Positions 1 through 64,000 of a stretch of 64,000 nucleotides of DNA are shown one piece after another. The DNA is from a virus (lineage: Duplodnaviria > Heunggongvirae > Uroviricota > Caudoviricetes): the IMG/VR virus record IMGVR_UViG_3300010429_001251; one strand, written 5' to 3'. Each line of letters begins with the position of its first letter. The stretch's first letter is position 1. The position numbers and the translations under genes were made by a program. The notes beneath the pieces were generated by a model, which was not told the DNA's origin, did not search any database, and worked only from the letters and a program-made list of their open reading frames with translations.

Positions 1-1854
1 AGTTCTTCCGGTACTTTTGGAACATATCAATTGACTCAAGCTAGTGTAGCCTATCATTTAGATAATCTCCCAGGATCAACTGATTTTAAAATAGGCATAA
101 ATGGAGTATTTGAATCTCCAGTAGAAAACAGTAATACAACTTTTACAGGAACTAGAAATTTTCAACTTGGTTATAATTACGGCGCTGGTACTTCTGGTAT
201 GACCGGCTATCAACTAGAGTATATAATCATACCTGCAATAATCTCAGATTCTGATTTACAAACTATATACAATAACCAAAAAGCTAAATTCCAACCTAAC
301 AACTATTGGTTAGAATCTTTCAATTTAGTAGGATTACAACTCGCTTTCAGTTCAGCAAGAAAATTAATAAACTCAGCAGCTCCTGCGGCTCTAAGACAAA
401 GAACAGGAGGCGGAGAGGTTGAAGTTAATTATGGAACAGATGGAATATTAGACCCAGCAATTTTACAATCAAATGCGGCTGGAGCTTCGTCCTATTTAGT
501 TGGTTTATATAACTGTAACGGAGAATTAATAGGTCAAAGCTCTACAGGATCTCAGCCCTTGCTAACAAACGGTTTAGGGGTTCCTTATTACTTTAATAAT
601 AATAGACCTACAGGATATTGGTTAGGAACTAGCAGATATTTATTAACCCCCTCCTCGTATCTAGCTTCTGATTCTAGTTGGACAATGTTTTGTGTCTCAA
701 AACACACTGGTTCTTATTCTGCTCAAGATTATTTTGCAGGACACTCTAATAACACTGTTATAGCAGGTTACATTCAAGCATCTAATACGCTGTATGGTGG
801 TAAAATGGGAGCTTATGTTCAAAGTTCTACAACTTTGGTTAATGGTTATTTTAGGCCGAATTTAGTCGTTATTCAATATGATGGAACAAGTACGAATACA
901 GTTAATTTTGCATTAAATGTTCCTGAATCATTAGAGGCAATTACCCCAGCAACGGCTACAACTGGCCCTGCTCAATTAAGAATAGGGGCAAGATATAACA
1001 ATAATGATTGGATGCAGGGGTATATTACTGAATTTATTTTATTTAACAGAGCCTTAACTTTACAAGAAATACAAAACATAGCACAAAATATGGTAGATTT
1101 TTATGAATGTCGTAATACTAATCCCGCTGTGACTTCTGCTAGAAATATTCCAGCTAATCCAAAATTCTATTTTCACGCTCAAAAAGCTAAAAATGAATCA
1201 CTGCCTGGAAATAATACAGACCCAACAATAAATATTTCTGACATATCTGGTTACAATACCGATGGAATTGCTGTTAATCCTTCTGGATTTAGCATTTCTA
1301 GCGGTTGGGCAGGAGATGGAACGATAGGAGATCCTTGTAGATTTGTTTTTGACGGTTCTGACGATTTTATTGCAATACCAAGCAGCGGTGTGTATAAGCC
1401 AACAGCTGCAATTACTATTTCTTGTTGGATTAAATTCCACGGAACTTCTTTAACTAACAGTAATTATTTTATATCTACCGATCCAACAGGAGGAGGTTTT
1501 GCATTAAGAACTGTAAACGCTAAACTAAGCGCAATGTTAAAATTTGGAGGAACAAGGCGATATATACAAGATACAAACGATATGAATCTAGATACTCTCT
1601 ATCACATAATGTTAGTTTATGATGGAACCAATATGAAATTATATAGAGACAATGTAGAAGTAGCTACGGCAGCCTATGCTCCTAGTATTCAATACGGAAC
1701 GGATAGTTTATTAGTTCTTGGCGGGGGTCTAGATGCAAATAATTCACCTTCCGGATCTAAAAATTGTTCTATTTACGATGCTAGAATTTATGATTATGCT
1801 TTTACAGAACTTCAAAGAGCGCAAGATTTTGCGGCTGGTATAGTATTCCCATAG
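1..1854 (+). CDS. Tail fibre / receptor-binding-like structural protein with two LamG (concanavalin A-like) domains. 5' end is outside the window: frame 1 is open from position 1 and the annotated TTG at 31 is probably internal.
   Basis: Open frame from window start. Two segments end in the LamG-type pattern (YDGT...LY.D...RIY.RALT..EI). The protein is G/S/T/N-rich, typical of fibre proteins. Confidence 0.55.
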   Translation, partial: SSSGTFGTYQLTQASVAYHLDNLPGSTDFKIGINGVFESPVENSNTTFTGTRNFQLGYNYGAGTSGMTGYQLEYIIIPAIISDSDLQTIYNNQKAKFQPNNYWLESFNLVGLQLAFSSARKLINSAAPAALRQRTGGGEVEVNYGTDGILDPAILQSNAAGASSYLVGLYNCNGELIGQSSTGSQPLLTNGLGVPYYFNNNRPTGYWLGTSRYLLTPSSYLASDSSWTMFCVSKHTGSYSAQDYFAGHSNNTVIAGYIQASNTLYGGKMGAYVQSSTTLVNGYFRPNLVVIQYDGTSTNTVNFALNVPESLEAITPATATTGPAQLRIGARYNNNDWMQGYITEFILFNRALTLQEIQNIAQNMVDFYECRNTNPAVTSARNIPANPKFYFHAQKAKNESLPGNNTDPTINISDISGYNTDGIAVNPSGFSISSGWAGDGTIGDPCRFVFDGSDDFIAIPSSGVYKPTAAITISCWIKFHGTSLTNSNYFISTDPTGGGFALRTVNAKLSAMLKFGGTRRYIQDTNDMNLDTLYHIMLVYDGTNMKLYRDNVEVATAAYAPSIQYGTDSLLVLGGGLDANNSPSGSKNCSIYDARIYDYAFTELQRAQDFAAGIVFP

Positions 1855-1866
1855 GAGATTAAAACA

Positions 1867-2292
1867 ATGGAACAAGTTTGGAATATATTTGACAAAGAAG
1901 AAGATTGCAAATTTATTAATGAGAAGTTATGGCAAGATATAGCACGACCGGATTTATGCAACCCTGATGGATTTATAACAACTAAAGCCTTTGATGAAGT
2001 AAAACATCCTTTATTAAATTTATGGGCGGTAGCTTTATTAGAGCATGAAGGAAGATATATAGATAGAATTTATGTTCATTCTCAATTCATTATTGTAAAT
2101 CTTATTAACTGGTATAAAGTAAGAAATCTAGTCACAGAAGAACAAGAATATAACATAATAGAAAATTTGAATAAACACATCGGGAAAGAAATAGAAATTG
2201 ATTTGGTTATTACTCCTCAGATCAAATCAGCTTCTAAAACCAGATCGCAAATGGAGGAGATAGGATTTTTTAGTGAAGTTGGAGACGTGTAA
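1867..2292 (+). CDS. hypothetical protein
   Basis: 141-aa ORF with RBS GGAGAT upstream; no recognisable motif. Confidence 0.5.
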   Translation: MEQVWNIFDKEEDCKFINEKLWQDIARPDLCNPDGFITTKAFDEVKHPLLNLWAVALLEHEGRYIDRIYVHSQFIIVNLINWYKVRNLVTEEQEYNIIENLNKHIGKEIEIDLVITPQIKSASKTRSQMEEIGFFSEVGDV

Positions 2293-2653
2293 AATGATTG
2301 AGAACTTTTTAATCGATCTAATAAAAAACCCAGAATCGCTTGGATTGACAGTAGTTGGTGTTCTTGTTTTTATTATAATTTTTCAACAATTTTGGGTAAG
2401 AATTTTGGCTAAAGTTGACGATAAAATTAAAGAACATAAAGAAGAACAAGATAAAAAATGTGATGATTGCTCAAAATCTATTGATACTCGCTTCACTAAG
2501 ATGGAGGAAAATCAAGATAAAAGTGCGAAACGCATTGAGGATAAAGTTGATAAGGTAGTTGAAAATATGACTACCGGATTTACTGGTATTACAAGTAGGA
2601 TGGATAATTTACTAGAAAAGGTTGTAACTTCATTAGCAGCTTTACATAGGTAG
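2273..2653 (+). CDS. small membrane protein (one TM helix, charged C-terminal tail; holin-like topology)
   Basis: Hydrophobic segment LGLTVVGVLVFIIIFQQFWV followed by a K/E/D-rich tail. It follows the tail-fibre gene. Confidence 0.4.
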   Translation: MKLETCKMIENFLIDLIKNPESLGLTVVGVLVFIIIFQQFWVRILAKVDDKIKEHKEEQDKKCDDCSKSIDTRFTKMEENQDKSAKRIEDKVDKVVENMTTGFTGITSRMDNLLEKVVTSLAALHR

Positions 2654-2661
2654 GTGAAATA

Positions 2662-3159
2662 ATGTATAAGTGTAAACACTTTGATATAAAAGAAATAGTT
2701 AGTAAAATAGTTTATGACTATTACACGCCTAGATACGGTGAAGATTTTATTTGGGGATTTTTTCAAGAACAAGCTCTTAAAGAATTAGATTTTATTCGAG
2801 AAGAGTGGGAAAGATATTTAAGTGGAATAACTAAATATAAATACGTCAGTAAAGCCATAGTAATAAATAATTGGTCTTTTGGAGGAGAGTTTACTCAAAG
2901 GGGTTTAAGATCTAATCTAGACCCTATGGTACGAGAGAAAGACATTCCTTACGTAAGTGCCCATTGTTTAGCGATAGGTTTTGATTTAGAGCCTGTAAAT
3001 AAGTTATATACAGTATTTCATGCCTTTTTATGGGATTTAATGCTTAAGAGAAAATTAAAGTTTTTTAGACGATTAGAGTGCTTAAAAAGTGCTCCTACAT
3101 GGGGGCATATTGATGGTATGAATACACCAGATGGTAAACCTGTAGAATTTACAGCTTAG
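2662..3159 (+). CDS. hypothetical protein
   Basis: 165-aa ORF, tightly packed with its neighbours. Confidence 0.45.
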   Translation: MYKCKHFDIKEIVSKIVYDYYTPRYGEDFIWGFFQEQALKELDFIREEWERYLSGITKYKYVSKAIVINNWSFGGEFTQRGLRSNLDPMVREKDIPYVSAHCLAIGFDLEPVNKLYTVFHAFLWDLMLKRKLKFFRRLECLKSAPTWGHIDGMNTPDGKPVEFTA

Positions 3160-3168
3160 GAGGCGTGT

Positions 3169-3687
3169 ATGCTAATAGATACTTCAAAATTAGATCCAAA
3201 ATTAACTTATCATTGTAATGAGATAGGTACATCAGATATAGCAAAAGTTCTTCAAGATTTACAACATAGAAACTATCCTGAATTAGATAAAAGTAAAATA
3301 GCATCTCATTCTTTCTTCATATTGAATAGAGGAACAGGGTGGAATGTTTGGGAAAACCATTTACAGTGGAAGGGTATAAGAGAATATTGTATAGAAGATT
3401 ATGAAAGATATAACCTTAATGCGAGTAGAAAAAGAATTGAAATTCACCAATTCGATTTTAACATTGATGCTGCTGATTATTGGAGAGATAATAATCCTGG
3501 GTATTCAGTTCTGGATCTAGGAAAAATAGCAGCTAAAAGGCTTACTGGTATAAAATTAATAAATACTCCTGGTATGGTCTGCTCCGAATCTCTGGCAAAC
3601 TGTGGTTTTAAAATTTGTAATAAGTTAAAATTAAAAGCAGAGTATGTAGCCCCCGTAGATTGGCAAATATTTTTTGACTGTATTTAG
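3169..3687 (+). CDS. hypothetical protein
   Basis: 172-aa ORF with RBS GGAGG at 3157. Confidence 0.45.
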   Translation: MLIDTSKLDPKLTYHCNEIGTSDIAKVLQDLQHRNYPELDKSKIASHSFFILNRGTGWNVWENHLQWKGIREYCIEDYERYNLNASRKRIEIHQFDFNIDAADYWRDNNPGYSVLDLGKIAAKRLTGIKLINTPGMVCSESLANCGFKICNKLKLKAEYVAPVDWQIFFDCI

Positions 3688-3708
3688 AGAAAGCCGAGGT
3701 TAGAGGAC

Positions 3709-4443
3709 ATGTCAAAGAAAAATAAACCGACAATTATAAAAATTGTCCAAATTAATGACGCTCATGTCCCTTTTCATGATGAGAAAACCTTCTCAGTGAT
3801 TTACAAATTTTTAGAGTATTTTAAGCCACATCAATTAGTAATTCCTGGAGATTTTGTAGACTTTTATGAGCTATCTTGTTTTGATAAAAATCCTAAAAGG
3901 AAACTCTCATTACAAGATGAAATAGACAAAAGTTATCAAATATTGAAAACTCTAAAAGAATTAGTTAATGAGATTCACTTTATTCAGGGAAATCATGAAG
4001 AGCGTCTTAGAAAATTTTTATGGAAAAATCCTGAACTTAGTAGTTTAAAGTGTTTAGAAATTGATAAACTGCTTAATTTAGATTTATTAAAAATTAATTT
4101 TTATGAGCATGAGTATGTTTATAAATCATTAAGTTTTACTCACGGAGAAGTAGCTCGAAAATATAGTTCATACACAGCACGAGCTGAGCATGATAATTAT
4201 GGATCGAATAGAAGTATAGGACATACTCATCGTTTAGGCAGCTACTTTAAAACAGATAAAAGAGGTACAACATCTTGTTATGAAGGCGGTTGTACTTGTA
4301 TTTTAAATCCTGAATACATAAGCGGTACACCTAATTGGCAACAAGCTATAACAATATTTTATTTTAGGGATAATATGTTCTTTGCTCAGCAAATACCAAT
4401 CCATAACAATCAATTTATATTTAATGGACGGATGTTCAAGTAA
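3709..4443 (+). CDS. calcineurin-like metallophosphoesterase
   Basis: Motifs D-x-H (NDAHVP), GDxxD (IPGDFVDF), GNHE (QGNHEERL) and a later His (GHTH). Confidence 0.65.
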   Translation: MSKKNKPTIIKIVQINDAHVPFHDEKTFSVIYKFLEYFKPHQLVIPGDFVDFYELSCFDKNPKRKLSLQDEIDKSYQILKTLKELVNEIHFIQGNHEERLRKFLWKNPELSSLKCLEIDKLLNLDLLKINFYEHEYVYKSLSFTHGEVARKYSSYTARAEHDNYGSNRSIGHTHRLGSYFKTDKRGTTSCYEGGCTCILNPEYISGTPNWQQAITIFYFRDNMFFAQQIPIHNNQFIFNGRMFK

Positions 4444-4541
4444 ACCACCAGAACCTTTTAGACCCTTACTTTCATTGAGCAGTGGGGGTTTTTTATTTAC
4501 TTTTACTGTTTTATATTGTATTATAAGTATAAACGTTATGG

Positions 4542-6221
4542 GTGAGTTGGATGATTAAGATTCGTGTCTTAAAAGATAAGTTACAAATATCTTTTAAATT
4601 TGATCTACAAATATTAGCGATAATAAAAGAGTTTCCCAATAGGTTCTTTAATACAGTAACCCAAGATTGGGAACTTCCTCTTGTATGTTATTATAAAATC
4701 ATTCAAAAATTTGAAGATCAAAACTATAAATATATAGTGTATGGAGAACCTCCGACACAGGAAAATCAAGCGGCTTTTAATTATAGTTCAATTTTGAATT
4801 CTAATTTATTTTTACATCAACTTAATTTCTTAAATTGGGGTGATGGTAGAAACCTAATATTTTTAGGGGATGAGCAGGGATTAGGAAAAACTTTAAGTTC
4901 TTTAGCTTTTGCAGCTAAAAGAGAAAAGGAAAGAGGTTACTCTCACTGTCTTATAGTTGTTGGGGTTAATGGCTTAAAATATAACTGGCAAGAAGAAATT
5001 AAAACTCATATTAAAAATCTTGATTGCATTATTTTAGGAGAGCGAGAGATAACAAGAGGGCCTAATAAAGGTCAAATGAGGAATGGATCTGTTGAAGAAC
5101 GTTTTGAAGATTTAGAAAGAATACCTGATGAGTTTTATTGGATAATAAATATAGAAACTTTTAGGGATAAAGAATTTGCAAAATTAGTGGAAAATTATTG
5201 TAAAAGAGATATAATTTCTATCGTCATTGCTGATGAATTGCATAGATGTAAATCGCCAACCGCAGCCCAGTCCAAAGGATTTTTAAGAACGATGCCTTGT
5301 AAGTGTAAAATAGCATTAACAGGAACTCCGTTATTAAATTCTCCTTTGGACATTTTTATTATAATAAAATGGCTCGAAGAAGAAAAAAACATTTGGACAC
5401 GATTTAAAGATCATCATGTTATTTATGATAAGTTTGGACAAGTTATTGTCGGCTATAGGTATATGAATGAAATTAAGGAAAAATTAGATCGAGTAATGCT
5501 TAGACGTAAAAAAGAAGAAGTGCTCAATTTACCTCCTAAAATTAACTCTAACGAATATATAGAAATGACGCCTAGACAAGCTATGATTTATAAAGAGATA
5601 ATAACAGATCTTAGACAAAATATAGATAAAATAATACTAAATCCTCATCCTTTATCTCAATTAACTAGATTAAGACAGTGTACAGGGCATACCGGATTAT
5701 TAAGCTCTACAATTCACGAATCCGCTAAATTTATTAGACTTCACGAAATGGTGGAAGAAATTGTAGATAGTGGAGGTAAGGTTATAATCTATGATTGGTA
5801 TAAAGAAATTATTGACTTATTGATGCCGGAATTAGCAAAGTATAATGCTTTATCTATTACAGGGGATACTAAAACAAATGAAAGGCAGCATTTTAAGAAT
5901 TTATTTCAAGATGACGATAAGTATAAAATAATGTGCGGAACCATTAAAGCTTTAGGAACTGGCTACACACTCACTAGAGCTCAAGATGTTATATTTTTAA
6001 GTGATCCTTGGAATAGAGCTACGAAAGAGCAAGCGGAGGATAGATGCCACCGTATCGGTACAAAGGGAACTGTTAATATCAGAACATTTTTATGTATAGG
6101 TACTGCTGACATAAAAATAAATGATCTAGTTTATAAGAAAGGTGATTTGTCAGATATGTTAGTTGACGGAATGATAAAACCTGGATTTGAAAGAATGATG
6201 ATACAATATATTTTAAGTTAG
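4542..6221 (+). CDS. SNF2-family (Swi2/Snf2) DNA helicase/ATPase
   Basis: Motif I LGDEQGLGKT, motif II DELHRCKS, motif III LTGTPLLNSPLD, helicase-C motif VI (QAEDRCHRIGTKG). Confidence 0.8.
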   Translation: MSWMIKIRVLKDKLQISFKFDLQILAIIKEFPNRFFNTVTQDWELPLVCYYKIIQKFEDQNYKYIVYGEPPTQENQAAFNYSSILNSNLFLHQLNFLNWGDGRNLIFLGDEQGLGKTLSSLAFAAKREKERGYSHCLIVVGVNGLKYNWQEEIKTHIKNLDCIILGEREITRGPNKGQMRNGSVEERFEDLERIPDEFYWIINIETFRDKEFAKLVENYCKRDIISIVIADELHRCKSPTAAQSKGFLRTMPCKCKIALTGTPLLNSPLDIFIIIKWLEEEKNIWTRFKDHHVIYDKFGQVIVGYRYMNEIKEKLDRVMLRRKKEEVLNLPPKINSNEYIEMTPRQAMIYKEIITDLRQNIDKIILNPHPLSQLTRLRQCTGHTGLLSSTIHESAKFIRLHEMVEEIVDSGGKVIIYDWYKEIIDLLMPELAKYNALSITGDTKTNERQHFKNLFQDDDKYKIMCGTIKALGTGYTLTRAQDVIFLSDPWNRATKEQAEDRCHRIGTKGTVNIRTFLCIGTADIKINDLVYKKGDLSDMLVDGMIKPGFERMMIQYILS

Positions 6222-6229
6222 GAGTTAAA

Positions 6230-6598
6230 ATGTTTTATTTAACAAAAGATATAAAAAGAATAAACCCTTATCGAGATGACTATAAACAGTTTGAAGATTA
6301 TGATGAAACTAAGTTTTATGCTATTTTTTGTATCTGCACAGCCACTTATTTTGTTTTAGATATAAGGGGCGATTATTATGATTTTAGAGAATTGGATCAG
6401 AGATGTCATTGGTGGTTTTATCACTCAGAATATAGACATAAAACAGCTAAAGATGCTTTGATACACATTTTAACCCACGCAAGCCAACAAAGTTTAATGG
6501 AGTTTGATAATAAAGAAGAATTTATAGAATATATTAAAGAACAAGATAAAAGATATGATTACGAAAAAAATTATAGTGAATGTTTAAATTACTTATAG
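6230..6598 (+). CDS. hypothetical protein
   Basis: 122-aa ORF with RBS AGGAG upstream. Confidence 0.45.
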   Translation: MFYLTKDIKRINPYRDDYKQFEDYDETKFYAIFCICTATYFVLDIRGDYYDFRELDQRCHWWFYHSEYRHKTAKDALIHILTHASQQSLMEFDNKEEFIEYIKEQDKRYDYEKNYSECLNYL

Positions 6599-6612
6599 GA
6601 AAGGAGAACAAA

Positions 6613-7131
6613 ATGGGATTTAATGAAAATTTAAGCGGGGCGGTTACTGGAAGGTTTCAACACATTGAACCTAACATAACCTCTGAACCCAGTTCAGAAG
6701 AAGGTACAGTAGAACAGACATCTACTTTAGATTTCTATGTTCAGTCTTTTTATGACGTAGATAAAAATGCGAAATATTTTGAAAAACAAGCCTCCACCCT
6801 AAAAACAAAGATAAAACAATTAATGGAAAAAGAGGGGCTTAAAGAGTATACAGTTAACGGAATAAAAGTAACGTACTCTGAGGTAATTACACCGGGATAT
6901 GATTCTGAAAAGTTAATGACTATTTTAAAAGAGTCTTCACCAGAAGATTTACAGCAATTAGTTATCAAGACAACCGAATATGTAGATTTGACTGTTTTAG
7001 CTGAAGATATTTTATACCATAAAAAAATGGAGGCGGCTGTTTTAAAACCTGCTATGATTGAAAATAAGGTTAATAAGTTGTTAATTAAGAAATTAAAAGG
7101 AGGATCCAGTGCAGCAAGCAATAATAGTTGA
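6613..7131 (+). CDS. hypothetical protein (start moved to the ATG at 6613, behind an AAGGAG RBS)
   Basis: ORF 6580..7131. An internal ATG preceded by AGGAAAGGAG is the likelier start. Confidence 0.45.
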   Translation: MGFNENLSGAVTGRFQHIEPNITSEPSSEEGTVEQTSTLDFYVQSFYDVDKNAKYFEKQASTLKTKIKQLMEKEGLKEYTVNGIKVTYSEVITPGYDSEKLMTILKESSPEDLQQLVIKTTEYVDLTVLAEDILYHKKMEAAVLKPAMIENKVNKLLIKKLKGGSSAASNNS

Positions 7132-7567
7132 TTTGGATAACACGCTGTTTGATTCTAGGGTTTTAAATCAGTACCTTCCTGAGGATAAAAATTCTAGAGA
7201 AGGGTGGGATGAATTTCACAAACAGTATTGGAGATGTAAGCCTATTAGCTATATGTGTCAATTTTTATATGGTGCTAAGTATAATTATAAGATTATTTTT
7301 GTTACATCTAGAGAAGAAACAAAAGAAACTAGGAAAGTTACTGAGCTTGAGTTGAAAAAATGTAACATAAAAGATTTTATTTTATTGATGCGTCCTTATG
7401 AAAATTATGATTCTTCAGACGTGGTTAAACAAATGCTTTATGAGCAACACATTAAAAATAAATTTAATGTTCTTGTAGCCATGGATGATGATGAAAATGT
7501 TTTAAAAATGTGGCGCAAAAATGGTATAAATACATTAAAGTGTGAGTTTGGAGAATGTATAAAGTAA
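7109..7567 (+). CDS. HAD-superfamily phosphatase-like protein (e.g. a nucleotidase or polynucleotide 3'-phosphatase type)
   Basis: N-terminal DxDxT motif (IIVDLDNTLFD) and a late acidic motif (VAMDDDENV). Confidence 0.45.
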   Translation: MQQAIIVDLDNTLFDSRVLNQYLPEDKNSREGWDEFHKQYWRCKPISYMCQFLYGAKYNYKIIFVTSREETKETRKVTELELKKCNIKDFILLMRPYENYDSSDVVKQMLYEQHIKNKFNVLVAMDDDENVLKMWRKNGINTLKCEFGECIK

Positions 7568-7791
7568 CTTGTAACCAAGATGGATTAACTTTTAGTAAAC
7601 AAACAAATCCGCAAGAATTAAGATCCTTTTGTAAAACTATAGGAAAATGTGAGAGGAACCTTAGATGTTTTTGCGTAAAACAACTTCAAGAAACCAATGA
7701 AGTTCATTGTAGTATGCTTTATTATTTTATAGAAGCTTATGATAAAGAGATGAAAAAATTACAACAAAAGAAAGGTAATAAAAATGGATAA
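7555..7791 (+). CDS. hypothetical protein
   Basis: 78-aa ORF overlapping the upstream stop. Confidence 0.35.
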   Translation: MYKVTCNQDGLTFSKQTNPQELRSFCKTIGKCERNLRCFCVKQLQETNEVHCSMLYYFIEAYDKEMKKLQQKKGNKNG

Positions 7792-8029
7792 AACAGAAAT
7801 TAATTTTGAAACAGGTGTGTCTTTTGAACTCGGCGGGGTTTGGTATAAATTATCTGGAGGGTTTAAAAAAGAGGTCCAATCTGATATACTGGATAGTGAG
7901 TTCAACAAAATGAGAGATTTTGTTAATACTAAAATAAATGAAGAACAAGAAGCGATTTATAAAGGATACCAAGAATCTTTAAAACCAAAAAATCCACCTG
8001 TTCAACCTAACCAACAAATAAACTACTAA
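7784..8029 (+). CDS. hypothetical protein
   Basis: 81-aa ORF with a 4-nt overlap, suggesting translational coupling. Confidence 0.4.
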   Translation: MDKTEINFETGVSFELGGVWYKLSGGFKKEVQSDILDSEFNKMRDFVNTKINEEQEAIYKGYQESLKPKNPPVQPNQQINY

Positions 8030-8046
8030 TCCCTCCTCCCAAACGT

Positions 8047-8070
8047 AGCTCTTAATTGAGCTTTTTTCTT
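8047..8070 (+). terminator. Rho-independent terminator (AGCTC-ttaatt-GAGCT followed by TTTTTTCTT)
   Basis: 5-bp GC-containing stem and a T-tract directly after the stop codon at 8029. Confidence 0.55.
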
Positions 8071-8183
8071 GTTTAAATCGTTTTTAACGGGGTTAAAAAT
8101 TTCAATATATACTTTGATACCTAAATAACTTTTTAAACCCCTTAACGATTAACAGCAACTTATCAGGTTTAACATTTTAATTG

Positions 8184-8212
8184 TTTACACGTTTAAATTT
8201 ATATAATATACT
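8184..8212 (+). promoter_or_regulatory. Putative sigma-A-type promoter TTTACA-N17-TATACT upstream of the replication initiator gene
   Basis: Good -35/-10 match with 17-nt spacing in a 330-nt intergenic region. Confidence 0.4.
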
Positions 8213-8272
8213 GAACAAGTGAGGTTTTAAAAAATACATACAGCTAAAAGAAGAATTATTCTACAAAATCTT

Positions 8273-8331
8273 CCTCTTTAGACGTTAGCTGTTATGTTAA
8301 CCTCACAATCTAAAGAGGATTTCCTTTTTTG
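8273..8331 (+). promoter_or_regulatory. Leader hairpin (10-bp stem CCTCTTTAGA/TCTAAAGAGG, 26-nt loop) followed by a T-tract; possible attenuator or RNA structure in the 5' leader of the initiator gene
   Basis: Perfect 10-bp inverted repeat followed by ATTTCCTTTTTTG, 30 nt before the ATG at 8363. Confidence 0.35.
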
Positions 8332-8362
8332 TTTGTATGGTTAAGTGTTCTGGGAGTTATAA

Positions 8363-9229
8363 ATGGATCAACCGAATTATTATGCGATTATACCTGCCTC
8401 TGTCAGATATGATAAAAATCTAACAGAAGGAGCTAAATTATTATACGGAGAAATAACAGCCCTAGCTAATCAACAGGGATTTTGTTTTGCTTCTAATAGA
8501 TATCTTTCTAAAATATATGATGTTAGTAAAGATACTATAACAAGATGGATAGGACAGCTTGAGAAACAAAACTATATTATTTCAGAGATAGTAAGGGATC
8601 CCGAAACTAAAGAAGTTATTCAACGTAAAATATTTTTAGCAGAAACGATACCTACCTGCAAAAATACGGATACCCCTACCGGTAAAAATACGGATACCCC
8701 TACCTGCAAAAATACGGAGTATAATAATACAAGTGTTAATACTACAAGTGGGAATAGCGACCCCCCAAAAAAACTACATAGATTTGATAGTGAGAGAAAA
8801 AATTTAGAAAATGTTATTTTAGATTTAGGTAAATTAAAACCAATTAAACCAGATTTACAGAAAATGGTTCTCAAATATACCCCAGATAATAATTTAGCAG
8901 AATGGATATTGGAATTTTTAGAGCATTATAAACAGTTAAATAAGGGTTATCCGTCTCCTATAAGTTTTAATTCAATGTTAGAAAAATTAACAGCTATGTC
9001 TGCTCACTATAAAAAACCAGCAATTGATATAGTTAAGGGAACTATAGAACGAAATTGGAAAAGTTTTTTCGTAGATGAGGAGTTTGTTAAGGGAGGTCAA
9101 AATAGACCGTTAGACCCGTCAGATAGGGGCTTAGACAAAGATAAAGTATTACATCACGCAAAATTAAGAGAAAATAAAGACGAGTGGGATGCTTATTTAA
9201 AGGCTAATACGGTTAGCGAGGAATTTTAG
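8363..9229 (+). CDS. Replication initiator / replisome organiser (DnaD-like N-terminal HTH) containing an internal iteron array
   Basis: N-terminus AIIPASVRYDKNLTEGAKLLYGEITALAN resembles phage replisome-organiser/DnaD-like winged-HTH domains. The gene carries three tandem 24-nt repeats and is followed by a helicase-loader gene. Confidence 0.55.
   Translation: MDQPNYYAIIPASVRYDKNLTEGAKLLYGEITALANQQGFCFASNRYLSKIYDVSKDTITRWIGQLEKQNYIISEIVRDPETKEVIQRKIFLAETIPTCKNTDTPTGKNTDTPTCKNTEYNNTSVNTTSGNSDPPKKLHRFDSERKNLENVILDLGKLKPIKPDLQKMVLKYTPDNNLAEWILEFLEHYKQLNKGYPSPISFNSMLEKLTAMSAHYKKPAIDIVKGTIERNWKSFFVDEEFVKGGQNRPLDPSDRGLDKDKVLHHAKLRENKDEWDAYLKANTVSEEF
8645..8718 (+). repeat. Iteron-like tandem direct repeats (3.3 copies of the 24-nt unit CCTACCTGCAAAAATACGGATACC); candidate origin of replication
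   Basis: Near-perfect 24-nt tandem repeats inside the initiator gene, encoding the CKNTDTPTGKNTDTPTCKNT peptide repeat. Confidence 0.6.
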
Positions 9230-9231
9230 TA

Positions 9232-17135: not shown

Positions 17136-19514
17136 ATGGGCTTCATGCAAGTTCCTAGTAATCGTTTTACTAGGGAGGAAATAGCTAGGATGTCAAATAG
17201 AATAAATGCCAAGGCTAAACCTGTAATAACAGGAAGTCGTAAAACTGGTAATACGCTAATTGACAGAATAAACAACATTATCAGCTATGTTGATAAAGTA
17301 TTTCCGAACAAAACGGAATATGAGCTAATCAAATCCGCAGAACAACTTGAAGCCTATATTGACAAGGCTATTAGTGCAGGGCTTTACGCTTTTGACTCTG
17401 AAACTAGTAGCCTTGATCCCTTATCTTGTGACGTAGCCGGTTTTAGTTTATATGTCAAGGGGCAGAAGCCAGCTTATGTTCCTATAGGACATATAAACTA
17501 TATAACCGGCGAAATGTTAGATAATCAAATGCCCGTTGAGATAGTAAAAGAACAATTAATTCGTTTACTTGATACGCCAGTCATTATGCACAATGCTAAA
17601 TTTGATATTCGTGTTATTAGAAATAAATATGGTATAGACTTATCTCAGAGTTTATATTGGGATACAATGATTGCGGCGCATTTATTAAACGAATTTGATA
17701 GAAAAAGTTTGAAGTGGCAGTGGAATAATTATTGTTGTAAAAATCCAGATGAAAAATCTATGGACTATGATACACTATTTGACGGTCTTCCGTTTACTCA
17801 GATTCCTATACACGCTGGTTATTTATATGCTGCTAAAGATACTAAAATGACTTTTGATCTTTTCGAGTTTCAACAACCCTTTTTAGTAGAGGAAGCTGCT
17901 GAATGTAAGCGTCAAAAATTAGAAAAATTAGCTAAATTATTTCATGAAGTTGAAATGCCCTTAATAGGGGTAACGGCTGAGATGGAAGATAATGGTATTA
18001 GTTTAGATTTAAAGATAGCTGAGGAATTATCTATTGACTATCATGCTAAATTAAAAAAGGCTGAGGAGGAGTTTTATCAGGCTTGTAATATACACAGTAA
18101 ACAAATATCTGAGTTTAAATTAAAAAATCCTAAGCATGGTTTAGAGTTAAAAATAAATTATAATAGTCCTAAACAGATTGCTACTTTGATTTATGATGTG
18201 CTTAAAATAGATCCACCGGATAAAAAAGAACCGAGAGGGACTGGGGAAGAGATTCTGAAAAAAGTTAATAATCCTGTAGCTAAGTGTATATTGGAATGTA
18301 GAACAATAGCTAAATTATTAGGAACTTATATTGATAAACTTCCTGGAGAGTTACATCCTAAAGATAGTAGAATTCATGCTAACTTTAACCAAGTGGGAAC
18401 AGATACTGGTAGGTATAGTTCTGATGATCCTAATTTACAAAATATTCCTTCAAAAGATAAAAAAATTAGAACTATGTTTATTCCATCATTAAACTGTTAT
18501 TTGATCTCTTGTGACTTTTCACAACAAGAACCAAGAGTACTGGCTCATTTTAGTCAAGATGAAACTCTCATAGAAGCCTACATACAAGGTAAAGATATTT
18601 ATGCGTTTATGGGAGAAAAAGTATTTAAGGTAGCTTACGAGGATTGTTTAGAAAAACGAGCAGATGGTACTACTAACCCAGAGGGTAAAGTTCGTAGAGA
18701 TAAAATGAAGGTAATAGTTTTAGCTTTAATGTATGGTTTAGAGTTGAAATCCTTATCTGAAAGTTTAAAAGTAACTATAGATGAAGCCAGAAAAATTAAA
18801 GAATCATTCTTTAAAGCTTTCCCTAAAGTTAAAATTTGGATTGATAAGCTATTAGATGATGCTCACAAGAACGGGTATGTTGAAACAGCTTGGGGCAGAA
18901 AAAGAAGATTACCCGATATGTTATTGCCAACATATGAGTTTAGTTATATAGAAGGTAAAAGAAAAGATTTTGATCCTTTGTTTGATTCTTTAATGGAGAA
19001 CAGTGATAATATTTCAACAGAAGTGGATCCTTATTTGATAGATAAATACACAAATGCTCTAGTTAAAGCTCGTGGTTTTAAAGAAGTGAATAATATTAAA
19101 GAGTCAGCTAAAGCCGAGGGTATAAAAATTAAAGACAATTCTTTTGTAATAGGTAGAGCAGAAAGGCAGTCAAGAAATAGTCCTATTCAAGGTAGTTCAG
19201 GCGATATGGTTAAAAATGCTATGGTTCGTTTGAGCAATTTAAAAATTCAAGAAAGATGGATAGATCAAGGCAAATTAACAAATGTAGTAGAGCTTGAGGT
19301 TTATAAATTAGCTAAAGAATTTAAACAATTAGGTGGAAAAGTATTATTACAGATTCACGATGAATTAATTTGTGAGGCTCCGCAAGAACACGCAAAACGT
19401 GTTGCCGAAATAGTTTCTCAAGTTATGATTAAATCAGCATCCTTGGTAATCACTGTTCCGATGAAAAGTGATATTGAGATATTAGATCGTTGGAATGGGA
19501 GTAAGGTAGCATGA
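17136..19514 (+). CDS. Family-A DNA polymerase (Pol I-like) with a 3'-5' exonuclease domain
   Basis: Exo I (YAFDSETSSLDP); pol motif A (LISCDFSQQEPRVLAHFS), motif B (RRDKMKVIVLALMYG) and motif C (LQIHDELICEA). Confidence 0.85.
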   Translation: MGFMQVPSNRFTREEIARMSNRINAKAKPVITGSRKTGNTLIDRINNIISYVDKVFPNKTEYELIKSAEQLEAYIDKAISAGLYAFDSETSSLDPLSCDVAGFSLYVKGQKPAYVPIGHINYITGEMLDNQMPVEIVKEQLIRLLDTPVIMHNAKFDIRVIRNKYGIDLSQSLYWDTMIAAHLLNEFDRKSLKWQWNNYCCKNPDEKSMDYDTLFDGLPFTQIPIHAGYLYAAKDTKMTFDLFEFQQPFLVEEAAECKRQKLEKLAKLFHEVEMPLIGVTAEMEDNGISLDLKIAEELSIDYHAKLKKAEEEFYQACNIHSKQISEFKLKNPKHGLELKINYNSPKQIATLIYDVLKIDPPDKKEPRGTGEEILKKVNNPVAKCILECRTIAKLLGTYIDKLPGELHPKDSRIHANFNQVGTDTGRYSSDDPNLQNIPSKDKKIRTMFIPSLNCYLISCDFSQQEPRVLAHFSQDETLIEAYIQGKDIYAFMGEKVFKVAYEDCLEKRADGTTNPEGKVRRDKMKVIVLALMYGLELKSLSESLKVTIDEARKIKESFFKAFPKVKIWIDKLLDDAHKNGYVETAWGRKRRLPDMLLPTYEFSYIEGKRKDFDPLFDSLMENSDNISTEVDPYLIDKYTNALVKARGFKEVNNIKESAKAEGIKIKDNSFVIGRAERQSRNSPIQGSSGDMVKNAMVRLSNLKIQERWIDQGKLTNVVELEVYKLAKEFKQLGGKVLLQIHDELICEAPQEHAKRVAEIVSQVMIKSASLVITVPMKSDIEILDRWNGSKVA

Positions 19515-20452
19515 GTATAATTTTATATTTTGCAGGCAAACAGTGTGAAGAGGCTATTGAACATATCCGAAATAAAGGCGGGCATAAGCTATATAGTCAA
19601 TACACTGAGCGTAAAGATATTGAAGTATGGAAAGATAAATATTTAAGTCCTAATAATAATTTACTGATTGATAGCGGGGCTTTTACGGCCCACACAAAAA
19701 ATAAAGCTATTGATGTAAATGAGTATATTGGATATATAAATTCTTTTACTTCTCCTGATGTGTTTTTTGTTCAATTAGACCACATACCTGGAATATTTGG
19801 TATGCCGAGAACTAAAGAACATGTTACTGAATCTGCTGAAAAAAGTTGGGAAAATTTTATCTACATGGTTGATAAAGTAAATCGTCCAGACAGGTTGTTA
19901 CCCGTGTTTCACTTAGGAGAAGACTTAAAATATTTAGAGCGAATTCTTAATACTCAATTTAATGGAAAGTATTTAGATTATATAGGTTTTGGGGGTTTAA
20001 GTATTCGGTCAAATAGGGATAGAGATGTTCATTTAGAGAGGGCTAAGCGGGTTGTTAAGGGTAGTAAAAACCCTAATGTTAAGGTTCACGCCTTTGGTGT
20101 AACAACTTTTAAACTATTAGAGAAATACCCTTTTTATAGCTGTGATTCTTCCACTTGGATACAAAATTCAACAATGGGTTCTATAATAACCCCTAAAGGT
20201 GGATTTGTTGTAAGTGATACTAGAATTAAAGACCCAGCACACGTTTGTAATATGCCTAAAGAAGTTTATATTGCTCTTGAAAACTATGTTAATTCTTTAG
20301 GTTTTGATTTATGTAAGTTAAGAAAAGACTATAAAGAAAGATTAAAATTCGATATTGAATACTATATAAACAGAGCGAAGAAGTTTAAATACAATACAGA
20401 GTTAAGTAATAGACCAAGATTTGTAACGGAGGTACACAATGTACAAAATTAG
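19511..20452 (+). CDS. dpdA: DpdA-like DNA guanine transglycosylase (TGT superfamily) for inserting a 7-deazaguanine base into DNA
   Basis: Tgt-like catalytic motif LLIDSGAFT (compare DSGGFQ); about 310 aa; immediately followed by QueD, QueE and FolE. Confidence 0.5.
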   Translation: MSIILYFAGKQCEEAIEHIRNKGGHKLYSQYTERKDIEVWKDKYLSPNNNLLIDSGAFTAHTKNKAIDVNEYIGYINSFTSPDVFFVQLDHIPGIFGMPRTKEHVTESAEKSWENFIYMVDKVNRPDRLLPVFHLGEDLKYLERILNTQFNGKYLDYIGFGGLSIRSNRDRDVHLERAKRVVKGSKNPNVKVHAFGVTTFKLLEKYPFYSCDSSTWIQNSTMGSIITPKGGFVVSDTRIKDPAHVCNMPKEVYIALENYVNSLGFDLCKLRKDYKERLKFDIEYYINRAKKFKYNTELSNRPRFVTEVHNVQN

Positions 20453-20813
20453 AAAAACTTTTGAGGTAGCCGGGAGTCATAAATTAGATTTAAATTATGA
20501 AAGTAAGTGCCAAAATCAACATGGACATAATTGGCTCATTACTGTTGAAATATCCTCAGCATATTTAGACCAAAACGGTATGGTTATAGATTTTGTGAAA
20601 CTAAAGGATATGTTTCAAAGTAGAGTTCATAGTGTTTTAGACCACAAGCACTTAAATGAAGTGGTAGACTTTAATCCTACCGCAGAAAATTTAGCGCATT
20701 GGGTTTTAGATGCTATAAATCAAGAATTAACTATAGGTGGTTACACTCCTATAAGATGCACAAGAGTTATAGTTCAGGAATCAAACAATAACGAGGCAGA
20801 GTATTCGCTATGA
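20439..20813 (+). CDS. queD: 6-carboxy-5,6,7,8-tetrahydropterin synthase (QueD)
   Basis: CxxxHGH motif (KCQNQHGHNW); about 120 aa PTPS fold. Confidence 0.75.
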   Translation: MYKIRKTFEVAGSHKLDLNYESKCQNQHGHNWLITVEISSAYLDQNGMVIDFVKLKDMFQSRVHSVLDHKHLNEVVDFNPTAENLAHWVLDAINQELTIGGYTPIRCTRVIVQESNNNEAEYSL

Positions 20814-20947
20814 TAGAAATTAAAAAACAAGAAAACGGTAAATGGAAAGTGGAATGTGATTGTGGTTTATTGGAGTATGAAACAGAACAAGAGCCACAGG
20901 GTTGTATAAGATGTAGATACTGCGGAAGTAAGAGTTGCGGAGAATAG
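20810..20947 (+). CDS. small zinc-ribbon protein
   Basis: 45-aa ORF with CDCG...CIRCRYCGSKSCG; ATGA overlap with the queD stop. Confidence 0.3.
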   Translation: MIEIKKQENGKWKVECDCGLLEYETEQEPQGCIRCRYCGSKSCGE

Positions 20948-20948
20948 T

Positions 20949-21596
20949 ATGAAGGTTGTTGAGATTTTTAAGTCTATAGAAGGTGAAGGCAAAAGAATGG
21001 GGTATATGACCACATTCATTAGACTAGCTGGTTGCAATTTAAGATGTAGCTATTGCGATACAAAATACGCTCAAACGGGTTATGATGCAGTTGAGATGGA
21101 TCCAGCTGATATTGCAAGTAAAATAGAAACAGACTGTGTAACTGTTACCGGAGGTGAGCCTTTGATTCATCCTGATATGGAAACACTGCTTGCATATTTG
21201 ATGGAGACAAATAAGTTTACTAATATTGAAACAAACGGCAGCGTTGATTTACGTCCATTCAAACTACTCAAAGAAAAACTTAGCCGCAATAAATACTTTT
21301 TTACTATGGATGTGAAATGTCCTTCAAGTGGCATGACCGATAAAATGCTATTAGATAATTTAGAGTTATTAGATGAATTGGATGTAATTAAATTTGTTGT
21401 GGGTAGCCAAGTCGATTTAGATTATGCTAAGGGAATAATTCAAAATTATCCTATAAAAGCTGTGCCATATATTAGTCCTGTATTTGGTTTTTATCCTGCC
21501 CTTGTGGTTGATTATATTAAAGAGCATAATTTGCCAGCTGTTTTTCAGCTTCAGTTACATAAATATGTTTGGGATCCTAATAAGAGGGGTGTGTAA
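20949..21596 (+). CDS. queE: 7-carboxy-7-deazaguanine synthase (QueE, radical SAM)
   Basis: CxxxCxxC motif (CNLRCSYCDT); about 215 aa; context with queD and folE. Confidence 0.75.
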   Translation: MKVVEIFKSIEGEGKRMGYMTTFIRLAGCNLRCSYCDTKYAQTGYDAVEMDPADIASKIETDCVTVTGGEPLIHPDMETLLAYLMETNKFTNIETNGSVDLRPFKLLKEKLSRNKYFFTMDVKCPSSGMTDKMLLDNLELLDELDVIKFVVGSQVDLDYAKGIIQNYPIKAVPYISPVFGFYPALVVDYIKEHNLPAVFQLQLHKYVWDPNKRGV

Positions 21597-22567
21597 TGGG
21601 TAAGATTATTTTTGTTCCTATTGAACGAATAGATCGACGCTATAGCAATCAGTGGTTTGATTGGTTTATACAAAGTTTTGAGCGTCTTGGTAAAGAGGTA
21701 TTAACTGTAGGATCTACAGATTTAAAAGAAATAAAAGTAGGTCAATTTTTAGATGTATATGATACTAATGTCTACAAATTAGGTCAATTGCAAGAAATTA
21801 TTGAATTACTTAAAGTCCATAATGATATTGATTGTATCTTTTTTATGGACTACTGGTTCCCAGGCGTTGAGGCGTTAGCCTACATTAGAGATAATGCCCG
21901 TATGAATTTTAGAATTAAAGGCATGTTACATGCCGGAACTTATGATGATTTTGATTTTATCACTCAAAATGGATGTGGAGTATGGGGGGAACATTTTGAA
22001 AGATCTTTATTAGAAATAGCTGATGAGGTTTTTGTAGGATCTCAGCTTCATAGACAAGAGATAATTCAAAGACGGGGCGAGCATTGTAAGGTAACAGTAG
22101 TAGATTATCCTGTTTATGAGTGTACAGAGTATTTACATTTAGTAGATCGTAAAGATAATATAGTAGTTTTTCCTCATAGATTAGGTAAAGATAAACAGCC
22201 CGAACTATTCAAGGTTGTAGAGCAGATGTATAGGGAAAGATACCCTAACTCAGATGTGAAGTTTGTGAGAACTTTAGATTATAATTTAACCAAAGAAGCT
22301 TATTATACTTTGTTAGCTCAAAGCAAGGCTGTGGTAAGTTTTGCTACTCATGAGTTATTTGGAATAGCTATGTTGGAGGCTGTAAACTTAAAATGTTATC
22401 CTATAGCTCCAAATAGGTTAGCTTATAAAGAAACTCTTAAAGAGTATAAGTTATATGAAACCTTAGACGAGTGTGTAGATTTACTTAGAATGGCTATAAA
22501 CGGTAATCCTCCAATATATCCTTCAAGGTATTCAAGTAATGTAGATAATATAGTGAGGTTAATCTAA
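21596..22567 (+). CDS. GT-B fold glycosyltransferase (GT4-like)
   Basis: C-terminal E-x7-E-like motif HELFGIAMLEA characteristic of GT4 retaining glycosyltransferases. Confidence 0.4.
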   Translation: MGKIIFVPIERIDRRYSNQWFDWFIQSFERLGKEVLTVGSTDLKEIKVGQFLDVYDTNVYKLGQLQEIIELLKVHNDIDCIFFMDYWFPGVEALAYIRDNARMNFRIKGMLHAGTYDDFDFITQNGCGVWGEHFERSLLEIADEVFVGSQLHRQEIIQRRGEHCKVTVVDYPVYECTEYLHLVDRKDNIVVFPHRLGKDKQPELFKVVEQMYRERYPNSDVKFVRTLDYNLTKEAYYTLLAQSKAVVSFATHELFGIAMLEAVNLKCYPIAPNRLAYKETLKEYKLYETLDECVDLLRMAINGNPPIYPSRYSSNVDNIVRLI

Positions 22568-22909
22568 ATGAAAATGTGTATAGTAATTACTCTTCAGGTA
22601 GAAGGAATTCATAGGTGGGCAGCGTGTCCTATTCCGGAAGTAAGTTTTCTTAAAAACTTTCATAGACATATATTTCATATAAATATGGTAAAAGAGGTAT
22701 CTCACGATGATAGGGATGTGGAAATAATTCAATTAAAAAGAGCAGTTTTAAAAGATTTAAATGAAAAGTTCTACAATGAAGATGAAAATTGCCTATTTTT
22801 AGATGATTGGAGTTGTGAAAGACTGTGCGCTTACCTGATAGAAAAATTTGGGTGTATAGTGGTAAAAGTTCTAGAAGATAATGAAAATGGAGCTATGGTT
22901 AGTGTTTAA
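22568..22909 (+). CDS. hypothetical protein
   Basis: 113-aa ORF, His-rich (HRHIFH). Confidence 0.4.
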   Translation: MKMCIVITLQVEGIHRWAACPIPEVSFLKNFHRHIFHINMVKEVSHDDRDVEIIQLKRAVLKDLNEKFYNEDENCLFLDDWSCERLCAYLIEKFGCIVVKVLEDNENGAMVSV

Positions 22910-23063
22910 TCTAATTTTAAATTTTATAATAGGGCTGAGCATAGGGGTAGTATGTCGATTTATATATCTTCCCTGCCCTGCTCCAATAAACTTAGGCGGT
23001 ATTTTAGTTATTGCCGGAATATATGTTGGATACTCGTTGGTTAAAGGAGAATTTCTATGGTAA
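22881..23063 (+). CDS. small membrane protein
   Basis: 60-aa ORF with two hydrophobic helices. Confidence 0.3.
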   Translation: MKMELWLVFNLILNFIIGLSIGVVCRFIYLPCPAPINLGGILVIAGIYVGYSLVKGEFLW

Positions 23064-23635
23064 CTATAAATGATGCTCGTGAGTGTATAAAAAAGATCTT
23101 ACAATATTTAGGAGAAAATCCTGATAGGGAGGGGTTATTAAAAACTCCTGATAGGGTAGTTAAATCTTGGGATACTTTATTTGGTGGTTATTTATTAAAA
23201 CCTGAGAGTGTTTTGGAAGTAACCTTTAAAGAGTGTAGTCAGTATGATGAGATGATTATCTTAAGAGATATAGAGTTTTACTCAACCTGTGAACACCACA
23301 TGCTTCCTTTTTTTGGAAAGGTTCACGTAGCTTATCTACCAGAATTAGGGGATAGTTGTAAAGTGGTTGGCGTATCTAAGCTAGCTAGATTGGTGGATAT
23401 ACATGCCAGAAGGCTACAAATACAGGAAAGAATGACCCAAGATATAGCAATGGATTTAGAAAAAGCTATAAATGCTAGGGGTGTGGGTGTAATCGTTGAG
23501 GCTCAGCATTTTTGTATGACCTCAAGAGGAGTGCAGAAGAAACATAGTATTATGAGCACCTCTGCCATGAGGGGCGAATTTAGAACTATTCCTATGGTAA
23601 GACAAGAATTTTTACAATTAGTGAAAGGAGCTTAA
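23057..23635 (+). CDS. folE: GTP cyclohydrolase I (FolE)
   Basis: Motifs STCEHHMLPF and VEAQHFCM; about 190 aa. Confidence 0.8.
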   Translation: MVTINDARECIKKILQYLGENPDREGLLKTPDRVVKSWDTLFGGYLLKPESVLEVTFKECSQYDEMIILRDIEFYSTCEHHMLPFFGKVHVAYLPELGDSCKVVGVSKLARLVDIHARRLQIQERMTQDIAMDLEKAINARGVGVIVEAQHFCMTSRGVQKKHSIMSTSAMRGEFRTIPMVRQEFLQLVKGA

Positions 23636-23636
23636 C

Positions 23637-23849
23637 ATGTGTGAAAACTGTACTTGTAATAAAGATTCATTGAGCAAATACGAAACCGCACAGCTGGTAG
23701 CAGAACTTAAATCAAGAACAGATATCTGTGATTCGTTTCATACCAGCCCTGATATAGCTTGTGATTTAGATTTTTATAATTTAGATAATACATTAACCGA
23801 TTCTCATAGAGTAACGGAAGTAGCAACAATTTTAGTAATATCAGATTAA
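23637..23849 (+). CDS. hypothetical small protein
   Basis: 70-aa ORF. Confidence 0.35.
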   Translation: MCENCTCNKDSLSKYETAQLVAELKSRTDICDSFHTSPDIACDLDFYNLDNTLTDSHRVTEVATILVISD

Positions 23850-23860
23850 AGGAGGACATT

Positions 23861-25063
23861 ATGTCTAAACTAACAGTAAAAACGGATGTTATGCAAAAAC
23901 TTTTAAACAAGGTTATGAAGGGGGTTCTTGATAGTCCATTACTTCCTATAACCTCGATGCTGGGCATCAAATTAGAAAATGGATTGTTATCAATATCTGC
24001 CTATGACAAATTAAATTATATAAAAGTTAGGCAGAGTGGTATAGTTGGAGAGAACTTTGAAATAACGGTTATGGCTGACAGATTTAATAAAATCGTTCAG
24101 AAAAATACCGTTGAAAATATTACTCTTACCAACAAGGGCGACCATCTTGAACTAAGAGGAAACGGTGTTTATAAGTTAGAACTACCTATAGACCCATCTA
24201 CAAATGAAATAGTTAAGTTTCCAGCTATTCCTCAAATTCAAGGAGACTCATCCATTATACCGTTAACCACAGTTAAAGCTGTTTTAGACTACAATAAATT
24301 AGCTTTGGCAAGATCTGGAGATGTAGTTTCAAGAACGGGTTATTACTGTGCCGATAAGGTAATGACTACAAATAATGAGATTATAGTTCTTAACGATGTA
24401 CACATGCTGGATAAACCTTTCTTAGCTTCAAAGGAATTATTCATACTGTTATCTACTATATCTCAAGATACAATTAACGTAATTAGACGGAATAAAGAAA
24501 TAGTATTCATAACAGATGAGGTAGTTATATATTCCGTAGAGCTTGAAGATGCTACATCATTCCAGTATGACCAGTTTGTGCAATATGTATCTTTAGATTT
24601 ACCAAGTTCTTGTAAATTAGATAAAAACTTACTGCTGAGTGTTATGGATAGGGTTAGCCTATTTATGAATAAGCAGGATAATGATGTTATAAAATTAAAA
24701 TTTACAGCATCGGGCTTAGAGGTAGACAGTAAGGCATTAACAGGAAGCGAGCTTATTAGTTATTCTCAAAGTGATAATTTTTCAGATTTTAGTTGTTATG
24801 TAATTTACAACTATATCAAAGACATAATATCAGCCCAAAGAGATGTAACGGCTGAAACAGAAAAACGTTCACCTCTTGTAGAGTTACATTATGGAAATGA
24901 CAGCGTTCTAAAAGTTATAGGACAGAACGTACAATGTGCATTAGCTCTTGTTTCAGAAGGATCTATGGAAACAGCTCCCGCAGAGGTGGAGGCTGTAGCT
25001 GAAGTTGATGATATATCTGAAGAAGATATAGATGTAGCGATATCAGAAGAAACGTCTTATTAG
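23861..25063 (+). CDS. DNA polymerase sliding clamp (DnaN/beta-clamp-like) with an acidic C-terminal tail
   Basis: N-terminus MSKLTVKTDVMQKLLNKV...LLPITSMLGIKLENGLLSISAYD parallels the DnaN N-terminus (MKFTVERE..LPIL.NLLL...L.L..TD); about 400 aa. Confidence 0.5.
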   Translation: MSKLTVKTDVMQKLLNKVMKGVLDSPLLPITSMLGIKLENGLLSISAYDKLNYIKVRQSGIVGENFEITVMADRFNKIVQKNTVENITLTNKGDHLELRGNGVYKLELPIDPSTNEIVKFPAIPQIQGDSSIIPLTTVKAVLDYNKLALARSGDVVSRTGYYCADKVMTTNNEIIVLNDVHMLDKPFLASKELFILLSTISQDTINVIRRNKEIVFITDEVVIYSVELEDATSFQYDQFVQYVSLDLPSSCKLDKNLLLSVMDRVSLFMNKQDNDVIKLKFTASGLEVDSKALTGSELISYSQSDNFSDFSCYVIYNYIKDIISAQRDVTAETEKRSPLVELHYGNDSVLKVIGQNVQCALALVSEGSMETAPAEVEAVAEVDDISEEDIDVAISEETSY

Positions 25064-25076
25064 TTTGGAGTAATTA

Positions 25077-25856
25077 ATGTCTAGAGTATCTTTAAAACAA
25101 ATTCACGGTTTTGTAAATCAAGAAGTAAATAACATGTCTGTTGATAAAGTATTTCTTCAGGATTTGACAATGTCTATAGAAAAGAGTCAGTCACAAAAAC
25201 CGTTAAGTAGAACATATAAACCCTCTTCCTTAAATTGTATGAGAGGTATGTATTATCAAATTACAGGAACAATTCCTGATAAGAGTACCTCCTCGGCAAA
25301 TAATATAGGAATGGGGGAATCAGGAACTGATAGACACGAAAGAATACAGAAAGCAATTATGGCTCTGGCTCTGGATAATGAACAGTATGAGTTTGTGGAT
25401 GTTGAAACTTACATAAAAGAAAAAAATATTCCTCATTTACAAGTTGTAAGCAAAACAGCTACCGAAACTAAATGTTTCCATACTGTTCTTAACATGAGCT
25501 TTATGTGTGACGGTATCCTTAAGATAAAAGGCGAGTATTATGTCTTTGAATTTAAAACAGAAGGCTCAATGAAGTTTTCAAAACGTGAGGATGTAGACCC
25601 AGATCATAAAAATCAAGCTACCTGTTATTGTTTAGCTTTCGATATTGGTCAGGTTATATTTTTATATGAAAACAGAGATACTTTAGATAAAAAAGCATTT
25701 TTATTTACAGTTATTGAGGGTTTAAAGCAAGATATAGTTAATAAGATATCTACTTGTGATAACTATGTGTCAAAATTACAACCGCCTCCAAAGACTGTTA
25801 ATAAAAAGACCTGCTATTATTGTAGATATAAATCAACGTGCGAAAAGGATAGATAA
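25077..25856 (+). CDS. PD-(D/E)XK nuclease with an Fe-S-type cysteine cluster (Cas4/RecB-family exonuclease-like)
   Basis: Core D...EFK (CDGILKIKGEYYVFEFKTEG); one N-terminal Cys and a C-terminal CYYCRYKSTC. Confidence 0.45.
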   Translation: MSRVSLKQIHGFVNQEVNNMSVDKVFLQDLTMSIEKSQSQKPLSRTYKPSSLNCMRGMYYQITGTIPDKSTSSANNIGMGESGTDRHERIQKAIMALALDNEQYEFVDVETYIKEKNIPHLQVVSKTATETKCFHTVLNMSFMCDGILKIKGEYYVFEFKTEGSMKFSKREDVDPDHKNQATCYCLAFDIGQVIFLYENRDTLDKKAFLFTVIEGLKQDIVNKISTCDNYVSKLQPPPKTVNKKTCYYCRYKSTCEKDR

Positions 25857-26341
25857 TGAGTTTAGCGAAAGAATATGAAAAAATTATAAAACAAACCTTT
25901 GAGGTTGTTCCTGATGTTTCAATAATGCGTCTATACGATCCTACATCCTCATTCGCCGGAATAAAAAATATTTGTGATTATGAGCTTTACGTTCATCCTT
26001 ATTTAATATTTTTAGAGTGTAAAACATCAGCAGGAAATACTTGGAATTTTAGTAATTTATCTTCTAAACAATTAGAAGGTATGTTGGAAAAGAGTCAGAT
26101 AACCGGAATATTGGCGGGGGTTATTTTATGGTTTTATGAAAAAGATATTACCATTTTTGTTGATATTATAGAGATAAAAAGATTAATTGATGCCGGTTAT
26201 AAGTCTATAAATGCCAGTAAATTAGATGAGATTGAGCATATAGTTGTAAAGGGTCAGAAAAAAAGAACTTATTTTGAGTACGATGGTAATAATTTTAAAA
26301 CCTTGTTAAAAAGAGCCTCATATAGGAGATGGTGTAAATGA
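25856..26341 (+). CDS. small PD-(D/E)XK-like nuclease (RecU/Hjc-like resolvase candidate)
   Basis: ELYVHPYLIFLECKTS motif (E...E-C-K); paralogous core to ORF 36285..36653. Confidence 0.3.
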   Translation: MSLAKEYEKIIKQTFEVVPDVSIMRLYDPTSSFAGIKNICDYELYVHPYLIFLECKTSAGNTWNFSNLSSKQLEGMLEKSQITGILAGVILWFYEKDITIFVDIIEIKRLIDAGYKSINASKLDEIEHIVVKGQKKRTYFEYDGNNFKTLLKRASYRRWCK

Positions 26342-27378
26342 AAAAGAATATAGGCTGGGTAATGCCCAATTTTGAAACAGAAGGAAGCGGCGGTTTAAAA
26401 ACTTTGTTTGACTTTGCTAATTGTCTTTCAGGTTTATATGAGCAAGACGTTTTTGTTGCTAAAACTAAAAAAACCCAAACAGATGAGGAAGCTAGGAAAT
26501 TAATTCATAAATATTTTGGGTATATGCCTAATATAAATATTTATTGTGGGCATGAACAGATTAAAGATGACTATTATGATTTATTAATAGCTACTTGGTG
26601 TATGACTGCTTATAAAGTTAAAAACATAAGAGCTGAAAATAAGGCTTACTTTATTCAAGATTTAGAGTATATGTTTTTTCCAATGAGCGATTGGTATATG
26701 TGGGCTCAGGAGTCTTATACCTATGGGTTTAAAAATATAACTATGGGGAGATGGATAGCTAAAGAGCTTAAAAAACTATACGGCATAGATTCTCAACCTC
26801 TGGATTTTTGCGCTGATTTAGATGTCTACAAACCTTTAAATGTGGAGAGAGAAAAAGCGGTTTGTTTCTTATTTCAACCTGAAAAACATAGAAGATGTTG
26901 GGAGATGGGTTTAAAAGCTCTGCGCTATGCGAAAGACAGAATACCTGATTTAAAAGTTTATACTTATGGAAGTATTGAAGGTAGAGACATTATTAAAGAA
27001 AAGTACCCTGATTTTAAATTTTTAGGTCTTTTAGATATTAAAATGTGTAATTATCTCTATAATACTTGCCAATTAGGAATGTGTTTTAGTCCTACCAATC
27101 CAAGCAGAATTCCTTTTGAGATGTATGCGTCTGGTTTACCTGTTTTGGATTTCAATTTGGATAATAATAGGTATGATTTTTCTGAGAGTACACATAGACC
27201 GTTTGTACCAGATGAGAATACATACAATAGTTTAGGAGCTAAAATTTGTGAGTTATTATCTAATCCCGCTTATTTAGAAGTAACTGGTATAGATAATTAT
27301 AGATTTATGAGAACAAGAAAGTATGAATTAGGCTTTGACCAGTTTAGAAACGCTATAAAGGAGATCGTAGGTGTATAA
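26338..27378 (+). CDS. GT-B fold glycosyltransferase (GT4-like)
   Basis: FEMYASGLPVLDF resembles the GT4 EX7E region. Confidence 0.4.
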   Translation: MKKNIGWVMPNFETEGSGGLKTLFDFANCLSGLYEQDVFVAKTKKTQTDEEARKLIHKYFGYMPNINIYCGHEQIKDDYYDLLIATWCMTAYKVKNIRAENKAYFIQDLEYMFFPMSDWYMWAQESYTYGFKNITMGRWIAKELKKLYGIDSQPLDFCADLDVYKPLNVEREKAVCFLFQPEKHRRCWEMGLKALRYAKDRIPDLKVYTYGSIEGRDIIKEKYPDFKFLGLLDIKMCNYLYNTCQLGMCFSPTNPSRIPFEMYASGLPVLDFNLDNNRYDFSESTHRPFVPDENTYNSLGAKICELLSNPAYLEVTGIDNYRFMRTRKYELGFDQFRNAIKEIVGV

Positions 27379-29017
27379 CTTAATTGATGATTCAGATGTT
27401 ATTTTATTCGATGTATTTGATACTGCTGTACTCAGAAAGGTCAATCATCCTTCAGAGGTGTTTAACTTATTGGGTACGGGGTTTAAATTCAAGAGAACGC
27501 AAGCTGAGTTCGATGCAGCAGTAAAAAAGCCTCATTGTACTTTAGAAGATATTTATGCGGAGTTAGGACAACCAGAAAATTCGGAACGTGAGAGACTTTT
27601 TGAGATAGATTTGGCATATAGAAATCCTGAAATTTATAATTATTATAAGTATGCTTTAAATCAGGGAAAGAAGGTTGCTTTTGTTTCTGATATGTATTTA
27701 TCCCCAGCAACTATATCTACAATATTAAATAATTGTGGATACGAAGATGAACAGTTATTTGTATCTTGTGTTGAGGGGGCTAGTAAATATTTTGGAAATA
27801 TGTACGAAGTTATTAAAGATTTTTATAAAGTAAATCCTGAAAAGATGTTAATGATTGGAGATAATAAACACGGTGATTATGATATGGCTATCCGTCAGGG
27901 TTTAAAAGCTGTTCATTATGAAAGAAGTCAATCTGATGAAGATTTCTGGTATAGGTTAGGATATAACGAATTAGGTTGTATAACTTTGGCTTTTGTTCAA
28001 TGGTTACGTACCAGTTTTAGAAATCAGGGGGTACAAAAAGCTTATTTTTTCAGTAGAGAGGGTTTAATATTCAAACACGTTTATGATCTTATTAGAGAAG
28101 ATTGGGATGCTGAAAGCGAGTATTTGTATGTTTCTAGAAAAACAACTCATTTTGCAGTCATAGCCAATCACACCCCTAGAGAATTTTTAGATAAGCCTGA
28201 AAATGAGTATCTTTATTGGTTTGTAAGAAATCAACTATGTAAAAGTGGAAATGATTTTTTCAAATATATCGGCGTTGATAAAACTATTGATGATGGAATA
28301 GATTGCACAAAATTACTTCCATATCAAAGAGAACAATATAACAATCGGTTATTAAGAGAAAATATTTTAGAATTTTCAGATAGCTGTATTGGAATGTTAT
28401 TTAATATATCTAAATATTTATCCGATAAGTTTGATAATTACGATAAAGTAGCTGTAATTGATTTAGGTTGGCAAGGTTCAGTTCAAAAGGCTCTTCAGTC
28501 ATTATTAAAAGGTATGTTTGAAGATATGGAAGTATTCGGATACTACTTTGCTACATCTAGTAGAGCGGATGATAATAAGAAAATAATAAATTTAGAAGGC
28601 TTTTTAGATAAAGATTCCATTTGTTTAAATAATATCTGGTTAATTGAAAATCTATTTATGTGCAATCAAGGCAGTGTTGTAAATTATGAAAACGGCACCC
28701 CTATATTAGACAAAGAGCGTAAACCTTATACAGAATGGATTCATAAAGGGATTTTAGATTTTGTAGCAGATTATAAACATATGAGAATTGATAATACTAA
28801 GAACTTAGGTAGGTTAAAATTCAATAGGCTATTACTAAATCCAACTTCAAAAGAGGCAGAAATGCTTGGAAATATTTTGAATTATAGCGGTTCTGATGAT
28901 TTTGGTATTCCGATAGCAAAACCTGATTTGGCATCTTTAAAGAATCAGTATCAGCAGTGCGCTAATAAAAATATATTCTTATTACGGTTACTAAATATGA
29001 TATTTAAGGAGTTTTAA
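27371..29017 (+). CDS. HAD-like hydrolase-domain protein (N-terminal) with a large C-terminal domain of unknown function
   Basis: N-terminal motif I ILFDVFDTAV, later KVAFVSDMY (motif III-like) and IGDNKHGD (motif IV-like). Confidence 0.4.
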   Translation: MYNLIDDSDVILFDVFDTAVLRKVNHPSEVFNLLGTGFKFKRTQAEFDAAVKKPHCTLEDIYAELGQPENSERERLFEIDLAYRNPEIYNYYKYALNQGKKVAFVSDMYLSPATISTILNNCGYEDEQLFVSCVEGASKYFGNMYEVIKDFYKVNPEKMLMIGDNKHGDYDMAIRQGLKAVHYERSQSDEDFWYRLGYNELGCITLAFVQWLRTSFRNQGVQKAYFFSREGLIFKHVYDLIREDWDAESEYLYVSRKTTHFAVIANHTPREFLDKPENEYLYWFVRNQLCKSGNDFFKYIGVDKTIDDGIDCTKLLPYQREQYNNRLLRENILEFSDSCIGMLFNISKYLSDKFDNYDKVAVIDLGWQGSVQKALQSLLKGMFEDMEVFGYYFATSSRADDNKKIINLEGFLDKDSICLNNIWLIENLFMCNQGSVVNYENGTPILDKERKPYTEWIHKGILDFVADYKHMRIDNTKNLGRLKFNRLLLNPTSKEAEMLGNILNYSGSDDFGIPIAKPDLASLKNQYQQCANKNIFLLRLLNMIFKEF

Positions 29018-29668
29018 ATGCAATACGAAGAGTGGAAAAAATTATTAGATGAAGAAATAAGGTATTGGGAAGAAACTGTTTCAAATAATAATGGCAGATT
29101 TCATACAATTGAGCCGTGGTTTAATCCCTATTCAGAGTTACAGGATAGATACAGACCCTATGTAACCCCTGAAAGTAGAATTATTGATGTTGGTGCCGCC
29201 ATTTGTACCAAAATAGGCAAAAGACTAAATGGTAAAAAATTAAATATAACAGCTGTGGATGTGCTAGCTACAGAGTATAATGAGATACTTGCTAAAAATG
29301 ATATAATACCTCCAGTAACTACCAGAAAATGTGACTTTGAGAGTCTTGTTTCTACTTTCGGTAAAGATTCTTTTGATTTTGTACATTGTTCAAATGCTAT
29401 AGATCATTGCCATAATCCGTTAGACTCGTTGCAGCAACTATATGCAATAACAAAACCAGGCGGGTATCTTTATGTAAGAGTTCATGAAAATGAGGCGTTG
29501 AATTGTAATTATTTAGGACTTCATCAATTCAATTTCTATATACAGGACCACGGTGTTTATTATGCTGATAAAGATGCAAATACGGTGTTAATTCCATTTA
29601 CTATGCAGAAGTTAGAATTAGTAAAAAGCGGAAATATTAATTTAATAGAATTTATAATTAAGAAATAA
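29018..29668 (+). CDS. Class I SAM-dependent methyltransferase
   Basis: Motif I IIDVGAAIC and acidic motif II; Rossmann-fold spacing. Confidence 0.45.
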   Translation: MQYEEWKKLLDEEIRYWEETVSNNNGRFHTIEPWFNPYSELQDRYRPYVTPESRIIDVGAAICTKIGKRLNGKKLNITAVDVLATEYNEILAKNDIIPPVTTRKCDFESLVSTFGKDSFDFVHCSNAIDHCHNPLDSLQQLYAITKPGGYLYVRVHENEALNCNYLGLHQFNFYIQDHGVYYADKDANTVLIPFTMQKLELVKSGNINLIEFIIKK

Positions 29669-29677
29669 GGAATAGAG

Positions 29678-30220
29678 ATGAGTAGAATACCTTTAACAGA
29701 ATTAGCAAAGTTGGATGAAGAATCAGCTAATACTTTAATAGAAGAAGTTGATGATAATTATACAGCTGTTTTAGCGGCTAAGGGTAAAATTTTAAAAGAT
29801 TATTTAGTACCTTTAGACAAAGTTATTGAACGGGGTTGGCAATTACTCAAGCAACCTGAGATATTAACTGAAGATTTAAATAGGTTAGTGTTAGAGATTC
29901 CTTTAGCTCAGCATTATATTTTTTCTAGATTAGCTGAGCTGAATAGTAAAGAAGTTGTAATGAAAAGCATCAAAAAGGAATTATACACTAATACTTATTT
30001 AAAATCTGATGGAAATGCCAAAGAGCGTGAAATGCTGGCTACTATGGATACAAAACAAGAAACCCTAGTATTAGAAATCTATGACATTATTTTAGAAGAA
30101 GTTAAAGAAAAATCTAAAGTGTCTTGGGAATTGTTAAATGCAGCTAAATATGTTTTACGTCAAAAAATATCCGAGGGTGAGTTTAATAGATCAGATACAG
30201 GTAGACCTATAAGGTATTAG
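29678..30220 (+). CDS. hypothetical protein
   Basis: 180-aa ORF. Confidence 0.45.
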   Translation: MSRIPLTELAKLDEESANTLIEEVDDNYTAVLAAKGKILKDYLVPLDKVIERGWQLLKQPEILTEDLNRLVLEIPLAQHYIFSRLAELNSKEVVMKSIKKELYTNTYLKSDGNAKEREMLATMDTKQETLVLEIYDIILEEVKEKSKVSWELLNAAKYVLRQKISEGEFNRSDTGRPIRY

Positions 30221-30229
30221 GAGGATAAA

Positions 30230-30481
30230 ATGGTTAACGAGTTGACAGTAGCTAATATATTAGAGCTAATTAAATATCTTGAATGTTTTATAGATCAGAA
30301 ATGTGATTGTATCGGGGTTGTTGAGGATGATAAAGTCATTATTTCAGACAGATCTAAGTACAGAATGGATGCATTTACTCAAGAGGAGTACGAATGTAAA
30401 AAAGCCTTAATTCATTTATACAGACTGTTAGAGATTGAGTTTGATCTTAAAAGGCATTTACTACAGGAGGAGTTAAAATAA
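30230..30481 (+). CDS. hypothetical protein
   Basis: 83-aa ORF with RBS GGAGGA. Confidence 0.4.
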   Translation: MVNELTVANILELIKYLECFIDQKCDCIGVVEDDKVIISDRSKYRMDAFTQEEYECKKALIHLYRLLEIEFDLKRHLLQEELK

Positions 30482-31041
30482 TGGAACATAATTGTAGTAA
30501 TTGTGGGAATAAAGGCGGGCACAGTTGTTCAGATCTATTCTGTCCCGGAGCTTATCAAGAGTGTATTAGTAATGGACATAGTAAGTGGGTTCCTAAGAAG
30601 ATACAGGTAATTGATTGGCATAAATATTTCTTCAACATTGCTTGTGATGTGTCTTTAAGATCTAATTGTATTAGAGCTAATGTAGGAGCGCTGATTGTAG
30701 ACGAACATAATCATATTAAAGCTACGGGGTATAATGGAACTCCTAGTAAAATAGAGTCCTGCAAAGAACGTGGTTTATGCTATAGAATGGAAAATAATAT
30801 AGAATCAGGAACTCGTTATGAAACTTGTAGATCAATTCACGCCGAACAAAATGCTATAATTCAAGCCGGTGAGTCTGTAGCAAGAGGTTGTAATATGTAC
30901 ATTTACGGACATAATATGGTTTGTATTTTATGCAAAAGATTTATATTACAAGCTGGTATTGAAAAAGTTTTCTTACTGAAAGCCTTTGGAGAGCCTATGC
31001 ACACTATATTTGTTAGAGAAGATTGGAATCAGGAGTTGTAA
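30481..31041 (+). CDS. dCMP (deoxycytidylate) deaminase with an N-terminal Cys-rich extension
   Basis: Zinc motifs HAEQNAI and CxxC (VCILCKRF). Confidence 0.75.
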   Translation: MEHNCSNCGNKGGHSCSDLFCPGAYQECISNGHSKWVPKKIQVIDWHKYFFNIACDVSLRSNCIRANVGALIVDEHNHIKATGYNGTPSKIESCKERGLCYRMENNIESGTRYETCRSIHAEQNAIIQAGESVARGCNMYIYGHNMVCILCKRFILQAGIEKVFLLKAFGEPMHTIFVREDWNQEL

Positions 31042-31042
31042 A

Positions 31043-31606
31043 ATGAAATTAATTTATTTAGACACAGAAACCACAGGGTTAGATCCTGTAAAAAATGACA
31101 TCATTCAATTAGCTGGTATTGTTGAAATTGATGGAGTAGTAAAAGAGGAATTTAACATAAGATGCCAGCCGTTTAGTTATGAGAATATTCAGCAGCAGTC
31201 TTTAGATACTAATAAAATGAGCCTTGATATGCTGAAGCAATTTCAAACTCCACAAATTGCATATAAGCAGTTTGTAACCATATTGGATAGGTATATTGAT
31301 AAATTTAATAAATCGGATAAGTTTATTCCGGTTGGGCAGAATGTTAAATTTGATTTAGACTTTCTTAGACAGTTCTTTGTAAAAAATAATAATAAGTTTT
31401 TCGGATCTTATGTTGATTATCATTCCATAGATTTGATGGTATTATCAGGATTTTTCACAATGATAGGTAAAATAAATCCAGTAAATTTGAAACTCGGCAC
31501 TATTGCTGAGATTATGAAAGTAGAGTTTGATGCTCACGATGCTTTGGAGGACATTAGAGCAACCAGAGAAATATTATTTAGTTTTAGACAATTCATAAAG
31601 GAGTAA
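31043..31606 (+). CDS. DEDDh 3'-5' exonuclease (DnaQ-like)
   Basis: Exo I IYLDTETTGLDP, Exo II VGQNVKFDLDFL, Exo III HDALEDIRAT. The start is moved to the ATG at 31043, behind an AGGAG RBS. Confidence 0.75.
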   Translation: MKLIYLDTETTGLDPVKNDIIQLAGIVEIDGVVKEEFNIRCQPFSYENIQQQSLDTNKMSLDMLKQFQTPQIAYKQFVTILDRYIDKFNKSDKFIPVGQNVKFDLDFLRQFFVKNNNKFFGSYVDYHSIDLMVLSGFFTMIGKINPVNLKLGTIAEIMKVEFDAHDALEDIRATREILFSFRQFIKE

Positions 31607-31609
31607 CTT

Positions 31610-32248
31610 ATGACAGTACAAAATGTTTATGCTTTAACATTTTTTAAGATAGAGGATGTAGGAACTTGTGTAACAGCTTATGATCTGTATATGTTTATAA
31701 TACATCATCCAAACTACAGATTAAATGGAAATCATTTAGAACCTACTACCGACGGAAAAAGCAAATACGGAACAAAGTTTTTAGCATATTTAGACTCACT
31801 GGTTAAAAAATTGGGGTTGGTGAGACTAAATGGGGTGGCTACTTATTATGAAATTATGAATAAGGATGCCAAAATAGTAGCAGAACTTGTTCATAAAAGT
31901 TTGTTAAAGAGTATAGAAGGAAATAAAGAAGGGCATTTAGTATTCCCAATTCAAACAGTTAATACTCTTTTAAAGCACTGGTTAGGAATAGTTTGCACAG
32001 AGATTCCACATAATTATAAATCTTTTATTATCAGAAAACCTGATATAAAAGAAACTTATGGGTACAAGGTAGCATTTCAAATGCCTTTACAATCTGTTGA
32101 AGAACCTTCTAAAAAATCAGCTAGAAAGGGGTCTAGAAAGCATGAAGCTTATTTATGGGCTAAACAAAATGGAATACATATTTCCGAAAAGAATTGTAAT
32201 AAATTGTTATCTTACTATAATAAAATCTCAAACGGAAAGGAGAAATAG
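31610..32248 (+). CDS. hypothetical protein
   Basis: 212-aa ORF with basic C-terminus. Confidence 0.45.
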   Translation: MTVQNVYALTFFKIEDVGTCVTAYDLYMFIIHHPNYRLNGNHLEPTTDGKSKYGTKFLAYLDSLVKKLGLVRLNGVATYYEIMNKDAKIVAELVHKSLLKSIEGNKEGHLVFPIQTVNTLLKHWLGIVCTEIPHNYKSFIIRKPDIKETYGYKVAFQMPLQSVEEPSKKSARKGSRKHEAYLWAKQNGIHISEKNCNKLLSYYNKISNGKEK

Positions 32249-32446
32249 ATGACAGTAGAACAAGCTAGAAAATCCTTTAATTTAGCAGCGTTTGATTTAC
32301 TGGAAATTTTACAGAAAGCTCAAAAAGAAAAACCTACTAGGCACATTGCTTCAGCTATAACTAAGTTGGAAGAAGCTATGTTTTGGGCTAACTATGAAAA
32401 TGTTATGCCGTTCATAAAAGATAATGAGGAGACTTTATGTCCTTAG
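32249..32446 (+). CDS. hypothetical small protein
   Basis: 65-aa ORF. Confidence 0.35.
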   Translation: MTVEQARKSFNLAAFDLLEILQKAQKEKPTRHIASAITKLEEAMFWANYENVMPFIKDNEETLCP

Positions 32447-33552
32447 ATGAAATACTAAATGAGGTTAATAAGAAGCATAACGAGGTTATTTATTCAAAAG
32501 GAATAAATTTAGCCCCTACAGCAAGAATTCCGTTTACAAGTCCTAGAGCAAACTGGTCAACCTATGGAGGTATTCCAAGGGGTAAACTAGTTGAATTTTT
32601 TGGGCCGGAGTCAAGCGGTAAAACCACAGCTTCATTAGACATTATTAAAAATGCCCAGGAGTTATTTAAAGAAGAATACGAAGAAGAGATTGAAACCTTA
32701 AATGCCCAACTTTCGGATATAACACAAAAATCTTTAATTGACCAGAAAAAGAAAAGGTTGGCATTACTAGAGAAAAGAGGCCCCCAAAAGGTTCTATTTG
32801 TTGACGCTGAAAATTCTTTAGAGGAAGATTGGGCTACTAATTTAGGAATAGATGTTCCTGAATTATATACTTATACCCCTAAGGATGAGCCTGCAGAGGG
32901 AGTGTTTGATGTAATTGAGAATTCTGTAGTAACAGGAGAGTTCGGTTTGATAGTTCTGGATAGTTTGGGAACACTTGTTTCTAAAAATGATTTAGATAAA
33001 TCCTTAACTGAAGAAGAAAAGATAGGCGGTATTTCAAAACCTTTAACACGTTTTGCTAAAAGAGCTGTGGGTTACTGTTCTAAAAGTAATTGTACTTTTA
33101 TAGGAATAAATCAAATTAGAAGTGACGTTAAAAACCCTTACGCTTTATACCGTACTCCGGGCGGTGACAATTGGAAACATAGTTGTATGCTAAGAGTCAT
33201 GTTCAGCGTTCTGGAATATATAGATGTTAACGGTAATAAAGTTCCTGGAAGTTGTGATAATCCTTATGGTCATAAAATTCAGATGAAAATTCAAAAAACC
33301 AAGATTTGTAGACCGGATAGAAAATTAACTCACTTCACTCTTATTTATACAGAGGGTGTAGATATGATTGGAGATACCGTTAATTTAGCCATAGATGATG
33401 ACGTGAAGTTAATAGATAAAACTGGTTCTTGGTATTCATACGGAGAAAAGAAATTTCAAGGTGAGCGTAATGTTAAGGAATATTTTGAAGATAATCCTGA
33501 TGAGTTCGCTAAACTGTATGTTGAGATAGATAAAAGAATAAGGGGTGTGTAA
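32437..33552 (+). CDS. recA: RecA-family recombinase
   Basis: [20 protein letters not shown] is near-identical to the RecA Walker A region ([21 protein letters not shown]), followed by [11 protein letters not shown]. Confidence 0.8.
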   Translation: [371 protein letters not shown]

Positions 33553-35486
33553 TGGGGTTTATGGATACGCCTAAAGCGGTTGTTAAACAAGAATCTAAAA
33601 ATCATTTGGAAAGTCTTCTGGACTACTATTCAGATTCCTATTATAGAGATAGTATTAGTGAGATTTCTGATGAAGAGTTTGATGATTTAAAGGAGCAGTA
33701 TAAAACAGAAACTGGAAAAGAATACAATAAAGTTGGTGGATGTTTATCCCGAAAACTTAAAAAAGAATCTCATTTGCATCAAATGCTCTCGCTTGAAAAA
33801 GTAAATGATTTAGAAACTTTAAAAAAATGGATTCATAGGGTAAGGGATCTAACAGTTAATTATGTTATAGATTATAAATTGGATGGAGTATCCCTTTCTT
33901 TGGTGTATGTTTATGGGCATTTACTTAAAGCGGTAACTAGGGGGGATGGAAAAGAGGGAGAGAATGTTACCCATAATATACAGTATGTTAGAAACATTCC
34001 TACATTTGTAGAGGCTTTTAATAAAGATTCCTATATAGAAGTTAGAGGGGAAGTTGTTATAAGCAAAAGCAACTTTGAAGTTATGAAAAAACAAAATGCG
34101 GAGTTTATCAGCGCACGTAATTTAGCATCTGGGTCTATTAGAGTTAAAAATACAGAGGCGGCTAAAAATAGAAATTTAGATTTTTTAGCTTATTATATTT
34201 ATAAAGAAACTGGATTATTGTGTAGTATTTGTGAAATGATGGAGTTTTTAGGCTGTGTGGGGTTTGAGACTCCTAAATTTATGACTGCTTCTAATTTTGA
34301 TGAGTTAGTATCTTGTGTTAATTGGCTTGAGAAAGGTATTGATGAATATCCGTATACCGTAGATGGGCTAGTTATTAAGATACATGAAAAAGATATCATA
34401 GAGAAGTTAGGGTGTACATCCCACCATCCTAAAGGCATGGTTGCGTATAAATTTAAAGCAGATGAGGCTTGGACTAAATTAGTGGGGGTTGAGTGGCAAA
34501 CATCTGCTACGGGTAGAATAAACCCTGTAGGTATAGTAGAACCAGTCTTTTTAGCTGATGCTAATATTGAAAAAGTTTCCTTGCATAATTTAGAAATAAT
34601 TGAGAATTTTAAATTATGTTATAACGATGAGGTCTTAATAATTAGAGCTAATGATGTAATCCCGTATATGAAAAGCAAAAAGCAAATGAATAACGGAGAC
34701 CCTATAAAAGTTCCAACAACTTGTCCAGTCTGTGGATCTGGGGTGTCTAGATCAGATAAGTTCCTATATTGCACTAACGAAAAATGCCCAGGCGTTTTAA
34801 AATTCAAAGTGTTGAAGTTTTTAGATATTTTAGATATAAAAGGTGTTGGAGAAGCGATAGCTGAAAATATAGTAGAGTATTTAAAAGAGTGTGTTGATGA
34901 ATCTTATGATAATTCTGATTACTATAATGTTCTTAATTTTACTCAAAACGAGTGGATACAAGTTTGTAATAGTGAAGTTATAGGAGAAAAAATTCGTAAC
35001 CAGACTTTTGAATTAATTAATAAAGGAATAAGTCCTGAAAAAGCCCTGGCAGCCTTACTTATTGATAATGTTGGTCCTAATATTGCTGAAAAAATATTAG
35101 CATATTTCACTTTCAGCGATTTAAAACTTATGACATACTACGATTATATAAATATAGATGGGATAGGTCAGGTACTAGCTAAAAACCTGTCAACTATAGG
35201 ACAAAACAAGGCGTATTTATATTTAGTTAATCTAGTTAAAAATGAGCCTAAGCCTTCTCCTTTTTCAAATAAGTTAAAAAATGCTGCTTTTTGTGTAACA
35301 GGGGTTCTACCTATTTCTAGGGGTGCGTGTGAAGAACTTATTAAAAAGAATGGTGGTAGAATAAAATCTGTGTCTAAAGAATTAAATTATTTAGTAGTCG
35401 GCGAAAAGGCTGGCAACAAATTAGATAAAGCTAAAAATTTAAATATAGAATGTATAAGTTATGAGCGTTTATTGGAGATAGATTAA
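33552..35486 (+). CDS. ligA: NAD-dependent DNA ligase (LigA)
   Basis: KxDG adenylation motif (YKLDGVSLSL), zinc finger CPVCGSGV...CTNEKC, HhH region and C-terminal BRCT-like segment. Confidence 0.8.
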   Translation: MGFMDTPKAVVKQESKNHLESLLDYYSDSYYRDSISEISDEEFDDLKEQYKTETGKEYNKVGGCLSRKLKKESHLHQMLSLEKVNDLETLKKWIHRVRDLTVNYVIDYKLDGVSLSLVYVYGHLLKAVTRGDGKEGENVTHNIQYVRNIPTFVEAFNKDSYIEVRGEVVISKSNFEVMKKQNAEFISARNLASGSIRVKNTEAAKNRNLDFLAYYIYKETGLLCSICEMMEFLGCVGFETPKFMTASNFDELVSCVNWLEKGIDEYPYTVDGLVIKIHEKDIIEKLGCTSHHPKGMVAYKFKADEAWTKLVGVEWQTSATGRINPVGIVEPVFLADANIEKVSLHNLEIIENFKLCYNDEVLIIRANDVIPYMKSKKQMNNGDPIKVPTTCPVCGSGVSRSDKFLYCTNEKCPGVLKFKVLKFLDILDIKGVGEAIAENIVEYLKECVDESYDNSDYYNVLNFTQNEWIQVCNSEVIGEKIRNQTFELINKGISPEKALAALLIDNVGPNIAEKILAYFTFSDLKLMTYYDYINIDGIGQVLAKNLSTIGQNKAYLYLVNLVKNEPKPSPFSNKLKNAAFCVTGVLPISRGACEELIKKNGGRIKSVSKELNYLVVGEKAGNKLDKAKNLNIECISYERLLEID

Positions 35487-35953
35487 TGGAAGACGCAAAA
35501 CAATCATTTAAAGAATTACTTACAAAGCATATCTACCAAGTAGGAGAGAATTTACATTCAATAATTGTAGAGTTAAGTGTTCGAGCTATAAGGCATGATT
35601 ATAGTAAATTCGGAGCAGAGGAAGCCCCATTTTTTATCGAGTATAGCCCTAAGTTAAAGCAAATGGAGTACGGCTCTGACGAGTATTTACAATGCTTGGA
35701 TAATATGCGACCTGCTTTGGATCATCATTATGATGAAAACAGACACCATCCTGAGCATTTTAGCAACGGTATATCTGATATGAATATGTTAGATTTATTA
35801 GAAATGCTTTCGGATTGGTATGGAGCTACTAAATTGAGCAGGGGCGGTGATTTAATGAAATCTATAGAGTACAATCAAGGTAGATTTCACTATTCAGATG
35901 AACTTAAAAACTTGTTGGTCAGGACAGCTAAGGATTTGAATTGGATTCAATAA
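35486..35953 (+). CDS. hypothetical protein (His/Asp-rich, possibly HD-like); paralogue of the next ORF
   Basis: Motifs RHDYSKF and DHHYDENRHHPEHF; shares a ...LDLLEMLSDWYG-like segment with 35941..36300. Confidence 0.3.
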   Translation: MEDAKQSFKELLTKHIYQVGENLHSIIVELSVRAIRHDYSKFGAEEAPFFIEYSPKLKQMEYGSDEYLQCLDNMRPALDHHYDENRHHPEHFSNGISDMNMLDLLEMLSDWYGATKLSRGGDLMKSIEYNQGRFHYSDELKNLLVRTAKDLNWIQ

Positions 35954-36300
35954 TGGATGAATGTATACAAATAACAAAAGAAAAGCTAATAGAGATTACT
36001 AGTGAAATTTTACAAAGGGCTGTAAGTCACAGAACTAGAGAGGTTTGTGAAGATGTAAGTCCTAAAACATTTAATGCTAAATTTAGACGGTATGATATGG
36101 GACTTATGTACGGAAAATTATCTACAATGAATTTAGTAGATTTATCAGAAATGGTTACAGTGTTATCTACTTATTCTCAACAAATGAAAAAAGACATATT
36201 TGCAGTAATTGCTGAGCATAGAAAACTATTCAACTATTCTGAAGAGTTAGAAGAGATTTTAGGTAATACTTGTAGATATATGGGTTGGGTGGAGGATTGA
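35941..36300 (+). CDS. hypothetical protein (paralogue of 35486..35953)
   Basis: Shared C-terminal pattern (MNLVDLSEMVTVLSTY versus MNMLDLLEMLSDWYG). Confidence 0.3.
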   Translation: MDSIMDECIQITKEKLIEITSEILQRAVSHRTREVCEDVSPKTFNAKFRRYDMGLMYGKLSTMNLVDLSEMVTVLSTYSQQMKKDIFAVIAEHRKLFNYSEELEEILGNTCRYMGWVED

Positions 36301-36653
36301 TGAAAAAGCCGACACGTTATTATTCTAAAAGACAGGAACAACAAGTTGCAAAAAGCTTGGAGGGTAGATGTCACGCAAACTCAGGAGCTACTCCTTTTAG
36401 AAAAGGCGATGTAAATTGTGGAATTTTCTTAATTGAATGTAAAACATCCACAGAGAAAAGAAGAACATATAGCGTTAAACAAGATGACTTAGATAAAATG
36501 AATAAAGAAAGATTTTCGATGGGCAAAGAGTATGCAGCTTTATGTTTTGATTTTGGGCCTGAAACGGAAAGGTATTATGTTATAACAGAAAAATTAATGA
36601 AGGATTTTAAAAGGTTATTAGAAGAAGAAAAGGAGCGATTCGATGAACAGTAG
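36285..36653 (+). CDS. small PD-(D/E)XK-like nuclease (Holliday-junction resolvase candidate)
   Basis: GDVNCGIFLIECKTST core, similar to ORF 25856..26341. Confidence 0.3.
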   Translation: MGGGLMKKPTRYYSKRQEQQVAKSLEGRCHANSGATPFRKGDVNCGIFLIECKTSTEKRRTYSVKQDDLDKMNKERFSMGKEYAALCFDFGPETERYYVITEKLMKDFKRLLEEEKERFDEQ

Positions 36654-36849
36654 AGAACAAAAATTAAAAAGACGTAGAAAATGGTTTAGTCAATTACCAG
36701 AACGTAGACAAAGACACTTACAGGGTATTGAGTTGAAAAATCAATTCCATAAGAGTCTTAGAGAGCATTTAGATGGAGTAACTGATCCCCATCATAAGGT
36801 TAGAATTATAAGGGAGTTGAAACAAACATATAAAAGGAAAAGCTTATGA
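36643..36849 (+). CDS. hypothetical small basic protein
   Basis: 68-aa ORF, R/K-rich. Confidence 0.3.
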   Translation: MNSREQKLKRRRKWFSQLPERRQRHLQGIELKNQFHKSLREHLDGVTDPHHKVRIIRELKQTYKRKSL

Positions 36850-37070
36850 TTAGATTGTTAGCCCATCTGGGAACTATTATATGTGGGTATGTTATAACTA
36901 TTCTGGTTGTATTTAATTGGATTATATTTTCTTTACAGGATTTATTTTTTGAATTGAAAAAAGCAATTGGAATGGATTATAAGGAAGTAGTTGATGAAAT
37001 TGAAACAGCCATAAGAATATTTTTAGAGTTTAAAAGGAGAAAACATAATGAGTTTAGCAAACAAATATAG
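36846..37070 (+). CDS. small membrane protein
   Basis: 74-aa ORF with an N-terminal TM helix. Confidence 0.3.
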   Translation: MIRLLAHLGTIICGYVITILVVFNWIIFSLQDLFFELKKAIGMDYKEVVDEIETAIRIFLEFKRRKHNEFSKQI

Positions 37071-38049
37071 GCCGAGAAAATTTGAAGACGTAACTGAACA
37101 AGATTTTATAATTAAAATCTTAAAAAATCAGTTAAAAGAGAAAAATGTACATAGTTTATATTTATTTATAGGTCCTGCAGGAACTGGGAAAACAACCAAT
37201 GCAAGAATTTTTGCGAATGAATTAAACGAAACAGAGGGAGCTTATGTTGAGGTAGATGCTGCTTCTAATAACAGCGTAGACAACGTTAGGGATATTATTA
37301 AAGACGCCCATCTAAAACCAGTAGGTGTTCCGTATAAGGTATATATTATAGACGAGGCTCATTTACTTAGCGCTAGTGCTGTTGGGGCTTTTTTAAAGTT
37401 ATTAGAAGAACCCCCTCAAAATGTAGTATTTATCTTTTGTACAACAGATCCACAAAAATTTCCTGCAACAATTTTTTCAAGAGGTCAAAGATTTGATTTT
37501 CAAAAAATTAGTTTTGGGGCTGTTTGTAAAAGATTAGAGTACATAGTTCTTCAAGAAAAGATAACATTAGTAGACCCAGCAGCAATTGAGTTTATAGCTA
37601 AATTAGCTGATGGAGGTATGAGAGATGCTGTAACTTTATTAGATACTTGTTTAGGTTACTCAAAAGAGTTAACTATTCCTAATGTTACCGAATCTTTAAA
37701 TGTGAGCGGTTACAAAGATTTATTTGAATCGCTTTATTATTTAGTTGAAAAGAATAAAAAAGATGCAATAGAACATCTTGAAAAAATTTATATGTCAGGA
37801 AAAGATTTAAAACTATTTTTTAAACAACTTTTAGAACTTGTTATGGATATTATGAAATATCAATTCTATACTGATTTTAAATACATTAAAGTTTCTAATC
37901 AGTATAAGAAAGATTTAGATTTTTATATTGAAAAAGATATTAATAAAGAATTGGTAGCTATAAATTCTTTATGTACTAAATTAAAATATGAACAGAATCC
38001 AAAATTAGCAGCTGAGGTGGATATAATTTTAATGTGTACGGAGGTATAA
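37048..38049 (+). CDS. Clamp-loader ATPase subunit (AAA+, RFC/gp44/DnaX-like)
   Basis: Walker A LFIGPAGTGKTT, Walker B YIIDEAHLLS, sensor-1/SRC-like FSRGQRFDF. Confidence 0.75.
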   Translation: MSLANKYRPRKFEDVTEQDFIIKILKNQLKEKNVHSLYLFIGPAGTGKTTNARIFANELNETEGAYVEVDAASNNSVDNVRDIIKDAHLKPVGVPYKVYIIDEAHLLSASAVGAFLKLLEEPPQNVVFIFCTTDPQKFPATIFSRGQRFDFQKISFGAVCKRLEYIVLQEKITLVDPAAIEFIAKLADGGMRDAVTLLDTCLGYSKELTIPNVTESLNVSGYKDLFESLYYLVEKNKKDAIEHLEKIYMSGKDLKLFFKQLLELVMDIMKYQFYTDFKYIKVSNQYKKDLDFYIEKDINKELVAINSLCTKLKYEQNPKLAAEVDIILMCTEV

Positions 38050-38891
38050 TGAATATAGTTGGACAAAATGATTTATTACGTAGACTGGATGAGTTAATTG
38101 CTGATAATTCATTGCCTAGATTCATTATAATTACTGGAGCAAGACGCTGTGGTAAAAATATGATAGTTAAATATCTATCAGAAAAACTAGGGGAATGTAT
38201 TGAGGTAGAGCAATCCACTGAAGCGGTGAGAGAGGCTATAAGAACTTGTTATAATGTAGCCACTCCTACTATATACCGATTAAACAATATTGCAAATATG
38301 CACCCTAATGCTAAAAATAGTTTGCTTAAAGTAACCGAAGAGCCTCCAAGGTTGTCATATTTCATAGCTACTGTTACTGATCTAAATGATGTATTACCCA
38401 CGTTAAAAAGTAGATCTTATATAGTTAGAATGAAGCCTTATTTGAAAGAAATTATATTAGATTATGCTCGTGAGTTAGATCAGACTTGGAATTTAACTCC
38501 AGAAGTTATTAAAATTTTAGGAATATTATGTGAAACTCCTGGGGAAGTAAATGACTTAATGAAGTTAGATATTTCTCAGTTATGGAAGGATGTTGAAAAT
38601 TATATTCTTAATATAGGTAAAGTATCAGGAGTTGAAAACTTTAAAGTAAGACAGTTATTAAAGATTAAAGAAGCAGACAAGGGTTATGACATTGATCTTT
38701 TTATGTCAACCTGTAAGAAATATTGTAGATGGATTTTAGAAGATGTTCCTTATCATTTAGCAGATAAAATAAAATTTTCAAAAACTGTAGATGCTACTTC
38801 TAAATATCTTAATGAGTTAAATATAAAATCAATTAATAAATCTAATGTTGTTGATGCCTGGATAATGGCTTTAAGGGAAATCTGGAAATAA
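38049..38891 (+). CDS. Clamp-loader accessory subunit (delta-prime/gp62-like AAA+ variant)
   Basis: Degenerate P-loop ITGARRCGKN and sensor motif TLKSRSYIV. The start is moved to the ATG at 38049, behind a GGAGG RBS. Confidence 0.5.
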   Translation: MNIVGQNDLLRRLDELIADNSLPRFIIITGARRCGKNMIVKYLSEKLGECIEVEQSTEAVREAIRTCYNVATPTIYRLNNIANMHPNAKNSLLKVTEEPPRLSYFIATVTDLNDVLPTLKSRSYIVRMKPYLKEIILDYARELDQTWNLTPEVIKILGILCETPGEVNDLMKLDISQLWKDVENYILNIGKVSGVENFKVRQLLKIKEADKGYDIDLFMSTCKKYCRWILEDVPYHLADKIKFSKTVDATSKYLNELNIKSINKSNVVDAWIMALREIWK

Positions 38892-38931
38892 TCTCTGGAT
38901 AGTAGTTTTGTAGAATAATAGGAGTTTAACA

Positions 38932-39357
38932 ATGGAACAAGCAGTGACTATGCGTGATTTATGGGAAAACAAACAGTATTTAAAACTTAAATGTAATGTA
39001 CAATCTTTAGTATCCTTACAGTCTGTAACTAATTTATTCATTAGACAGAATAAGGATTTAGCAGAGTTAGTAATACTCAAGCCAAATAGACGAACTAAAA
39101 AACCTTGTGCTTACATCACGGATGTGAATGAATTTATAGAAAGATTCAATCAAGTATGGGATAAAAAACAAACTGAAAAACCCCCGGCACAGTCTGGTTT
39201 TTCAGAAACTTTAAGAGATTGTTATGAACAAGGCTGTAACTGTGCAAATTGTTTTTATAATTCATTTGAAAGCTTAAAAGATAAATGTGTTATGAGAATA
39301 TATGTAAGCGAGTTTATTAAAATGTATGGTCAGGATCGTTTATTACAAGTAATATAG
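38932..39357 (+). CDS. hypothetical protein
   Basis: 141-aa ORF with RBS AGGAG. Confidence 0.45.
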   Translation: MEQAVTMRDLWENKQYLKLKCNVQSLVSLQSVTNLFIRQNKDLAELVILKPNRRTKKPCAYITDVNEFIERFNQVWDKKQTEKPPAQSGFSETLRDCYEQGCNCANCFYNSFESLKDKCVMRIYVSEFIKMYGQDRLLQVI

Positions 39358-39367
39358 GAAGAATAAA

Positions 39368-40339
39368 ATGGATTTAATATCATTAGTAAATAAATTAAAA
39401 ACAAAAAACTGCCCTAAAGTTTTAATATTTACAGGGGAGGAGCAGGCTGTAGCTAAGACGTATATTAACGGTGTAGCTAAAACTTTGGGGCTGCATATTA
39501 AACGTAAAAATGATATAAAGGAGGTTCTAATTGACAGTAAGGGTAGAACTTTGACAGGTCAAAAAAATTTGTATATCTTGTATGAAGACAAGGTATTCAG
39601 AAGAGCTGAGAAATTGTGGAAAACTATAGATAAAATGATGGGTGAGCATTATTTAATTTTAATTTATCCTTCTTTAGATAAAAGAGAAAAATTTTATAAA
39701 AGTTTTAATAATCAATTATTAGACGAGGATAATCCTATTGTAGAATTTGAAAAGTTATCTGAAGAACAATTAGTCAAATATATAGCTAAAGAGATAGAAT
39801 TAAATGGAGATAAAGCTAAAAAATTAGTATCTTTGGTTGATTTTGATTATGGGCGCTTATTACTTGAGATTAATAAAATAAAACATCTATATACAGTTGA
39901 AAAAGTAGAAAAGGGCTTTGCTACTCATAATGAAATATTCCAAAAAGCTTTGGATAATAACTTATTTTATATAAGTCCGGATGATGTTTTATTTGATTTT
40001 GCAAATGCTGTTCTATGTAATGATTATTCTGAATCTTTAAGGCTATTGAATGAGACAAAAAGATTTGGAGAAAATAATTTAAAAGCATTAGCCACTCTTT
40101 ATTCAAATTTTAAAAATATGTTATTGGTTCAGGGGTGCCCGGCACAGGCTACGCCTGAGATTACGGGTTTATCAAATGGTCAGATTTACCATTTAAGGCA
40201 AAAGAAAAATAAATTTAATACACTTGAGCTAATCGAAAACATTAAAATAATTAGAGAGGCTGAGAAGGGTATAAAAATAGGAACACTTGATTCTGAAATT
40301 GCATTAGATTATGTAGTGTGCCGGCTATTAAGGAGATAG
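39368..40339 (+). CDS. DNA polymerase III delta-subunit-like (HolA-like) clamp-loader component
   Basis: N-terminal pattern (VLIFTGEEQAVAK...) and the about 320-aa size match HolA-like proteins. It sits next to the clamp-loader ATPase genes. Confidence 0.4.
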   Translation: MDLISLVNKLKTKNCPKVLIFTGEEQAVAKTYINGVAKTLGLHIKRKNDIKEVLIDSKGRTLTGQKNLYILYEDKVFRRAEKLWKTIDKMMGEHYLILIYPSLDKREKFYKSFNNQLLDEDNPIVEFEKLSEEQLVKYIAKEIELNGDKAKKLVSLVDFDYGRLLLEINKIKHLYTVEKVEKGFATHNEIFQKALDNNLFYISPDDVLFDFANAVLCNDYSESLRLLNETKRFGENNLKALATLYSNFKNMLLVQGCPAQATPEITGLSNGQIYHLRQKKNKFNTLELIENIKIIREAEKGIKIGTLDSEIALDYVVCRLLRR

Positions 40340-40340
40340 G

Positions 40341-40559
40341 ATGAATATCTATCAAAAAGCTTTAATTAAGATAAAAGTAGAGCTAGGAATGTCGGAGAGT
40401 GATCCGGAAGAGTTGAAAAAAGAACTAATAGAGTATATTGATGCTATTTTAGATAAAAATATATTCTTTAAGTCGTGTTGTGCTAATAAACCGGAAGTTA
40501 CTAAAAATGGAGTTTTATATTGTTGTAGGTGCTATAGACAGGAGATGAATAATGGCTAA
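40341..40559 (+). CDS. hypothetical small protein (Cys-containing)
   Basis: 72-aa ORF. Confidence 0.3.
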   Translation: MNIYQKALIKIKVELGMSESDPEELKKELIEYIDAILDKNIFFKSCCANKPEVTKNGVLYCCRCYRQEMNNG

Positions 40560-41142
40560 TTTAAGATGTTTTTTAGGAGTTATCGGTTCTGGGAAGGATT
40601 ACCAATCCAAGAAGTTTTTAAGCGATGCTAAAGCTTTCGGTTATAAAATGGAACAAGTAAATTTTGCAGATCCCTTACGTGAGATGGCTTGGAAATTATT
40701 AAGTTGGGAGCCTAAAAATGCCGAGGAGTATGAACAGTTTAAGAATGGTTTTGTGGCAACCTACACTAATGATAAATACTTCCAATCAATTACAGGTAGA
40801 CAATATCTTCAAAATCTAGGAACAACTATGAGAGAGATAGATCCTAATTTTTGGGCTAAGCGCTGGGCTGATAAAACTAGAAAATTATTAGAAGAAGGGA
40901 TTCACGTTGTTTGTTCCGATCTGAGATACCCTAATGAATTAATAGAGGCATTTATGTTAGCACAGTGTTATACTAAAAGTGCTAATGAAGCTTTTTTATT
41001 TTGTGATTATAGGTCTGAGAGATATGAGCCTGATAATGAACACTCTTCAGAACATTTAGCTCAGAGGATTCTAAAAGATGGGTATAGAGATGGACAGGCT
41101 TTAGGTTTGGAATATTTAGCTAGTTTAATGAAAATTAAATAG
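40552..41142 (+). CDS. deoxynucleoside monophosphate kinase-like P-loop kinase
   Basis: P-loop GVIGSGKDY typical of phage dNMP kinases (T4 gp1-like GxxGSGKD). Confidence 0.45.
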   Translation: MANLRCFLGVIGSGKDYQSKKFLSDAKAFGYKMEQVNFADPLREMAWKLLSWEPKNAEEYEQFKNGFVATYTNDKYFQSITGRQYLQNLGTTMREIDPNFWAKRWADKTRKLLEEGIHVVCSDLRYPNELIEAFMLAQCYTKSANEAFLFCDYRSERYEPDNEHSSEHLAQRILKDGYRDGQALGLEYLASLMKIK

Positions 41143-41152
41143 GAGTCTGCTT

Positions 41153-41314
41153 TGGAAGATCAAGTTAGGGAATATGTAATAGACGATTTAAACGAAACTT
41201 CTTATAATCTCAAGAAGTATTATACAAAACCTCACTGTGAAGATACTTTAACCAGTTTAAGGGTGAAAATGTTCCAAAGTATCGAGCAGTTTAATAAAAC
41301 CCCTAAAAATTAAT
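41153..41314 (+). CDS. hypothetical small protein (TTG start)
   Basis: 53-aa ORF behind an AGGAG RBS; weak. Confidence 0.2.
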
Positions 41315-41764
41315 CAGAGTAAGGGTTTACACCCTATTAAATAAAGGGTCATTAACAGGGGTAAAAAATTTTTTATGATGTTTACCCCATACCCTTAAAA
41401 ATAAACCCCTTAAAACCCCTGCTACGTGTAACAACCCCGTAACAATTGAGTAAAGATATGGAATTTGAATCATTTATAAAGAAAATTTGTAATATAGAGT
41501 TTACTGAACATCAAAAGAAGATAATTGAGTGGATAAAAAAGAATCCAGGTAAAAAAGCTGTATTTGTAAAACCGAGATATTTAAAAGTTTACGGATGGGA
41601 GAATAAATGGAGTATTCAATAGAGCAATTACATCATATTTTTAGACTACAGTGTTGCCCAGATAAGTATTTCACAATAGGAGATTTCCAAAATTTTTGGC
41701 AAGATGAATTATATTGTCCTTTTTGTGGTACTAAATGCAGAATTAAAAAAGTGGAGGATAAGAA

Positions 41765-41998
41765 ATGATACAGGCTATAAACTGTCAGCCTCTCAGGGGT
41801 AAAGTTTATTTTAAGTCTAACCCCGTGGTTAAAGCGGCGGAAGAAGTTTCAGAACCCATTATGGCTCAAGTAGGTTATTTTATGGTAGGAGCCGGAGCAT
41901 TATCCTTATTAGGATTATTAGGTTACTCAATTTTTAACTCAAAAGGTAAAAGGAGGACACATGGAATTAGCAGCTCTAATAGTAGCAATGGTAGCTAA
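41765..41998 (+). CDS. small membrane protein
   Basis: 77 aa with a TM helix (YFMVGAGALSLLGLLGY). Confidence 0.35.
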   Translation: MIQAINCQPLRGKVYFKSNPVVKAAEEVSEPIMAQVGYFMVGAGALSLLGLLGYSIFNSKGKRRTHGISSSNSSNGS

Positions 41999-42143
41999 CT
42001 TGGTAAAAATAGAACACGATTATTTAGACATAGTGAGGGGTAAACCGAAACAAGAGATTCAACAAATTAAGTCTGAAGAAAAGCCTATGAAAAAAGAAAA
42101 TATACGGAAGATAGATAAATTAGAAATAGTGAATGTATGTTAG
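41961..42143 (+). CDS. small membrane protein
   Basis: 60 aa with an N-terminal hydrophobic helix. Confidence 0.3.
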   Translation: MELAALIVAMVANLVKIEHDYLDIVRGKPKQEIQQIKSEEKPMKKENIRKIDKLEIVNVC

Positions 42144-42423
42144 AAAGGAGTTATTGATGAGTTATTGCGGCATTCATCTAAGCTTAAACAAGAGTAAAGA
42201 AGAGCTGAATAAAGCTGTTTACAGATTGAGAAGAGCGGAGATTCAAGATTTTAATGATTGCTTAGATGAAATAGAAAAGGCAGCCCATAGACTAACGGAA
42301 GAGGCAGTTAAAGCCAAAAATATTTTAGAAAATGTTTGGGCTATACAATGTGGGGTAAACGGAGCTAATGAAAAGTTACAAGATTTAATTGTACTTATAG
42401 GAGGTAAAGATGAAAATAATTAA
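42133..42423 (+). CDS. hypothetical protein
   Basis: 96-aa ORF. Confidence 0.35.
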   Translation: MYVRKELLMSYCGIHLSLNKSKEELNKAVYRLRRAEIQDFNDCLDEIEKAAHRLTEEAVKAKNILENVWAIQCGVNGANEKLQDLIVLIGGKDENN

Positions 42424-43039
42424 ACCGAGAGTGGAGGTTATCAACTTAATTGAACCTAAAAAGATGATGCAGCATATTGAAAAGGTAGGAAGGCTATGTT
42501 GGAAGTCTGAAGAAAAAATAACAGACGAGTCTTATAAAAAATTTATAGAGATGATTTTAAAAAGAGAACACGAAGCGGTTATTGAGCATTCTTTTATAAC
42601 AGCTATTTTTGTTTGCGATAGGGGAGTTACTCACGAAATAGTAAGACATAGACTCTTCAGTTATGCTCAAGAGTCTACTCGTTACTGTAACTATTCTAAT
42701 GATAAATTTGGAAAAGAATTGACTTTCATAGATCCTTGTTTTTGGAATGATACGGATAATACTTATTTGTATCTAACTTGGAAGGACTCAATGGAGAAGG
42801 CCGAAAGAGATTATTTAGATCTAATTGAACACGGAGCGACTCCTCAAGAAGCTCGTTCAGTTCTTCCAAATTCATTAAAAACTGAAATAGCAGTATCCGG
42901 TAATTTTAGAGAATGGCGTCACTTTTTTAAATTAAGATGCGCTTTAGCTGCTCATCCTCAAATGCGAGAGGTAGCTAGTATGGCTTACAATCAGATGTTT
43001 GAATTGTACCCAGAAGTATTTAGTGGATTGGATGGGTAA
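42410..43039 (+). CDS. thyX: Flavin-dependent thymidylate synthase (ThyX)
   Basis: ThyX signature RHRxxxxxxxSxRY (RHRLFSYAQESTRY). Confidence 0.85.
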   Translation: MKIIKPRVEVINLIEPKKMMQHIEKVGRLCWKSEEKITDESYKKFIEMILKREHEAVIEHSFITAIFVCDRGVTHEIVRHRLFSYAQESTRYCNYSNDKFGKELTFIDPCFWNDTDNTYLYLTWKDSMEKAERDYLDLIEHGATPQEARSVLPNSLKTEIAVSGNFREWRHFFKLRCALAAHPQMREVASMAYNQMFELYPEVFSGLDG

Positions 43040-43485
43040 TGGTAGATATTGATCCTAATCGTAAATGTTTTACTAGTAAAGCCGTTTGTGACCTTTTAAA
43101 CATTAGCAGAAAAAATATAGTTAAGTGGGAAAATCTAAAAATAATTCCCTGTACTAAAGAAGGGTTTCAACGCCGGTTTAGTTTAAATGATATAAAACAT
43201 ATTGAGTGGATCATATACATGAAAAGAGAGCTTAAACTATCTTCTCAAAGCATAGCTATTATAGCTCATCTAATGTACAAGGTGAATGTAAGTCCTGATA
43301 ATTTAAAAGATCATACTATATTAGTTCTTAAAGAATTTGAAAGAAGCGGTAGAGTAGAAAAAAGCAAAAGACGCAAAAAGCATGCTCCTGTGGAGCTAGA
43401 AAAGATAGCCATAGAAGCTGCTAATGCGTTAAAACAAATTAGTGTAGTATCTAAAGCAACTGCAGAAGAGTGGGACAATGAGTAA
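43039..43485 (+). CDS. HTH DNA-binding protein (MerR/excisionase-like)
   Basis: N-terminal HTH pattern FTSKAVCDLLNISRKNIVKW. Confidence 0.35.
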   Translation: MVDIDPNRKCFTSKAVCDLLNISRKNIVKWENLKIIPCTKEGFQRRFSLNDIKHIEWIIYMKRELKLSSQSIAIIAHLMYKVNVSPDNLKDHTILVLKEFERSGRVEKSKRRKKHAPVELEKIAIEAANALKQISVVSKATAEEWDNE

Positions 43486-43623
43486 TTATTCTAAATTTTG
43501 TAAACGATGTGGACGTCCTCTTAAAAATGAGGAGAGTAGACGTACAGGGTTTGGGAATGTTTGTCATCAAAAAATGTCAAATAATAAATTAGTTAGAAAT
43601 GTATTTATAAAGGAGTCTTAAAT
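43483..43623 (+). CDS. small zinc-ribbon protein
   Basis: About 46 aa with CKRCGRP...CHQ; coordinates approximate. Confidence 0.2.
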
Positions 43624-44170
43624 GTTACAATCAGAATTAGATAAGTATCAAAAAATTTTAGAAGTACACGGTGATAGCTATGCAGGTTATAACCATGCTA
43701 AACATCATTATAATTTTATTATACCTTTTTTGGATGTAGAGAAGTCTTTAGTAGTAGCAGATTTAGGATGTGGTTGTGGTTATTTCCCTAACTGGATAAA
43801 ATGTACATTTCCTCAACATACGGTATACGGCATTGAGCCTGTTTTTGCTCCTTTTGGAGATAAATCTTACGGGGTTGACTATCTTAAAGGAGATAGTACG
43901 AATATTCCTCTTGAAAAAGTAGACATATTATTTAGTTTTGATGTTATGGAGCATATACACCCAGATGATTTAGAACAGTCATTACAAGAAATCTATAGAG
44001 TTACTAAGTGTTTTGTAGCTAAAATCTCCACAGTGCCCTCAGCGGTTGGTGGTGTACATGGCGAAGATCTTCATCCTATTGTACAGCCTTTGGACTGGTG
44101 GGTAGTGCAGCTTAAAAGATTTTTTGAAAATGTGTCTATTCAGGGTGAGATGATAGTATGTCAAGAATAA
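43622..44170 (+). CDS. Class I SAM-dependent methyltransferase
   Basis: Motif I VADLGCGCGYF and acidic motif LFSFDVMEH. Confidence 0.6.
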   Translation: MLQSELDKYQKILEVHGDSYAGYNHAKHHYNFIIPFLDVEKSLVVADLGCGCGYFPNWIKCTFPQHTVYGIEPVFAPFGDKSYGVDYLKGDSTNIPLEKVDILFSFDVMEHIHPDDLEQSLQEIYRVTKCFVAKISTVPSAVGGVHGEDLHPIVQPLDWWVVQLKRFFENVSIQGEMIVCQE

Positions 44171-44451
44171 TACCAGAGGGAAGAGTTGAAATACCTTTCA
44201 CCTCTCTGGCTGATTTTATGCTTGAAAATCCAGGACAATGTAGATGTGAATGGTGCGGAAGACTGGTACACTGCTTAACTAAACATCATTTCCCTATTTC
44301 TAAAAATAATGGAGGAAGAAAAACCGTTAATATTTGCGGAGCGTGTCACAATGATTTCCATTATTTAGAACATAGGGGAGTAGATAAAGTAAAATATATA
44401 GAATGGGTTGTACAGCAAGATAGAAAACCTAAAAAGAAAGTGAAAAGATAA
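44158..44451 (+). CDS. HNH endonuclease
   Basis: CEWCG...HH...N...N.CGACHNDFH HNH motif. Confidence 0.55.
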   Translation: MSRIIPEGRVEIPFTSLADFMLENPGQCRCEWCGRLVHCLTKHHFPISKNNGGRKTVNICGACHNDFHYLEHRGVDKVKYIEWVVQQDRKPKKKVKR

Positions 44452-44996
44452 TGGACTTACATAATCCTAAATTTAGCAAAAAAGGATTCATTCAAGTTTA
44501 TACAGGTAGAGGCAAGGGTAAAACCACTGCCTCTATGGGTTTAGTTACACGAGCATTAGGTAGAGGTTGGAAGGTTTTTGTAATGCAGTTTTGCAAGGTA
44601 AAAAACCACACGGGAGAATACCAATATTTAGGGTTAGAAAACCCTTGTAACTTAGCTTATAGTTCTTGTGGACTCCCTCATTACCCTAATAAATTAAATG
44701 TAACTGAAAAAGATAAACAAGCCTGTAGAGATGGGTGGGGCTTGGTATTGAAAAGACATAAACAATTCGATTTGATCGTTTTAGATGAATTAAATATAGC
44801 TATTGATTTTGAGTTTTTAACCACGGAAGAGGTCTTAGAGTTTTTAAATAATAAGCCCCAAAACTTAGAAATAGTTATAACTGGAAGAAATATTAGACCT
44901 GAAATATTAGAAGCAGCTCATTTAGTTACTGAAATGGTTCCCTTGAAGCATTATATTGATATTGGAGTCCAAGCAAGGGAGGGAATAGAATATTGA
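44451..44996 (+). CDS. ATP:cob(I)alamin adenosyltransferase-like protein (CobA/CobO/BtuR family)
   Basis: GFIQVYTGRGKGKTTASMGLVTRALGRGWKVFVMQFCK closely parallels the CobA P-loop region (IVYTGNGKGKTTAA.G...RA.G.G..V.VVQF.K). Confidence 0.55.
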   Translation: MDLHNPKFSKKGFIQVYTGRGKGKTTASMGLVTRALGRGWKVFVMQFCKVKNHTGEYQYLGLENPCNLAYSSCGLPHYPNKLNVTEKDKQACRDGWGLVLKRHKQFDLIVLDELNIAIDFEFLTTEEVLEFLNNKPQNLEIVITGRNIRPEILEAAHLVTEMVPLKHYIDIGVQAREGIEY

Positions 44997-45199
44997 AGAA
45001 GTGTAAACATGAAATTAAATCTCATCCGATTTATTCTCAAAGACATAATTTACCTAATCTTGAATTAGATCAATGCTTCTTATGCGGTTTGTGGAGAATT
45101 ATTAGATGGTATTCAGGAATATTGCCAGGTGAAGATTATAGAGATATAAGTTATTCTTATAATATAAGAGATTTAATTTGGGGGAAGTATGCCAGTTGA
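44993..45199 (+). CDS. hypothetical small protein
   Basis: 68-aa ORF. Confidence 0.3.
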   Translation: MKKCKHEIKSHPIYSQRHNLPNLELDQCFLCGLWRIIRWYSGILPGEDYRDISYSYNIRDLIWGKYAS

Positions 45200-45476
45200 T
45201 AAATACGCAGAAGATTATAAAGAACATACAATAGATCAAAATTGTTGTCCTAAATGTAAATCTACAAACATAGTAAAGGGACTTTCAAAGTGGATTTGTA
45301 AAAGTTGCTTTGAGTATTTTAAAGATCCGGTTATAATGCCTATTACTTACGGGTTTAATATGTCTGCAATTACGCCTTCTTTAATACCTTTTAAAGACCC
45401 TTATGAGGATTTAAAACAAATTAGAGCCGAAGTGTACAGAGCGGTTATACCGTGTGATTTTAGAATAAGAGGATAA
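45189..45476 (+). CDS. zinc-ribbon protein
   Basis: CPKCKS...CKSC motifs; 95 aa. Confidence 0.35.
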   Translation: MPVDKYAEDYKEHTIDQNCCPKCKSTNIVKGLSKWICKSCFEYFKDPVIMPITYGFNMSAITPSLIPFKDPYEDLKQIRAEVYRAVIPCDFRIRG

Positions 45477-45480
45477 GGAA

Positions 45481-46215
45481 ATGGGTAGAACGAAAAAGAA
45501 ACCTAATGATGACGATGATGTAATAGTTCCAGAGGTAATAACTCCAATGCCTTTGGCTAATTCTTTTGTATGTAATTATACTGATTATAAAGAAGACGAT
45601 TTTATTTGTCTATGCGCTGTTAGTGGAAGCTCAGATAAAACTATAGAGAATTATTTACAATGTTTTGATCCGCCAGATGGGGCTGATGAAGAGCAAATTA
45701 AAGGACTAGCCCATGCTTTAAAATTAAAATTATATACTCAAATTCAAGAAAAAAGAAAAGAGTTACGAGCTCAGGGCTTATTAAAAGAAATGGAAACTAC
45801 AGGGTGTAGCCTTAGACAATTAGCTTTTATAGAACATTATTTATTTAGTAGTAATAAGAGTACTAGAATTATAGATGCCTATAGATTAGCTTATGGTGGA
45901 GAGGGTGTTCCTCCTCATATGTTAAAAGTACAAGCATATAAGGTATTAAACTGCGCCACGGTTAAAACAGCTATTGAAAAATATAGAAAGCAAATGGAAG
46001 AAGACTTAGGTTTATCTTTTGCAGAGTATTTATTAGAACTAGATCAAAATAGAGAACAAGCCAGAAGATTTGGACAAGTTAGTGCAATGAATGCTGCTAC
46101 AGTAGCTAAGGGTAGAGCTATGGGCTATGATAAAATTAATATCAAGAATGAAGATACGGAACGTACTATTGAAGATTTATTGCAAGAAGTGAAGAATTCA
46201 AAGGAAGCAAAGTAA
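45481..46215 (+). CDS. terS: Terminase small subunit (Terminase_2-like, HTH)
   Basis: Central AFIEHYLFSSNKSTRIIDAYRLAYG...KVQAYKVLNCATVKTAIEKYRKQMEE matches the small-terminase family pattern. Confidence 0.5.
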   Translation: MGRTKKKPNDDDDVIVPEVITPMPLANSFVCNYTDYKEDDFICLCAVSGSSDKTIENYLQCFDPPDGADEEQIKGLAHALKLKLYTQIQEKRKELRAQGLLKEMETTGCSLRQLAFIEHYLFSSNKSTRIIDAYRLAYGGEGVPPHMLKVQAYKVLNCATVKTAIEKYRKQMEEDLGLSFAEYLLELDQNREQARRFGQVSAMNAATVAKGRAMGYDKINIKNEDTERTIEDLLQEVKNSKEAK

Positions 46216-46287
46216 TTCACACCTAGCAGCAGCGTTTTTAAAGGGTTTATTTTATGGGTCAGGTCATTTAATACCTGCTCAAAAAAT

Positions 46288-46316
46288 AAACCCCTTAGTT
46301 ATGGGGTTTTATATTT
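46288..46316 (+). terminator. Rho-independent terminator (AAACCCC-ttagttat-GGGGTTT plus a T-tract) ending the plus-strand block
   Basis: 7-bp stem followed by TTTTATATTT in a convergent intergenic region. Confidence 0.55.
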
Positions 46317-46350
46317 AATAATAGTTAATTATACCCAATTTACAGGGGTA

Positions 46351-46430
46351 TTTTTAAGGGGTTTAAGGGTTAGGGGTGTATTAAGTACCTTGAAAACTTA
46401 AAACCCCGTTAAAAACGATTTTAACAGGGT
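46351..46430. repeat. G4/C4 inverted-repeat element, copy A (TTTTAAGGGGTTTAAGGGTTAGGGGTG...AAACCCCGTTAAAAACG)
   Basis: About 80-90 nt element; a directly repeated homologue lies at 58705-58772 and related copies at 8080-8160 and 41320-41450. Confidence 0.5.
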
Positions 46431-46454
46431 TTTAAAGGGTTTATATTTTAGTGA

Positions 46455-46646
46455 TTAATCACAAATACATCTGCAGGTTCTTAAGTCATCCTTATTTACT
46501 TGTTGAATCTCAGGATTTTGTATTTGTTCGTTTGTTTGGCGAGTTTGTATTAATGTAGGTAAGGTTAATGCTGCCACTACGCCTATTACAGCCAAAGTCA
46601 CTAAAACTTCCGCCATGGTGAATCCTTTATTCTTTCGCATCAACAA
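46455..46646 (-). CDS. Prepilin-like small protein (type IV pilin/pseudopilin N-terminal class III signal)
   Basis: KGFTMAEVLVTLAVIGVVAAL matches the G|F-T-x-x-E prepilin cleavage/methylation motif followed by a hydrophobic helix. Confidence 0.45.
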   Translation of the reverse strand: MLMRKNKGFTMAEVLVTLAVIGVVAALTLPTLIQTRQTNEQIQNPEIQQVNKDDLRTCRCICD

Positions 46647-47454
46647 TAGTAGCCCCTCCTCCTATTACTCTTGCGCCAAGAGGATAATGCCCATCCCATT
46701 TTTTAACTTCTTCAAGTTTAACAATGGAGGGATTTTTAGCAATAGCTTGAGCTGTAATCGTTAAAGCCTCAGCTTCAGCTTTTGCTTTGGCTACAGTTAT
46801 TTGAGCATCTCTTTGCGCTGCCTGGTATTCGTATTCTTTCTTTTGAGCTGTTTGCTGCATAACTTGTTTTTCCTTAATTGCAGCTTCGTACTGGTCATCA
46901 AAGTCCACATTAGTAATAGGCGTATCCATAACTAATATAGCTGGTTTTTGATTTTGCTCATTAATTACAACTTGCTTTGCTATAATAACCAGATCTTTTC
47001 TAACCTGTTCTCTACTTGTTACAAATTCACTAGCTGTATATTTTCCAGCTACTGCCTTGATGGCATCTTGAATTTTAACTCTTGCAAATACATCATAAGG
47101 ACTGCCCGAATATTTGATAATCGTATCCGATATATCCTGAGAAGGATTTGTATAGATAACGCTATATTTAATATCAATAGGCTGGTTATCTTTTGTATAA
47201 GCTTGAGCCTCTTCCGCTCTGTTCATAGGTCTAACGTTCACTTTTATAGCATCCTCAATCCAAGGAGTTTTAAAGTGCATGCCTTCATTGATTATTTCTG
47301 TACCTACTACTCCCAGTCTTTTAATAACTGCTTTTTCGCCTGAGTTTACAAAGTAAATAGGATTAAACAGTAAAAATCCTATTATACCAACTACGATTAG
47401 AACTACAGCCGCAATAGCTATAAGTTCTGCATTTGCTTGTCCGTTTCTTTTCAT
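46627..47454 (-). CDS. SPFH / band-7 (prohibitin/HflKC-like) membrane protein
   Basis: N-terminal TM, then GEKAVIKRLGVVGTEIINEGMHFKTPWIEDAIKVNVR typical of SPFH. The start is moved to the internal ATG at 47454, behind an AGAGGA RBS. Confidence 0.7.
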   Translation of the reverse strand: MKRNGQANAELIAIAAVVLIVVGIIGFLLFNPIYFVNSGEKAVIKRLGVVGTEIINEGMHFKTPWIEDAIKVNVRPMNRAEEAQAYTKDNQPIDIKYSVIYTNPSQDISDTIIKYSGSPYDVFARVKIQDAIKAVAGKYTASEFVTSREQVRKDLVIIAKQVVINEQNQKPAILVMDTPITNVDFDDQYEAAIKEKQVMQQTAQKKEYEYQAAQRDAQITVAKAKAEAEALTITAQAIAKNPSIVKLEEVKKWDGHYPLGARVIGGGATIVDAKE

Positions 47455-47509
47455 TTTCTTTCGTCCTCTTACTTTACTACTAATACATTTTTTGATGTTG
47501 TGGCTCCTC

Positions 47510-47857
47510 CTAATTCCACTTAGCATCTTTTGGTTTCACTGCTTCTATTTGTTCTACTAGTTTTTCTAAATTTGCAGGCATAGCTTCTACATTTAAATCC
47601 AATCCCATTTTATTGGCGGCGTAAATAGTATAGATTAACGATAAAACCTCTGCCATTGGTAGATGATTATCATCTACTACTTTTTCAAGAGTCATACCTA
47701 AAGCCTTAATAATGTTCATCGGTGTTCCTGTTATAAGGCTTTTAACATGCGTATAAGGGTCTTCCACTTTTAGTTGAATATCTACATAACCCGCATCTAC
47801 CATTTGTCTTTGTTTTTCAGGTAGTTCATCTAATAATTTTTTCATTTCTTCATCCAT
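47510..47857 (-). CDS. hypothetical protein
   Basis: 115-aa ORF. Confidence 0.4.
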   Translation of the reverse strand: MDEEMKKLLDELPEKQRQMVDAGYVDIQLKVEDPYTHVKSLITGTPMNIIKALGMTLEKVVDDNHLPMAEVLSLIYTIYAANKMGLDLNVEAMPANLEKLVEQIEAVKPKDAKWN

Positions 47858-48071
47858 TTTTTAAACCTTCCTTCGCTTTATTAAACTCTTCATCATAACG
47901 TTCCAGATCTGTTTTATTAAAGTAACCTTCCCCACAACCTGTACATCTTAATAGACTTAGATTATGTAAGTTTACTTGTCTTGCTTCAGTAGCGCTGATT
48001 CTAATAAAAGTAGTCATAGTTTGATTGTCTAATCTTATTAAATCAGCATCGCATTGTGGACATTTTTTCAT
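47850..48071 (-). CDS. zinc-ribbon protein
   Basis: CPQCDADL...CTGCGEGYF. Confidence 0.35.
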   Translation of the reverse strand: MKKCPQCDADLIRLDNQTMTTFIRISATEARQVNLHNLSLLRCTGCGEGYFNKTDLERYDEEFNKAKEGLKNG

Positions 48072-48084
48072 TCTAAATTCTCCA

Positions 48085-49350
48085 TTAATTAGACTTAAAA
48101 TTGTAAACGGGGTGTAAAATATCTACTATCTCAATAGTATCCTTAGTATTTTCAATTATATCACTCATATTTTTATAAGCCATTGGAGATTCATCTAATG
48201 TATTTCTGTTTACACAGGTAGAGTAGACCATCTTCATTGATTTTTGGTACTCCTCAAGGTCAAGAGCTGTTTTAGCTTTACTTCTACTCATTAGTCTACC
48301 AGCTCCGTGAGGGGCTGAGTAGTTCCAATCTTTATTGCCTTTACCTTTGGCTAAAATAGAACCATCTCTCATATTTATAGGAATAAGTAGTATCTCACCT
48401 TCCATAGCTGAAACTGCTCCTTTTCGTATAAAACCATCCGGTGATATATAATTATGGATAGTTTCAAAGGTTGATAATTGGAAGTTAGTATCTCCTCCTG
48501 AGATGAATTTAATAATCTTTGAAGCTATTTCTAGCCTATTTATAGATGCAAATTGTTGAGCTACTTGCATATCGTATAAGTAATTCTCAGCTAAGCCTCC
48601 TTCTAAAAAGCATAAGTCTTTGTGAAGGCTATCATAAATATTTCTATCAATACAGTCTTGTATAAAGTCGTCTACATCTACTTTAAATACATCTCTATGA
48701 TTATGTATAGCATTATGAAAATCTCTACTTTTTTGTTTGCAGTATTCATCCGCTTTGTTTTGATAGTACGTGGCTATTTTATGTCCAAAGTTTCTACTTC
48801 CTGAATGGATTATAAGAAACTTATCTTTAGCTGCATTTTCAGCTATTTCAATGAAGTGATTCCCTCCTCCAAGAGATCCTAAAGATTTTAAATGGCGCTC
48901 ATATGTTTTAGAATCCCCTATACGATTGCATACATCTTTAATTCCATTAGAGTTTTTATCGGTTATTAAAGAGTTTATCTTTGGGTTAACTTCATTGCCG
49001 TGAGGTATACTCTTTCTAATGAACATATCCAAGTAGCCATAACTTAAATCAGCTTGACCTAGTCTAACAGTTAACATTCCGCATCCTATATCTACCCCAA
49101 TTAAATTAGGAATAATTCGACTTGTAGACATAGTAGATGTAAAACCTACAACACACCCTTTGCCTGCGTGTACATCTGGCATTATTTTTATAGATTCATT
49201 TTTAAACATAGGGTGGTTACAGATGCTGTAGATTTGTGAGATTGCTTCTTGTTCCACATTGTCTGTGTAAATTGCTGCTGTATTGTATTTTCCAGTTACT
49301 TCAATCATAATATCCTCTTTCTTTATCTTTCTCATCAGCTGGCTCCGCAA
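48085..49350 (-). CDS. rtcB: RtcB-family RNA 3'-phosphate ligase
   Basis: RtcB motifs: PDVHAGKGCVVGFT, GGGNHFIE, IHSGSRNFGH, and C-terminal APHGAGR-like motif. Confidence 0.8.
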   Translation of the reverse strand: MRSQLMRKIKKEDIMIEVTGKYNTAAIYTDNVEQEAISQIYSICNHPMFKNESIKIMPDVHAGKGCVVGFTSTMSTSRIIPNLIGVDIGCGMLTVRLGQADLSYGYLDMFIRKSIPHGNEVNPKINSLITDKNSNGIKDVCNRIGDSKTYERHLKSLGSLGGGNHFIEIAENAAKDKFLIIHSGSRNFGHKIATYYQNKADEYCKQKSRDFHNAIHNHRDVFKVDVDDFIQDCIDRNIYDSLHKDLCFLEGGLAENYLYDMQVAQQFASINRLEIASKIIKFISGGDTNFQLSTFETIHNYISPDGFIRKGAVSAMEGEILLIPINMRDGSILAKGKGNKDWNYSAPHGAGRLMSRSKAKTALDLEEYQKSMKMVYSTCVNRNTLDESPMAYKNMSDIIENTKDTIEIVDILHPVYNFKSN

Positions 49351-49600
49351 AGTGCGTATTATAGTTATTAGGTATTAATGCTTTTTCTTTAAAGGCTTGG
49401 GATATAGACATCCATTTTTGTTCTGCTTCTATATATACTTCTAAATCTTCCGGAAACATGGTATCCATCCACTCTTTACAGTAAAAGAATACTTCAAATA
49501 AGGATGTAGTGTTAAATGCTCCGGTAGATCCCTCTTCACCTGTTTTTATAACTCTTGCTTTTACCATGATACTAGAAACCTCTCCTGACTCCCTGCACAT
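49301..49600 (-). CDS. hypothetical protein
   Basis: 99-aa ORF. Confidence 0.35.
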   Translation of the reverse strand: MCRESGEVSSIMVKARVIKTGEEGSTGAFNTTSLFEVFFYCKEWMDTMFPEDLEVYIEAEQKWMSISQAFKEKALIPNNYNTHFAEPADEKDKERGYYD

Positions 49601-49794
49601 TCACTAAAATCATTTCCGGAATATGCTACGGAATATCCTAAATCAGTTAACCGCATACGCTGGCTACCGTTTAAATTCCAATAAAACATACAATAATGTC
49701 CTAATTTAGCTTGTTTTTGTATAGCCTCAAATATGGGCTTAAGATCATCGTCTTTAGTGTTGCAGGTTATTTGTCTCGCTTCTTCAGCTCTCAT
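49561..49794 (-). CDS. hypothetical protein
   Basis: 77-aa ORF. Confidence 0.35.
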   Translation of the reverse strand: MRAEEARQITCNTKDDDLKPIFEAIQKQAKLGHYCMFYWNLNGSQRMRLTDLGYSVAYSGNDFSECAGSQERFLVSW

Positions 49795-50065
49795 TTAGTA
49801 TCTCCTTTAATACTGTATCTGTTGTAGCATTATATGCTAAAGCTAGTAGTGTTCTTTTTACAGCTTTTCTTTCTTTTGATGTAACTTCCTCTAAGGGTTT
49901 ATTCAACCTCTGAGCTGCTAAAGCCCTATACACATCCGATTGTAGTATACACGGGTCTGAACAAAGTTTAGGTTCTATATAATAATTAGCCATTACTCTA
50001 GGCTCTTGAGCTACATAATCTTCGGGGGGAAATGGAAGCATCAATGGTTTAGGTTTTTCTATCAT
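49784..50065 (-). CDS. hypothetical protein
   Basis: 93-aa ORF. Confidence 0.35.
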   Translation of the reverse strand: MIEKPKPLMLPFPPEDYVAQEPRVMANYYIEPKLCSDPCILQSDVYRALAAQRLNKPLEEVTSKERKAVKRTLLALAYNATTDTVLKEILNES

Positions 50066-50066
50066 A

Positions 50067-50249
50067 TTAAAATACCTGTTTAAATTTTAAATTATCTATT
50101 ATTTTCAGTAATACTTTAACTTGTTCTAAGGAAAGTTCGTCCACATACATATTAGGATTTGTAGACTGCATACAGTTCATTCCTTCAATTAAAGTTTTCT
50201 GAGCCTTAATAATATTATCCATATCAGTTAAACTAAAAGATAAATTCAT
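50067..50249 (-). CDS. hypothetical small protein
   Basis: 60-aa ORF. Confidence 0.3.
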   Translation of the reverse strand: MNLSFSLTDMDNIIKAQKTLIEGMNCMQSTNPNMYVDELSLEQVKVLLKIIDNLKFKQVF

Positions 50250-50983
50250 AAGATAGCCTCCTGCTTCCCTTGCACCGTAATCCCTTTATAAGTGTACAGC
50301 CCTTTATATTTTTCATTATTTAAAACTCTCTTAACTAACATAGGATAAATCTTTAAAGTTATTCCAGAACGCTGGTACACTCTTTTTATAGAATTTGAAA
50401 TATACTGGTATCCGTACCCCTGATTGTGTAGATTAAAAATTTCTCTAACTATAACAGCTTCATCCTCATTTAAGACTAATTGCTTATTCTCAGCCGTATA
50501 GCCAAAAGGTGGGCGACCAGCACAGTAGCCGCCTGTTTTAGCCTTTTGGATTTTACCGGCACACAATCTTTCAGTAATCCTACTCCTCTCGAATTCTGAA
50601 AATGCGCCGATAATCTGCCTCATTAATCTCCCCGTTGGATCATCTGCCCTAAGTGGTTCTGCCACCGATATGATCTCTATCCCGAATTTTAGTAACTCTT
50701 TTTCTATGAATAACTGTAGCATTAAGTCTCGGGCAATTCTATCAAGTTTCGCCACTATGACATGTTTAAAGCCACCTTCTTTTGCAGCCACAAACATATC
50801 AGATAAAGCTGGCCTTATTTCTTTAGATCCCGACACGCCCTCTTCAATAAATTCTTGAACTAACTCTAAATTATGCAGCTTGCAATATCTTTCGATATCT
50901 TCACGCTGAGAGTCAAGTCCAAATTTATCTTCACCGAGCTGGTTCTCGGTAGAAACTCTAAGGTATGCTACAGCCTTATTCAT
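50246..50983 (-). CDS. Serine recombinase (resolvase/invertase family)
   Basis: N-terminal catalytic motif AVAYLRVSTENQ and the downstream resolvase-domain pattern (DRIARD, DPTGRLM). The likely start is the internal Met (MNKAVAYLRVS). Confidence 0.75.
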   Translation of the reverse strand: MNKAVAYLRVSTENQLGEDKFGLDSQREDIERYCKLHNLELVQEFIEEGVSGSKEIRPALSDMFVAAKEGGFKHVIVAKLDRIARDLMLQLFIEKELLKFGIEIISVAEPLRADDPTGRLMRQIIGAFSEFERSRITERLCAGKIQKAKTGGYCAGRPPFGYTAENKQLVLNEDEAVIVREIFNLHNQGYGYQYISNSIKRVYQRSGITLKIYPMLVKRVLNNEKYKGLYTYKGITVQGKQEAIL

Positions 50984-52988
50984 AAATAACTCCTTTATCA
51001 GATTCAATTAAATTATCACTTTGTATCTTATAATCTTCATTTAATTTGCGTAAACTTTTATGTAGAACCTGTAAAAGTATTTCACAATCTTCTACTTTTA
51101 ACATATCTTTTCTACAAAATCTTCTTTGTACGTTACGGAGGTGGGTAAGAAGAAAGTTTTTTAAATCTTCTTCTTTACTCTTTCTAATATCATCTATAAG
51201 ATAACGGTCTTTGGTGTGTAATATAGCTTCATAACTAGGATAAAGAGGATGTTGTGAGTTAAGATATCCGAATGTTTTATCTAAGATTGGGTTTAATAGT
51301 TTAAGGTTTTCTAAATGTTCTTTATGCCGTGTATGGGGGTTTAATCCTCTGATTACATTATTATCATTCACGTAGTTATATAAGAATTCATCAAATTCGT
51401 GAGAATTCTGCCTAATAAATCTGGAATAAGTAGTGGAATAAACATCCCCGTTATATTCTATTCTTTCATTATCACTAGGATATCTAGTGTTTTTCTGAAT
51501 ATAATTTATAATAAGCTTAACCCAAAATGTTCTAGAAAGCTTGTTTAAGTGATATTTATTACAAATCTGTTCTAAAGTGGTGTAGTGGGTTATCGTATAT
51601 CTAGAATTTACTTCAAAATTTAGTTGATAAAAAACCTCTAATATATCTAAATTTGTGCATTGTGTTCTTTCTTTATTTACAGCAATTTTGGCAATTTTAA
51701 GATATTTTTTATTACTACTAATTATTCCTTTAGCTGTATTCTTTTTGGTTTTATATTTTAAGATATTATGAGTAGTTAAGGAGGTAGCTAGTTCCATAGT
51801 GGCAGCTGTAACTATTTTTTCTTCTTCAAAGCCTATCTTATAAAACCGCTTAGTTATATCTTTACCATTTCTTCTAGATAATCTACTAAATAGCTGATAA
51901 ATTTTATTTAGATTTAGAGTGCCGCTTAGATCTACTATATTTTCTAAATCTACATAGTTAAACCCTAATAAAGCTCTTTGAACTACTACTAAACATTTTA
52001 TAGACGTATTTTGTTTAAAATATTCGATATTTTTACTGTCAGAATCTTCGTTAGTACACGATAATACAGAAGAAATTCCTAATTTAATTAGCAGATTATG
52101 TAAATATTTAGCAGCTTTCTGATTATGGCATACAATCAAGGTTTTTTCTAAATTATTTTTTAATTCTTTAAATTCGTTAATGACTTCTATGTGTTTAATC
52201 CAATCTGTATCACTCTGTATCTGCACTAGCTTATCAAATTTAAAATTCAAGATATTAAATTGAACTTTTATTATAGTTTCAAAAATTTCCTGTAAAGTTA
52301 TTCTTATATCAATATCTGGTATATCTAGGGTTTCTTTCAATTCTTCTGTATCTGTGTATATATCTTTAACACTCCCGAAAGACAAAGGAGTAGATATAAT
52401 ATAATAACGCATATCAGCGAACCATTTTTCCCCTAATTGTTTAGATTTAGTATATAGATCTAAGAATGTATGTCCTATTAATTTATATCTAGGGCTCATA
52501 TCATTTTCGTATAAAAAACAAGAGGGTGTCGCTGTTAATAGTAGCTGTTTATTGATGTTATTTTTAATTAAAATTTCTTGATTTTCTGTAGATAGATATC
52601 TGTTATGCGCTTCATCTACTACTAATAAATCAATATCTAGGGGTTCTTTATTTTTAAATGTTTGTGGAAGGGTTATGATAACATTGGCGGTATAATCAAT
52701 ATCGTCGCCAGCATTAAGCATTTGAATCTTATATTTAGGATTTAAACTACATAAAATTTCTTCATAATTTTGAAGTTTTAGTACAGTCTGCCCCTCTGCA
52801 AAAAATACTACTCTATTATAACCATTTTCTAACAAGTGTTCTATTACTTTAGCGGCTATAAATGTTTTTCCTGAACCTGGAGGTTCCATTAATACAGGAA
52901 TCAAGTCAGTAGTTTTAATAATAGTTAGAATATTTTGTATATCTTCAACTTGGTAATCTCTTAAAGATTGTTTTAGAATAGTTTGCAT
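50976..52988 (-). CDS. DEAD/DEAH-box superfamily-2 helicase
   Basis: Walker A LMEPPGSGKTF, DEAH motif LLVVDEAHN, TAT-like motif LLLTATP. Confidence 0.65.
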   Translation of the reverse strand: MQTILKQSLRDYQVEDIQNILTIIKTTDLIPVLMEPPGSGKTFIAAKVIEHLLENGYNRVVFFAEGQTVLKLQNYEEILCSLNPKYKIQMLNAGDDIDYTANVIITLPQTFKNKEPLDIDLLVVDEAHNRYLSTENQEILIKNNINKQLLLTATPSCFLYENDMSPRYKLIGHTFLDLYTKSKQLGEKWFADMRYYIISTPLSFGSVKDIYTDTEELKETLDIPDIDIRITLQEIFETIIKVQFNILNFKFDKLVQIQSDTDWIKHIEVINEFKELKNNLEKTLIVCHNQKAAKYLHNLLIKLGISSVLSCTNEDSDSKNIEYFKQNTSIKCLVVVQRALLGFNYVDLENIVDLSGTLNLNKIYQLFSRLSRRNGKDITKRFYKIGFEEEKIVTAATMELATSLTTHNILKYKTKKNTAKGIISSNKKYLKIAKIAVNKERTQCTNLDILEVFYQLNFEVNSRYTITHYTTLEQICNKYHLNKLSRTFWVKLIINYIQKNTRYPSDNERIEYNGDVYSTTYSRFIRQNSHEFDEFLYNYVNDNNVIRGLNPHTRHKEHLENLKLLNPILDKTFGYLNSQHPLYPSYEAILHTKDRYLIDDIRKSKEEDLKNFLLTHLRNVQRRFCRKDMLKVEDCEILLQVLHKSLRKLNEDYKIQSDNLIESDKGVIYE

Positions 52989-53000
52989 ATTATCAGCTCC

Positions 53001-53357
53001 TTATATAACTATATCCTCTTCTTTTAGTGGGAATGCTTGTCCGTAGCGAGTAGTAACAACCCTATTCCATTTATTACATCTCATATTTTCATATAAGATC
53101 GATCCTGGTTGTTCTACAGCTATTTCTTCAATGGTTTTAACTGTTCCTTTATAATATGTAGGGCTTGTATTAAAAGCAGTAGTAGATCTTTTAACCATTT
53201 TTCCGTCTACTTCTACCTCATCTTCCATAACATCATAAAATTGGTAGGCGTAACAGTTATCACCTGATTTGTAGGCTTCTCTTGATTCTATTTCTTTTAC
53301 ATTAGAATCAGAAACCATAATTCCTGGATAGTATTCTCTTACATAGTGTTTTAGCAT
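53001..53357 (-). CDS. hypothetical protein (last gene of the E1-JAB operon)
   Basis: 118-aa ORF, 9 nt downstream of the E1-like gene. Confidence 0.4.
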   Translation of the reverse strand: MLKHYVREYYPGIMVSDSNVKEIESREAYKSGDNCYAYQFYDVMEDEVEVDGKMVKRSTTAFNTSPTYYKGTVKTIEEIAVEQPGSILYENMRCNKWNRVVTTRYGQAFPLKEEDIVI

Positions 53358-53366
53358 TATTTTCTC

Positions 53367-55025
53367 CTATCTTATTTTTATATGGCTTGGAATTGGATTT
53401 GTTGTGCATTCGATATGATAAAAAGGTTGCTCTCTACCCTCTTCAGTTTCACGTATAGCGCAGGTTATGAAGGTTGACGCATATTTGTATATATCTATAA
53501 TATTTTGTTTAACACAGGTATTATCTACGGGCTTACGTACTATTTTAAATTGATGTTCATTAATAAATTGTAAGCAGTGTTCTTTACATTCGTTTGATTC
53601 GCATAAGAAATAAGTTCTTCTACTAGAATCGTCTAAAGGTTGGCACATATTTAGATCTATAGCGTAGTCGTTTGTTAATAGTCTGCGAACTCTAGCACAG
53701 TTTTTAACAGGGCGCTGCTGTTCAAAAAAGTAGCTTACATCATCTATAGTGTATGGTTTAAACACATCAAAAGCAGCCTTGTCTACTAAAAGTCTTTCAT
53801 GATAGTGCGCTACTTGTTCCTCATTGCTCATATCAATAAAATAAATGCTGGCATCAATATCATCATATCTAAGATCAATCAAGTATTTAGATTCTATCAT
53901 GCCATTTTGTAGCCACTGAAAAGCTTCTAATCGGGTTTCAATAGTGTCAAATCCTAAGATAATATATTTAGATCTTACATACTTAAAATTTATCTTCTGA
54001 AATGGTCTGTTATGTCCCTTGGCTTTTTTATTTAAGTATTTTAAATAAGCTACAGATGCCTCGGATTTAGCCTTTGATACATCATTCTTATTATAGAATT
54101 GATTTCTCAAATTTTTATTTTCCACAGAATCAAAGTCTATTAATTTAAAAGTATTTAAAAAAGTAAGTCTTGACATTTGATCTAATAAATTAGTACCTGC
54201 ACTACCTAAGCCTAGGCAGATTACATCTTTAGTTACTTTTTGTAAGTTTTCATAGCCTCGGCTAATCTGTTCTCCGGTTATCTCGGGATAGCAGGTTGAT
54301 TTATTTTTAGTGCGTCTAGTAATATAATAATGGTCATCTTGTCTAAGTTTTTTAAAAACAGCCTCACTATAAAAACTTAGATTAACCTCATTTATATTGT
54401 CCGGTAAGCAATCAGCGCAGTATCCTGTATATAAATAAATTGGGTTATCATCGGGAGTAATACATACTTTACAATCCCTACAAAATACGGCTTTATCAGC
54501 ATGTTTAAGACTTACATGCTTTTGAAGGTAGATTTTAGCAGGATCGTAAGCACTACTAGGATTAGGTTTTTCTAAAAAATTGATTAAATGCCAAACTACA
54601 TTTATATCTTCAAACACATCTTTGCATTTAAAATCATTACAAAGGGATTGAGTAGTAAAATATGTGCCTACTCGTACACTTGTTTGATAAGGCATATCTT
54701 CAGTAGGCTCTACAGCTTCATATAACTCTATATCACTTGGAGTAGGAAAAACATTATAGTGCATTATTTTAGTCTTTTTAGGTTTAATTATTCTAATATT
54801 CTCTGAAGAATTATTCACTAAAAATTGAAGCTTAAATGATTCTGTTTTCCCTGTTAGTGGAATAGGAAGATTAGCGGCTCTAGGTGCTGTAATTAACCAA
54901 TACTCTGCACCACTGTAATCTACGTACTTTTTCTTTTTAATAGATTTAATACGTGTTTTAGTAGTAGTTTTGTCTATTTCTGTCTTTTTAACCACGCTTG
55001 GGGCAATAGGTGTTTCTACAGTCAT
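53367..55025 (-). CDS. E1-like (ThiF/MoeB/UBA-type) adenylyltransferase with N- and C-terminal cysteine-rich regions
   Basis: Rossmann region VICLGLGSAGTNLLDQMSRLTFLNTFKLIDFDSVENKNLRNQ matches the E1/ThiF consensus (GxGxxG ... lvDfDvVelSNLnRQ). Cys clusters CRDCKVC..CADC and C..C...C..C. Confidence 0.7.
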   Translation of the reverse strand: MTVETPIAPSVVKKTEIDKTTTKTRIKSIKKKKYVDYSGAEYWLITAPRAANLPIPLTGKTESFKLQFLVNNSSENIRIIKPKKTKIMHYNVFPTPSDIELYEAVEPTEDMPYQTSVRVGTYFTTQSLCNDFKCKDVFEDINVVWHLINFLEKPNPSSAYDPAKIYLQKHVSLKHADKAVFCRDCKVCITPDDNPIYLYTGYCADCLPDNINEVNLSFYSEAVFKKLRQDDHYYITRRTKNKSTCYPEITGEQISRGYENLQKVTKDVICLGLGSAGTNLLDQMSRLTFLNTFKLIDFDSVENKNLRNQFYNKNDVSKAKSEASVAYLKYLNKKAKGHNRPFQKINFKYVRSKYIILGFDTIETRLEAFQWLQNGMIESKYLIDLRYDDIDASIYFIDMSNEEQVAHYHERLLVDKAAFDVFKPYTIDDVSYFFEQQRPVKNCARVRRLLTNDYAIDLNMCQPLDDSSRRTYFLCESNECKEHCLQFINEHQFKIVRKPVDNTCVKQNIIDIYKYASTFITCAIRETEEGREQPFYHIECTTNPIPSHIKIR

Positions 55026-55101
55026 AAGTTTCTCCTTCTATTCATAAGCCATCGTCAGTGCGGCTATTTGCCGCAGACCGCTCAGTTAAGAGCGGTTTCG
55101 G

Positions 55102-55755
55102 CTATACTCCTGCTTCAACTATAATTGCTTTCATGTCTTCCAGACATTCCTTATACTCACCTTCCTCTGTAAAAAGACCTTTACTTTGTTCGATAAGTTC
55201 TTCTATAGTTTTGTAAGCGTTTGAATATGTTCTTGTAACTGGTTGAGCTTTTTCTTCAGTACAACCCGCTCTCTTAGCTGTAGCTACGAAAACTGTAGTA
55301 TCCGCTTTAAACTCGTCTGTAGGTTTTAAAGCTCTACCCTGACCGATTAACACGCCTGAAGATAATCCCAGATCTCTTTCAACTTGTGCTACGGTACTTC
55401 CAGCTTTAATTTCTACTTCCTCGTCCTTTTCTCTACCCTGACGGACAACCACTAATTTAACTGTAGATGCTTCCTTAACAGCCTCTTTCTTAGCAACCGG
55501 CTTTTTAGCTGGGGCTGCTTTTGTAGTTGTAGTTTTCTTAGCCGCCGGTTTTTTAGTAGATGTTTTTGAGGTAGTTGCTTTTTTAGCTGTTCCTACTAAC
55601 TCAACCTTAACCTTATCAGCATCCGCTGCTGAGATATTGCTTGATATTGTTTTGTAGGAAATTTTTAACTTATCTAAAACATCGGTAACTTCTTTATTAG
55701 TTACTCCTATTTCTTTAGATAAATCATAAATACGCACTGTTTCTTTCTTTGTCAT
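55102..55755 (-). CDS. IF2-N-like domain, K/T/A-rich linker, then a ThiS/MoaD-like beta-grasp (ubiquitin-like) domain with a C-terminal extension
   Basis: IF2_N-like VRIYDLSKEIGVTNKEVTDVLDKL and a low-complexity KKPAAKKTTTTKAAPAKKPVAKK linker. The segment VKLVVVRQG...EVEIKAGSTVAQVERDLGL...VLIGQGRALKPTDEFKADTTVFVATAKRAG follows the ThiS/MoaD pattern and ends in AG before a 50-aa tail. The start is moved to the ATG at 55755, behind an AAGGAG RBS. Confidence 0.45.
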   Translation of the reverse strand: MTKKETVRIYDLSKEIGVTNKEVTDVLDKLKISYKTISSNISAADADKVKVELVGTAKKATTSKTSTKKPAAKKTTTTKAAPAKKPVAKKEAVKEASTVKLVVVRQGREKDEEVEIKAGSTVAQVERDLGLSSGVLIGQGRALKPTDEFKADTTVFVATAKRAGCTEEKAQPVTRTYSNAYKTIEELIEQSKGLFTEEGEYKECLEDMKAIIVEAGV

Positions 55756-55772
55756 TGTGACTCTTCTCCTTT

Positions 55773-56582
55773 TCATTTTCTATTAACTATACAAGATTCA
55801 ATTGGTAATTGGAAGCCGGTTTGTTTTGCTACCTCCTTTCTATTAACTACGGCTTTTTTATATGTAACCTTTTCTTCTACGCAATTTGCTGCTACTTCTT
55901 CTTTGCATTTATTGTAAATAGGCTCAAACATATTACGATCTAATTTAGCGGGTATTTCTATGGTTAATTTAGTTGTGTGCCCATTACCTAAAAAGAACCC
56001 TGCTGAGATATTACCTGCTCGGTTTATTATTAGGTATGGGAACCCTTCTTTATCTCTGAGGTCGTTTATTTCTTCATAGTTATCCATATCTGTTTTACTT
56101 GGCTGAACCATAGATATATTAGCGTGACTGTGCCAATCAAGCACCCACTTATGTAGCTCTTTTCTAGGAACACTAGCCATAAAAGAAGCTACTGCTACCG
56201 CATCGGCTTCTGCGTGACTACTCTTCACTATTTGATTAGGAAGAATAGCTATATCGGTAACAACCCCATTCTCTATTTTGCCAAAACCGGCTATTTCTAG
56301 TTTACCTACTAGCTGGACATAACAATTCATCTTTATCCAAGCTTCCGAGGTAAATGTTATCTTTTCAGGAATGTTTCCTGTCATAAGATTTTTTAGATAT
56401 GTTAAACATTCTTGAGGTCTTACGGGTATATGGTTTATTATAGGGGTTTCTACCTCAGCTACTTCTGGGTATTCGGGTATAACTTCATTTCTAAACCCGT
56501 AGATGTGTTCATACTGAGAGGGGGGAATTCCTGGTAGTGTTCCATTTCCTTTTCGTCTACCTGTGTGCGCTTTTGATTTCAT
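55773..56582 (-). CDS. JAB/MPN (JAMM) metalloprotease-domain protein
   Basis: JAMM motif HSHANISMVQPSKTD (HxH-x8-S-xx-D) with an upstream acidic residue (SSHAEAD). Confidence 0.55.
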   Translation of the reverse strand: MKSKAHTGRRKGNGTLPGIPPSQYEHIYGFRNEVIPEYPEVAEVETPIINHIPVRPQECLTYLKNLMTGNIPEKITFTSEAWIKMNCYVQLVGKLEIAGFGKIENGVVTDIAILPNQIVKSSHAEADAVAVASFMASVPRKELHKWVLDWHSHANISMVQPSKTDMDNYEEINDLRDKEGFPYLIINRAGNISAGFFLGNGHTTKLTIEIPAKLDRNMFEPIYNKCKEEVAANCVEEKVTYKKAVVNRKEVAKQTGFQLPIESCIVNRK

Positions 56583-56585
56583 CTC

Positions 56586-57164
56586 TTACTCCTTTTCAAT
56601 TGTGTAAAACTGATTATTATTCCTATGAGCTAACTTTTGTATAAAATCCTCTACGTGTATAGGCGCATAGTTATGACAGTCTATGCCTACATCCATAGAT
56701 CTTCCAAATACCTGTGTTAATGTTCCATGCTCGTGCCCAAAGGCATGAAATGAATTATGATAGCTACAATTCCAACGTAAGTGTGGATAGTGAGAAAGCC
56801 ATACTTTATGTATTCCTACTTTTATCATTGCAGTTGTTCTAAAGTTTTGAATACGTCCATCCTTTTTAAAAGTGATGTAATCCATTTCAGGATCATGATT
56901 TCCTCCAATCACATACATTTTTATGTCTGGACGAATTTGTTTAAGCATTTGATCTATAACATCTCTTGATCTTTTACCGCCTTCATGAAGACTTATACTG
57001 TTTAAATCGCCTAAATTATAGAGAACGGCATCTTTAGGTAATTTGTTTACGTTCTCGATAATAGTCTCATTGTGTTCTTCAATTGTAGCAAACGGTCTTT
57101 TACAATGATGTAAAATGTTAAAGTGATTCAAATGCCAATCGGCAGTTAAAAACAGGTCTTGCAT
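56586..57164 (-). CDS. calcineurin-like metallophosphoesterase
   Basis: DWHLNH, GDLNS, GGNHD and GHEH motifs. Confidence 0.65.
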   Translation of the reverse strand: MQDLFLTADWHLNHFNILHHCKRPFATIEEHNETIIENVNKLPKDAVLYNLGDLNSISLHEGGKRSRDVIDQMLKQIRPDIKMYVIGGNHDPEMDYITFKKDGRIQNFRTTAMIKVGIHKVWLSHYPHLRWNCSYHNSFHAFGHEHGTLTQVFGRSMDVGIDCHNYAPIHVEDFIQKLAHRNNNQFYTIEKE

Positions 57165-57192
57165 AATTCTTTCCCTCTATCCAAACTAACTA

Positions 57193-57336
57193 CTAATCTT
57201 CTTCACTCTCGTCTTGTTCTTTTTGTATTACCTCTTCATAATGATCCAAGCAATAATATTTTCTCTCGTGGACAAGCGCTTCTGTTTCATAATCTAGCAT
57301 CTTCCCACACACGCAGCATTTGGTGTACATAATCAT
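57193..57336 (-). CDS. small zinc-ribbon protein
   Basis: 47 aa with CCVCGK...C.DH; ATGA overlap with the upstream stop. Confidence 0.3.
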   Translation of the reverse strand: MIMYTKCCVCGKMLDYETEALVHERKYYCLDHYEEVIQKEQDESEED

Positions 57337-58463
57337 TTATACTCCTTTACCTTTACATCCACATTCAGCTTAGTTATATTCAATCTAATAACAAATTCAG
57401 TTGTTCTGTACTCTACGTCATCTAAAAAGGTAACTTGTTTCTCACCCTTAAGCGTTTCAATACGCTTCTTTAATAGGTCTCCTACCACTGTGAGATCATC
57501 TTTCTCTATTTTCACAGGTTTAGACTCTAGCTGATTTTTTAAGTTTAAAATCTCTAGATCTCGGGTGTGTAGAATCTCTTTCATCTTTTTCAACATAGGG
57601 GTTAAATTTTTAGCCGCTTTATCTAAAGATAATTCAGGCTCTTCCTTAGCAACTTTGGTTTGGGGCTCAGGTTTATTTCTAAGCGCATAATCTATACAGT
57701 ATTTTTTATATGCATCTGTAAATCCTGGTATACTCTCTCTGTTTATTTTTAAATTCCAAAATAGTGTATTTAAAGATCCCACTGTTCTATCGGGGAGTAA
57801 CATCATTAGCTGCTCAATAGCCATATTATTTAAGACAGCCTTTTTAATTATGTCTAATTCATATTGCTTCCATTTATTAGCATAGTTTCCTTTTTTCTCG
57901 GTTAGTTTCTTACTTAACCATTTAAATCTTGTTGATTCAGCCTTTGCTGGCTCTTTTACCGCTGTTTTAGTTCTTAAGATATCACAGGCTATTTTTTCAC
58001 CCTCTTTTATTTGTTTTCTTAATTCAGATATTTTAGAAACCAATCCTAACCTTGATCTTCCAGGAAGATTAATTTCTCTAGAGGGTAGATTACTCCTAAT
58101 GCAATCTTTGATATAATCAATCTCTTTCTTAGAGTAGTTTTTATTTGTTCTAAGTTCTTCTACGGGATTATGTTCATATTTAGACATGTTTTGTAAGCCT
58201 TCTATTTGCTGATAAACAGAGGCTTTAGTTTTATCTTTAAAGAATTCCATAATCTCTGGAATGGTAGAGGAAGAACTTACTAGCTCAGCTAAATCTTTTA
58301 AGTCATCTAGACTAAACTTATCTGTTCCACTCTCATCCAATTTCAGTTTTTTAGCTCTCTTGTAAATATTAAGCTCTTCGCCAATATTATCTTTGAGCTC
58401 TTTAAGTGCTACCTTACCATAATTCTGGCTAAGGTATTCATCCATAGCAACGTTCCAGTCCAT
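57333..58463 (-). CDS. hypothetical protein (coiled-coil rich)
   Basis: 376-aa ORF, first large gene after the RHH regulator. Confidence 0.5.
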   Translation of the reverse strand: MDWNVAMDEYLSQNYGKVALKELKDNIGEELNIYKRAKKLKLDESGTDKFSLDDLKDLAELVSSSSTIPEIMEFFKDKTKASVYQQIEGLQNMSKYEHNPVEELRTNKNYSKKEIDYIKDCIRSNLPSREINLPGRSRLGLVSKISELRKQIKEGEKIACDILRTKTAVKEPAKAESTRFKWLSKKLTEKKGNYANKWKQYELDIIKKAVLNNMAIEQLMMLLPDRTVGSLNTLFWNLKINRESIPGFTDAYKKYCIDYALRNKPEPQTKVAKEEPELSLDKAAKNLTPMLKKMKEILHTRDLEILNLKNQLESKPVKIEKDDLTVVGDLLKKRIETLKGEKQVTFLDDVEYRTTEFVIRLNITKLNVDVKVKEYK

Positions 58464-58480
58464 TAGTTTCTCCTTCTAAT

Positions 58481-58666
58481 TTATTGTGTGGCTTCTATTT
58501 TTTCAAAATATTCTGTTAAAGCCTGAATTATTATTGTTGTTCTAGGAATACCCGTTTTCTTATTTCTACGTTCTATTTTAGCTAATAGTTCATTAGGAAT
58601 TTGATAACTCCTAGGTGTGCAGTTATCCTTTTCTTTAGGTCTGCCTACGTGTCTATCGTTTACCAT
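58481..58666 (-). CDS. Ribbon-helix-helix (CopG/Arc/MetJ-like) DNA-binding protein
   Basis: RHH pattern GRPKE...RSYQIPNELLAKIE...GIPRTTIIIQALTEYF; 61 aa. Confidence 0.5.
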   Translation of the reverse strand: MVNDRHVGRPKEKDNCTPRSYQIPNELLAKIERRNKKTGIPRTTIIIQALTEYFEKIEATQ

Positions 58667-58704
58667 CTAAGATCTCCTTGTCCGTGTTTACTTCATATAA
58701 TCAA

Positions 58705-58772
58705 TTTTAAGGGGTTTATTTTTTGGGTTAGGGGTTAAACTACCTAAACAATTTTTAAACCCCGTTAACAGT
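58705..58772. repeat. G4/C4 inverted-repeat element, copy B (TTTTAAGGGGTTTATTTTTTGGGTTAGGGGTT...AAACCCCGTTAACAG)
   Basis: Direct-repeat homologue of copy A at 46351-46430; upstream of the RHH/E1-JAB operon. Confidence 0.5.
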
Positions 58773-58809
58773 CATTTAAAACCGTGTATTTTTAACTATT
58801 TAAATAATA

Positions 58810-58843
58810 AAAGGGTTTAAAAAATTAAACCCTTTTATTTCTT
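58810..58843. terminator. Bidirectional hairpin terminator (AAAGGGTTTA-aaaaat-TAAACCCTTT with T-tracts on both sides)
   Basis: 10-bp stem. T-rich on the plus side (TATTTCTTT) and A-rich upstream, which is T-rich on the minus strand, so it can terminate minus gene 58864..59256. Confidence 0.5.
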
Positions 58844-58863
58844 TGTCCTCTAAAGTTTGAAGC

Positions 58864-59256
58864 TTAGTACTCTGTTGGCTGCGGTACAGCGTCAGGGGTA
58901 GCTGCTTCTTTTTTAGCGTCTTTTAAAGCTTTTGCGGCGGCTTTAGCTGCTGCTTTTTCTTGAGCTTTCTTTTCACGTTCTTCTGCTTTTTGTCTTAATT
59001 TAAGATCTCTTTCTTCGTTTTTCTTTTGTTTTGCAGCTTCACGTTCAAGTTTCTTTTGCTCTTTTCGTTCGTCAGCTTGTGGAGCGAATTGTTTCTTGTA
59101 CTCTTCCACTTCACTCATGATTCCAGCTAATTGGGGTTCAAGTTCTGGACTTAATGCAATTATGCCTTTAAGGTCTCTCAAAATCCTTGAAAAAAATGTC
59201 CCAGTTTTGAATCCGTGGGGAATACTTACTCCATTCACTTCTGTTGCTTTACCCAT
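58864..59256 (-). CDS. hypothetical protein with a K/E/A-rich coiled-coil tail
   Basis: 130-aa ORF with RBS GGAGAAAA. Confidence 0.45.
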   Translation of the reverse strand: MGKATEVNGVSIPHGFKTGTFFSRILRDLKGIIALSPELEPQLAGIMSEVEEYKKQFAPQADERKEQKKLEREAAKQKKNEERDLKLRQKAEEREKKAQEKAAAKAAAKALKDAKKEAATPDAVPQPTEY

Positions 59257-59374
59257 GTTTTTTCTCCTTTTCTTCTATTTTGTAAATATCCACTTGATAT
59301 TTACCGTATTTAAAAATATAACATAAATTAGAATAAAATAAATATCAATATAAAAAATTTACAAAACTTTAGAG

Positions 59375-59836
59375 TTAAGAGGATAATATTTTTAAAACTA
59401 CTTGTAGCAGTTGTTCAATATCGTTTTTATCGGTTACATGATTGTATGCTGCATTTAATGCTTCTTTTATTTCTTTTTGTCTATAACCTAAACTATATAA
59501 AACTTCTTCTACATCTTCCTGACAATCGCTTGCTTCGGGGGTTATTATTTCTTTATCCCCTGCCCAGCTTAAATCAAATTGTTTATTTAAACCTCTATAT
59601 GCTTCAATCTTTTCTTGTAACTTAGCTAGTAAAGTATTGATATAATTTTCAGGACACGTTTCATTTAGGCTCTCTACATAGCTAACAATGTCTTGCCACA
59701 CCTCCGGGTATGTCAAGTATGTTCTTAGGTATAAGTCCCATAAGTAGGGAATTAACCTTTTTGGGTAGGGTAAGAACAATTTGATATTAGTCTTACTTCC
59801 ATGATGGAGGGGGCTGAAAGTATCCATTGTTGTCAT
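59375..59836 (-). CDS. hypothetical protein
   Basis: 153-aa ORF. Confidence 0.45.
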   Translation of the reverse strand: MTTMDTFSPLHHGSKTNIKLFLPYPKRLIPYLWDLYLRTYLTYPEVWQDIVSYVESLNETCPENYINTLLAKLQEKIEAYRGLNKQFDLSWAGDKEIITPEASDCQEDVEEVLYSLGYRQKEIKEALNAAYNHVTDKNDIEQLLQVVLKILSS

Positions 59837-59928
59837 CTATTTACTCCATTTACTCCTTATTAAAAAGATAATATAACATCTTCTTAATAAGAAGTAAATC
59901 CTATACTATCTAAATAAGGCTTTGCGCC

Positions 59929-60126
59929 TTACTTTAAGCCTACAATTACATTAGGATTTTGTCCGGTTAATCGGCTTACTCGAGAGCTTTCTTTAGGAAA
60001 ATACATTTGATATTCTGTATCTTCAAAAGCTATATTAGCATCTGCAAAACCGCTGTCTTGGATATTTTCTAACTGTTCTTGTAGTTTTCCGATAAATGTA
60101 GATAACAGCATAATTACTCTCCTCAA
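59929..60126 (-). CDS. hypothetical small protein
   Basis: 65-aa ORF with RBS GAGGAG. Confidence 0.35.
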   Translation of the reverse strand: MRRVIMLLSTFIGKLQEQLENIQDSGFADANIAFEDTEYQMYFPKESSRVSRLTGQNPNVIVGLK

Positions 60127-60377
60127 ATACTACCCCATCATAAGTCTAAGACTTATTTAAATAGTATAGGGAATTACTTCTTATGGGTTTCATTATTTAG
60201 TTGTCAAGGTACACATAAAACCTTTTTACAGGGGTTTTTTAACCTGTTAAATATATTTTACCATATAAAACAATATAAAACAATAAATTAATATTACTTA
60301 ACATTTATCAACCCTATACTTATGGATTGATAGAGCTAAAAATAATAAAACTAATATAATTGCTAATATGACCATGT

Positions 60378-60563
60378 TTATCTCCCTATCTCATTCCATC
60401 TTCTGTGCATATAGGCTCTACTTATAAATTTTTCTATGGTGTAGTCTCCGCTACTAAAGTCTATTCTTAAAGCGAATGGAAAAGTTTTTGAAATGCCTTC
60501 TAACGTTTCAGTTACTCTTCTCACTGTATATATTTTGCCTGTTTCTGTATTACGGAATTTCAT
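60378..60563 (-). CDS. hypothetical small protein
   Basis: 61-aa ORF. Confidence 0.3.
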   Translation of the reverse strand: MKFRNTETGKIYTVRRVTETLEGISKTFPFALRIDFSSGDYTIEKFISRAYMHRRWNEIGR

Positions 60564-60920
60564 TTATATCATCTCCGAATAATCCTGCCACTTGTTTTCA
60601 TAGGCTATATTGAAAAAGTGTTGATATACCTCTACGCCTGTTTCTACTTTGATTTTATTTTGTTCCCCGCCTATCCTTTTATGATCCATATAGTTATCAA
60701 ATATTTTAAAATAGCGCTTATCAGTATGTAAAAAATAGCAAACGCTGGTTAATTCTTTTGAATACTGGCACTGTGTTAATATGGATTGCTCACGAAATAG
60801 TTGAACTTTCTTAATTTGATAGGGTATCCCGTGTACCTTTACTACTCCTAAAACTATCATGCCAATATCTATTGCCACAAATCCGCTAATAATTAACACT
60901 TTTGCTATTTTATCGTACAT
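60564..60920 (-). CDS. membrane protein (N-terminal TM helix)
   Basis: VLIISGFVAIDIGMIVLGVV hydrophobic segment. Confidence 0.4.
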   Translation of the reverse strand: MYDKIAKVLIISGFVAIDIGMIVLGVVKVHGIPYQIKKVQLFREQSILTQCQYSKELTSVCYFLHTDKRYFKIFDNYMDHKRIGGEQNKIKVETGVEVYQHFFNIAYENKWQDYSEMI

Positions 60921-60930
60921 ACTCTTCTCC

Positions 60931-61173
60931 TTACCATTTATTTAAAGGGCATCTTGACTTCAAAAATGCTACCTTCTTTACTACAAAACATCCACATTTA
61001 CCGCAGTGATGCGTCTTTTGTAAAATCTTAACTAATTGGTCACAGATCTTACATTTAGATAATCTTAGCAATCTAATATGTCTAGGGGCTTTTACAACTC
61101 TATTTAAAATAGAGTCAATTACTACATCTTTTAAGCTATATTTAAAAAAGAAATTATATAAAATTGGAATCAT
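60931..61173 (-). CDS. small Cys-rich protein
   Basis: CKICDQ...CGKCGC motifs. Confidence 0.35.
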   Translation of the reverse strand: MIPILYNFFFKYSLKDVVIDSILNRVVKAPRHIRLLRLSKCKICDQLVKILQKTHHCGKCGCFVVKKVAFLKSRCPLNKW

Positions 61174-61187
61174 TTATTCTCCGATAT

Positions 61188-62027
61188 CTATCTACTAATA
61201 ACTCTTATCTTTTTTATCAAGGGTAAATCCTTTTTTCCTTTTATAAAAGGTTTAATCCATGTCCAACCTAATTGCTCATTTCCAGCTCTATCTTTACCCT
61301 TACTGTAAGGGGTTTTTAGTTTTCGCCAATGCCCCATAACCTCAAATCTATGAGAATATACAACGTTTTCGTTAGATCTTTTATTAATAGCTTTTGGTTT
61401 ATTGCTTATGTATATTACTTTATTTATTTTATATTTTTTCCTATTCTTACCATTTCTTATTTTTATTTTTTCGCTATCATTGGTGTAATAATATCCTTTA
61501 TCTTGTAATTCTTTTAATTCACTTTTAATGACAAGGATACACGCTTCAATTAAACCGATATTATCCGAAATTATAGGCTCATTTTTGTAACTAAACGCTA
61601 ATATCTTTTTATGCTGAGTTATCATTGTATTATCTTTGTATGTTCCTAAATATATAAGAGCATGAACTATAAAATCTTTTGGGTGTATTTCATAAACAAA
61701 AGCCCCCATACAGGATATAAACTTGTCTGTACTACCTTCTAAGTAATAAGGGGCAAGCGCATTAAATTTGTGTTCGTCTTCTTTCTTTTGAAACCAGCAA
61801 CACTTGAAAGGTAGGTCTAACTCTAAAGCACCTAGTTCTCTAGGGAGTTCAAAAATTCCTTTCTTTACTTCTCCTATTATAGGTCTTACATCCCTTATAT
61901 TAGAATAAATAAATTCTGGATTCACTATTGAACTAGAAAATCCATTTTTACTAAGAGAGTCTTCTTCGTAAAATCTATCGGGGTGTTCTAATAAATCTAG
62001 AAATACTTTTAAATAATTTAAACTCAT
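61188..62027 (-). CDS. hypothetical protein
   Basis: 279-aa ORF. Confidence 0.45.
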   Translation of the reverse strand: MSLNYLKVFLDLLEHPDRFYEEDSLSKNGFSSSIVNPEFIYSNIRDVRPIIGEVKKGIFELPRELGALELDLPFKCCWFQKKEDEHKFNALAPYYLEGSTDKFISCMGAFVYEIHPKDFIVHALIYLGTYKDNTMITQHKKILAFSYKNEPIISDNIGLIEACILVIKSELKELQDKGYYYTNDSEKIKIRNGKNRKKYKINKVIYISNKPKAINKRSNENVVYSHRFEVMGHWRKLKTPYSKGKDRAGNEQLGWTWIKPFIKGKKDLPLIKKIRVISR

Positions 62028-62608
62028 TATTTTATCCTCTCGTAAATATAGACATCATCATGTAAGCCCCACCATTGAGGGATATAGACTTTTTCTTTCA
62101 GGTGGAAATATTCAGACAAATAGTTATGAAAGCTGTCATCTCCAGTACAGCCGCCACTGCCTTCTCCTATATAGATAATATATTTACCTTGGAAGTTTAC
62201 AGCACAGTTAAAAGCAAAGGGCTCAGCGTAATCAGGCCAGCACAGCATTAAATTTATATGTCGGGGCTGACTTAATAGAATGTTTTCATTACCCTTTTCT
62301 ATGACCGTGTAGGGGGTTTTAAATTGATTCCAGCTATAATTGTCATAAGGTTTTATATTAACCCCTTGCTGTTGAAGCAACCACGCCCAATATCCATTTC
62401 CTGCGCCAAGTTCAATAATGGGGCTATATTTTGCAATGGTTTTTATAGCATTTTCGTCGGGTACAGCAAAAGCATATTTAAAGCAATAGTCATAACGATT
62501 AGTATATAGCTTATTTGTATCATTTAAGATATCATCAAAGCTTATATGCTTATCGCCTTTAATCTTTTTAAACTCATCCAGATACGGGTTTTTAAGCATT
62601 GTTTCCAT
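62027..62608 (-). CDS. Putative SAM-dependent methyltransferase-fold protein
   Basis: Motif I-like IIELGAGNGYWAWLL. Confidence 0.35.
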   Translation of the reverse strand: METMLKNPYLDEFKKIKGDKHISFDDILNDTNKLYTNRYDYCFKYAFAVPDENAIKTIAKYSPIIELGAGNGYWAWLLQQQGVNIKPYDNYSWNQFKTPYTVIEKGNENILLSQPRHINLMLCWPDYAEPFAFNCAVNFQGKYIIYIGEGSGGCTGDDSFHNYLSEYFHLKEKVYIPQWWGLHDDVYIYERIK

Positions 62609-63022
62609 CTCTTACCTCTCAGCTTCTAATTAAATAGCTCAGCTACAAGCTATTTAGGAAGAAGCCCTTAGGGCTAGGCTTCCAGTTTGTTCAGTTTCTC
62701 CGGTTTAGAAAAGATAGATTGTTCATTTTCAACTATTTGAATGCTGTTTGGCTTTTTCATAAGCCCTAATAGTCCAATTCCAATCATAATAATTGATGTG
62801 ATCTTTTGAAACATGGTCTGCTCCTTTCTAAGCTACGATTAACTGTTTTTCCTTTTGATAGCGCAGCCTCTCATAGTGGGCTACTCCTACTAACCTAAAA
62901 CCATAGTCTTCTAACTGTTCCACTGTCATTGTTTCTCCTGACAGCATGGCTTTTAGGATTTGGGTTGTGTCGTGAAGTTGTTGTCCTGATAATTTGGTGC
63001 TCATGGTTTGTTCTCTCCGTGT

Positions 63023-63211
63023 CTAGTTAGTGCCTCGTTTATGTTTCTTTTTTAGAACATCTATAGTCATCTCTAACTCTCGCTGCCTATCCTTAACATA
63101 ATTTGCTAAAGTATGACCATTGGCATTAACCCCACATCCAGCACAGATTCCATAATGCAGCTCGGGCTGTGTGTTTGCTATAACTTTTCCACATCGGCTA
63201 CAAATAAGCAT
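63023..63211 (-). CDS. zinc-ribbon protein
   Basis: CSRCGK...CAGCG. Confidence 0.35.
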   Translation of the reverse strand: MLICSRCGKVIANTQPELHYGICAGCGVNANGHTLANYVKDRQRELEMTIDVLKKKHKRGTN

Positions 63212-63216
63212 TATAG

Positions 63217-63366
63217 ATCCTTTACTAGCTCCCTTAGATTATTGAATTTGCTTCTATAGTGAACATAGGCTTTTAGCGGAAAGCCGTGTTCTTTGGAGTT
63301 TTCCAACTCCGTAATGAGTTTAAAAGCCGCTTCTTTTCGTTTGTCTTTAGATACAATTGTGTTCAT
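63217..63366 (-). CDS. hypothetical small protein
   Basis: About 50-aa ORF with ATGA overlap at the upstream stop; coordinates approximate. Confidence 0.2.
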
Positions 63367-63680
63367 GTCAACTCCTTTTCACTTGGATCTGCGATAAGTT
63401 CTTCTATTGTTTCGGTGTCGCCGAAAAAGATATCTTTAACACTCTTTAATTTAGAATCAGTCATAAGGGTTTGTCTTGTCCCCTCTAATATAGCTATACA
63501 ACTCTCAAAAGTGGCTATTTGATATTCTATATTTTCTATTTGCTCTTCATCATCTTGAAATAATGAAGATACAAACTTTAAACAAGCAGCCATACTCTTA
63601 AACGAGTCTGTCATAGCTATAATTTCAGCTTGTTTAAGCTTTTTTAGATTATCTAAATCGTGTTGAGCAAATTGTGCCAT
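63363..63680 (-). CDS. hypothetical protein
   Basis: 105-aa ORF with an ATGA-type overlap to the sigma gene. Confidence 0.4.
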   Translation of the reverse strand: MAQFAQHDLDNLKKLKQAEIIAMTDSFKSMAACLKFVSSLFQDDEEQIENIEYQIATFESCIAILEGTRQTLMTDSKLKSVKDIFFGDTETIEELIADPSEKELT

Positions 63681-63999
63681 TATGATACCTCCAAAAAAGG
63701 TTTTAACGGTTTAAACATATTAGGATGTCTTAGTTTACGAAGGGCATGACTTTCAATTTGCCTTACACGTTCTCTACAAATTCCATACAGCGTGCCTACC
63801 TCATCTAAACCACGATAATGCCCATCATCTAATCCATATCTTAAAATAAGAATATTTCGCTCTTTTTTAGATAATTGTTTAAGAACCCTATCCATAGTCT
63901 GTCTTAAAGAATCTAAATATAATTTATCATCTAAATTTAAATTCGGGTCTGATATTTCATCAAAATCTATATCTATAGGATTTAATGGGGTAATATAAT
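63680..63999 (-). CDS. Sigma-70-family sigma factor, C-terminal part (region 4 HTH). The 5' end lies beyond the window end.
   Basis: LSKKERNILILRYGLDDGHYRGLDEVGTLYGICRERVRQIESHALRKLR is a classic sigma region 4.2. The reading frame stays open upstream of the annotated Met to the window edge. Confidence 0.6.
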   Translation of the reverse strand, partial: YITPLNPIDIDFDEISDPNLNLDDKLYLDSLRQTMDRVLKQLSKKERNILILRYGLDDGHYRGLDEVGTLYGICRERVRQIESHALRKLRHPNMFKPLKPFLEVS

Positions 64000-64000
64000 C

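What the first reader, a model, noticed from the sequence alone, without database searches (positions are those of the whole stretch)
8645..8718. Iteron array inside the replication-initiator gene: candidate origin of replication
Three and a third tandem copies of a 24-nt unit (CCTACCTGCAAAAATACGGATACC, with one variant CCTACCGGTAAAAATACGGATACC) lie in-frame within the DnaD-like initiator gene, encoding the peptide repeat (T)CKNTDTPTGKNTDTPTCKNT.

Origins embedded in the initiator gene as iterons are classic, as with lambda O/ori and many Firmicutes phage replisome-organiser genes. A DnaC-like loader, DnaB and a primase follow immediately downstream.
Basis: seen in the sequence. Interest (0 to 1): 0.5.

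Follow-up and report, generated by a model that had tools for sequence, protein, structure and literature searches.

The report
Iteron origin inside phage initiator gene
Three 24-base repeats inside a phage replication-initiator gene are very probably the sites where that protein binds to start DNA copying, a well-known arrangement (as in lambda, SPP1 and staphylococcal plasmids), so this is a sound but ordinary find.

Summary
Three tandem 24-nt units lie at window 8651-8722, in frame in a 288-aa gene (8363-9229) that encodes an HTH_36 winged-helix replication initiator. A DnaC-like loader, DnaB and a primase follow downstream. The repeat is far beyond chance and occurs nowhere else in the 64 kb.

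The repeats encode part of a predicted disordered linker between the DNA-binding domain and a helical C-domain.

Across 84 dereplicated homologue lineages:
- The same linker position carries 2-4 copies of a lineage-specific DNA word at 22-24 nt spacing.
- In half the lineages, near-identical DNA copies (at most one mismatch in 12 nt) are read in different reading frames, so selection acts on the DNA and not the peptide.
- Units are usually dyad-symmetric around an A-tract.
- A conserved AATAATACA repeat with fixed synonymous codons follows the iterons.
- The protein positions that covary with the iteron arms lie in the recognition helix and the wing.

The staphylococcal RepA_N plasmid gene has the same layout, and its intragenic Rep boxes are an experimentally defined origin.

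This is a new member of a known kind. Caveats: the window's own units have weak dyad symmetry, no diagnostic unwinding element was found, and one short metagenome contig carries only one unit.

The parts
8363..9229 (+). Replication initiator / replisome-organiser gene (288 aa)
   Evidence: ORF. Pfam HTH_36 at aa 18-72, 53.1 bits against a cut-off of 25. PHROG 'replication initiation protein' families, E 1e-24 to 1e-10, and phrog_186 'DnaD-like helicase loader', E 1.3e-16. There are 2048 homologues.
8390..8638 (+). Coding region of the N-terminal winged helix-turn-helix domain (aa 10-92). The predicted recognition helix is aa 56-68 and the wing is aa 72-92.
   Evidence: AlphaFold2 model with pLDDT above 90 and secondary structure H22-34, H45-52, H56-68, E72-78, E85-92. 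The best Foldseek PDB matches are initiator N-domains 4pql, 5kbj, 4pt7 and 4pta, but they are weak (E 5e-3 to 2.5e-2). Residues 56-61 and 84-90 covary with the iteron arms.
8651..8722 (.). Three tandem 24-bp iterons, CCTACC(T/G)G(C/T)AAAAATACGGATACC, each with a central A-tract. They encode aa 97-120 of the linker.
   Evidence: This is the position of the 22-24-nt repeats found in 80 of 84 homologue lineages. The internal dyad is only 4/6 in this phage.
8722..8756 (.). AT-rich 15-nt repeat (TAATAATACAAGTGT / TAATACTACAAGTGG / GAATA), the family-wide 'AATAATACA' element that encodes NNTSVNTTSGN. Candidate unwinding or second recognition element.
   Evidence: TRF period 15 and D6. In the family, 76 of 84 lineages have at least 2 copies. 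Asn codon is AAT in 209 of 209 cases against 75% elsewhere, and Thr is ACA in 83% against 40%.
8775..8840 (.). Least stable duplex stretch downstream of the iterons (possible DNA-unwinding element)
   Evidence: The nearest-neighbour free energy of the 40-mer at 8800-8840 is at the 99th percentile of the window. Equally unstable stretches occur at 8175-8240 and 8500-8540, so this is not diagnostic.
8786..9052 (+). Coding region of the helical C-terminal domain (aa 142-230), the presumed loader/helicase-recruiting domain
   Evidence: pLDDT about 90 with five helices. No Pfam hit. Most homologues align only to the N-domain plus linker, covering 38-47% of the query, and carry different C-domains (none, PF09524 or PF07261).
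9232..9921 (+). DnaC/IstB-like helicase loader
   Evidence: phrog_50 'DnaC-like helicase loader', E 1.3e-31.
10591..11871 (+). DnaB-type replicative helicase
   Evidence: Pfam DnaB_C, E 6.6e-25. phrog_19, E 4e-47.
12014..13060 (+). DnaG-like primase (Toprim)
   Evidence: Pfam Toprim_2, E 3.5e-11. phrog_47 'DNA primase', E 5e-43.
8184..8212 (+). Promoter-like site upstream of the initiator gene (TTTACA-17-TATACT)
   Evidence: Consensus scan, 10 of 12 matches. This is a consensus match only.

Best explanation
The three 24-bp repeats are iterons, that is, binding sites for the winged-helix N-terminal domain of the protein whose gene contains them. Together with the adjacent AT-rich 15-nt repeats they form the phage's initiator-dependent origin of replication.

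Proposed sequence of events:
1. The initiator is made from the promoter-proximal gene.
2. Its wHTH reads the arms of each iteron through the recognition helix (aa 56-68), and the wing contacts the central A-tract.
3. Several initiators bound 24 bp apart form a nucleoprotein complex that distorts the flanking AT-rich DNA (8722-8756 and/or about 8775-8840).
4. The helical C-domain recruits the DnaC-like loader, which loads the phage DnaB. The primase then acts, followed by the phage's own Pol A, clamp and ligase.

The peptide encoded by the repeats is only a disordered linker, and its sequence is a by-product of the DNA element.

Shown here: the repeat, the domain layout, DNA-level (frame-independent) conservation of such repeats in the family, codon-level constraint on the second element, and helix/wing-to-iteron covariation. 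Inferred: binding, oligomerisation, unwinding, loader recruitment, and that initiation happens here.
For: - The repeat is real, unique in the window and far beyond chance.
- The host gene is an HTH_36 initiator followed by a loader, helicase and primase.
- The AF2 model has a confident wHTH (aa 10-92) and a confident C-domain (aa 142-230). Between them is a disordered linker (pLDDT 38-50 over aa 100-140) that is exactly what the iterons and the AT element encode.
- In 84 dereplicated lineages from 160 homologue loci (plus the Fusobacterium-phage loci and the window itself), the best 12-mer in the linker DNA has at least 3 copies in 46 and at least 2 copies in 80. In control regions of the same genes, at least 3 copies occurred in 0 of 84 (HTH-coding DNA), 2 of 83 (upstream DNA) and 0 of 26 (C-terminal DNA). 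Spacings are 22, 23 or 24 nt.
- In 42 of 80 lineages the copies lie in more than one reading frame, so identical DNA gives different peptides. Examples are L155 (LVTKKS and PSDKKIT), L057 (GVSAKMP and PIGKNAS) and Fusobacterium phage FNU4 (PITKN and YHEK).
- Units are dyad-symmetric, TAnnnn-N8(A-tract)-nnnnTA. Arms match 6/6 in 31% of lineages against 2.7% of control windows.
- blastn against phages matched two Fusobacterium phages only across the repeat region.
- The protein columns that best track the iteron arm bases are residues 61, 60, 57, 56 and 58 (recognition helix) and 84, 85 and 90 (wing). None of 10,000 random column sets reached the same mean residual.
- The pUSA03 RepA_N gene shows the same anatomy: 23-nt boxes read in three frames, then 15-nt repeats. 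In its pSK41 relative, four Rep boxes within rep are the ori, the ori-encoded central domain is a dispensable linker, and the A-tract matters for binding (PMC5703833).
- TP901-1 ORF13 and Tuc2009 Rep2009 bind direct repeats within their own genes that serve as the ori (PMC8965321). TP901-1 ORF13 scores 24.5 bits on HTH_36.
- SPP1 gp38 binds the direct repeats of oriL inside gene 38 (PMC6316719).
- The 3-copy allele occurs on 5 contigs from at least 3 samples.
Against: - No experiment and no coverage data bear on this phage.
- All three copies in the window are in the same frame. The frame-independence argument is therefore borrowed from relatives.
- The window's unit has only 4/6 dyad symmetry, the same as the commonest value in control DNA.
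- The adjacent DNA is not uniquely unstable. Equally AT-rich 40-mers lie upstream and inside the HTH-coding part.
- One 1,459-nt metagenome contig is 100% identical apart from a clean 48-nt deletion that leaves one unit. If it is real and viable, three iterons are not required.
- GC skew follows transcription and says nothing about the origin.
- The other ~37 kb of the ~101-kb genome was not examined for a second origin.
Confidence: 0.75

Rival explanations
1. The repeats are genuine initiator-binding sites, but their job is regulatory, for example autorepression by a transcription roadblock inside the gene, titration or handcuffing. Strand opening and helicase loading happen at another site, possibly outside the 64-kb window.
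For: The family-level evidence shows selection on DNA and coupling to the wHTH, but not initiation. No diagnostic unwinding element lies next to the iterons. SPP1 has a second origin 13 kb away (PMC6316719), and about 37 kb of this genome is unseen.
Against: In every characterised relative of this layout the intragenic repeats are the origin itself. No other iteron copies exist in the 64 kb. An AT-rich repeat with fixed codons follows the iterons in 76 of 84 lineages, as expected of an origin core.
Confidence: 0.12
2. The repeat is a recent, selectively neutral slippage expansion in DNA that encodes a disordered linker. It has no DNA-level function in this phage.
For: The copies are nearly identical and all in frame. 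The encoded segment is predicted to be disordered. A variant with one unit exists in flanks that are otherwise 100% identical, so copy number is labile.
Against: Neutral slippage would not place 2-4 copies with 22-24 nt spacing at the same position in 80 of 84 diverged lineages. It would also not keep the DNA word intact across frame changes, produce dyad symmetry, or give covariation with the recognition helix. The 3-copy allele is the one recovered on all long contigs. The 1-copy contig is short and could be an assembly collapse, because copies 1 and 3 share a 20-nt exact match.
Confidence: 0.07
3. Selection acts on the peptide. The (P-T-x-K-N-T-D-T)n and NNTSxNNT repeats would be a functional protein motif, for example an oligomerisation or partner-binding module or a length-tuned spacer, and the DNA repetition would be secondary.
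For: A P-x-x-K/E-N-x-x-T ... DNNTSxNNT pattern is visible in most homologues. The AATAATACA element is in frame 0 in 220 of 236 occurrences.
Against: In 42 of 80 lineages the same DNA is translated in two or three frames into unrelated peptides. The segment has pLDDT below 50. Synonymous positions are fixed: AAT in 209 of 209 cases, and ACA in 83% against 40%. In pSK41 the ori-encoded central domain can be deleted without loss of Rep function in trans (PMC5703833).
Confidence: 0.04

Closest known systems
pSK41-type RepA_N plasmid initiators with the ori inside rep (Staphylococcus; PMC5703833). pUSA03 rep was examined here.
   Same: The layout is a wHTH N-domain, an ori-encoded dispensable linker, and a helical C-domain that recruits replisome proteins. 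There are tandem boxes of about 23 bp with a central A-tract and a dyad (GTGTC-AAAAG-GACAC), read in several frames, followed by 15-nt repeats. The window protein's best structural matches are these initiator N-domains.
   Different: The Pfam family differs: RepA_N (PF06970) against HTH_36, with no sequence-level hit. pSK41 is a plasmid that uses host helicase and primase, with its C-domain binding DnaG. The phage brings its own loader, DnaB and primase. The window has three boxes at 24 bp and a weaker dyad.
Lactococcal P335 phage replisome organisers: TP901-1 ORF13, Tuc2009 Rep2009, r1t ORF11
   Same: The organiser binds direct repeats within its own gene that serve as the ori and give phage-encoded resistance in trans (PMC8965321). 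TP901-1 ORF13 has a near-threshold HTH_36 domain, a low-complexity linker and 15-nt A-rich repeats encoding LNTNIQNTEKQNT.
   Different: The relationship is only distant (BLASTP E 0.002). The C-domain is DnaB_2/DnaD-like, which is absent from the window protein. No 22-24-nt tandem units were detected in ORF13 by the repeat finder. These phages encode no helicase of their own.
Bacillus phage SPP1 gp38 / oriL
   Same: The origin-binding 'replisome organizer' binds direct repeats inside its own gene, next to an AT-rich unwinding element. It is followed by a helicase loader (gp39) and a DnaB-type helicase (gp40). The system has been reconstituted in vitro (PMC6316719).
   Different: SPP1 has a second origin (oriR). 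Sequence relatedness of gp38 to the window protein was not tested here. SPP1 uses the host primase and polymerases.
Phage lambda O protein / ori-lambda
   Same: From established knowledge: there are four dyad-symmetric iterons with A-tract bending plus an AT-rich region in the middle of gene O, which encodes the linker between the DNA-binding N-domain and the P-binding C-domain. In-frame iteron deletions give ori-minus mutants. PHROG 'replication initiation O-like' families match the window protein (phrog_678, E 2.7e-13).
   Different: There is no Pfam Phage_rep_O hit. The host is Gram-negative and the loader is P, not DnaC/IstB-like. The lambda details are recalled, not tested here.
pPR9-type chimeric staphylococcal Rep (pfam13730 N-domain)
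   Same: A phage-derived HTH_36 N-domain, swapped in together with the replication-origin segment (about 500 bp), supports autonomous replication and changes incompatibility (PMC5703833). It is the only experimental replicon cited here whose initiator is stated to carry pfam13730 (TP901-1 ORF13 scores just under the cut-off).
   Different: It is a plasmid with a pSK41 C-domain.

Membership tests
Pfam HTH_36 (PF13730) replication-initiator N-domain | Score at or above the curated gathering cut-off (25 bits) | tested here: met
   53.1 bits, E 2.7e-14, aa 18-72 covering profile positions 1-55 of 55.
Initiators with an intragenic iteron origin (lambda O, SPP1 gp38, TP901-1 ORF13, pSK41 Rep) | Sequence-specific DNA-binding N-terminal domain, separated by a flexible linker from a C-terminal recruiting domain | tested here: met
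   AF2 model: wHTH aa 10-92 (pLDDT above 90), linker aa 95-141 (pLDDT 38-50), helical domain aa 142-230.
Initiators with an intragenic iteron origin | Three or more direct repeats inside the initiator's own coding sequence, in the linker-coding part | tested here: met
   Three 24-nt units at 8651-8722, encoding aa 97-120. The same position carries repeats in 80 of 84 homologue lineages.
Initiators with an intragenic iteron origin | Repeats maintained by selection on the DNA rather than on the peptide | tested here: met
   Met at family level: copies lie in more than one frame in 42 of 80 lineages. It cannot be shown for the window alone, because all its copies are in one frame.
Initiators with an intragenic iteron origin | AT-rich DNA-unwinding element adjacent to the iterons | tested here: inconclusive
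   AT-rich 15-nt repeats at 8722-8756 and a 99th-percentile unstable 40-mer at 8800-8840. Comparable stretches occur at 8175-8240 and 8500-8540.
Initiators with an intragenic iteron origin | The initiator binds the repeats specifically | not testable with these tools
   There is only indirect support. Recognition-helix and wing residues covary with the iteron arms.
Initiators with an intragenic iteron origin | Replication initiates at the repeats | not testable with these tools
   GC skew is uninformative. No read-coverage data were available.
Initiators with an intragenic iteron origin | Helicase loader and/or helicase encoded just downstream | tested here: met
   DnaC-like loader at 9232-9921 and DnaB at 10591-11871.
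   There is no Pfam DnaB_2 hit at E up to 0.01. The only support is PHROG phrog_186 'DnaD-like helicase loader', E 1.3e-16. Some homologues carry PF07261, but this protein does not.
RepA_N (PF06970) | RepA_N domain by sequence | tested here: not met
   There is no Pfam hit. The resemblance is only a weak fold match (Foldseek E 5e-3, TM to target about 0.48).
Lambda O (Phage_rep_O) | Phage_rep_O domain by sequence | tested here: not met
   There is no Pfam hit. PHROG 'O-like' families match at E 2.7e-13 and 1e-6, but those names are annotations, not tests.

The most novel reading that the evidence does not exclude
The origin may be a portable cassette, made of the wHTH domain plus the linker-encoded ori, across the whole HTH_36 initiator superfamily (over 2000 proteins in Bacillota, Fusobacteria and some Bacteroidota phages and prophages). 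In that case the widespread 'PxxKNxxT ... DNNTSxNNT' low-complexity peptide is merely the translation of the DNA element. The invariant AATAATACA repeat, with Asn always AAT, would be a universal and so far uncharacterised origin-core signal (an unwinding or helicase-loading site) shared by initiators with different iteron specificities. If so, origins and initiator specificities of thousands of uncultivated phages could be read directly from sequence.
Probability: 0.35. Interest if true: 0.5.

Novelty: new member of a known kind. Interest (0 to 1): 0.33.

Why it matters
For this uncultivated ~101-kb phage, the result pinpoints the likely origin and the initiator that fires it. That is useful for annotation, for building replicons or 'phage-encoded resistance' decoys, and for interpreting coverage profiles.

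More generally, the comparative result gives a simple sequence rule for finding origins in the many Gram-positive phages and prophages that carry HTH_36 initiators. The rule is tandem 22-24-nt dyad units with an A-tract, then AATAATACA repeats, conserved as DNA whatever the reading frame. It also explains an otherwise puzzling low-complexity stretch in these proteins.

It does not change the current understanding of initiation.

Tried and rejected
- GC and cumulative skew as an origin indicator. The skew is positive over 1-46 kb and negative after, following gene orientation, so it is uninformative.
- My first chance control mixed periods 10-40, so short periods inflated the null. I redid it with periods 18-30.
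- A search for extra iteron copies or a second origin in the window found none beyond chance.
- An exact 30-mer scan of IMG/VR for the same iteron gave 0 hits.
- The primary papers on TP901-1 and r1t are not held. I relied on what later open papers say about them.
- pPR9 (GU237136) is not in the plasmid collection. pUSA03 turned out to carry a classic RepA_N rep rather than the HTH_36 chimera, and I used it as a positive control for the architecture instead.
- A profile search of solved structures by sequence gave nothing meaningful, with a best E of 0.013 to a riboflavin-kinase wHTH.
- Rfam found no RNA family over the locus at any sensible threshold, so an RNA-element reading was dropped.
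- The leader hairpin at 8272-8319 was considered as an attenuator. The fold z-score is only -1.4.
- The upstream intergenic region 8030-8362 was considered as an alternative origin. It is AT-rich with imperfect inverted repeats, but it has no tandem repeats there. The upstream 285 nt of homologues rarely contains repeated words: at least 3 copies in 2 of 83.
Full report
**Observation.** The sequence at 8645-8722 is ACGATA followed by three 24-nt units: CCTACCTGCAAAAATACGGATACC, CCTACCGGTAAAAATACGGATACC and CCTACCTGCAAAAATACGGAGTAT. TRF scores it 122 (period 24, 2.8 copies, 90% matches). That is the best array in the 64 kb; the next best scores 52. The repeat finder places the copies at 8651-8674, 8675-8698 and 8699-8722. 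With periods of 18-30 nt, the locus gives 41 of 48 self-matches. The best elsewhere in the real window is 31. In 100 Markov-1 simulations the mean was 29.0, sd 1.3 and maximum 36. The degenerate unit occurs three times, all here, against 0.02 expected. The array is in frame in ORF 8363-9229 and encodes IPTCKNTDTPTGKNTDTPTCKNTEYNNTS.

**The gene and its neighbours.**
- The 288-aa product has a full-length Pfam HTH_36 domain (53.1 bits, cut-off 25) and matches PHROG 'replication initiation protein' families.
- Downstream lie a DnaC-like loader (9232-9921), two small ORFs, DnaB (10591-11871) and a Toprim primase (12014-13060).
- Further on are a family-A polymerase, a clamp-like protein and an NAD-dependent ligase.
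- The exact protein occurs on five contigs from at least three samples. Two are ~101-kb contigs that carry the gene at very different positions, which suggests a ~101-kb circularly permuted or circular phage genome.

**Where the repeats sit in the protein.** The AlphaFold2 model, built on 46 homologues, has three parts:
- a confident winged helix-turn-helix at aa 10-92 (pLDDT above 90);
- a confident helical C-domain at aa 142-230;
- a disordered segment between them (pLDDT 38-50 over aa 100-140).

The iterons encode aa 97-120 and the following 15-nt repeats encode aa 120-131, so both elements lie in the linker. The best PDB fold matches are initiator N-domains (4pql, 5kbj 'Rep-DNA complex', 4pt7, 4pta), followed by MarR-type wHTH proteins. 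Their E-values are weak (5e-3 and above), so this is a resemblance and not membership.

**Is selection on DNA or on the peptide?** This was the key question.
- blastn against phages matched two Fusobacterium phages only across the repeat region. Their homologous genes carry four copies of a related unit, CCTATCACGAAAAATGATGATACC, spaced 22, 23 and 24 nt. The same DNA is therefore read as PITKN in one frame and YHEK in another.
- The 120 homologous proteins listed (of 2048 found) nearly all show two to four units of the form P-x-x-K/E-N-x-x-T followed by DNNTSxNNT. The variable residues are identical among units within a protein but differ between proteins. Many also have odd middle units such as YRQKNQ or YCQNNQ.
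- I fetched 160 homologue loci from viral contigs and GTDB genomes, located the ORFs and searched the 285 nt after the wHTH for repeated 12-mers with at most one mismatch.
- After dereplication to 84 lineages, 46 have at least 3 copies and 80 have at least 2. The controls gave at least 3 copies in 0 of 84 (HTH-coding DNA), 2 of 83 (the 285 nt upstream) and 0 of 26 (C-terminal coding DNA).
- Spacings are almost only 22 (28 cases), 23 (28) or 24 nt (54).
- In 42 of 80 lineages the copies lie in more than one reading frame, with 22+23=45 restoring the frame. Examples: L155, CCTAGTGACAAAAAGATCACTA four times, read as LVTKKS and PSDKKIT; L057, TATCGGCAAAAATGCC four times, read as GVSAKMP and PIGKNAS.

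A DNA word kept intact while its translation changes shows that the DNA is the selected object.

**Anatomy of the units.** Family units have the form TAnnnn-N8-nnnnTA with a central A-tract, for example TATTGA-CAAAAAAG-TCAATA.
- Six-of-six complementary arms occur in 19 of 62 lineages (31%) against 2.7% of control windows. At least five of six occurs in 65% against 28%.
- The A-tract explains the recurrent 'K-N' (AAA AAT) in the peptides.
- The arms differ between lineages, as expected for specificity determinants.
- The window's own unit (TACCTG-CAAAAATA-CGGATA) scores only 4/6, so its dyad is weak. I state that as a caveat.

**Second element.** Directly 3' of the iterons, 76 of 84 lineages have at least two copies of AATAATACA-like words at 12-15 nt spacing. 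The density is 11.1 per kb against 1.8 per kb in the rest of the ORF. Within them Asn is AAT in 209 of 209 cases against 75% elsewhere in the same genes, and Thr is ACA in 83% against 40%. Synonymous sites are therefore constrained, which again indicates a DNA-level element. It is nearly always in frame 0, so a peptide contribution cannot be excluded for this part. In the window it is TAATAATACAAGTGT / TAATACTACAAGTGG at 8722-8756.

**Coupling to the DNA-binding domain.** Across 62 lineages I measured adjusted mutual information between each N-domain alignment column and each iteron arm position. After regressing out column entropy, the largest residuals are residues 61, 60, 57, 56 and 58, at the start of helix 56-68, and residues 84, 85 and 90 in the wing. 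The mean residual of residues 55-61 exceeds that of all 10,000 random column sets. All columns share the same phylogeny, so the contrast between columns is an internal control. The analysis is not tree-aware, however, and is supportive rather than conclusive.

**Comparison with characterised systems.**
- *SPP1.* gp38 binds the direct repeats of oriL inside gene 38, next to an AT-rich unwinding element. Replication has been reconstituted with gp38, gp39 and gp40 (PMC6316719).
- *pSK41.* The Rep N-domain binds four Rep boxes located centrally within rep. The ori-encoded central domain is a linker that can be deleted in frame and still work in trans. Binding bends the DNA and depends on the A+T tract.
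- *pPR9.* This natural chimera has a phage-derived pfam13730 N-domain swapped in together with the origin segment, and it replicates autonomously (PMC5703833).

I checked two of these directly. TP901-1 ORF13 scores 24.5 bits on HTH_36, just under the cut-off, plus DnaB_2. It aligns weakly to the window protein (E 0.002) and has 15-nt A-rich repeats in its linker. The pSK41-family plasmid pUSA03 has a RepA_N gene containing 23-nt boxes, GAAATGTCAAAAGGACACGTCTA, with the dyad GTGTC-AAAAG-GACAC. They are translated in three frames (EVSKGHV, QKCQKDTS, RNVKRTRL) and are followed by three 15-nt repeats. That is the same design as in the HTH_36 family and in the window.

**Mechanism proposed.**
1. 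The initiator's wHTH binds the three iterons, with the recognition helix reading the arms and the wing contacting the A-tract.
2. The resulting complex opens the neighbouring AT-rich DNA.
3. The C-domain recruits the DnaC-like loader, which loads DnaB. The primase and the phage's own polymerase, clamp and ligase then follow.

The repeat, the domain layout, DNA-level selection in the family and helix/wing covariation are shown. Binding, opening, recruitment and initiation are inferred from homology and analogy.

**Weak points.**
- *Unwinding element.* The 40-mer at 8800-8840 is at the 99th percentile of instability, but so are 8175-8240 and 8500-8540 in this 31% G+C genome.
- *GC skew.* It follows gene orientation and is uninformative.
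- *The one-unit contig.* A 1,459-nt JGI contig (L003) is 100% identical over about 1.24 kb except for a clean 48-nt deletion that leaves one unit. Copies 1 and 3 share a 20-nt exact match, so this could be an assembly collapse. It could also be a real recombinational deletion, like the in-frame iteron deletions of lambda ori-minus mutants (recalled, not tested). All long contigs carry three units.
- *Unseen genome.* About 37 kb of the genome lies outside the window and could hold a second origin.

**Verdict.** The feature is a new member of a well-known kind of origin, so intrinsic interest is modest. The family-wide regularities are the most useful by-product: frame-independent 22-24-nt dyad iterons followed by a codon-fixed AATAATACA repeat.

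Noticed in passing
window 14353-14994 (gap upstream of the gene at 14995-16389): The 640-nt non-coding gap before a TROVE/Ro60-like gene (Pfam DUF2828 + DUF7788; phrog_850 'RNA-binding protein') has sub-threshold Rfam YrlA (Y RNA-like) matches. One is at 14627-14733 (32.1 bits, E 5e-5, full model length) and one at 14792-14852 (27.6 bits). Three tRNA T-arm-like GGTTCnAnnCC motifs are visible. This looks like a phage Ro/Y-RNA module.
   Followed up: partly
window 14370-14900: A short motif, ACAGCAAA (or TGCAGCAAA), recurs about seven times at intervals of roughly 40-120 nt through the same gap. It could be a phage-specific promoter or a processing signal for the small RNAs.
   Followed up: no
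L003 (JGI 3300009776 contig, 1459 nt) against window 8060-9300: The contig is 100% identical to the window except for a clean 48-nt deletion that removes two of the three iterons. This is either a copy-number polymorphism or an assembly collapse. The 3-unit allele is on all five longer contigs.
   Followed up: partly
window 8030-8362: The leader of the initiator gene has a terminator-like hairpin after the previous ORF (8047-8062) and a promoter-like site (8184-8212). It also has an 11-bp perfect stem (8272-8282 / 8309-8319) followed by a T-run just before the start codon, which could be an attenuator. The fold z-score is only -1.4.
   Followed up: partly
window 1-46000 against 46000-64000: All large ORFs are on the + strand up to about 46.2 kb and on the - strand beyond, with GC and AT skew flipping at the same point. 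The phage carries a full replisome set (SNF2 helicase, Pol A, clamp-like protein, NAD ligase) but no tRNA genes in the window.
   Followed up: partly
homologue set and loci L005-L164: Most homologues align only to the wHTH plus linker (38-47% of the query) and carry unrelated C-domains (none detected, PF09524 Phg_2220_C, or PF07261 DnaB_2). The wHTH-plus-ori segment therefore seems to move as a cassette between different recruiting domains, as in the pPR9 plasmid chimera.
   Followed up: partly
loci L155, L162, L004, L145, L149 (Flavobacterium, Algibacter, Weeksellaceae): The same initiator-plus-iteron design, for example CCTAGTGACAAAAAGATCACTA four times in alternating frames, occurs in Bacteroidota genomes and phages. 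The family is therefore not confined to Gram-positive hosts.
   Followed up: no

Follow-up and report, generated by a model that had tools for sequence, protein, structure and literature searches.

7-Deazaguanine modifications of DNA are a major phage counter-defence, and bacterial glycosylases and nucleases target them. FolE, QueD and QueE form the established route from GTP to 7-carboxy-7-deazaguanine (CDG), and the DpdA3 subfamily of transglycosylases, known from phiST and Campylobacter phages, is associated with complete G replacement. Cellulophaga phage phiST encodes FolE, QueD, QueE and DpdL (CGPG_00067) without QueC, together with a DpdA3 (CGPG_00065), and all G in its DNA is replaced by 7-deazaguanine (dDG) (Cui et al. 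2023, PMC10516641). E. coli co-expressing dpdL and dpdA of phiST or of the Acidovorax phage ACP17 yielded no dDG, and the authors who named DpdL suspected missing enzymes in this QueC-less dDG route. Two other phages, Dp-1 of Streptococcus and Flasso of Bacillus, do have QueC and QueF; Dp-1 has QueT as well, and its DNA contains dPreQ1 (Hutinet et al. 2019, PMC6884629). In ACP17 and the Pseudomonas jumbo phage PA5oct, whose DNA is resistant at several G-containing restriction sites (PMC12191111), operons of the order DpdA-GT1-DpdL-QueE hold DpdL adjacent to a glycosyltransferase, here called GT1.

The window analysed here is a 64,000-nucleotide stretch of viral DNA (IMGVR_UViG_3300010429_001251). 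With phiST it shares FolE, QueD, QueE and DpdL without QueC, in the replication region, and the two DpdL proteins are 34-37% identical with a common LxxxHRHxF motif; the transglycosylase here is instead Dp-1-like, a GT4-like glycosyltransferase is present that phiST lacks, and the MazG-like and ATPase genes of phiST are absent. With Dp-1 and Flasso it shares the backbone and the order PolA, DpdA, DnaN, Cas4-like nuclease and RecU, and its FolE is 42-43% identical to theirs, whereas DpdL and GT1 stand in place of QueC and QueF. With ACP17 and PA5oct it shares the DpdL and GT1 pair, and among viral proteins the ACP17 enzyme matches GT1 best in structure. Their DpdA proteins, at 424 and 540 aa, are far larger and of divergent types, and their myovirus or jumbo backbones and Gram-negative hosts are unlike those of this phage. 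The locus is probably a DpdL-type operon for modifying DNA with 7-deazaguanine independently of QueC, expressed along with the genes for replication, and the resulting DNA would carry dDG or glycosylated dDG.

A deazaguanine gene cluster beside the DNA polymerase

The preliminary description had placed FolE, QueD, QueE and a DpdA-like gene in a cluster beside the DNA polymerase gene and read them as phage genes for 7-deazaguanine modification of DNA, among them a transglycosylase of the DpdA type. Gene positions, profile matches and motifs bear this out (Table 1). The start of DpdA is overlapped by the stop of the DNA polymerase A gene, whose product is 39-42% identical to PolA of Clostridium phages phiCTP1 and FA88, Flasso and Dp-1.

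Table 1. Genes of the modification cluster and the adjoining polymerase gene
Feature	Coordinates	Strand	Remarks
DNA polymerase A	17136..19514	+	792-aa ORF; context gene
DpdA-type DNA-guanine transglycosylase (putative), Dp-1/Flasso-like clade	19511..20452	+	
QueD (CPH4 synthase)	20439..20813	+	PF01242, E 8e-32, 110 bits vs cut-off 22.4; CQNQHGH matches CxxxHGH
45-aa Cys-rich zinc-ribbon-like ORF	20810..20947	+	between QueD and QueE; coding status uncertain
QueE (radical-SAM CDG synthase)	20949..21596	+	Radical_SAM 50.6 bits vs 29.5; phrog_2076 'QueE-like', E 1.1e-38; CNLRCSYC motif
GT1, predicted GT-B/GT4-like glycosyltransferase, conserved DpdL partner	21596..22567	+	
DpdL, QueD-like T-fold protein, proposed CDG decarboxylase, 113 aa	22568..22909	+	phrog_17812, E 1e-19
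60-aa hydrophobic small ORF, probably two transmembrane helices	22881..23063	+	
FolE (GTP cyclohydrolase I)	23057..23635	+	PF01227, E 1e-69, 234 bits; STCEHH motif

Two small ORFs occupy the leftover gaps of the cluster. The 45-aa ORF (translation MIEIKKQENGKWKVECDCGLLEYETEQEPQGCIRCRYCGSKSCGE) is missing from a close relative (L006), in which QueD and QueE abut; the 60-aa ORF is found at the same position in that relative with 71% amino-acid identity.

The protein encoded after GT1 contains LKNFHRHIF, a match to the LxxxHRHxF motif of DpdL, which stands where QueD has CxxxHGH, the catalytic Cys being replaced by Leu. It aligned with phiST CGPG_00067 over 99% of the query at 33.9% identity (tblastn, E 8e-10), and at 37% identity in a MAFFT alignment. 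No Pfam match was returned by hmmscan; comparison of the DpdL and QueD profiles with hhalign gave 92.5% probability (E 4.7e-7), and the DpdL and QueD sequences all share H15, H32, E84 and E103. The signature LxxxHRHx[F/I] was present in all 23 family members (with F as the last residue in 22 and I in one), every one of which is accompanied by at least one of FolE, QueD, QueE and DpdA/DpdA3 (20-22 loci each), and tblastn found no QueC in the DpdL loci tested. The same company, FolE, QueD, QueE and a DpdA without QueC, surrounds the gene here. From these sequence features we identify the protein as DpdL, for which CDG decarboxylation itself is a literature proposal. Because DpdL is in the cluster, the expected base is dDG, and dCDG and preQ0 are less likely products.

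The glycosyltransferase paired with DpdL

GT1 is predicted to adopt a GT-B fold of two Rossmann domains. E253 and E261, which form an intact EX7E motif (HELFGIAMLE), as well as R195 and K200, show no variation among 60 homologues; we take these residues to be equivalent to those of PimA and BshA, the Arg and Lys presumably binding the nucleotide diphosphate. The scores of GT1 fall below the Pfam gathering thresholds (Glycos_transf_1, 22.9 vs 26.4 bits; Glyco_transf_4, 21.9 vs 28.5), many of its homologues carry a precomputed PF00534 match, and we class it as a predicted divergent member of the GT4-like family.

DpdL was found in 77 of the 80 best GT1 loci of IMG/VR and QueC in one, while GT1 was found in 15 of 19 DpdL loci. 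The two genes lie adjacent or a few kb apart in 18 GenBank phage records from at least six lineages; the pair is present in PA5oct-like phages, ACP17, Phosso and BUCT-ZZ01, and on two further metagenomic contigs. GT1 occurs on at least 596 IMG/VR contigs, its homologues were found only on phage-like contigs, and the linkage recurs in phages whose backbones differ greatly, the stop and start codons often overlapping. We found no published description of it; the linkage is what is new here, the DpdL route itself being already known. The suggestion that this glycosyltransferase may elaborate the base is plausible, and comparative genomics strongly supports its membership of the pathway.

GT1 may glycosylate deazaguanine. 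In the sister phages L017/L023 (GT1-negative) and L024/L019 (GT1-positive), the whole GT1 and DpdA cassette has been swapped, which suggests functional coupling of the two. A counter-argument is that deazaguanine has no hydroxyl, so that a sugar would need N2, O6 or C7 as its attachment point; no such base is known from DNA. The linkage could be to N2, as in huimycin, or to C7. A chemical precedent is HuiG, compared here with GT1 by enzyme class as another GT-B/GT4-type enzyme (PF13439), which transfers from a nucleotide-sugar onto a free 7-deazaguanine-derived base; unlike GT1, it belongs to actinomycete secondary metabolism, acts on O-methylated preQ0 and has no link to DNA. Our tentative proposal, which we hold with less than even confidence, is that GT1 is a widespread extension of the DpdL pathway leading to a glycosylated 7-deazaguanine, which would be the first case, in any DNA, of a purine-type base that carries a sugar.

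It is possible, though we lean away from it, that the DNA carries plain dDG as in phiST and that GT1 has a different acceptor, be it some other DNA base, a protein or a glycan of the host, or is a partner with no catalytic role. GT1 is missing beside DpdL and DpdA in phiST, MA9V-3, Roos and four further loci (L015, L017, L023 and L026), and GT1-less loci are scattered through the DpdL tree. In phiST DpdL works without GT1, which is therefore not needed to make or insert deazaguanine. The base also offers no obvious O-acceptor, and GT1 is acidic (pI 5.6; family median 6.0), which speaks weakly against direct DNA binding. Against plain dDG stand the linkage with DpdL over such different backbones, the restriction of GT1 homologues to phage-like contigs, the invariant catalytic residues and the cassette swap between sisters, and no other acceptor pathway was seen in the window. 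In particular, no hydroxymethyl-pyrimidine pathway was found there, with only ThyX (42410-43039) and a dCMP deaminase (30481-31041) among the replication-region proteins. A T4-type system of hydroxymethyl-base glucosylation, as served by the T4 alpha- and beta-glucosyltransferases, was rejected, as no ThyA-like hydroxymethylase to supply the acceptor was seen among these proteins.

For a second cassette (26338-29668), with a glycosyltransferase, an HAD-like protein and a methyltransferase, a role in elaborating the base had also been suggested, and only proximity favours it. The cassette is limited to this lineage, its HAD protein has homologues in bacterial Wzy-type polysaccharide loci, and it resembles bacterial surface-polysaccharide genes.

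QueC, the transglycosylase and the inserted base

A tblastn search for QueC (two phage queries) and QueF (two queries) found neither gene in the 64-kb window or in its flanks, for which near-identical contigs supplied 8.1 kb on the upstream side and 9.7 kb on the downstream side. Across the window and these 18 kb of flanks, no QueC match had an E value below 0.28, and a scan of all six frames gave no SGGxDS motif. The search spanned about 82 kb, and the other ~19 kb of the source contig comprises a structural-gene region and 3.4 kb. The absence of QueC from the window, as described previously, was thus confirmed and extended to the flanks, the part of the remaining genome on which the suggested queC search was run. 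The suggestion drawn from that gap, that the product may be dCDG or that QueC may come from elsewhere, is now the less likely one: it overlooked DpdL, which marks a known QueC-less route and accounts for the 'missing' gene.

The transglycosylase has a predicted TGT-type TIM-barrel fold. In a profile alignment to 7ui4, its D54, D212, D90 and H134 fall at catalytic or base-reading positions of Salmonella DpdA (D95, D256, D130 and H181), which we take to be the general acid/base Asp, the nucleophile Asp and the Asp/His pair at the Watson-Crick edge. Across 52 homologues the three Asp residues do not vary, and at least 90% retain the His at position 134. The enzyme is 36-40% identical to the Dp-1/Flasso DpdA proteins (36% to that of Dp-1), and we infer that it exchanges guanine in DNA. 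Membership of the DpdA3 subfamily was rejected (BLASTP against phiST CGPG_00065, E = 30); as a tblastn query, the phiST protein matched only MA9V-3 among the loci. In the loop contacting the 7-substituent, the protein of this phage has FGGLSIRS, where Dp-1 and Flasso have ISPAND and further members of the clade GGRHG or GGTVG. Two of the latter that were looked up have QueC and/or a YhhQ-type Vut_1 gene beside DpdA, and other clade members likewise keep QueC or YhhQ adjoining it.

These relatives bear on the idea that preQ0 or a derivative is inserted, with QueC supplied by the host or from beyond the inspected sequence and with DpdL and GT1 doing something else. The closest DpdA relatives (Dp-1, Flasso, L007, L033 and L034) use QueC, QueF or a transporter of the YhhQ type, the search left out ~19 kb of the contig, and one locus (L059) pairs GT1 with QueC and has no DpdL. 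We nevertheless consider it improbable: the 82 kb hold no QueC, the upstream remainder continues the tail and structural module, the relatives' QueC site beside DpdA is occupied here by QueD, QueE, GT1 and DpdL, QueC is so rare among GT1 loci, and the substrate loop is unlike the preQ0 and preQ1 types. Slightly more improbable still is a pathway ending at CDG, with DpdA inserting it to give dCDG. CDG can be made by FolE, QueD and QueE alone, in a queC mutant of E. coli the DpdA2 of Vibrio phage VH7D inserted it very inefficiently, and Sulfolobus virus STSV-2 has dCDG (PMC10516641); however, this sole dCDG virus has another gene set (DpdA and ArcS2), the operon here holds a bona fide DpdL, the companion of every QueC-less cluster examined, and phiST, sequenced and measured with this gene set, has dDG and zero dCDG. 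Modification of tRNA instead of DNA, as queuosine reprogramming of host or phage, is very improbable: the TGT fold is common to tRNA enzymes and PHROG and GenBank label such proteins 'queuine tRNA-ribosyltransferase', but in structure the protein matches DpdA best, a DNA enzyme, the gene sits inside the replication module, the homologue-bearing Dp-1 has its dPreQ1 in DNA (PMC6884629) and the window encodes no tRNA.

Proposed pathway and significance

In the DpdL-type pathway that we favour, FolE, QueD and QueE would convert GTP to CDG, and DpdL, a T-fold protein without the catalytic Cys, would remove the carboxyl group to give 7-deazaguanine, as proposed in the literature. From its fold and conserved catalytic residues, the Dp-1-like DpdA would then swap guanine for the deazapurine in double-stranded phage DNA by a TGT-type two-aspartate mechanism. 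GT1, translationally coupled between QueE and DpdL, would most likely move a sugar from a host nucleotide-sugar onto deazaguanine, either as the free base before insertion or as dDG already in DNA; we propose this step from genomic linkage and intact catalytic motifs. The outcome would be restriction-resistant phage DNA with dDG or glycosylated dDG. Within the backbone that is syntenic with Dp-1 and Flasso (PolA, DpdA, DnaN, Cas4 and RecU), QueC and QueF are replaced in this lineage; it appears to have exchanged these relatives' QueC/QueF (preQ1) genes for the DpdL and GT1 pair of unrelated phages.

A glycosyltransferase with intact catalytic motifs thus accompanies DpdL in most DpdL phages, including cultivable, therapeutically relevant Pseudomonas jumbo phages, and is a candidate either for the component suspected to be missing or for the making of a new, hypermodified base. 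If true, glycosylation would explain why dpdL and dpdA of ACP17 alone gave no dDG, and also the 'hypermodified' behaviour of PA5oct with END nucleases. Sister phages with and without GT1 provide natural controls, and phiST DNA a ready dDG substrate. For this phage, the question of QueC gives way to a specific prediction about the chemistry of its DNA.

Organization of the deazaguanine operon and the absence of QueC

Directly 3′ of the DNA polymerase A gene, the interval 19511-23635 contains a co-directional run of genes whose stops and starts overlap or abut, as summarized in the table below. FolE, QueD and QueE were identified unambiguously from their family matches. The clustering of these genes with a DpdA-like gene, which the preliminary description had observed, is thus confirmed and goes well beyond what chance would produce. 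The 45-aa ORF, whose start overlaps the QueD stop codon (ATGA), is absent in the close relative L006, in which the 60-aa hydrophobic ORF is present at 71% identity. The Streptococcus phage Dp-1 carries a QueT transporter gene inside its cluster, between FolE and DpdA; the hydrophobic ORF of the window lies between DpdL and FolE.

Coordinates of the features discussed in the window
Feature	Coordinates	Remarks
DNA polymerase A	17136-19514	
DpdA (313 aa)	19511-20452	phrog_887, E 1.7e-56
QueD	20439-20813	PF01242, E 8e-32; CxxxHGH motif
45-aa Cys-rich ORF	20810-20947	zinc-ribbon-like; exactly spans the QueD-QueE gap
QueE	20949-21596	Radical_SAM; phrog_2076, E 1e-38; CNLRCSYC
GT1, GT4-like glycosyltransferase (323 aa)	21596-22567	
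DpdL (113 aa)	22568-22909	phrog_17812
60-aa hydrophobic ORF	22881-23063	overlaps both DpdL and FolE
FolE	23057-23635	PF01227, E 1e-69
GT2, WsaF-like (346 aa)	26338-27378	
HAD-like protein (548 aa)	27371-29017	
Class-I methyltransferase (216 aa)	29018-29668	
ThyX	42410-43039	
MerR-type regulator	43039-43485	
Second SAM methyltransferase	43622-44170	
ATP:corrinoid adenosyltransferase	44451-44996	BtuR/CobO, E 8e-54
Skew and orientation switch	~46,200-46,600	gene orientation + to -
552-aa protein	53367-55025 (- strand)	ThiF/E1-like domain

No terminator-like sites were found on the + strand between 16 and 31 kb, which is consistent with one long transcription unit across this region; promoter-like sites were no more frequent than expected by chance. 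Neither a preQ1 riboswitch, nor any Rfam family, nor a tRNA was found in the window. A megablast search of the 4.1-kb region gave no match in GenBank phages; the relationship of the window phage to cultured ones is a distant one.

The reported absence of QueC was confirmed: tblastn with two phage QueC and two QueF queries gave no match in the window, and a six-frame scan detected no SGGxDS motif. The window lies within ENA ERZ795055 NODE_112 (101,121 bp), and the sequence was extended through near-identical contigs (99.98-99.99%) by 8.1 kb upstream (tail genes) and 9.7 kb downstream (small early genes). The proposed search of the rest of the genome was thereby carried out for both flanks, neither of which contained QueC; the sequence so covered comprises all of NODE_112 except some 16 kb, presumed to hold structural genes, and a further 3.4 kb.

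DpdA, DpdL and the predicted base

Pfam, NCBIfam and phmmer searches against the PDB returned nothing for DpdA or DpdL, and both assignments relied on PHROGs, profile methods and structure. The 313-aa protein matched phrog_887, and its AlphaFold model, built from 52 homologues, reached a pLDDT of 93.7. A profile alignment to 7ui4, read against the description of the Salmonella DpdA active site (PMC10164549), placed D54, F58, D90, H134 and D212 opposite D95, F99, D130, H181 and D256, and three of these (D54, D90 and D212) are invariant in its family. The protein is thus predicted to be a DpdA-type enzyme with a TGT fold, and the absence of such a fold, which would have spoken against the original reading, was not what we found.

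The window DpdA was unrelated to DpdA3 of the Cellulophaga phage phiST. It was most closely related to the DpdAs of Bacillus phage Flasso (40% identity), of Dp-1 (36%) and of metagenomic phages. These phages have the backbone order of the window (PolA, DpdA, DnaN, a Cas4-like nuclease and RecU), and next to DpdA they retain QueC, QueF or a transporter of the YhhQ type. The DNA of Dp-1 contains dPreQ1 (PMC6884629). In most other DpdL loci, ParB_N-domain proteins flank DpdA, either upstream (L009, L011, L014, L016, L018 and L021) or downstream (L008, L010, L013, L015, L017, L019 and L024), an arrangement resembling the bacterial pair of DpdA and the ParB-like ATPase DpdB; none adjoins the Dp-1-like DpdA of the window.

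The 113-aa protein, whose gene had been overlooked, is assigned as DpdL, a putative decarboxylase of 7-carboxy-7-deazaguanine (CDG). It carries LKNFHRHIF, which fits LxxxHRHxF, the signature of DpdL, a QueD-like T-fold protein proposed to be a CDG decarboxylase (Cui et al. 2023, PMC10516641), and the motif was present in 23 of 23 family members. In tblastn searches, the protein gave a full-length match to phiST CGPG_00067, the reference gene, and also matched ACP17; an alignment gave 37% identity to phiST DpdL. H15, H32, E84 and E103 are conserved in DpdL and QueD sequences alike, and the DpdL profile matched the QueD profile with 92.5% probability. In Chryseobacterium phage MA9V-3 (L004:7452-8333), DpdL makes up the C-terminal portion of a protein of 293 aa, and the N-terminal extension of about 180 aa has no Pfam match; a MazG-like gene lies directly upstream of DpdL in phiST, and the MA9V-3 protein could be a fusion.

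Phage phiST encodes FolE, QueD, QueE and DpdL without QueC, and all G in its DNA is replaced by dDG, the deoxynucleoside of 7-deazaguanine (DG), with zero dCDG; heterologous tests of DpdL failed (PMC10516641). Full substitution with 7-deazaguanine is also found in a second phage, Vibrio phage VP1 (bioRxiv 2025.10.29.685425). Given DpdL and the phiST precedent, the absence of QueC is explained not by a gap but by another branch of the pathway that had already been described. The module and its purpose as originally interpreted therefore stand, but the explanation of the missing QueC and the predicted product do not: dCDG is a less likely product, as is preQ0 supplied through a host QueC, and we consider it likely that the window phage carries a DpdL-type, DG-derived modification.

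The second cassette and other features of the window

The GT2, HAD-like and methyltransferase genes, which had also been suggested to elaborate the base, are inserted after RecU. This cassette is conserved only in L006, no other DpdL or GT1 locus carries it, and its relatives in GenBank phages are none or negligible. Homologues of the HAD-like protein are Firmicutes chromosomal genes, some fused to RgpF, and the one example inspected lies inside a Wzy/Wzx polysaccharide locus. We rejected a part for the cassette in the deazaguanine pathway, to which proximity is its sole link; it may instead be host-surface or other glycan-modifying cargo.

Elsewhere in the window, the corrinoid adenosyltransferase gene, an unusual auxiliary metabolic function, neighbours the second SAM methyltransferase, the MerR-type regulator and ThyX. 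GC and AT skews switch sign together with gene orientation at one site, which marks two convergent transcription blocks. The leftward-transcribed half encodes the 552-aa protein, whose domain was taken from the Pfam annotation of an identical gene in the comparison locus L030; in L030, BubE-family genes lie just past the window end.

Linkage of GT1 to DpdL and its possible role

The model of GT1 reached a pLDDT of 95.8, and 60 homologues show no variation at H112, R195, K200 or the EX7E pair E253/E261. Its profile gave only marginal or spurious matches to PDB sequences, and the best viral structural match was the ACP17 glycosyltransferase. GT1 relatives were encoded in at least 596 IMG/VR stretches, and the best 80 of these loci (+/- 6 kb) contained DpdL in 77, FolE in 62, QueE in 43 and QueC in 1. 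Viewed from the DpdL side, 15 of 19 IMG/VR loci had a GT1 homologue, usually adjacent and often overlapping. GT1 and DpdL matches coincided in the GenBank phages ACP17, Phosso, BCSR5, BUCT-ZZ01, X1/BUDD and the PA5oct-like jumbo phages, with the order DpdA, GT1, DpdL in ACP17 and PA5oct, and the pair was found on two further metagenomic contigs. All GT1 homologues found were on phage-like contigs. This linkage to DpdL argues that GT1 belongs to the deazaguanine system, and to that extent upholds the earlier suggestion; we found no description of the association in the open-access literature.

DpdL occurs without GT1 in phiST, MA9V-3, Faecalibacterium phage Roos and four IMG/VR loci, and in a neighbour-joining tree these DpdLs are scattered among GT1-linked ones. 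GT1 is therefore an add-on, and the idea that DG cannot be formed without it was rejected. The DpdAs of GT1-less loci form one clade, whereas GT1-linked DpdAs are spread over several others. Sister phages with GT1 (L024/L019) and without it (L017/L023) share DpdL (71% identity), FolE (70%) and a ParB-like neighbour (61%), but their DpdAs are only 26% identical; GT1 and DpdA were therefore exchanged as a unit between DpdL and the ParB-like gene. Such a swap would fit a GT1 that alters the substrate of DpdA, and it fits simple hitch-hiking of adjacent genes equally well. These phages provide a natural GT1-positive/GT1-negative comparison pair.

GT1 is acidic (pI 5.6; family median 6.0), and many invariant residues of its N-domain are aromatic or acidic, which leans weakly towards a free base as acceptor. 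A precedent is HuiG, a GT4-type enzyme of huimycin biosynthesis that attaches a sugar to a base derived from preQ0. DG lacks a hydroxyl group, and in L059 GT1 is accompanied not by DpdL but by QueC and a radical-SAM protein; both points count against deazaguanine glycosylation by GT1, which we consider possible but doubtful. A T4-like hydroxymethyl-pyrimidine acceptor was rejected, as the window encodes only ThyX and dCMP deaminase.

L059 (168-6213), an exception to the pairing of GT1 with DpdL in which DpdL was not detected, has the order FolE, GT1, a 431-aa radical-SAM-like protein (CDRKCPYC), DpdA, QueC, a small phosphoribosyltransferase-like protein and two ParB_N proteins. The GT1/DpdL locus L036 (7115-8038; 11428-13998) carries a radical-SAM/SPASM enzyme immediately 5′ of GT1 and, nearby, a UDG-PolA fusion, a polymerase type recently linked to phages with hypermodified, glycosylated thymidines.

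The module of the window is best described as joining a predicted QueC-less pathway of the DpdL type to a DpdA resembling that of Dp-1, together with a glycosyltransferase partner that is conserved but had not been described, and it is the partnership of GT1 with DpdL that merits experimental attention.

What the first reader, a model, noticed from the sequence alone, without database searches (positions are those of the whole stretch)
46240..46450. Family of G4/C4 inverted-repeat elements at every major intergenic boundary, including a direct-repeat pair 12.3 kb apart
Related elements recur at 8080-8160, 41320-41450, 46240-46450 and 58690-58840. They are built from GGGG(T)TTAAA / TTTAAACCCC half-sites and carry a shared AAACCCCGTTAAC(A)G box.

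Copies A (46351-46430) and B (58705-58772) are clearly homologous, same-orientation repeats: TTTTAAGGGGTTTA...GGGTTAGGGGT...AAACCCCGTTAA. They sit in a 33% GC genome where G4 runs are otherwise rare.

The elements coincide with terminators and operon starts. Copy B lies just upstream of the RHH/E1-JAB operon, and the copy at 8080-8160 lies upstream of the replication initiator.

They may be binding sites for a phage regulator (the RHH protein or the phage sigma factor) or combined bidirectional terminator/promoter cassettes. They could also be recombination sites delimiting exchangeable genome modules.
Basis: seen in the sequence. Interest (0 to 1): 0.55.

Follow-up and report, generated by a model that had tools for sequence, protein, structure and literature searches.

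The report
Repeated boundary cassettes in a phage
An uncultured ~101-kb phage carries five related copies of a ~65-base, hairpin-forming G4/C4 cassette at the ends and starts of its main gene blocks; this is most likely ordinary transcription punctuation of a kind already described in T4-like phages, and what it does was not tested.

Summary
The repeat family is real. A profile built from four copies finds all four at 58-69 bits, plus a fifth, weaker copy (46231-46297). Each copy has a 5' box TTAAC(R)GGGGT and a 3' box AAACCCCTTAA, 51 nt apart (48 in one). The two boxes can pair to close a hairpin.

All five copies point the same way as local transcription. Each lies shortly after the end of the preceding ORF. 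Two also sit 41-46 nt before the next start codon.

G4 runs are not rare (202 in 64 kb). Several intergenic gaps carry no copy.

The family is specific to this lineage:
- GenBank phages, IMG/VR, JGI metagenome contigs and 185,579 genomes gave no related hit.
- The one related phage (63-72% aa identity) has C4/G4 box clusters in the three gaps that can be compared. Their architecture differs, and boxes are flipped.
- Copies within the genome resemble each other more than their positional counterparts in the relative.

Best reading: composite transcription-boundary cassettes like the PeSLs of T4-like phages. An operator array for the adjacent RHH protein is a serious rival. There is no covariation support and no Rfam match.

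Verdict: a new variant of a known kind, of modest interest.

The parts
8070..8150 (+). Cassette copy c8. 5' box at 8084-8094 and 3' box at 8135-8145. It lies 55 nt after the stop at 8029, directly after a terminator, and 218 nt before the initiator-like gene.
   Evidence: nhmmer 57.9 bits. Box matches. The fold pairs the two boxes, z = -3.06. TTAACG-18-TATACT inside the copy, and TTTACA-17-TATACT at 8184-8212 downstream.
8047..8062 (+). Intrinsic terminator hairpin (AGCTC stem plus T-run) that ends the upstream unit, just before c8.
41338..41438 (+). Cassette copy c41. 5' box at 41352-41362 and 3' box at 41403-41413, with two further C4 boxes at 41416 and 41435. It lies 46 nt before the ATG at 41458.
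   Evidence: nhmmer 63.3 bits. 81% complementary to c58 over 64 nt (I1). TTAACA-16-TATGAT. Second-strongest C>G sense window in 64 kb. One of only two quadruplex-capable runs, 41385-41419.
46231..46297 (+). Cassette copy c46a, the most diverged copy. It lies 16 nt after the last + strand gene. Its 3' box overlaps the 5' arm of the terminator.
   Evidence: nhmmer 22.8 bits, E 1.3e-5. 73% direct repeat with 58705-58763 (D3). Strongest hairpin: -28.7 kcal/mol, z = -3.9.
46288..46309 (.). Shared bidirectional intrinsic terminator between the convergent operons: AAACCCC, an 8-nt loop, GGGGTTT, with T-runs on both strands.
46349..46426 (-). It lies 30 nt after the last - strand gene and points toward the shared terminator.
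   Evidence: nhmmer 58.0 bits. 88% match of its 5' extension to c8 (I5). The fold gives an 18-bp closing stem. Quadruplex-capable run at 46345-46376. TTAAAA-18-TATAAT at 46357-46328.
46408..46436 (+). Extra inverted 5' box (TTAACAGGGTT). Together with the 5' box of c46b it forms a near-perfect palindrome.
   Evidence: 46421-46431, +. nhmmer partial hit, E 0.045.
58702..58782 (-). It lies 96 nt after the stop of the 130-aa gene and 41 nt before the RHH start codon.
   Evidence: nhmmer 69.3 bits. Identical in three other metagenome contigs of the same phage. Partly conserved in the relative at L020:3441-3528.
58806..58839 (.). Long A/T-flanked GGG/CCC hairpin (terminator-like) between the early genes and c58. 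It is conserved in the relative.
60226..60240 (-). Solitary box AAACCCCTGTAA in the 60127-60377 intergenic gap, close to a member of the repeated promoter-like motif family. A weaker counterpart exists in the relative.
58481..58666 (-). Ribbon-helix-helix gene directly downstream of c58. It is the most obvious candidate for a factor that reads the boxes; this is inference only.
   Evidence: Pfam RHH_3, E 1.3e-5. 68% identical to the relative's orthologue.

Best explanation
The five copies are cis-acting transcription-boundary cassettes of one phage lineage. Each is an inverted pair of ~13-nt boxes, TTAAC(R)-GGGG-TT(T)AA and TAAA-CCCC-TTAA. The boxes enclose ~35 variable bases and one or two further C-tracts.

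Proposed mechanism (inferred, not shown):
- On the sense transcript the boxes pair into a 12-18-bp closed hairpin, followed by a C-rich, G-poor tail. This insulates or attenuates read-through from the upstream unit. It works alongside the ordinary terminators next to it.
- The 5' box doubles as a -35-like TTAACR hexamer. A -10-like hexamer lies 16-18 nt downstream in some copies, so those copies also start or control the next unit.

Shown here: sequence similarity among copies is kept above that of positional orthologues. Recombination between copies is one inferred cause.

This is the same design as the PeSL promoter/stem-loop cassettes of T4-like phages, here in an unrelated AT-rich phage.
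For: - Real, polar family with fixed 51-nt box spacing.
- All five copies are co-oriented with local transcription. They lie 16-96 nt after the preceding stop codon. For c41 this is 39 nt after an unverified small ORF, or 210 nt after the last confident gene. c41 and c58 are also 46 and 41 nt before a start codon.
- c46a and c46b flank the shared bidirectional terminator of the convergent operons. c8 and c58 directly follow terminator hairpins.
- The minimum-energy fold pairs the 5' box with the 3' box in c8, c46b, c58 and the relative's c58 counterpart. RNAalifold on 7 sequences keeps a 13-pair closing stem.
- Sigma-70-like matches start at the 5' box in c41 (TTAACA-16-TATGAT, 10/12) and c8 (TTAACG-18-TATACT). 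By eye the relative's c58 counterpart has TTAACG-16-TATAGT.
- c41 and c46b are among the three most C>G sense windows in 64 kb.
- In the relative, C4/G4 boxes in non-coding DNA sit in the same three gaps, apart from one tRNA-like stretch in a fourth gap.
- Paralogues are 0.68-0.77 identical, positional orthologues 0.62-0.68, and shuffled background 0.61.
- The PeSL papers describe sigma-70 promoters combined with stem-loops 'generally involving GGGG...CCCC' that act as terminators and as recombination points (PMC2839356, PMC4122927).
Against: - There are no transcript data.
- The cassette hairpins lack a U-tract, so they are not canonical intrinsic terminators.
- The -10-like hexamer is poor in c58 (TAGGTA) and c46b. 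Promoter-like matches in these regions are only modestly above shuffled sequence: 29 against 23.5 +/- 5.7, 11 against 7.5 +/- 2.4, and 9 against 3.4 +/- 1.7 around c8.
- Fold z-scores are modest, -1.2 to -3.1. The antisense strands fold at least as well.
- RNAalifold shows one compensatory pair and a positive covariation term.
- In the relative, the c41 counterpart has no G box. Elsewhere boxes are flipped (GGGG to CCCT, C-box to G-box), so the hairpin architecture is not strictly conserved.
- There are only five copies, against about 50 PeSLs per T4-like genome.
Confidence: 0.42

Rival explanations
1. Operator or roadblock array. The 13-nt box (TTAA arms around a G4/C4 centre) is the double-stranded DNA site of a phage-encoded regulator. 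The most plausible candidate is the RHH protein encoded right after c58. Others are the 71-aa sigma-region-4-like protein and the MerR-like protein. The regulator would repress, activate or block elongation at the borders of the three middle-type operons, in the manner of mycobacteriophage stoperators.
For: - Boxes occur in clusters of 2-9 per gap, in both orientations.
- Between the two phages, box positions and A/T arms are kept while the G4/C4 centre flips. That preserves a quasi-palindromic site but not a hairpin.
- Within-genome homogenisation of copies is expected if all copies must match one protein.
- The RHH is 68% identical between the two phages, and the 5' box TTTTTAACGGGGTT is identical next to its gene in both.
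- A solitary box lies in the 60127-60377 gap, close to a promoter-like motif.
- Stoperators are polar, asymmetric sites spread through intergenic DNA (PMC9283540).
Against: There is no binding test. Two copies (c46a, c46b) have no downstream gene to regulate. Boxes inside a cassette point both ways, unlike stoperators. There are only 4-5 loci rather than dozens. The A/T-rich arms may be conserved simply because the genome is 67% A+T.
Confidence: 0.27
2. RNA processing or stability element. The long imperfect hairpin in the sense transcript is a double-strand-specific RNase (RNase III-type) cleavage site, or a protective 5'/3' stem-loop. It would cut the long polycistronic RNAs into module-sized messages and stabilise them, as do the homologous RNase III sites between T7 genes and in Bacillus phage SP82 early RNA (both from my own knowledge).
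For: - All copies are co-oriented with transcription and lie in untranslated spacers.
- Closing stems are 12-18 bp with a recurring bulged C.
- Several pairs are G-U wobbles on the sense strand, in the window copies and in the relative.
- The closing stem is kept in the relative's c8 counterpart through different bases.
Against: No covariation support. Antisense strands fold as well or better. The relative's c41 counterpart lacks the 5' arm. A structure-only role does not explain why paralogues keep the same sequence. No Rfam family matches.
Confidence: 0.14
3. Recombination substrates only. The copies are module-border homology patches, or sites for the serine recombinase at 50246-51007. They would have no regulatory role and would mediate deletion, inversion or exchange of the 12.3-kb (c46b-c58) and 33-kb (c8-c41) blocks.
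For: - c46b/c58 and c8/c41 are direct-repeat pairs bracketing whole gene blocks.
- Gene content next to the 46-kb border differs between the two phages. After RtcB the window has 73, 115, Band_7 and 63 aa proteins. The relative has 230, 166, 181, 69 and Fic.
- Concerted evolution of copies.
- A resolvase-type recombinase lies inside the 12.3-kb block.
Against: Positions are syntenic and stable in the relative at three sites. No variant junctions were seen among contigs of the same phage. 65-nt repeats at 70-77% identity are poor substrates for homologous recombination. There is no evidence linking the recombinase to these sites.
Confidence: 0.07
4. A small selfish mobile element (MITE- or REP-like) with terminal inverted repeats that has spread within the phage genome.
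For: Terminal inverted boxes with TTAA at both ends, small size and intergenic location.
Against: No target-site duplication is visible. Two-box pattern scans of IMG/VR, JGI metagenome contigs and 185,579 genomes gave no related copy, only single chance hits. The sites are syntenic in a relative at only 63-72% aa identity.
Confidence: 0.03

Closest known systems
PeSL (promoter-early stem-loop) cassettes of T4-like phages (Arbiol et al. 2010, PMC2839356; Comeau et al. 2014, PMC4122927)
   Same: Repeated intergenic cassettes of about 65-100 bp. They combine a sigma-70-like -35/-10 with a stem-loop 'generally involving GGGG...CCCC', placed between, over or beside the promoter boxes. They sit between a stop codon and the next SD/ATG. 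They are proposed to terminate upstream transcription, start downstream transcription and serve as homology patches for recombination.
   Different: There is no sequence relationship, and this is not a T4-like phage (its DNA polymerase is ~40% identical to Clostridium phage phiCTP1). It has five copies rather than about 50. The copies sit at the borders of large core modules, not around single ORFans in hyperplastic regions. The loop is long (~35 nt). Promoter quality is uneven. Two copies sit at operon 3' ends with no downstream gene.
Stoperators of cluster A mycobacteriophages (L5 gp71 sites; PMC9283540, PMC6550527)
   Same: Short asymmetric sites in intergenic DNA that are polar with respect to transcription. 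Their sequence is homogenised within a genome and diverges between relatives together with the repressor. They stop elongation at unit borders.
   Different: Stoperators are single 13-bp sites, 20-30 per genome, all in one orientation. Here the boxes come in inverted pairs and clusters at only 4-5 loci. The phage shows no sign of lysogeny functions apart from a resolvase-type recombinase. Binding is untested.
RNase III processing sites of T7 and of Bacillus phage SP82 early RNA (own knowledge, not checked in the library)
   Same: Mutually homologous imperfect hairpins of about 60 nt, in the spacers between gene blocks of long polycistronic phage transcripts, all in the sense orientation.
   Different: There is no cleavage evidence. 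Stems are shorter and very A-U rich, and the architecture is not conserved in the relative.
Bidirectional intrinsic terminators of AT-rich genomes
   Same: The same building plan: an A-run, a G/C tract, a loop, the complementary tract and a T-run. True examples lie next to the cassettes (46288-46309, 58806-58839).
   Different: The cassettes have 30-40-nt loops, no U-tract after the 3' arm, and a conserved polarity and box sequence.

Membership tests
PeSL cassettes (T4-like phages) | Stem-loop built from a poly-G tract followed by a poly-C tract | tested here: met
   GGGG in the 5' box pairs with CCCC in the 3' box or an internal box in all five copies.
PeSL cassettes (T4-like phages) | Strong sigma-70-like -35 and -10 with an AT-rich upstream region in every cassette | tested here: inconclusive
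   c41 has TTAACA-16-TATGAT (10/12) and c8 has TTAACG-18-TATACT (9/12). c58 and c46b have TAGGTA / AAGGTA at that position. Promoter-like matches are only modestly above shuffles in two regions (29 vs 23.5; 11 vs 7.5) and clearer around c8 (9 vs 3.4).
PeSL cassettes (T4-like phages) | [quoted passage not shown] | tested here: inconclusive
   True for c41 and c58 (46 and 41 nt to the start codon). Not true for c8 (218 nt, with a separate promoter) or for c46a/c46b, which have no downstream gene.
PeSL cassettes (T4-like phages) | Tens of copies concentrated in hyperplastic regions, flanking ORFans | tested here: not met
   Five copies in at least 84 kb examined (window plus 10 kb each side), all at borders of large modules.
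PeSL cassettes (T4-like phages) | Indels or replacements between close relatives are bounded by cassettes | tested here: inconclusive
   Gene content differs next to the 46-kb border, but both contigs of the relative end before that junction.
Stoperators (cluster A mycobacteriophages) | Many (over 20) single 13-bp asymmetric sites, all in one orientation relative to transcription | tested here: not met
   Boxes are clustered at 4-5 gaps and occur in both orientations within a cassette. Only the cassette as a whole is polar.
Stoperators (cluster A mycobacteriophages) | Bound by the phage immunity repressor, which blocks elongation | not testable with these tools
   Needs EMSA or ChIP and transcription assays.
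Canonical intrinsic terminator | G+C-rich stem, loop of 3-8 nt, U-tract directly after the stem | tested here: not met
   The terminator scan calls 46288-46309, 58806-58839 and 8047-8062 but none of the cassette hairpins. Cassette loops are 30-40 nt with no U-tract.
MITE / REP-type mobile repeat | Terminal inverted repeats plus target-site duplication, with copies at non-syntenic sites or in other genomes | tested here: not met
   Inverted boxes are present, but no duplication is visible. No related copy was found in IMG/VR, JGI metagenomes, 185,579 genomes or GenBank phages. Positions are syntenic in the relative.
Any Rfam RNA family | Covariance-model score at or above the gathering threshold | tested here: not met
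   No gathering-level hit in the window. Only sub-threshold chance hits over the cassettes: DapZ 27.9/56, IS128 24.3/80, L20 leader 22/58.7.
Rho-dependent terminator (rut site) | A C-rich, G-poor sense window of about 60-80 nt | tested here: inconclusive
   c41 (C 23 / G 4) and c46b (18 / 3) rank 2nd and 3rd of all 60-nt windows. 7985-8044, just before c8, ranks 1st. c58 and c46a do not stand out. Function cannot be tested here.
G-quadruplex-forming sequence | Four runs of at least 3 G with loops of at most 12 nt | tested here: inconclusive
   Met at c46b (46345-46376) and c41 (41385-41419). These are the only two in 64 kb, against a shuffle mean of 0.15. Not met at c8, c46a or c58.

The most novel reading that the evidence does not exclude
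The phased C-tracts make c41 and c46b the only quadruplex-capable sequences in 64 kb. In both, the G-rich strand is the template strand at the end of a transcription unit. The cassettes could therefore be structure-based (G-quadruplex or i-motif) polar barriers to RNA or DNA polymerases. The phage also encodes 7-deazaguanine synthesis genes (QueD, QueE-like, FolE). 7-deaza-G cannot form Hoogsteen pairs (from my own knowledge). Barrier strength could then depend on whether the DNA has been modified yet, which would give a modification-gated switch between early and later transcription or replication.
Probability: 0.04. Interest if true: 0.75.

Novelty: new variant of a known kind. Interest (0 to 1): 0.3.

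Why it matters
If confirmed, this would show that the PeSL-type solution has arisen independently in an AT-rich phage with a Firmicute-type ribosome-binding site, unrelated to T4. That solution combines a promoter or operator and a GGGG...CCCC stem-loop in one homogenised cassette that punctuates transcription. It would also give a ready map of the transcription units of an uncultured ~101-kb phage, and a candidate regulator/operator pair (RHH plus TTAAC-G4-TTAA box) to test. It opens no long-standing question. Repeated regulatory motifs in phage intergenic DNA are common, and the mechanism remains inferred.

Tried and rejected
**Searches for the element elsewhere**
- Megablast and blastn against GenBank phages found nothing.
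- The exact two-box pattern gave 0 hits in IMG/VR.
- In JGI metagenome contigs it gave 7 hits, none sharing any protein with the window.
- In one genome per species it gave 5 single hits, all in Proteobacteria. All of these are chance matches.

**Searches for relatives through neighbouring proteins**
- Searches of IMG/VR with the 376-aa protein and the Band_7 protein found nothing.
- The initiator gave only an N-terminal match in an unrelated context.
- More distant RtcB-bearing phages (59% identity, GC 26%) have no such boxes.
- The 48%-identity DnaB contig has no DNA on file.

**Ideas considered and dropped**
- Replication origin iterons. The likely iterons are the 3x24-nt repeats inside the initiator gene (D5).
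- Alternative or specialised promoter classes (sigma-B or ECF-type, MerR-type long-spacer) and a cre site. By eye there is no consistent -10 or dyad in the copies.
- The 3' box TTAAAA(T) as a -10 hexamer. The final T is present only in c58 and its orthologue.
- tRNA or known RNA families.
- Covariation as proof of RNA structure. Seven sequences give one compensatory pair and an unfavourable covariation term.

Full report
**Context**

The window is phage DNA with 32-33% G+C. Genes run on the + strand up to 46215 and on the - strand from 46455 onward, so the reported interval 46240-46450 is the gap between two convergent gene blocks.

The window belongs to a ~101-kb metagenomic phage (ENA ERZ795055 NODE_112, 101,121 nt; also in JGI 3300025902). 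It encodes its own replisome: an HTH_36 initiator-like protein, DnaB, DNA polymerase A, clamp, clamp loader and NAD ligase. It also encodes RtcB, a protein hitting a PHROG family named 'RNA-binding protein', and a ThiF/JAB cluster. Several genes are preceded by strong AAGGAGG-type ribosome-binding sites. The nearest cultured phages are only ~40% identical in DNA polymerase (Clostridium phage phiCTP1).

Yes, in its core.
- Two short boxes are strongly over-represented. TTAACRGGGGT with <=1 mismatch gives 11 hits against 1.6 expected. AAACCCCTTAA gives 11 against 2.9. No shuffle reached either count.
- 16 of these 22 hits lie in the four named gaps, which together are ~1.4% of the window.
- The exact 11-mer AAACCCCTTAA occurs four times, once per locus. 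Each occurrence is 51 nt (48 nt in one) downstream of a TTAAC(R)GGGG box on the same strand.
- The repeat finder links the loci: 41352-41415 is 81% complementary to 58705-58768 over 64 nt, and 8070-8102 is 88% complementary to 46394-46426.
- An nhmmer profile of the four copies scores them at 58-69 bits. It also finds a fifth, weaker copy at 46231-46297 (+), at 22.8 bits and E 1.3e-5, and a partial inverted 5' box at 46408-46436.
- No further copy lies in the 10 kb beyond either end of the window.

- G4/C4 runs are not rare. There are 202 in the window, about twice expectation, and only 18 are intergenic.
- The cassettes are not at every intergenic boundary. Eight other gaps have none, one has a single box, and the 1-kb divergent control region beyond the window has no credible match.

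**Anatomy**

Oriented by homology, a copy reads: TTAAC(R)GGGGT(T)(T)AAAA, then ~16 nt, a TA-initial hexamer, TTTA(A)CCCC(T)A(A)CCC, an A-run, and TAAACCCCTTAAAA.
- The 5' and 3' boxes are inverted versions of one ~13-nt motif: TTAA arms around a G4/C4 centre. One extra C (CA in c41) is always present on the 5' side.
- Minimum-energy folds pair the two boxes into a 12-18-bp closing stem in c8, c46b and c58. In c41 the G4 pairs with the first internal C4 instead. c46a is the strongest hairpin, with z = -3.9 on the + strand and -4.85 on the - strand.
- The cassette hairpins have 30-40-nt loops and no U-tract. The terminator scan does not call them, but it does call the neighbouring simple hairpins 8047-8062, 46288-46309 (both strands) and 58806-58839.

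**Position and polarity**

All five copies have the same orientation relative to local transcription: c8, c41 and c46a on +, and c46b and c58 on -.
- Each lies shortly after the end of the preceding ORF: 55, 39, 16, 30 and 96 nt. For c41 the 39 nt refers to an unverified small ORF that is not conserved in the relative. The last confident gene before c41 ends 210 nt upstream.
- c41 and c58 are also 46 and 41 nt upstream of the next start codon. c8 is followed by a separate sigma-70-like promoter (TTTACA-17-TATACT, 8184-8212), which is conserved in the relative.
- c46a and c46b face each other across the shared bidirectional terminator and have no downstream gene.
- The copies therefore also form two direct-repeat pairs bracketing whole blocks: c8...c41 (33 kb, replication genes) and c58...c46b (12.3 kb, the RHH-to-Band_7 block).
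- With only five copies, and c46a's orientation resting on a 10-bit difference, the polarity is suggestive rather than statistically strong.

**Relatives**

Only one related lineage could be found, on two contigs of JGI 3300047552. It is 63% identical in DnaB, 70% in clamp-loader delta and 72% in RtcB.

Gene order is syntenic at three of the four loci. In that phage, the C4/G4 boxes in non-coding DNA fall in those three gaps, apart from one tRNA-like stretch in a fourth gap upstream of the orthologue of the window's 464-aa gene at 14995. The architecture, however, differs.
- The c58 counterpart keeps TTTTTAACGGGGTT exactly. Its 3' box is AAACCTCGTTAAAATCG. Its internal box is flipped to GGGG, and an extra C box sits upstream.
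- The c8 counterpart keeps ATCGTTTTTAAC and TAAAAATT but has CCCT in place of GGGG.
- The c41 counterpart has three or four C boxes and no G box.
- Core identities are 0.68-0.77 between paralogues in the window and 0.62-0.68 between positional orthologues. Shuffled background is 0.61 +/- 0.03. The copies are therefore homogenised within a genome.

RNAalifold on seven sequences returns a 13-pair closing stem. It has only one compensatory pair and a positive (unfavourable) covariation term. Structure is compatible with the data but not demonstrated.

No Rfam family matches. No similar DNA exists in GenBank phages. Two-box pattern scans of IMG/VR, JGI metagenome contigs and one genome per bacterial species returned only unrelated single chance hits. 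The family is lineage-specific and is not a host-borne or mobile repeat.

**What it most likely is**

*Shown:* a polar, homogenised, hairpin-capable cassette at transcription-unit borders. It sits next to terminators and promoters, and its position is conserved in the only known relative.

*Inferred:* the cassettes punctuate transcription.

I favour a composite terminator/attenuator plus promoter/operator cassette (confidence 0.42). The design matches the PeSLs of T4-like phages. Those are sigma-70 promoters combined with stem-loops 'generally involving GGGG...CCCC', placed between, over or beside the -35/-10 boxes. They act as terminators and promoters and serve as recombination points (PMC2839356, PMC4122927).
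- In favour: the TTAACR hexamer of the 5' box is followed at 16-18 nt by TATGAT (c41), TATACT (c8) and TATAGT (the relative's c58 counterpart). c41 and c46b are also among the three most C-rich, G-poor sense windows in 64 kb.
- Against: c58 and c46b have TAGGTA / AAGGTA at the -10 position. Promoter-like matches are only modestly above shuffled sequence (29 against 23.5; 11 against 7.5; 9 against 3.4 around c8). There is no U-tract. Copy number is ten-fold lower than for PeSLs.

**Rivals**
- *Operator or roadblock array for a phage regulator (0.27).* It is favoured by the box clusters, by the centre flips that keep a quasi-palindromic DNA site but not a hairpin, by the homogenisation, and by the RHH gene immediately downstream of c58. 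That RHH is 68% identical in the relative. It is weakened by the two copies with no gene to regulate and by the lack of any binding test.
- *RNA processing or stability hairpin (0.14).* It fits the sense orientation and the G-U wobbles. It does not explain why the sequence is homogenised.
- *Pure recombination sites (0.07)* and *a MITE-like element (0.03).* Both are unlikely, given syntenic stability and the absence of copies elsewhere.

**Novelty and score**

This is a new variant of a known kind: a repeated composite regulatory cassette in a phage genome. It fails several PeSL membership criteria (copy number, ORFan association, lineage) while working, as far as can be inferred, in the same way.

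The most novel reading not excluded concerns quadruplexes. The only two quadruplex-capable runs in 64 kb are c41 and c46b, both on the template strand. The phage also encodes 7-deazaguanine synthesis genes. I put the probability of that reading at ~0.04.

Overall interest is 0.3. The family is real and tidy, but it is what a phage specialist would expect to find at operon borders, and its function remains untested.

Noticed in passing
window 14353-14994 (+), upstream of the 464-aa gene at 14995-16389: The 640-nt gap holds about six repeats of a motif like AAGGATACAGACAGCAAAC, spaced ~100 nt apart. They alternate with tRNA-like D-arm and T-arm fragments. ARAGORN finds no tRNA. Rfam gives sub-threshold YrlA (Y RNA-like) hits at 14627-14733 (E 5e-4) and 14792-14852 (E 0.01). 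The downstream gene hits phrog_850, named 'RNA-binding protein'; I read it as Ro60-like, which is my inference and not a tool result. The related phage has the same kind of gap (L005:8238-8813). RtcB lies on the other strand (48085-49350). This may be a phage Ro / Y-RNA / RtcB module with an array of tRNA-like Y RNAs.
   Followed up: partly
window 8651-8722 (+), inside the HTH_36 initiator-like gene 8363-9229: Three tandem 24-nt repeats (CCTACCTGCAAAAATACGGATACC, 83-100% identical) lie inside the initiator-like gene. This resembles origin iterons embedded in an initiator gene, as in lambda O (from my own knowledge). It is a likely replication origin.
   Followed up: no
window 8215-8362 (+) and L005:1283-1432: The leader of the initiator-like gene carries a hairpin, CCTCTTTAG...CTAAAGAGG, followed by a T-run just before the ribosome-binding site. 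It is conserved in the related phage, and alternative pairings are possible. It may be a transcription attenuator controlling initiator expression.
   Followed up: partly
window 20439-23635 (+): PTPS/QueD (20439-20813), a radical-SAM QueE-like protein (20949-21596) and GTP cyclohydrolase I (23057-23635) lie together. Glycosyltransferase-like proteins are nearby (21596-22567, weak Pfam matches below the curated cut-off; 26338-27378). The phage probably replaces guanine in its DNA with a 7-deazaguanine derivative.
   Followed up: partly
window 4493-4525, 13271-13303 (+) and 60264-60299 (-): A second repeat family, TTTACTTTTAyTGTTTTATAT..TATA, matches a sigma-70-type -35/-10 layout and precedes gene blocks. 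The 60.3-kb copy is conserved in the relative (L020:2090-2120). These are probably the phage's strong early promoters. A further shared motif, GTACCTTGA(A/C)AA, occurs at 46386-46400 (+), near 60190 (-) and in L015:6247-6262.
   Followed up: no
window 53367-58666 (-): This operon opens with an RHH gene. It is followed by a 376-aa protein with no Pfam match, a weak Metallophos hit (E 9e-4), a weak Prok-JAB hit (E 3e-3), an IF2_N-domain protein and a 552-aa ThiF/E1-like protein. It looks like a ubiquitin-like conjugation or deconjugation gene set carried by a phage. It is conserved in the relative (L020:3548-8468).
   Followed up: no
window 50246-52988 (-); L020:8845-9872: A 253-aa resolvase-type serine recombinase (Resolvase plus Recombinase domains) overlaps the start of a 670-aa helicase. 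In the relative the recombinase is followed instead by a 101-aa DNA_pol_A fragment. This suggests local rearrangement or a mobile insertion.
   Followed up: no
L018:6797-8685 versus window 37048-38049: In the related phage the clamp-loader AAA+ gene is split into a 175-aa ATPase part and a 170-aa lid part by a 297-aa GIY-YIG endonuclease gene. The window has one intact 333-aa gene. This looks like a homing-endonuclease insertion or a split gene.
   Followed up: no
L015:5415-6470 (about 3.5-4.5 kb beyond the right end of the window): A 1-kb divergent intergenic region lies between oppositely transcribed early genes. It is locally G+C-rich and carries inverted copies of GGGTTTACAC(C). The same motif stands just upstream of c41 (41322-41333) and of its counterpart in the relative. 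This is probably the early control region.
   Followed up: no
L020:2190-2360: The relative has a ~170-nt G+C-richer stretch between an early promoter-like motif and the 149-aa gene. It looks structured and has no counterpart in the window. It is a possible non-coding RNA or leader.
   Followed up: no
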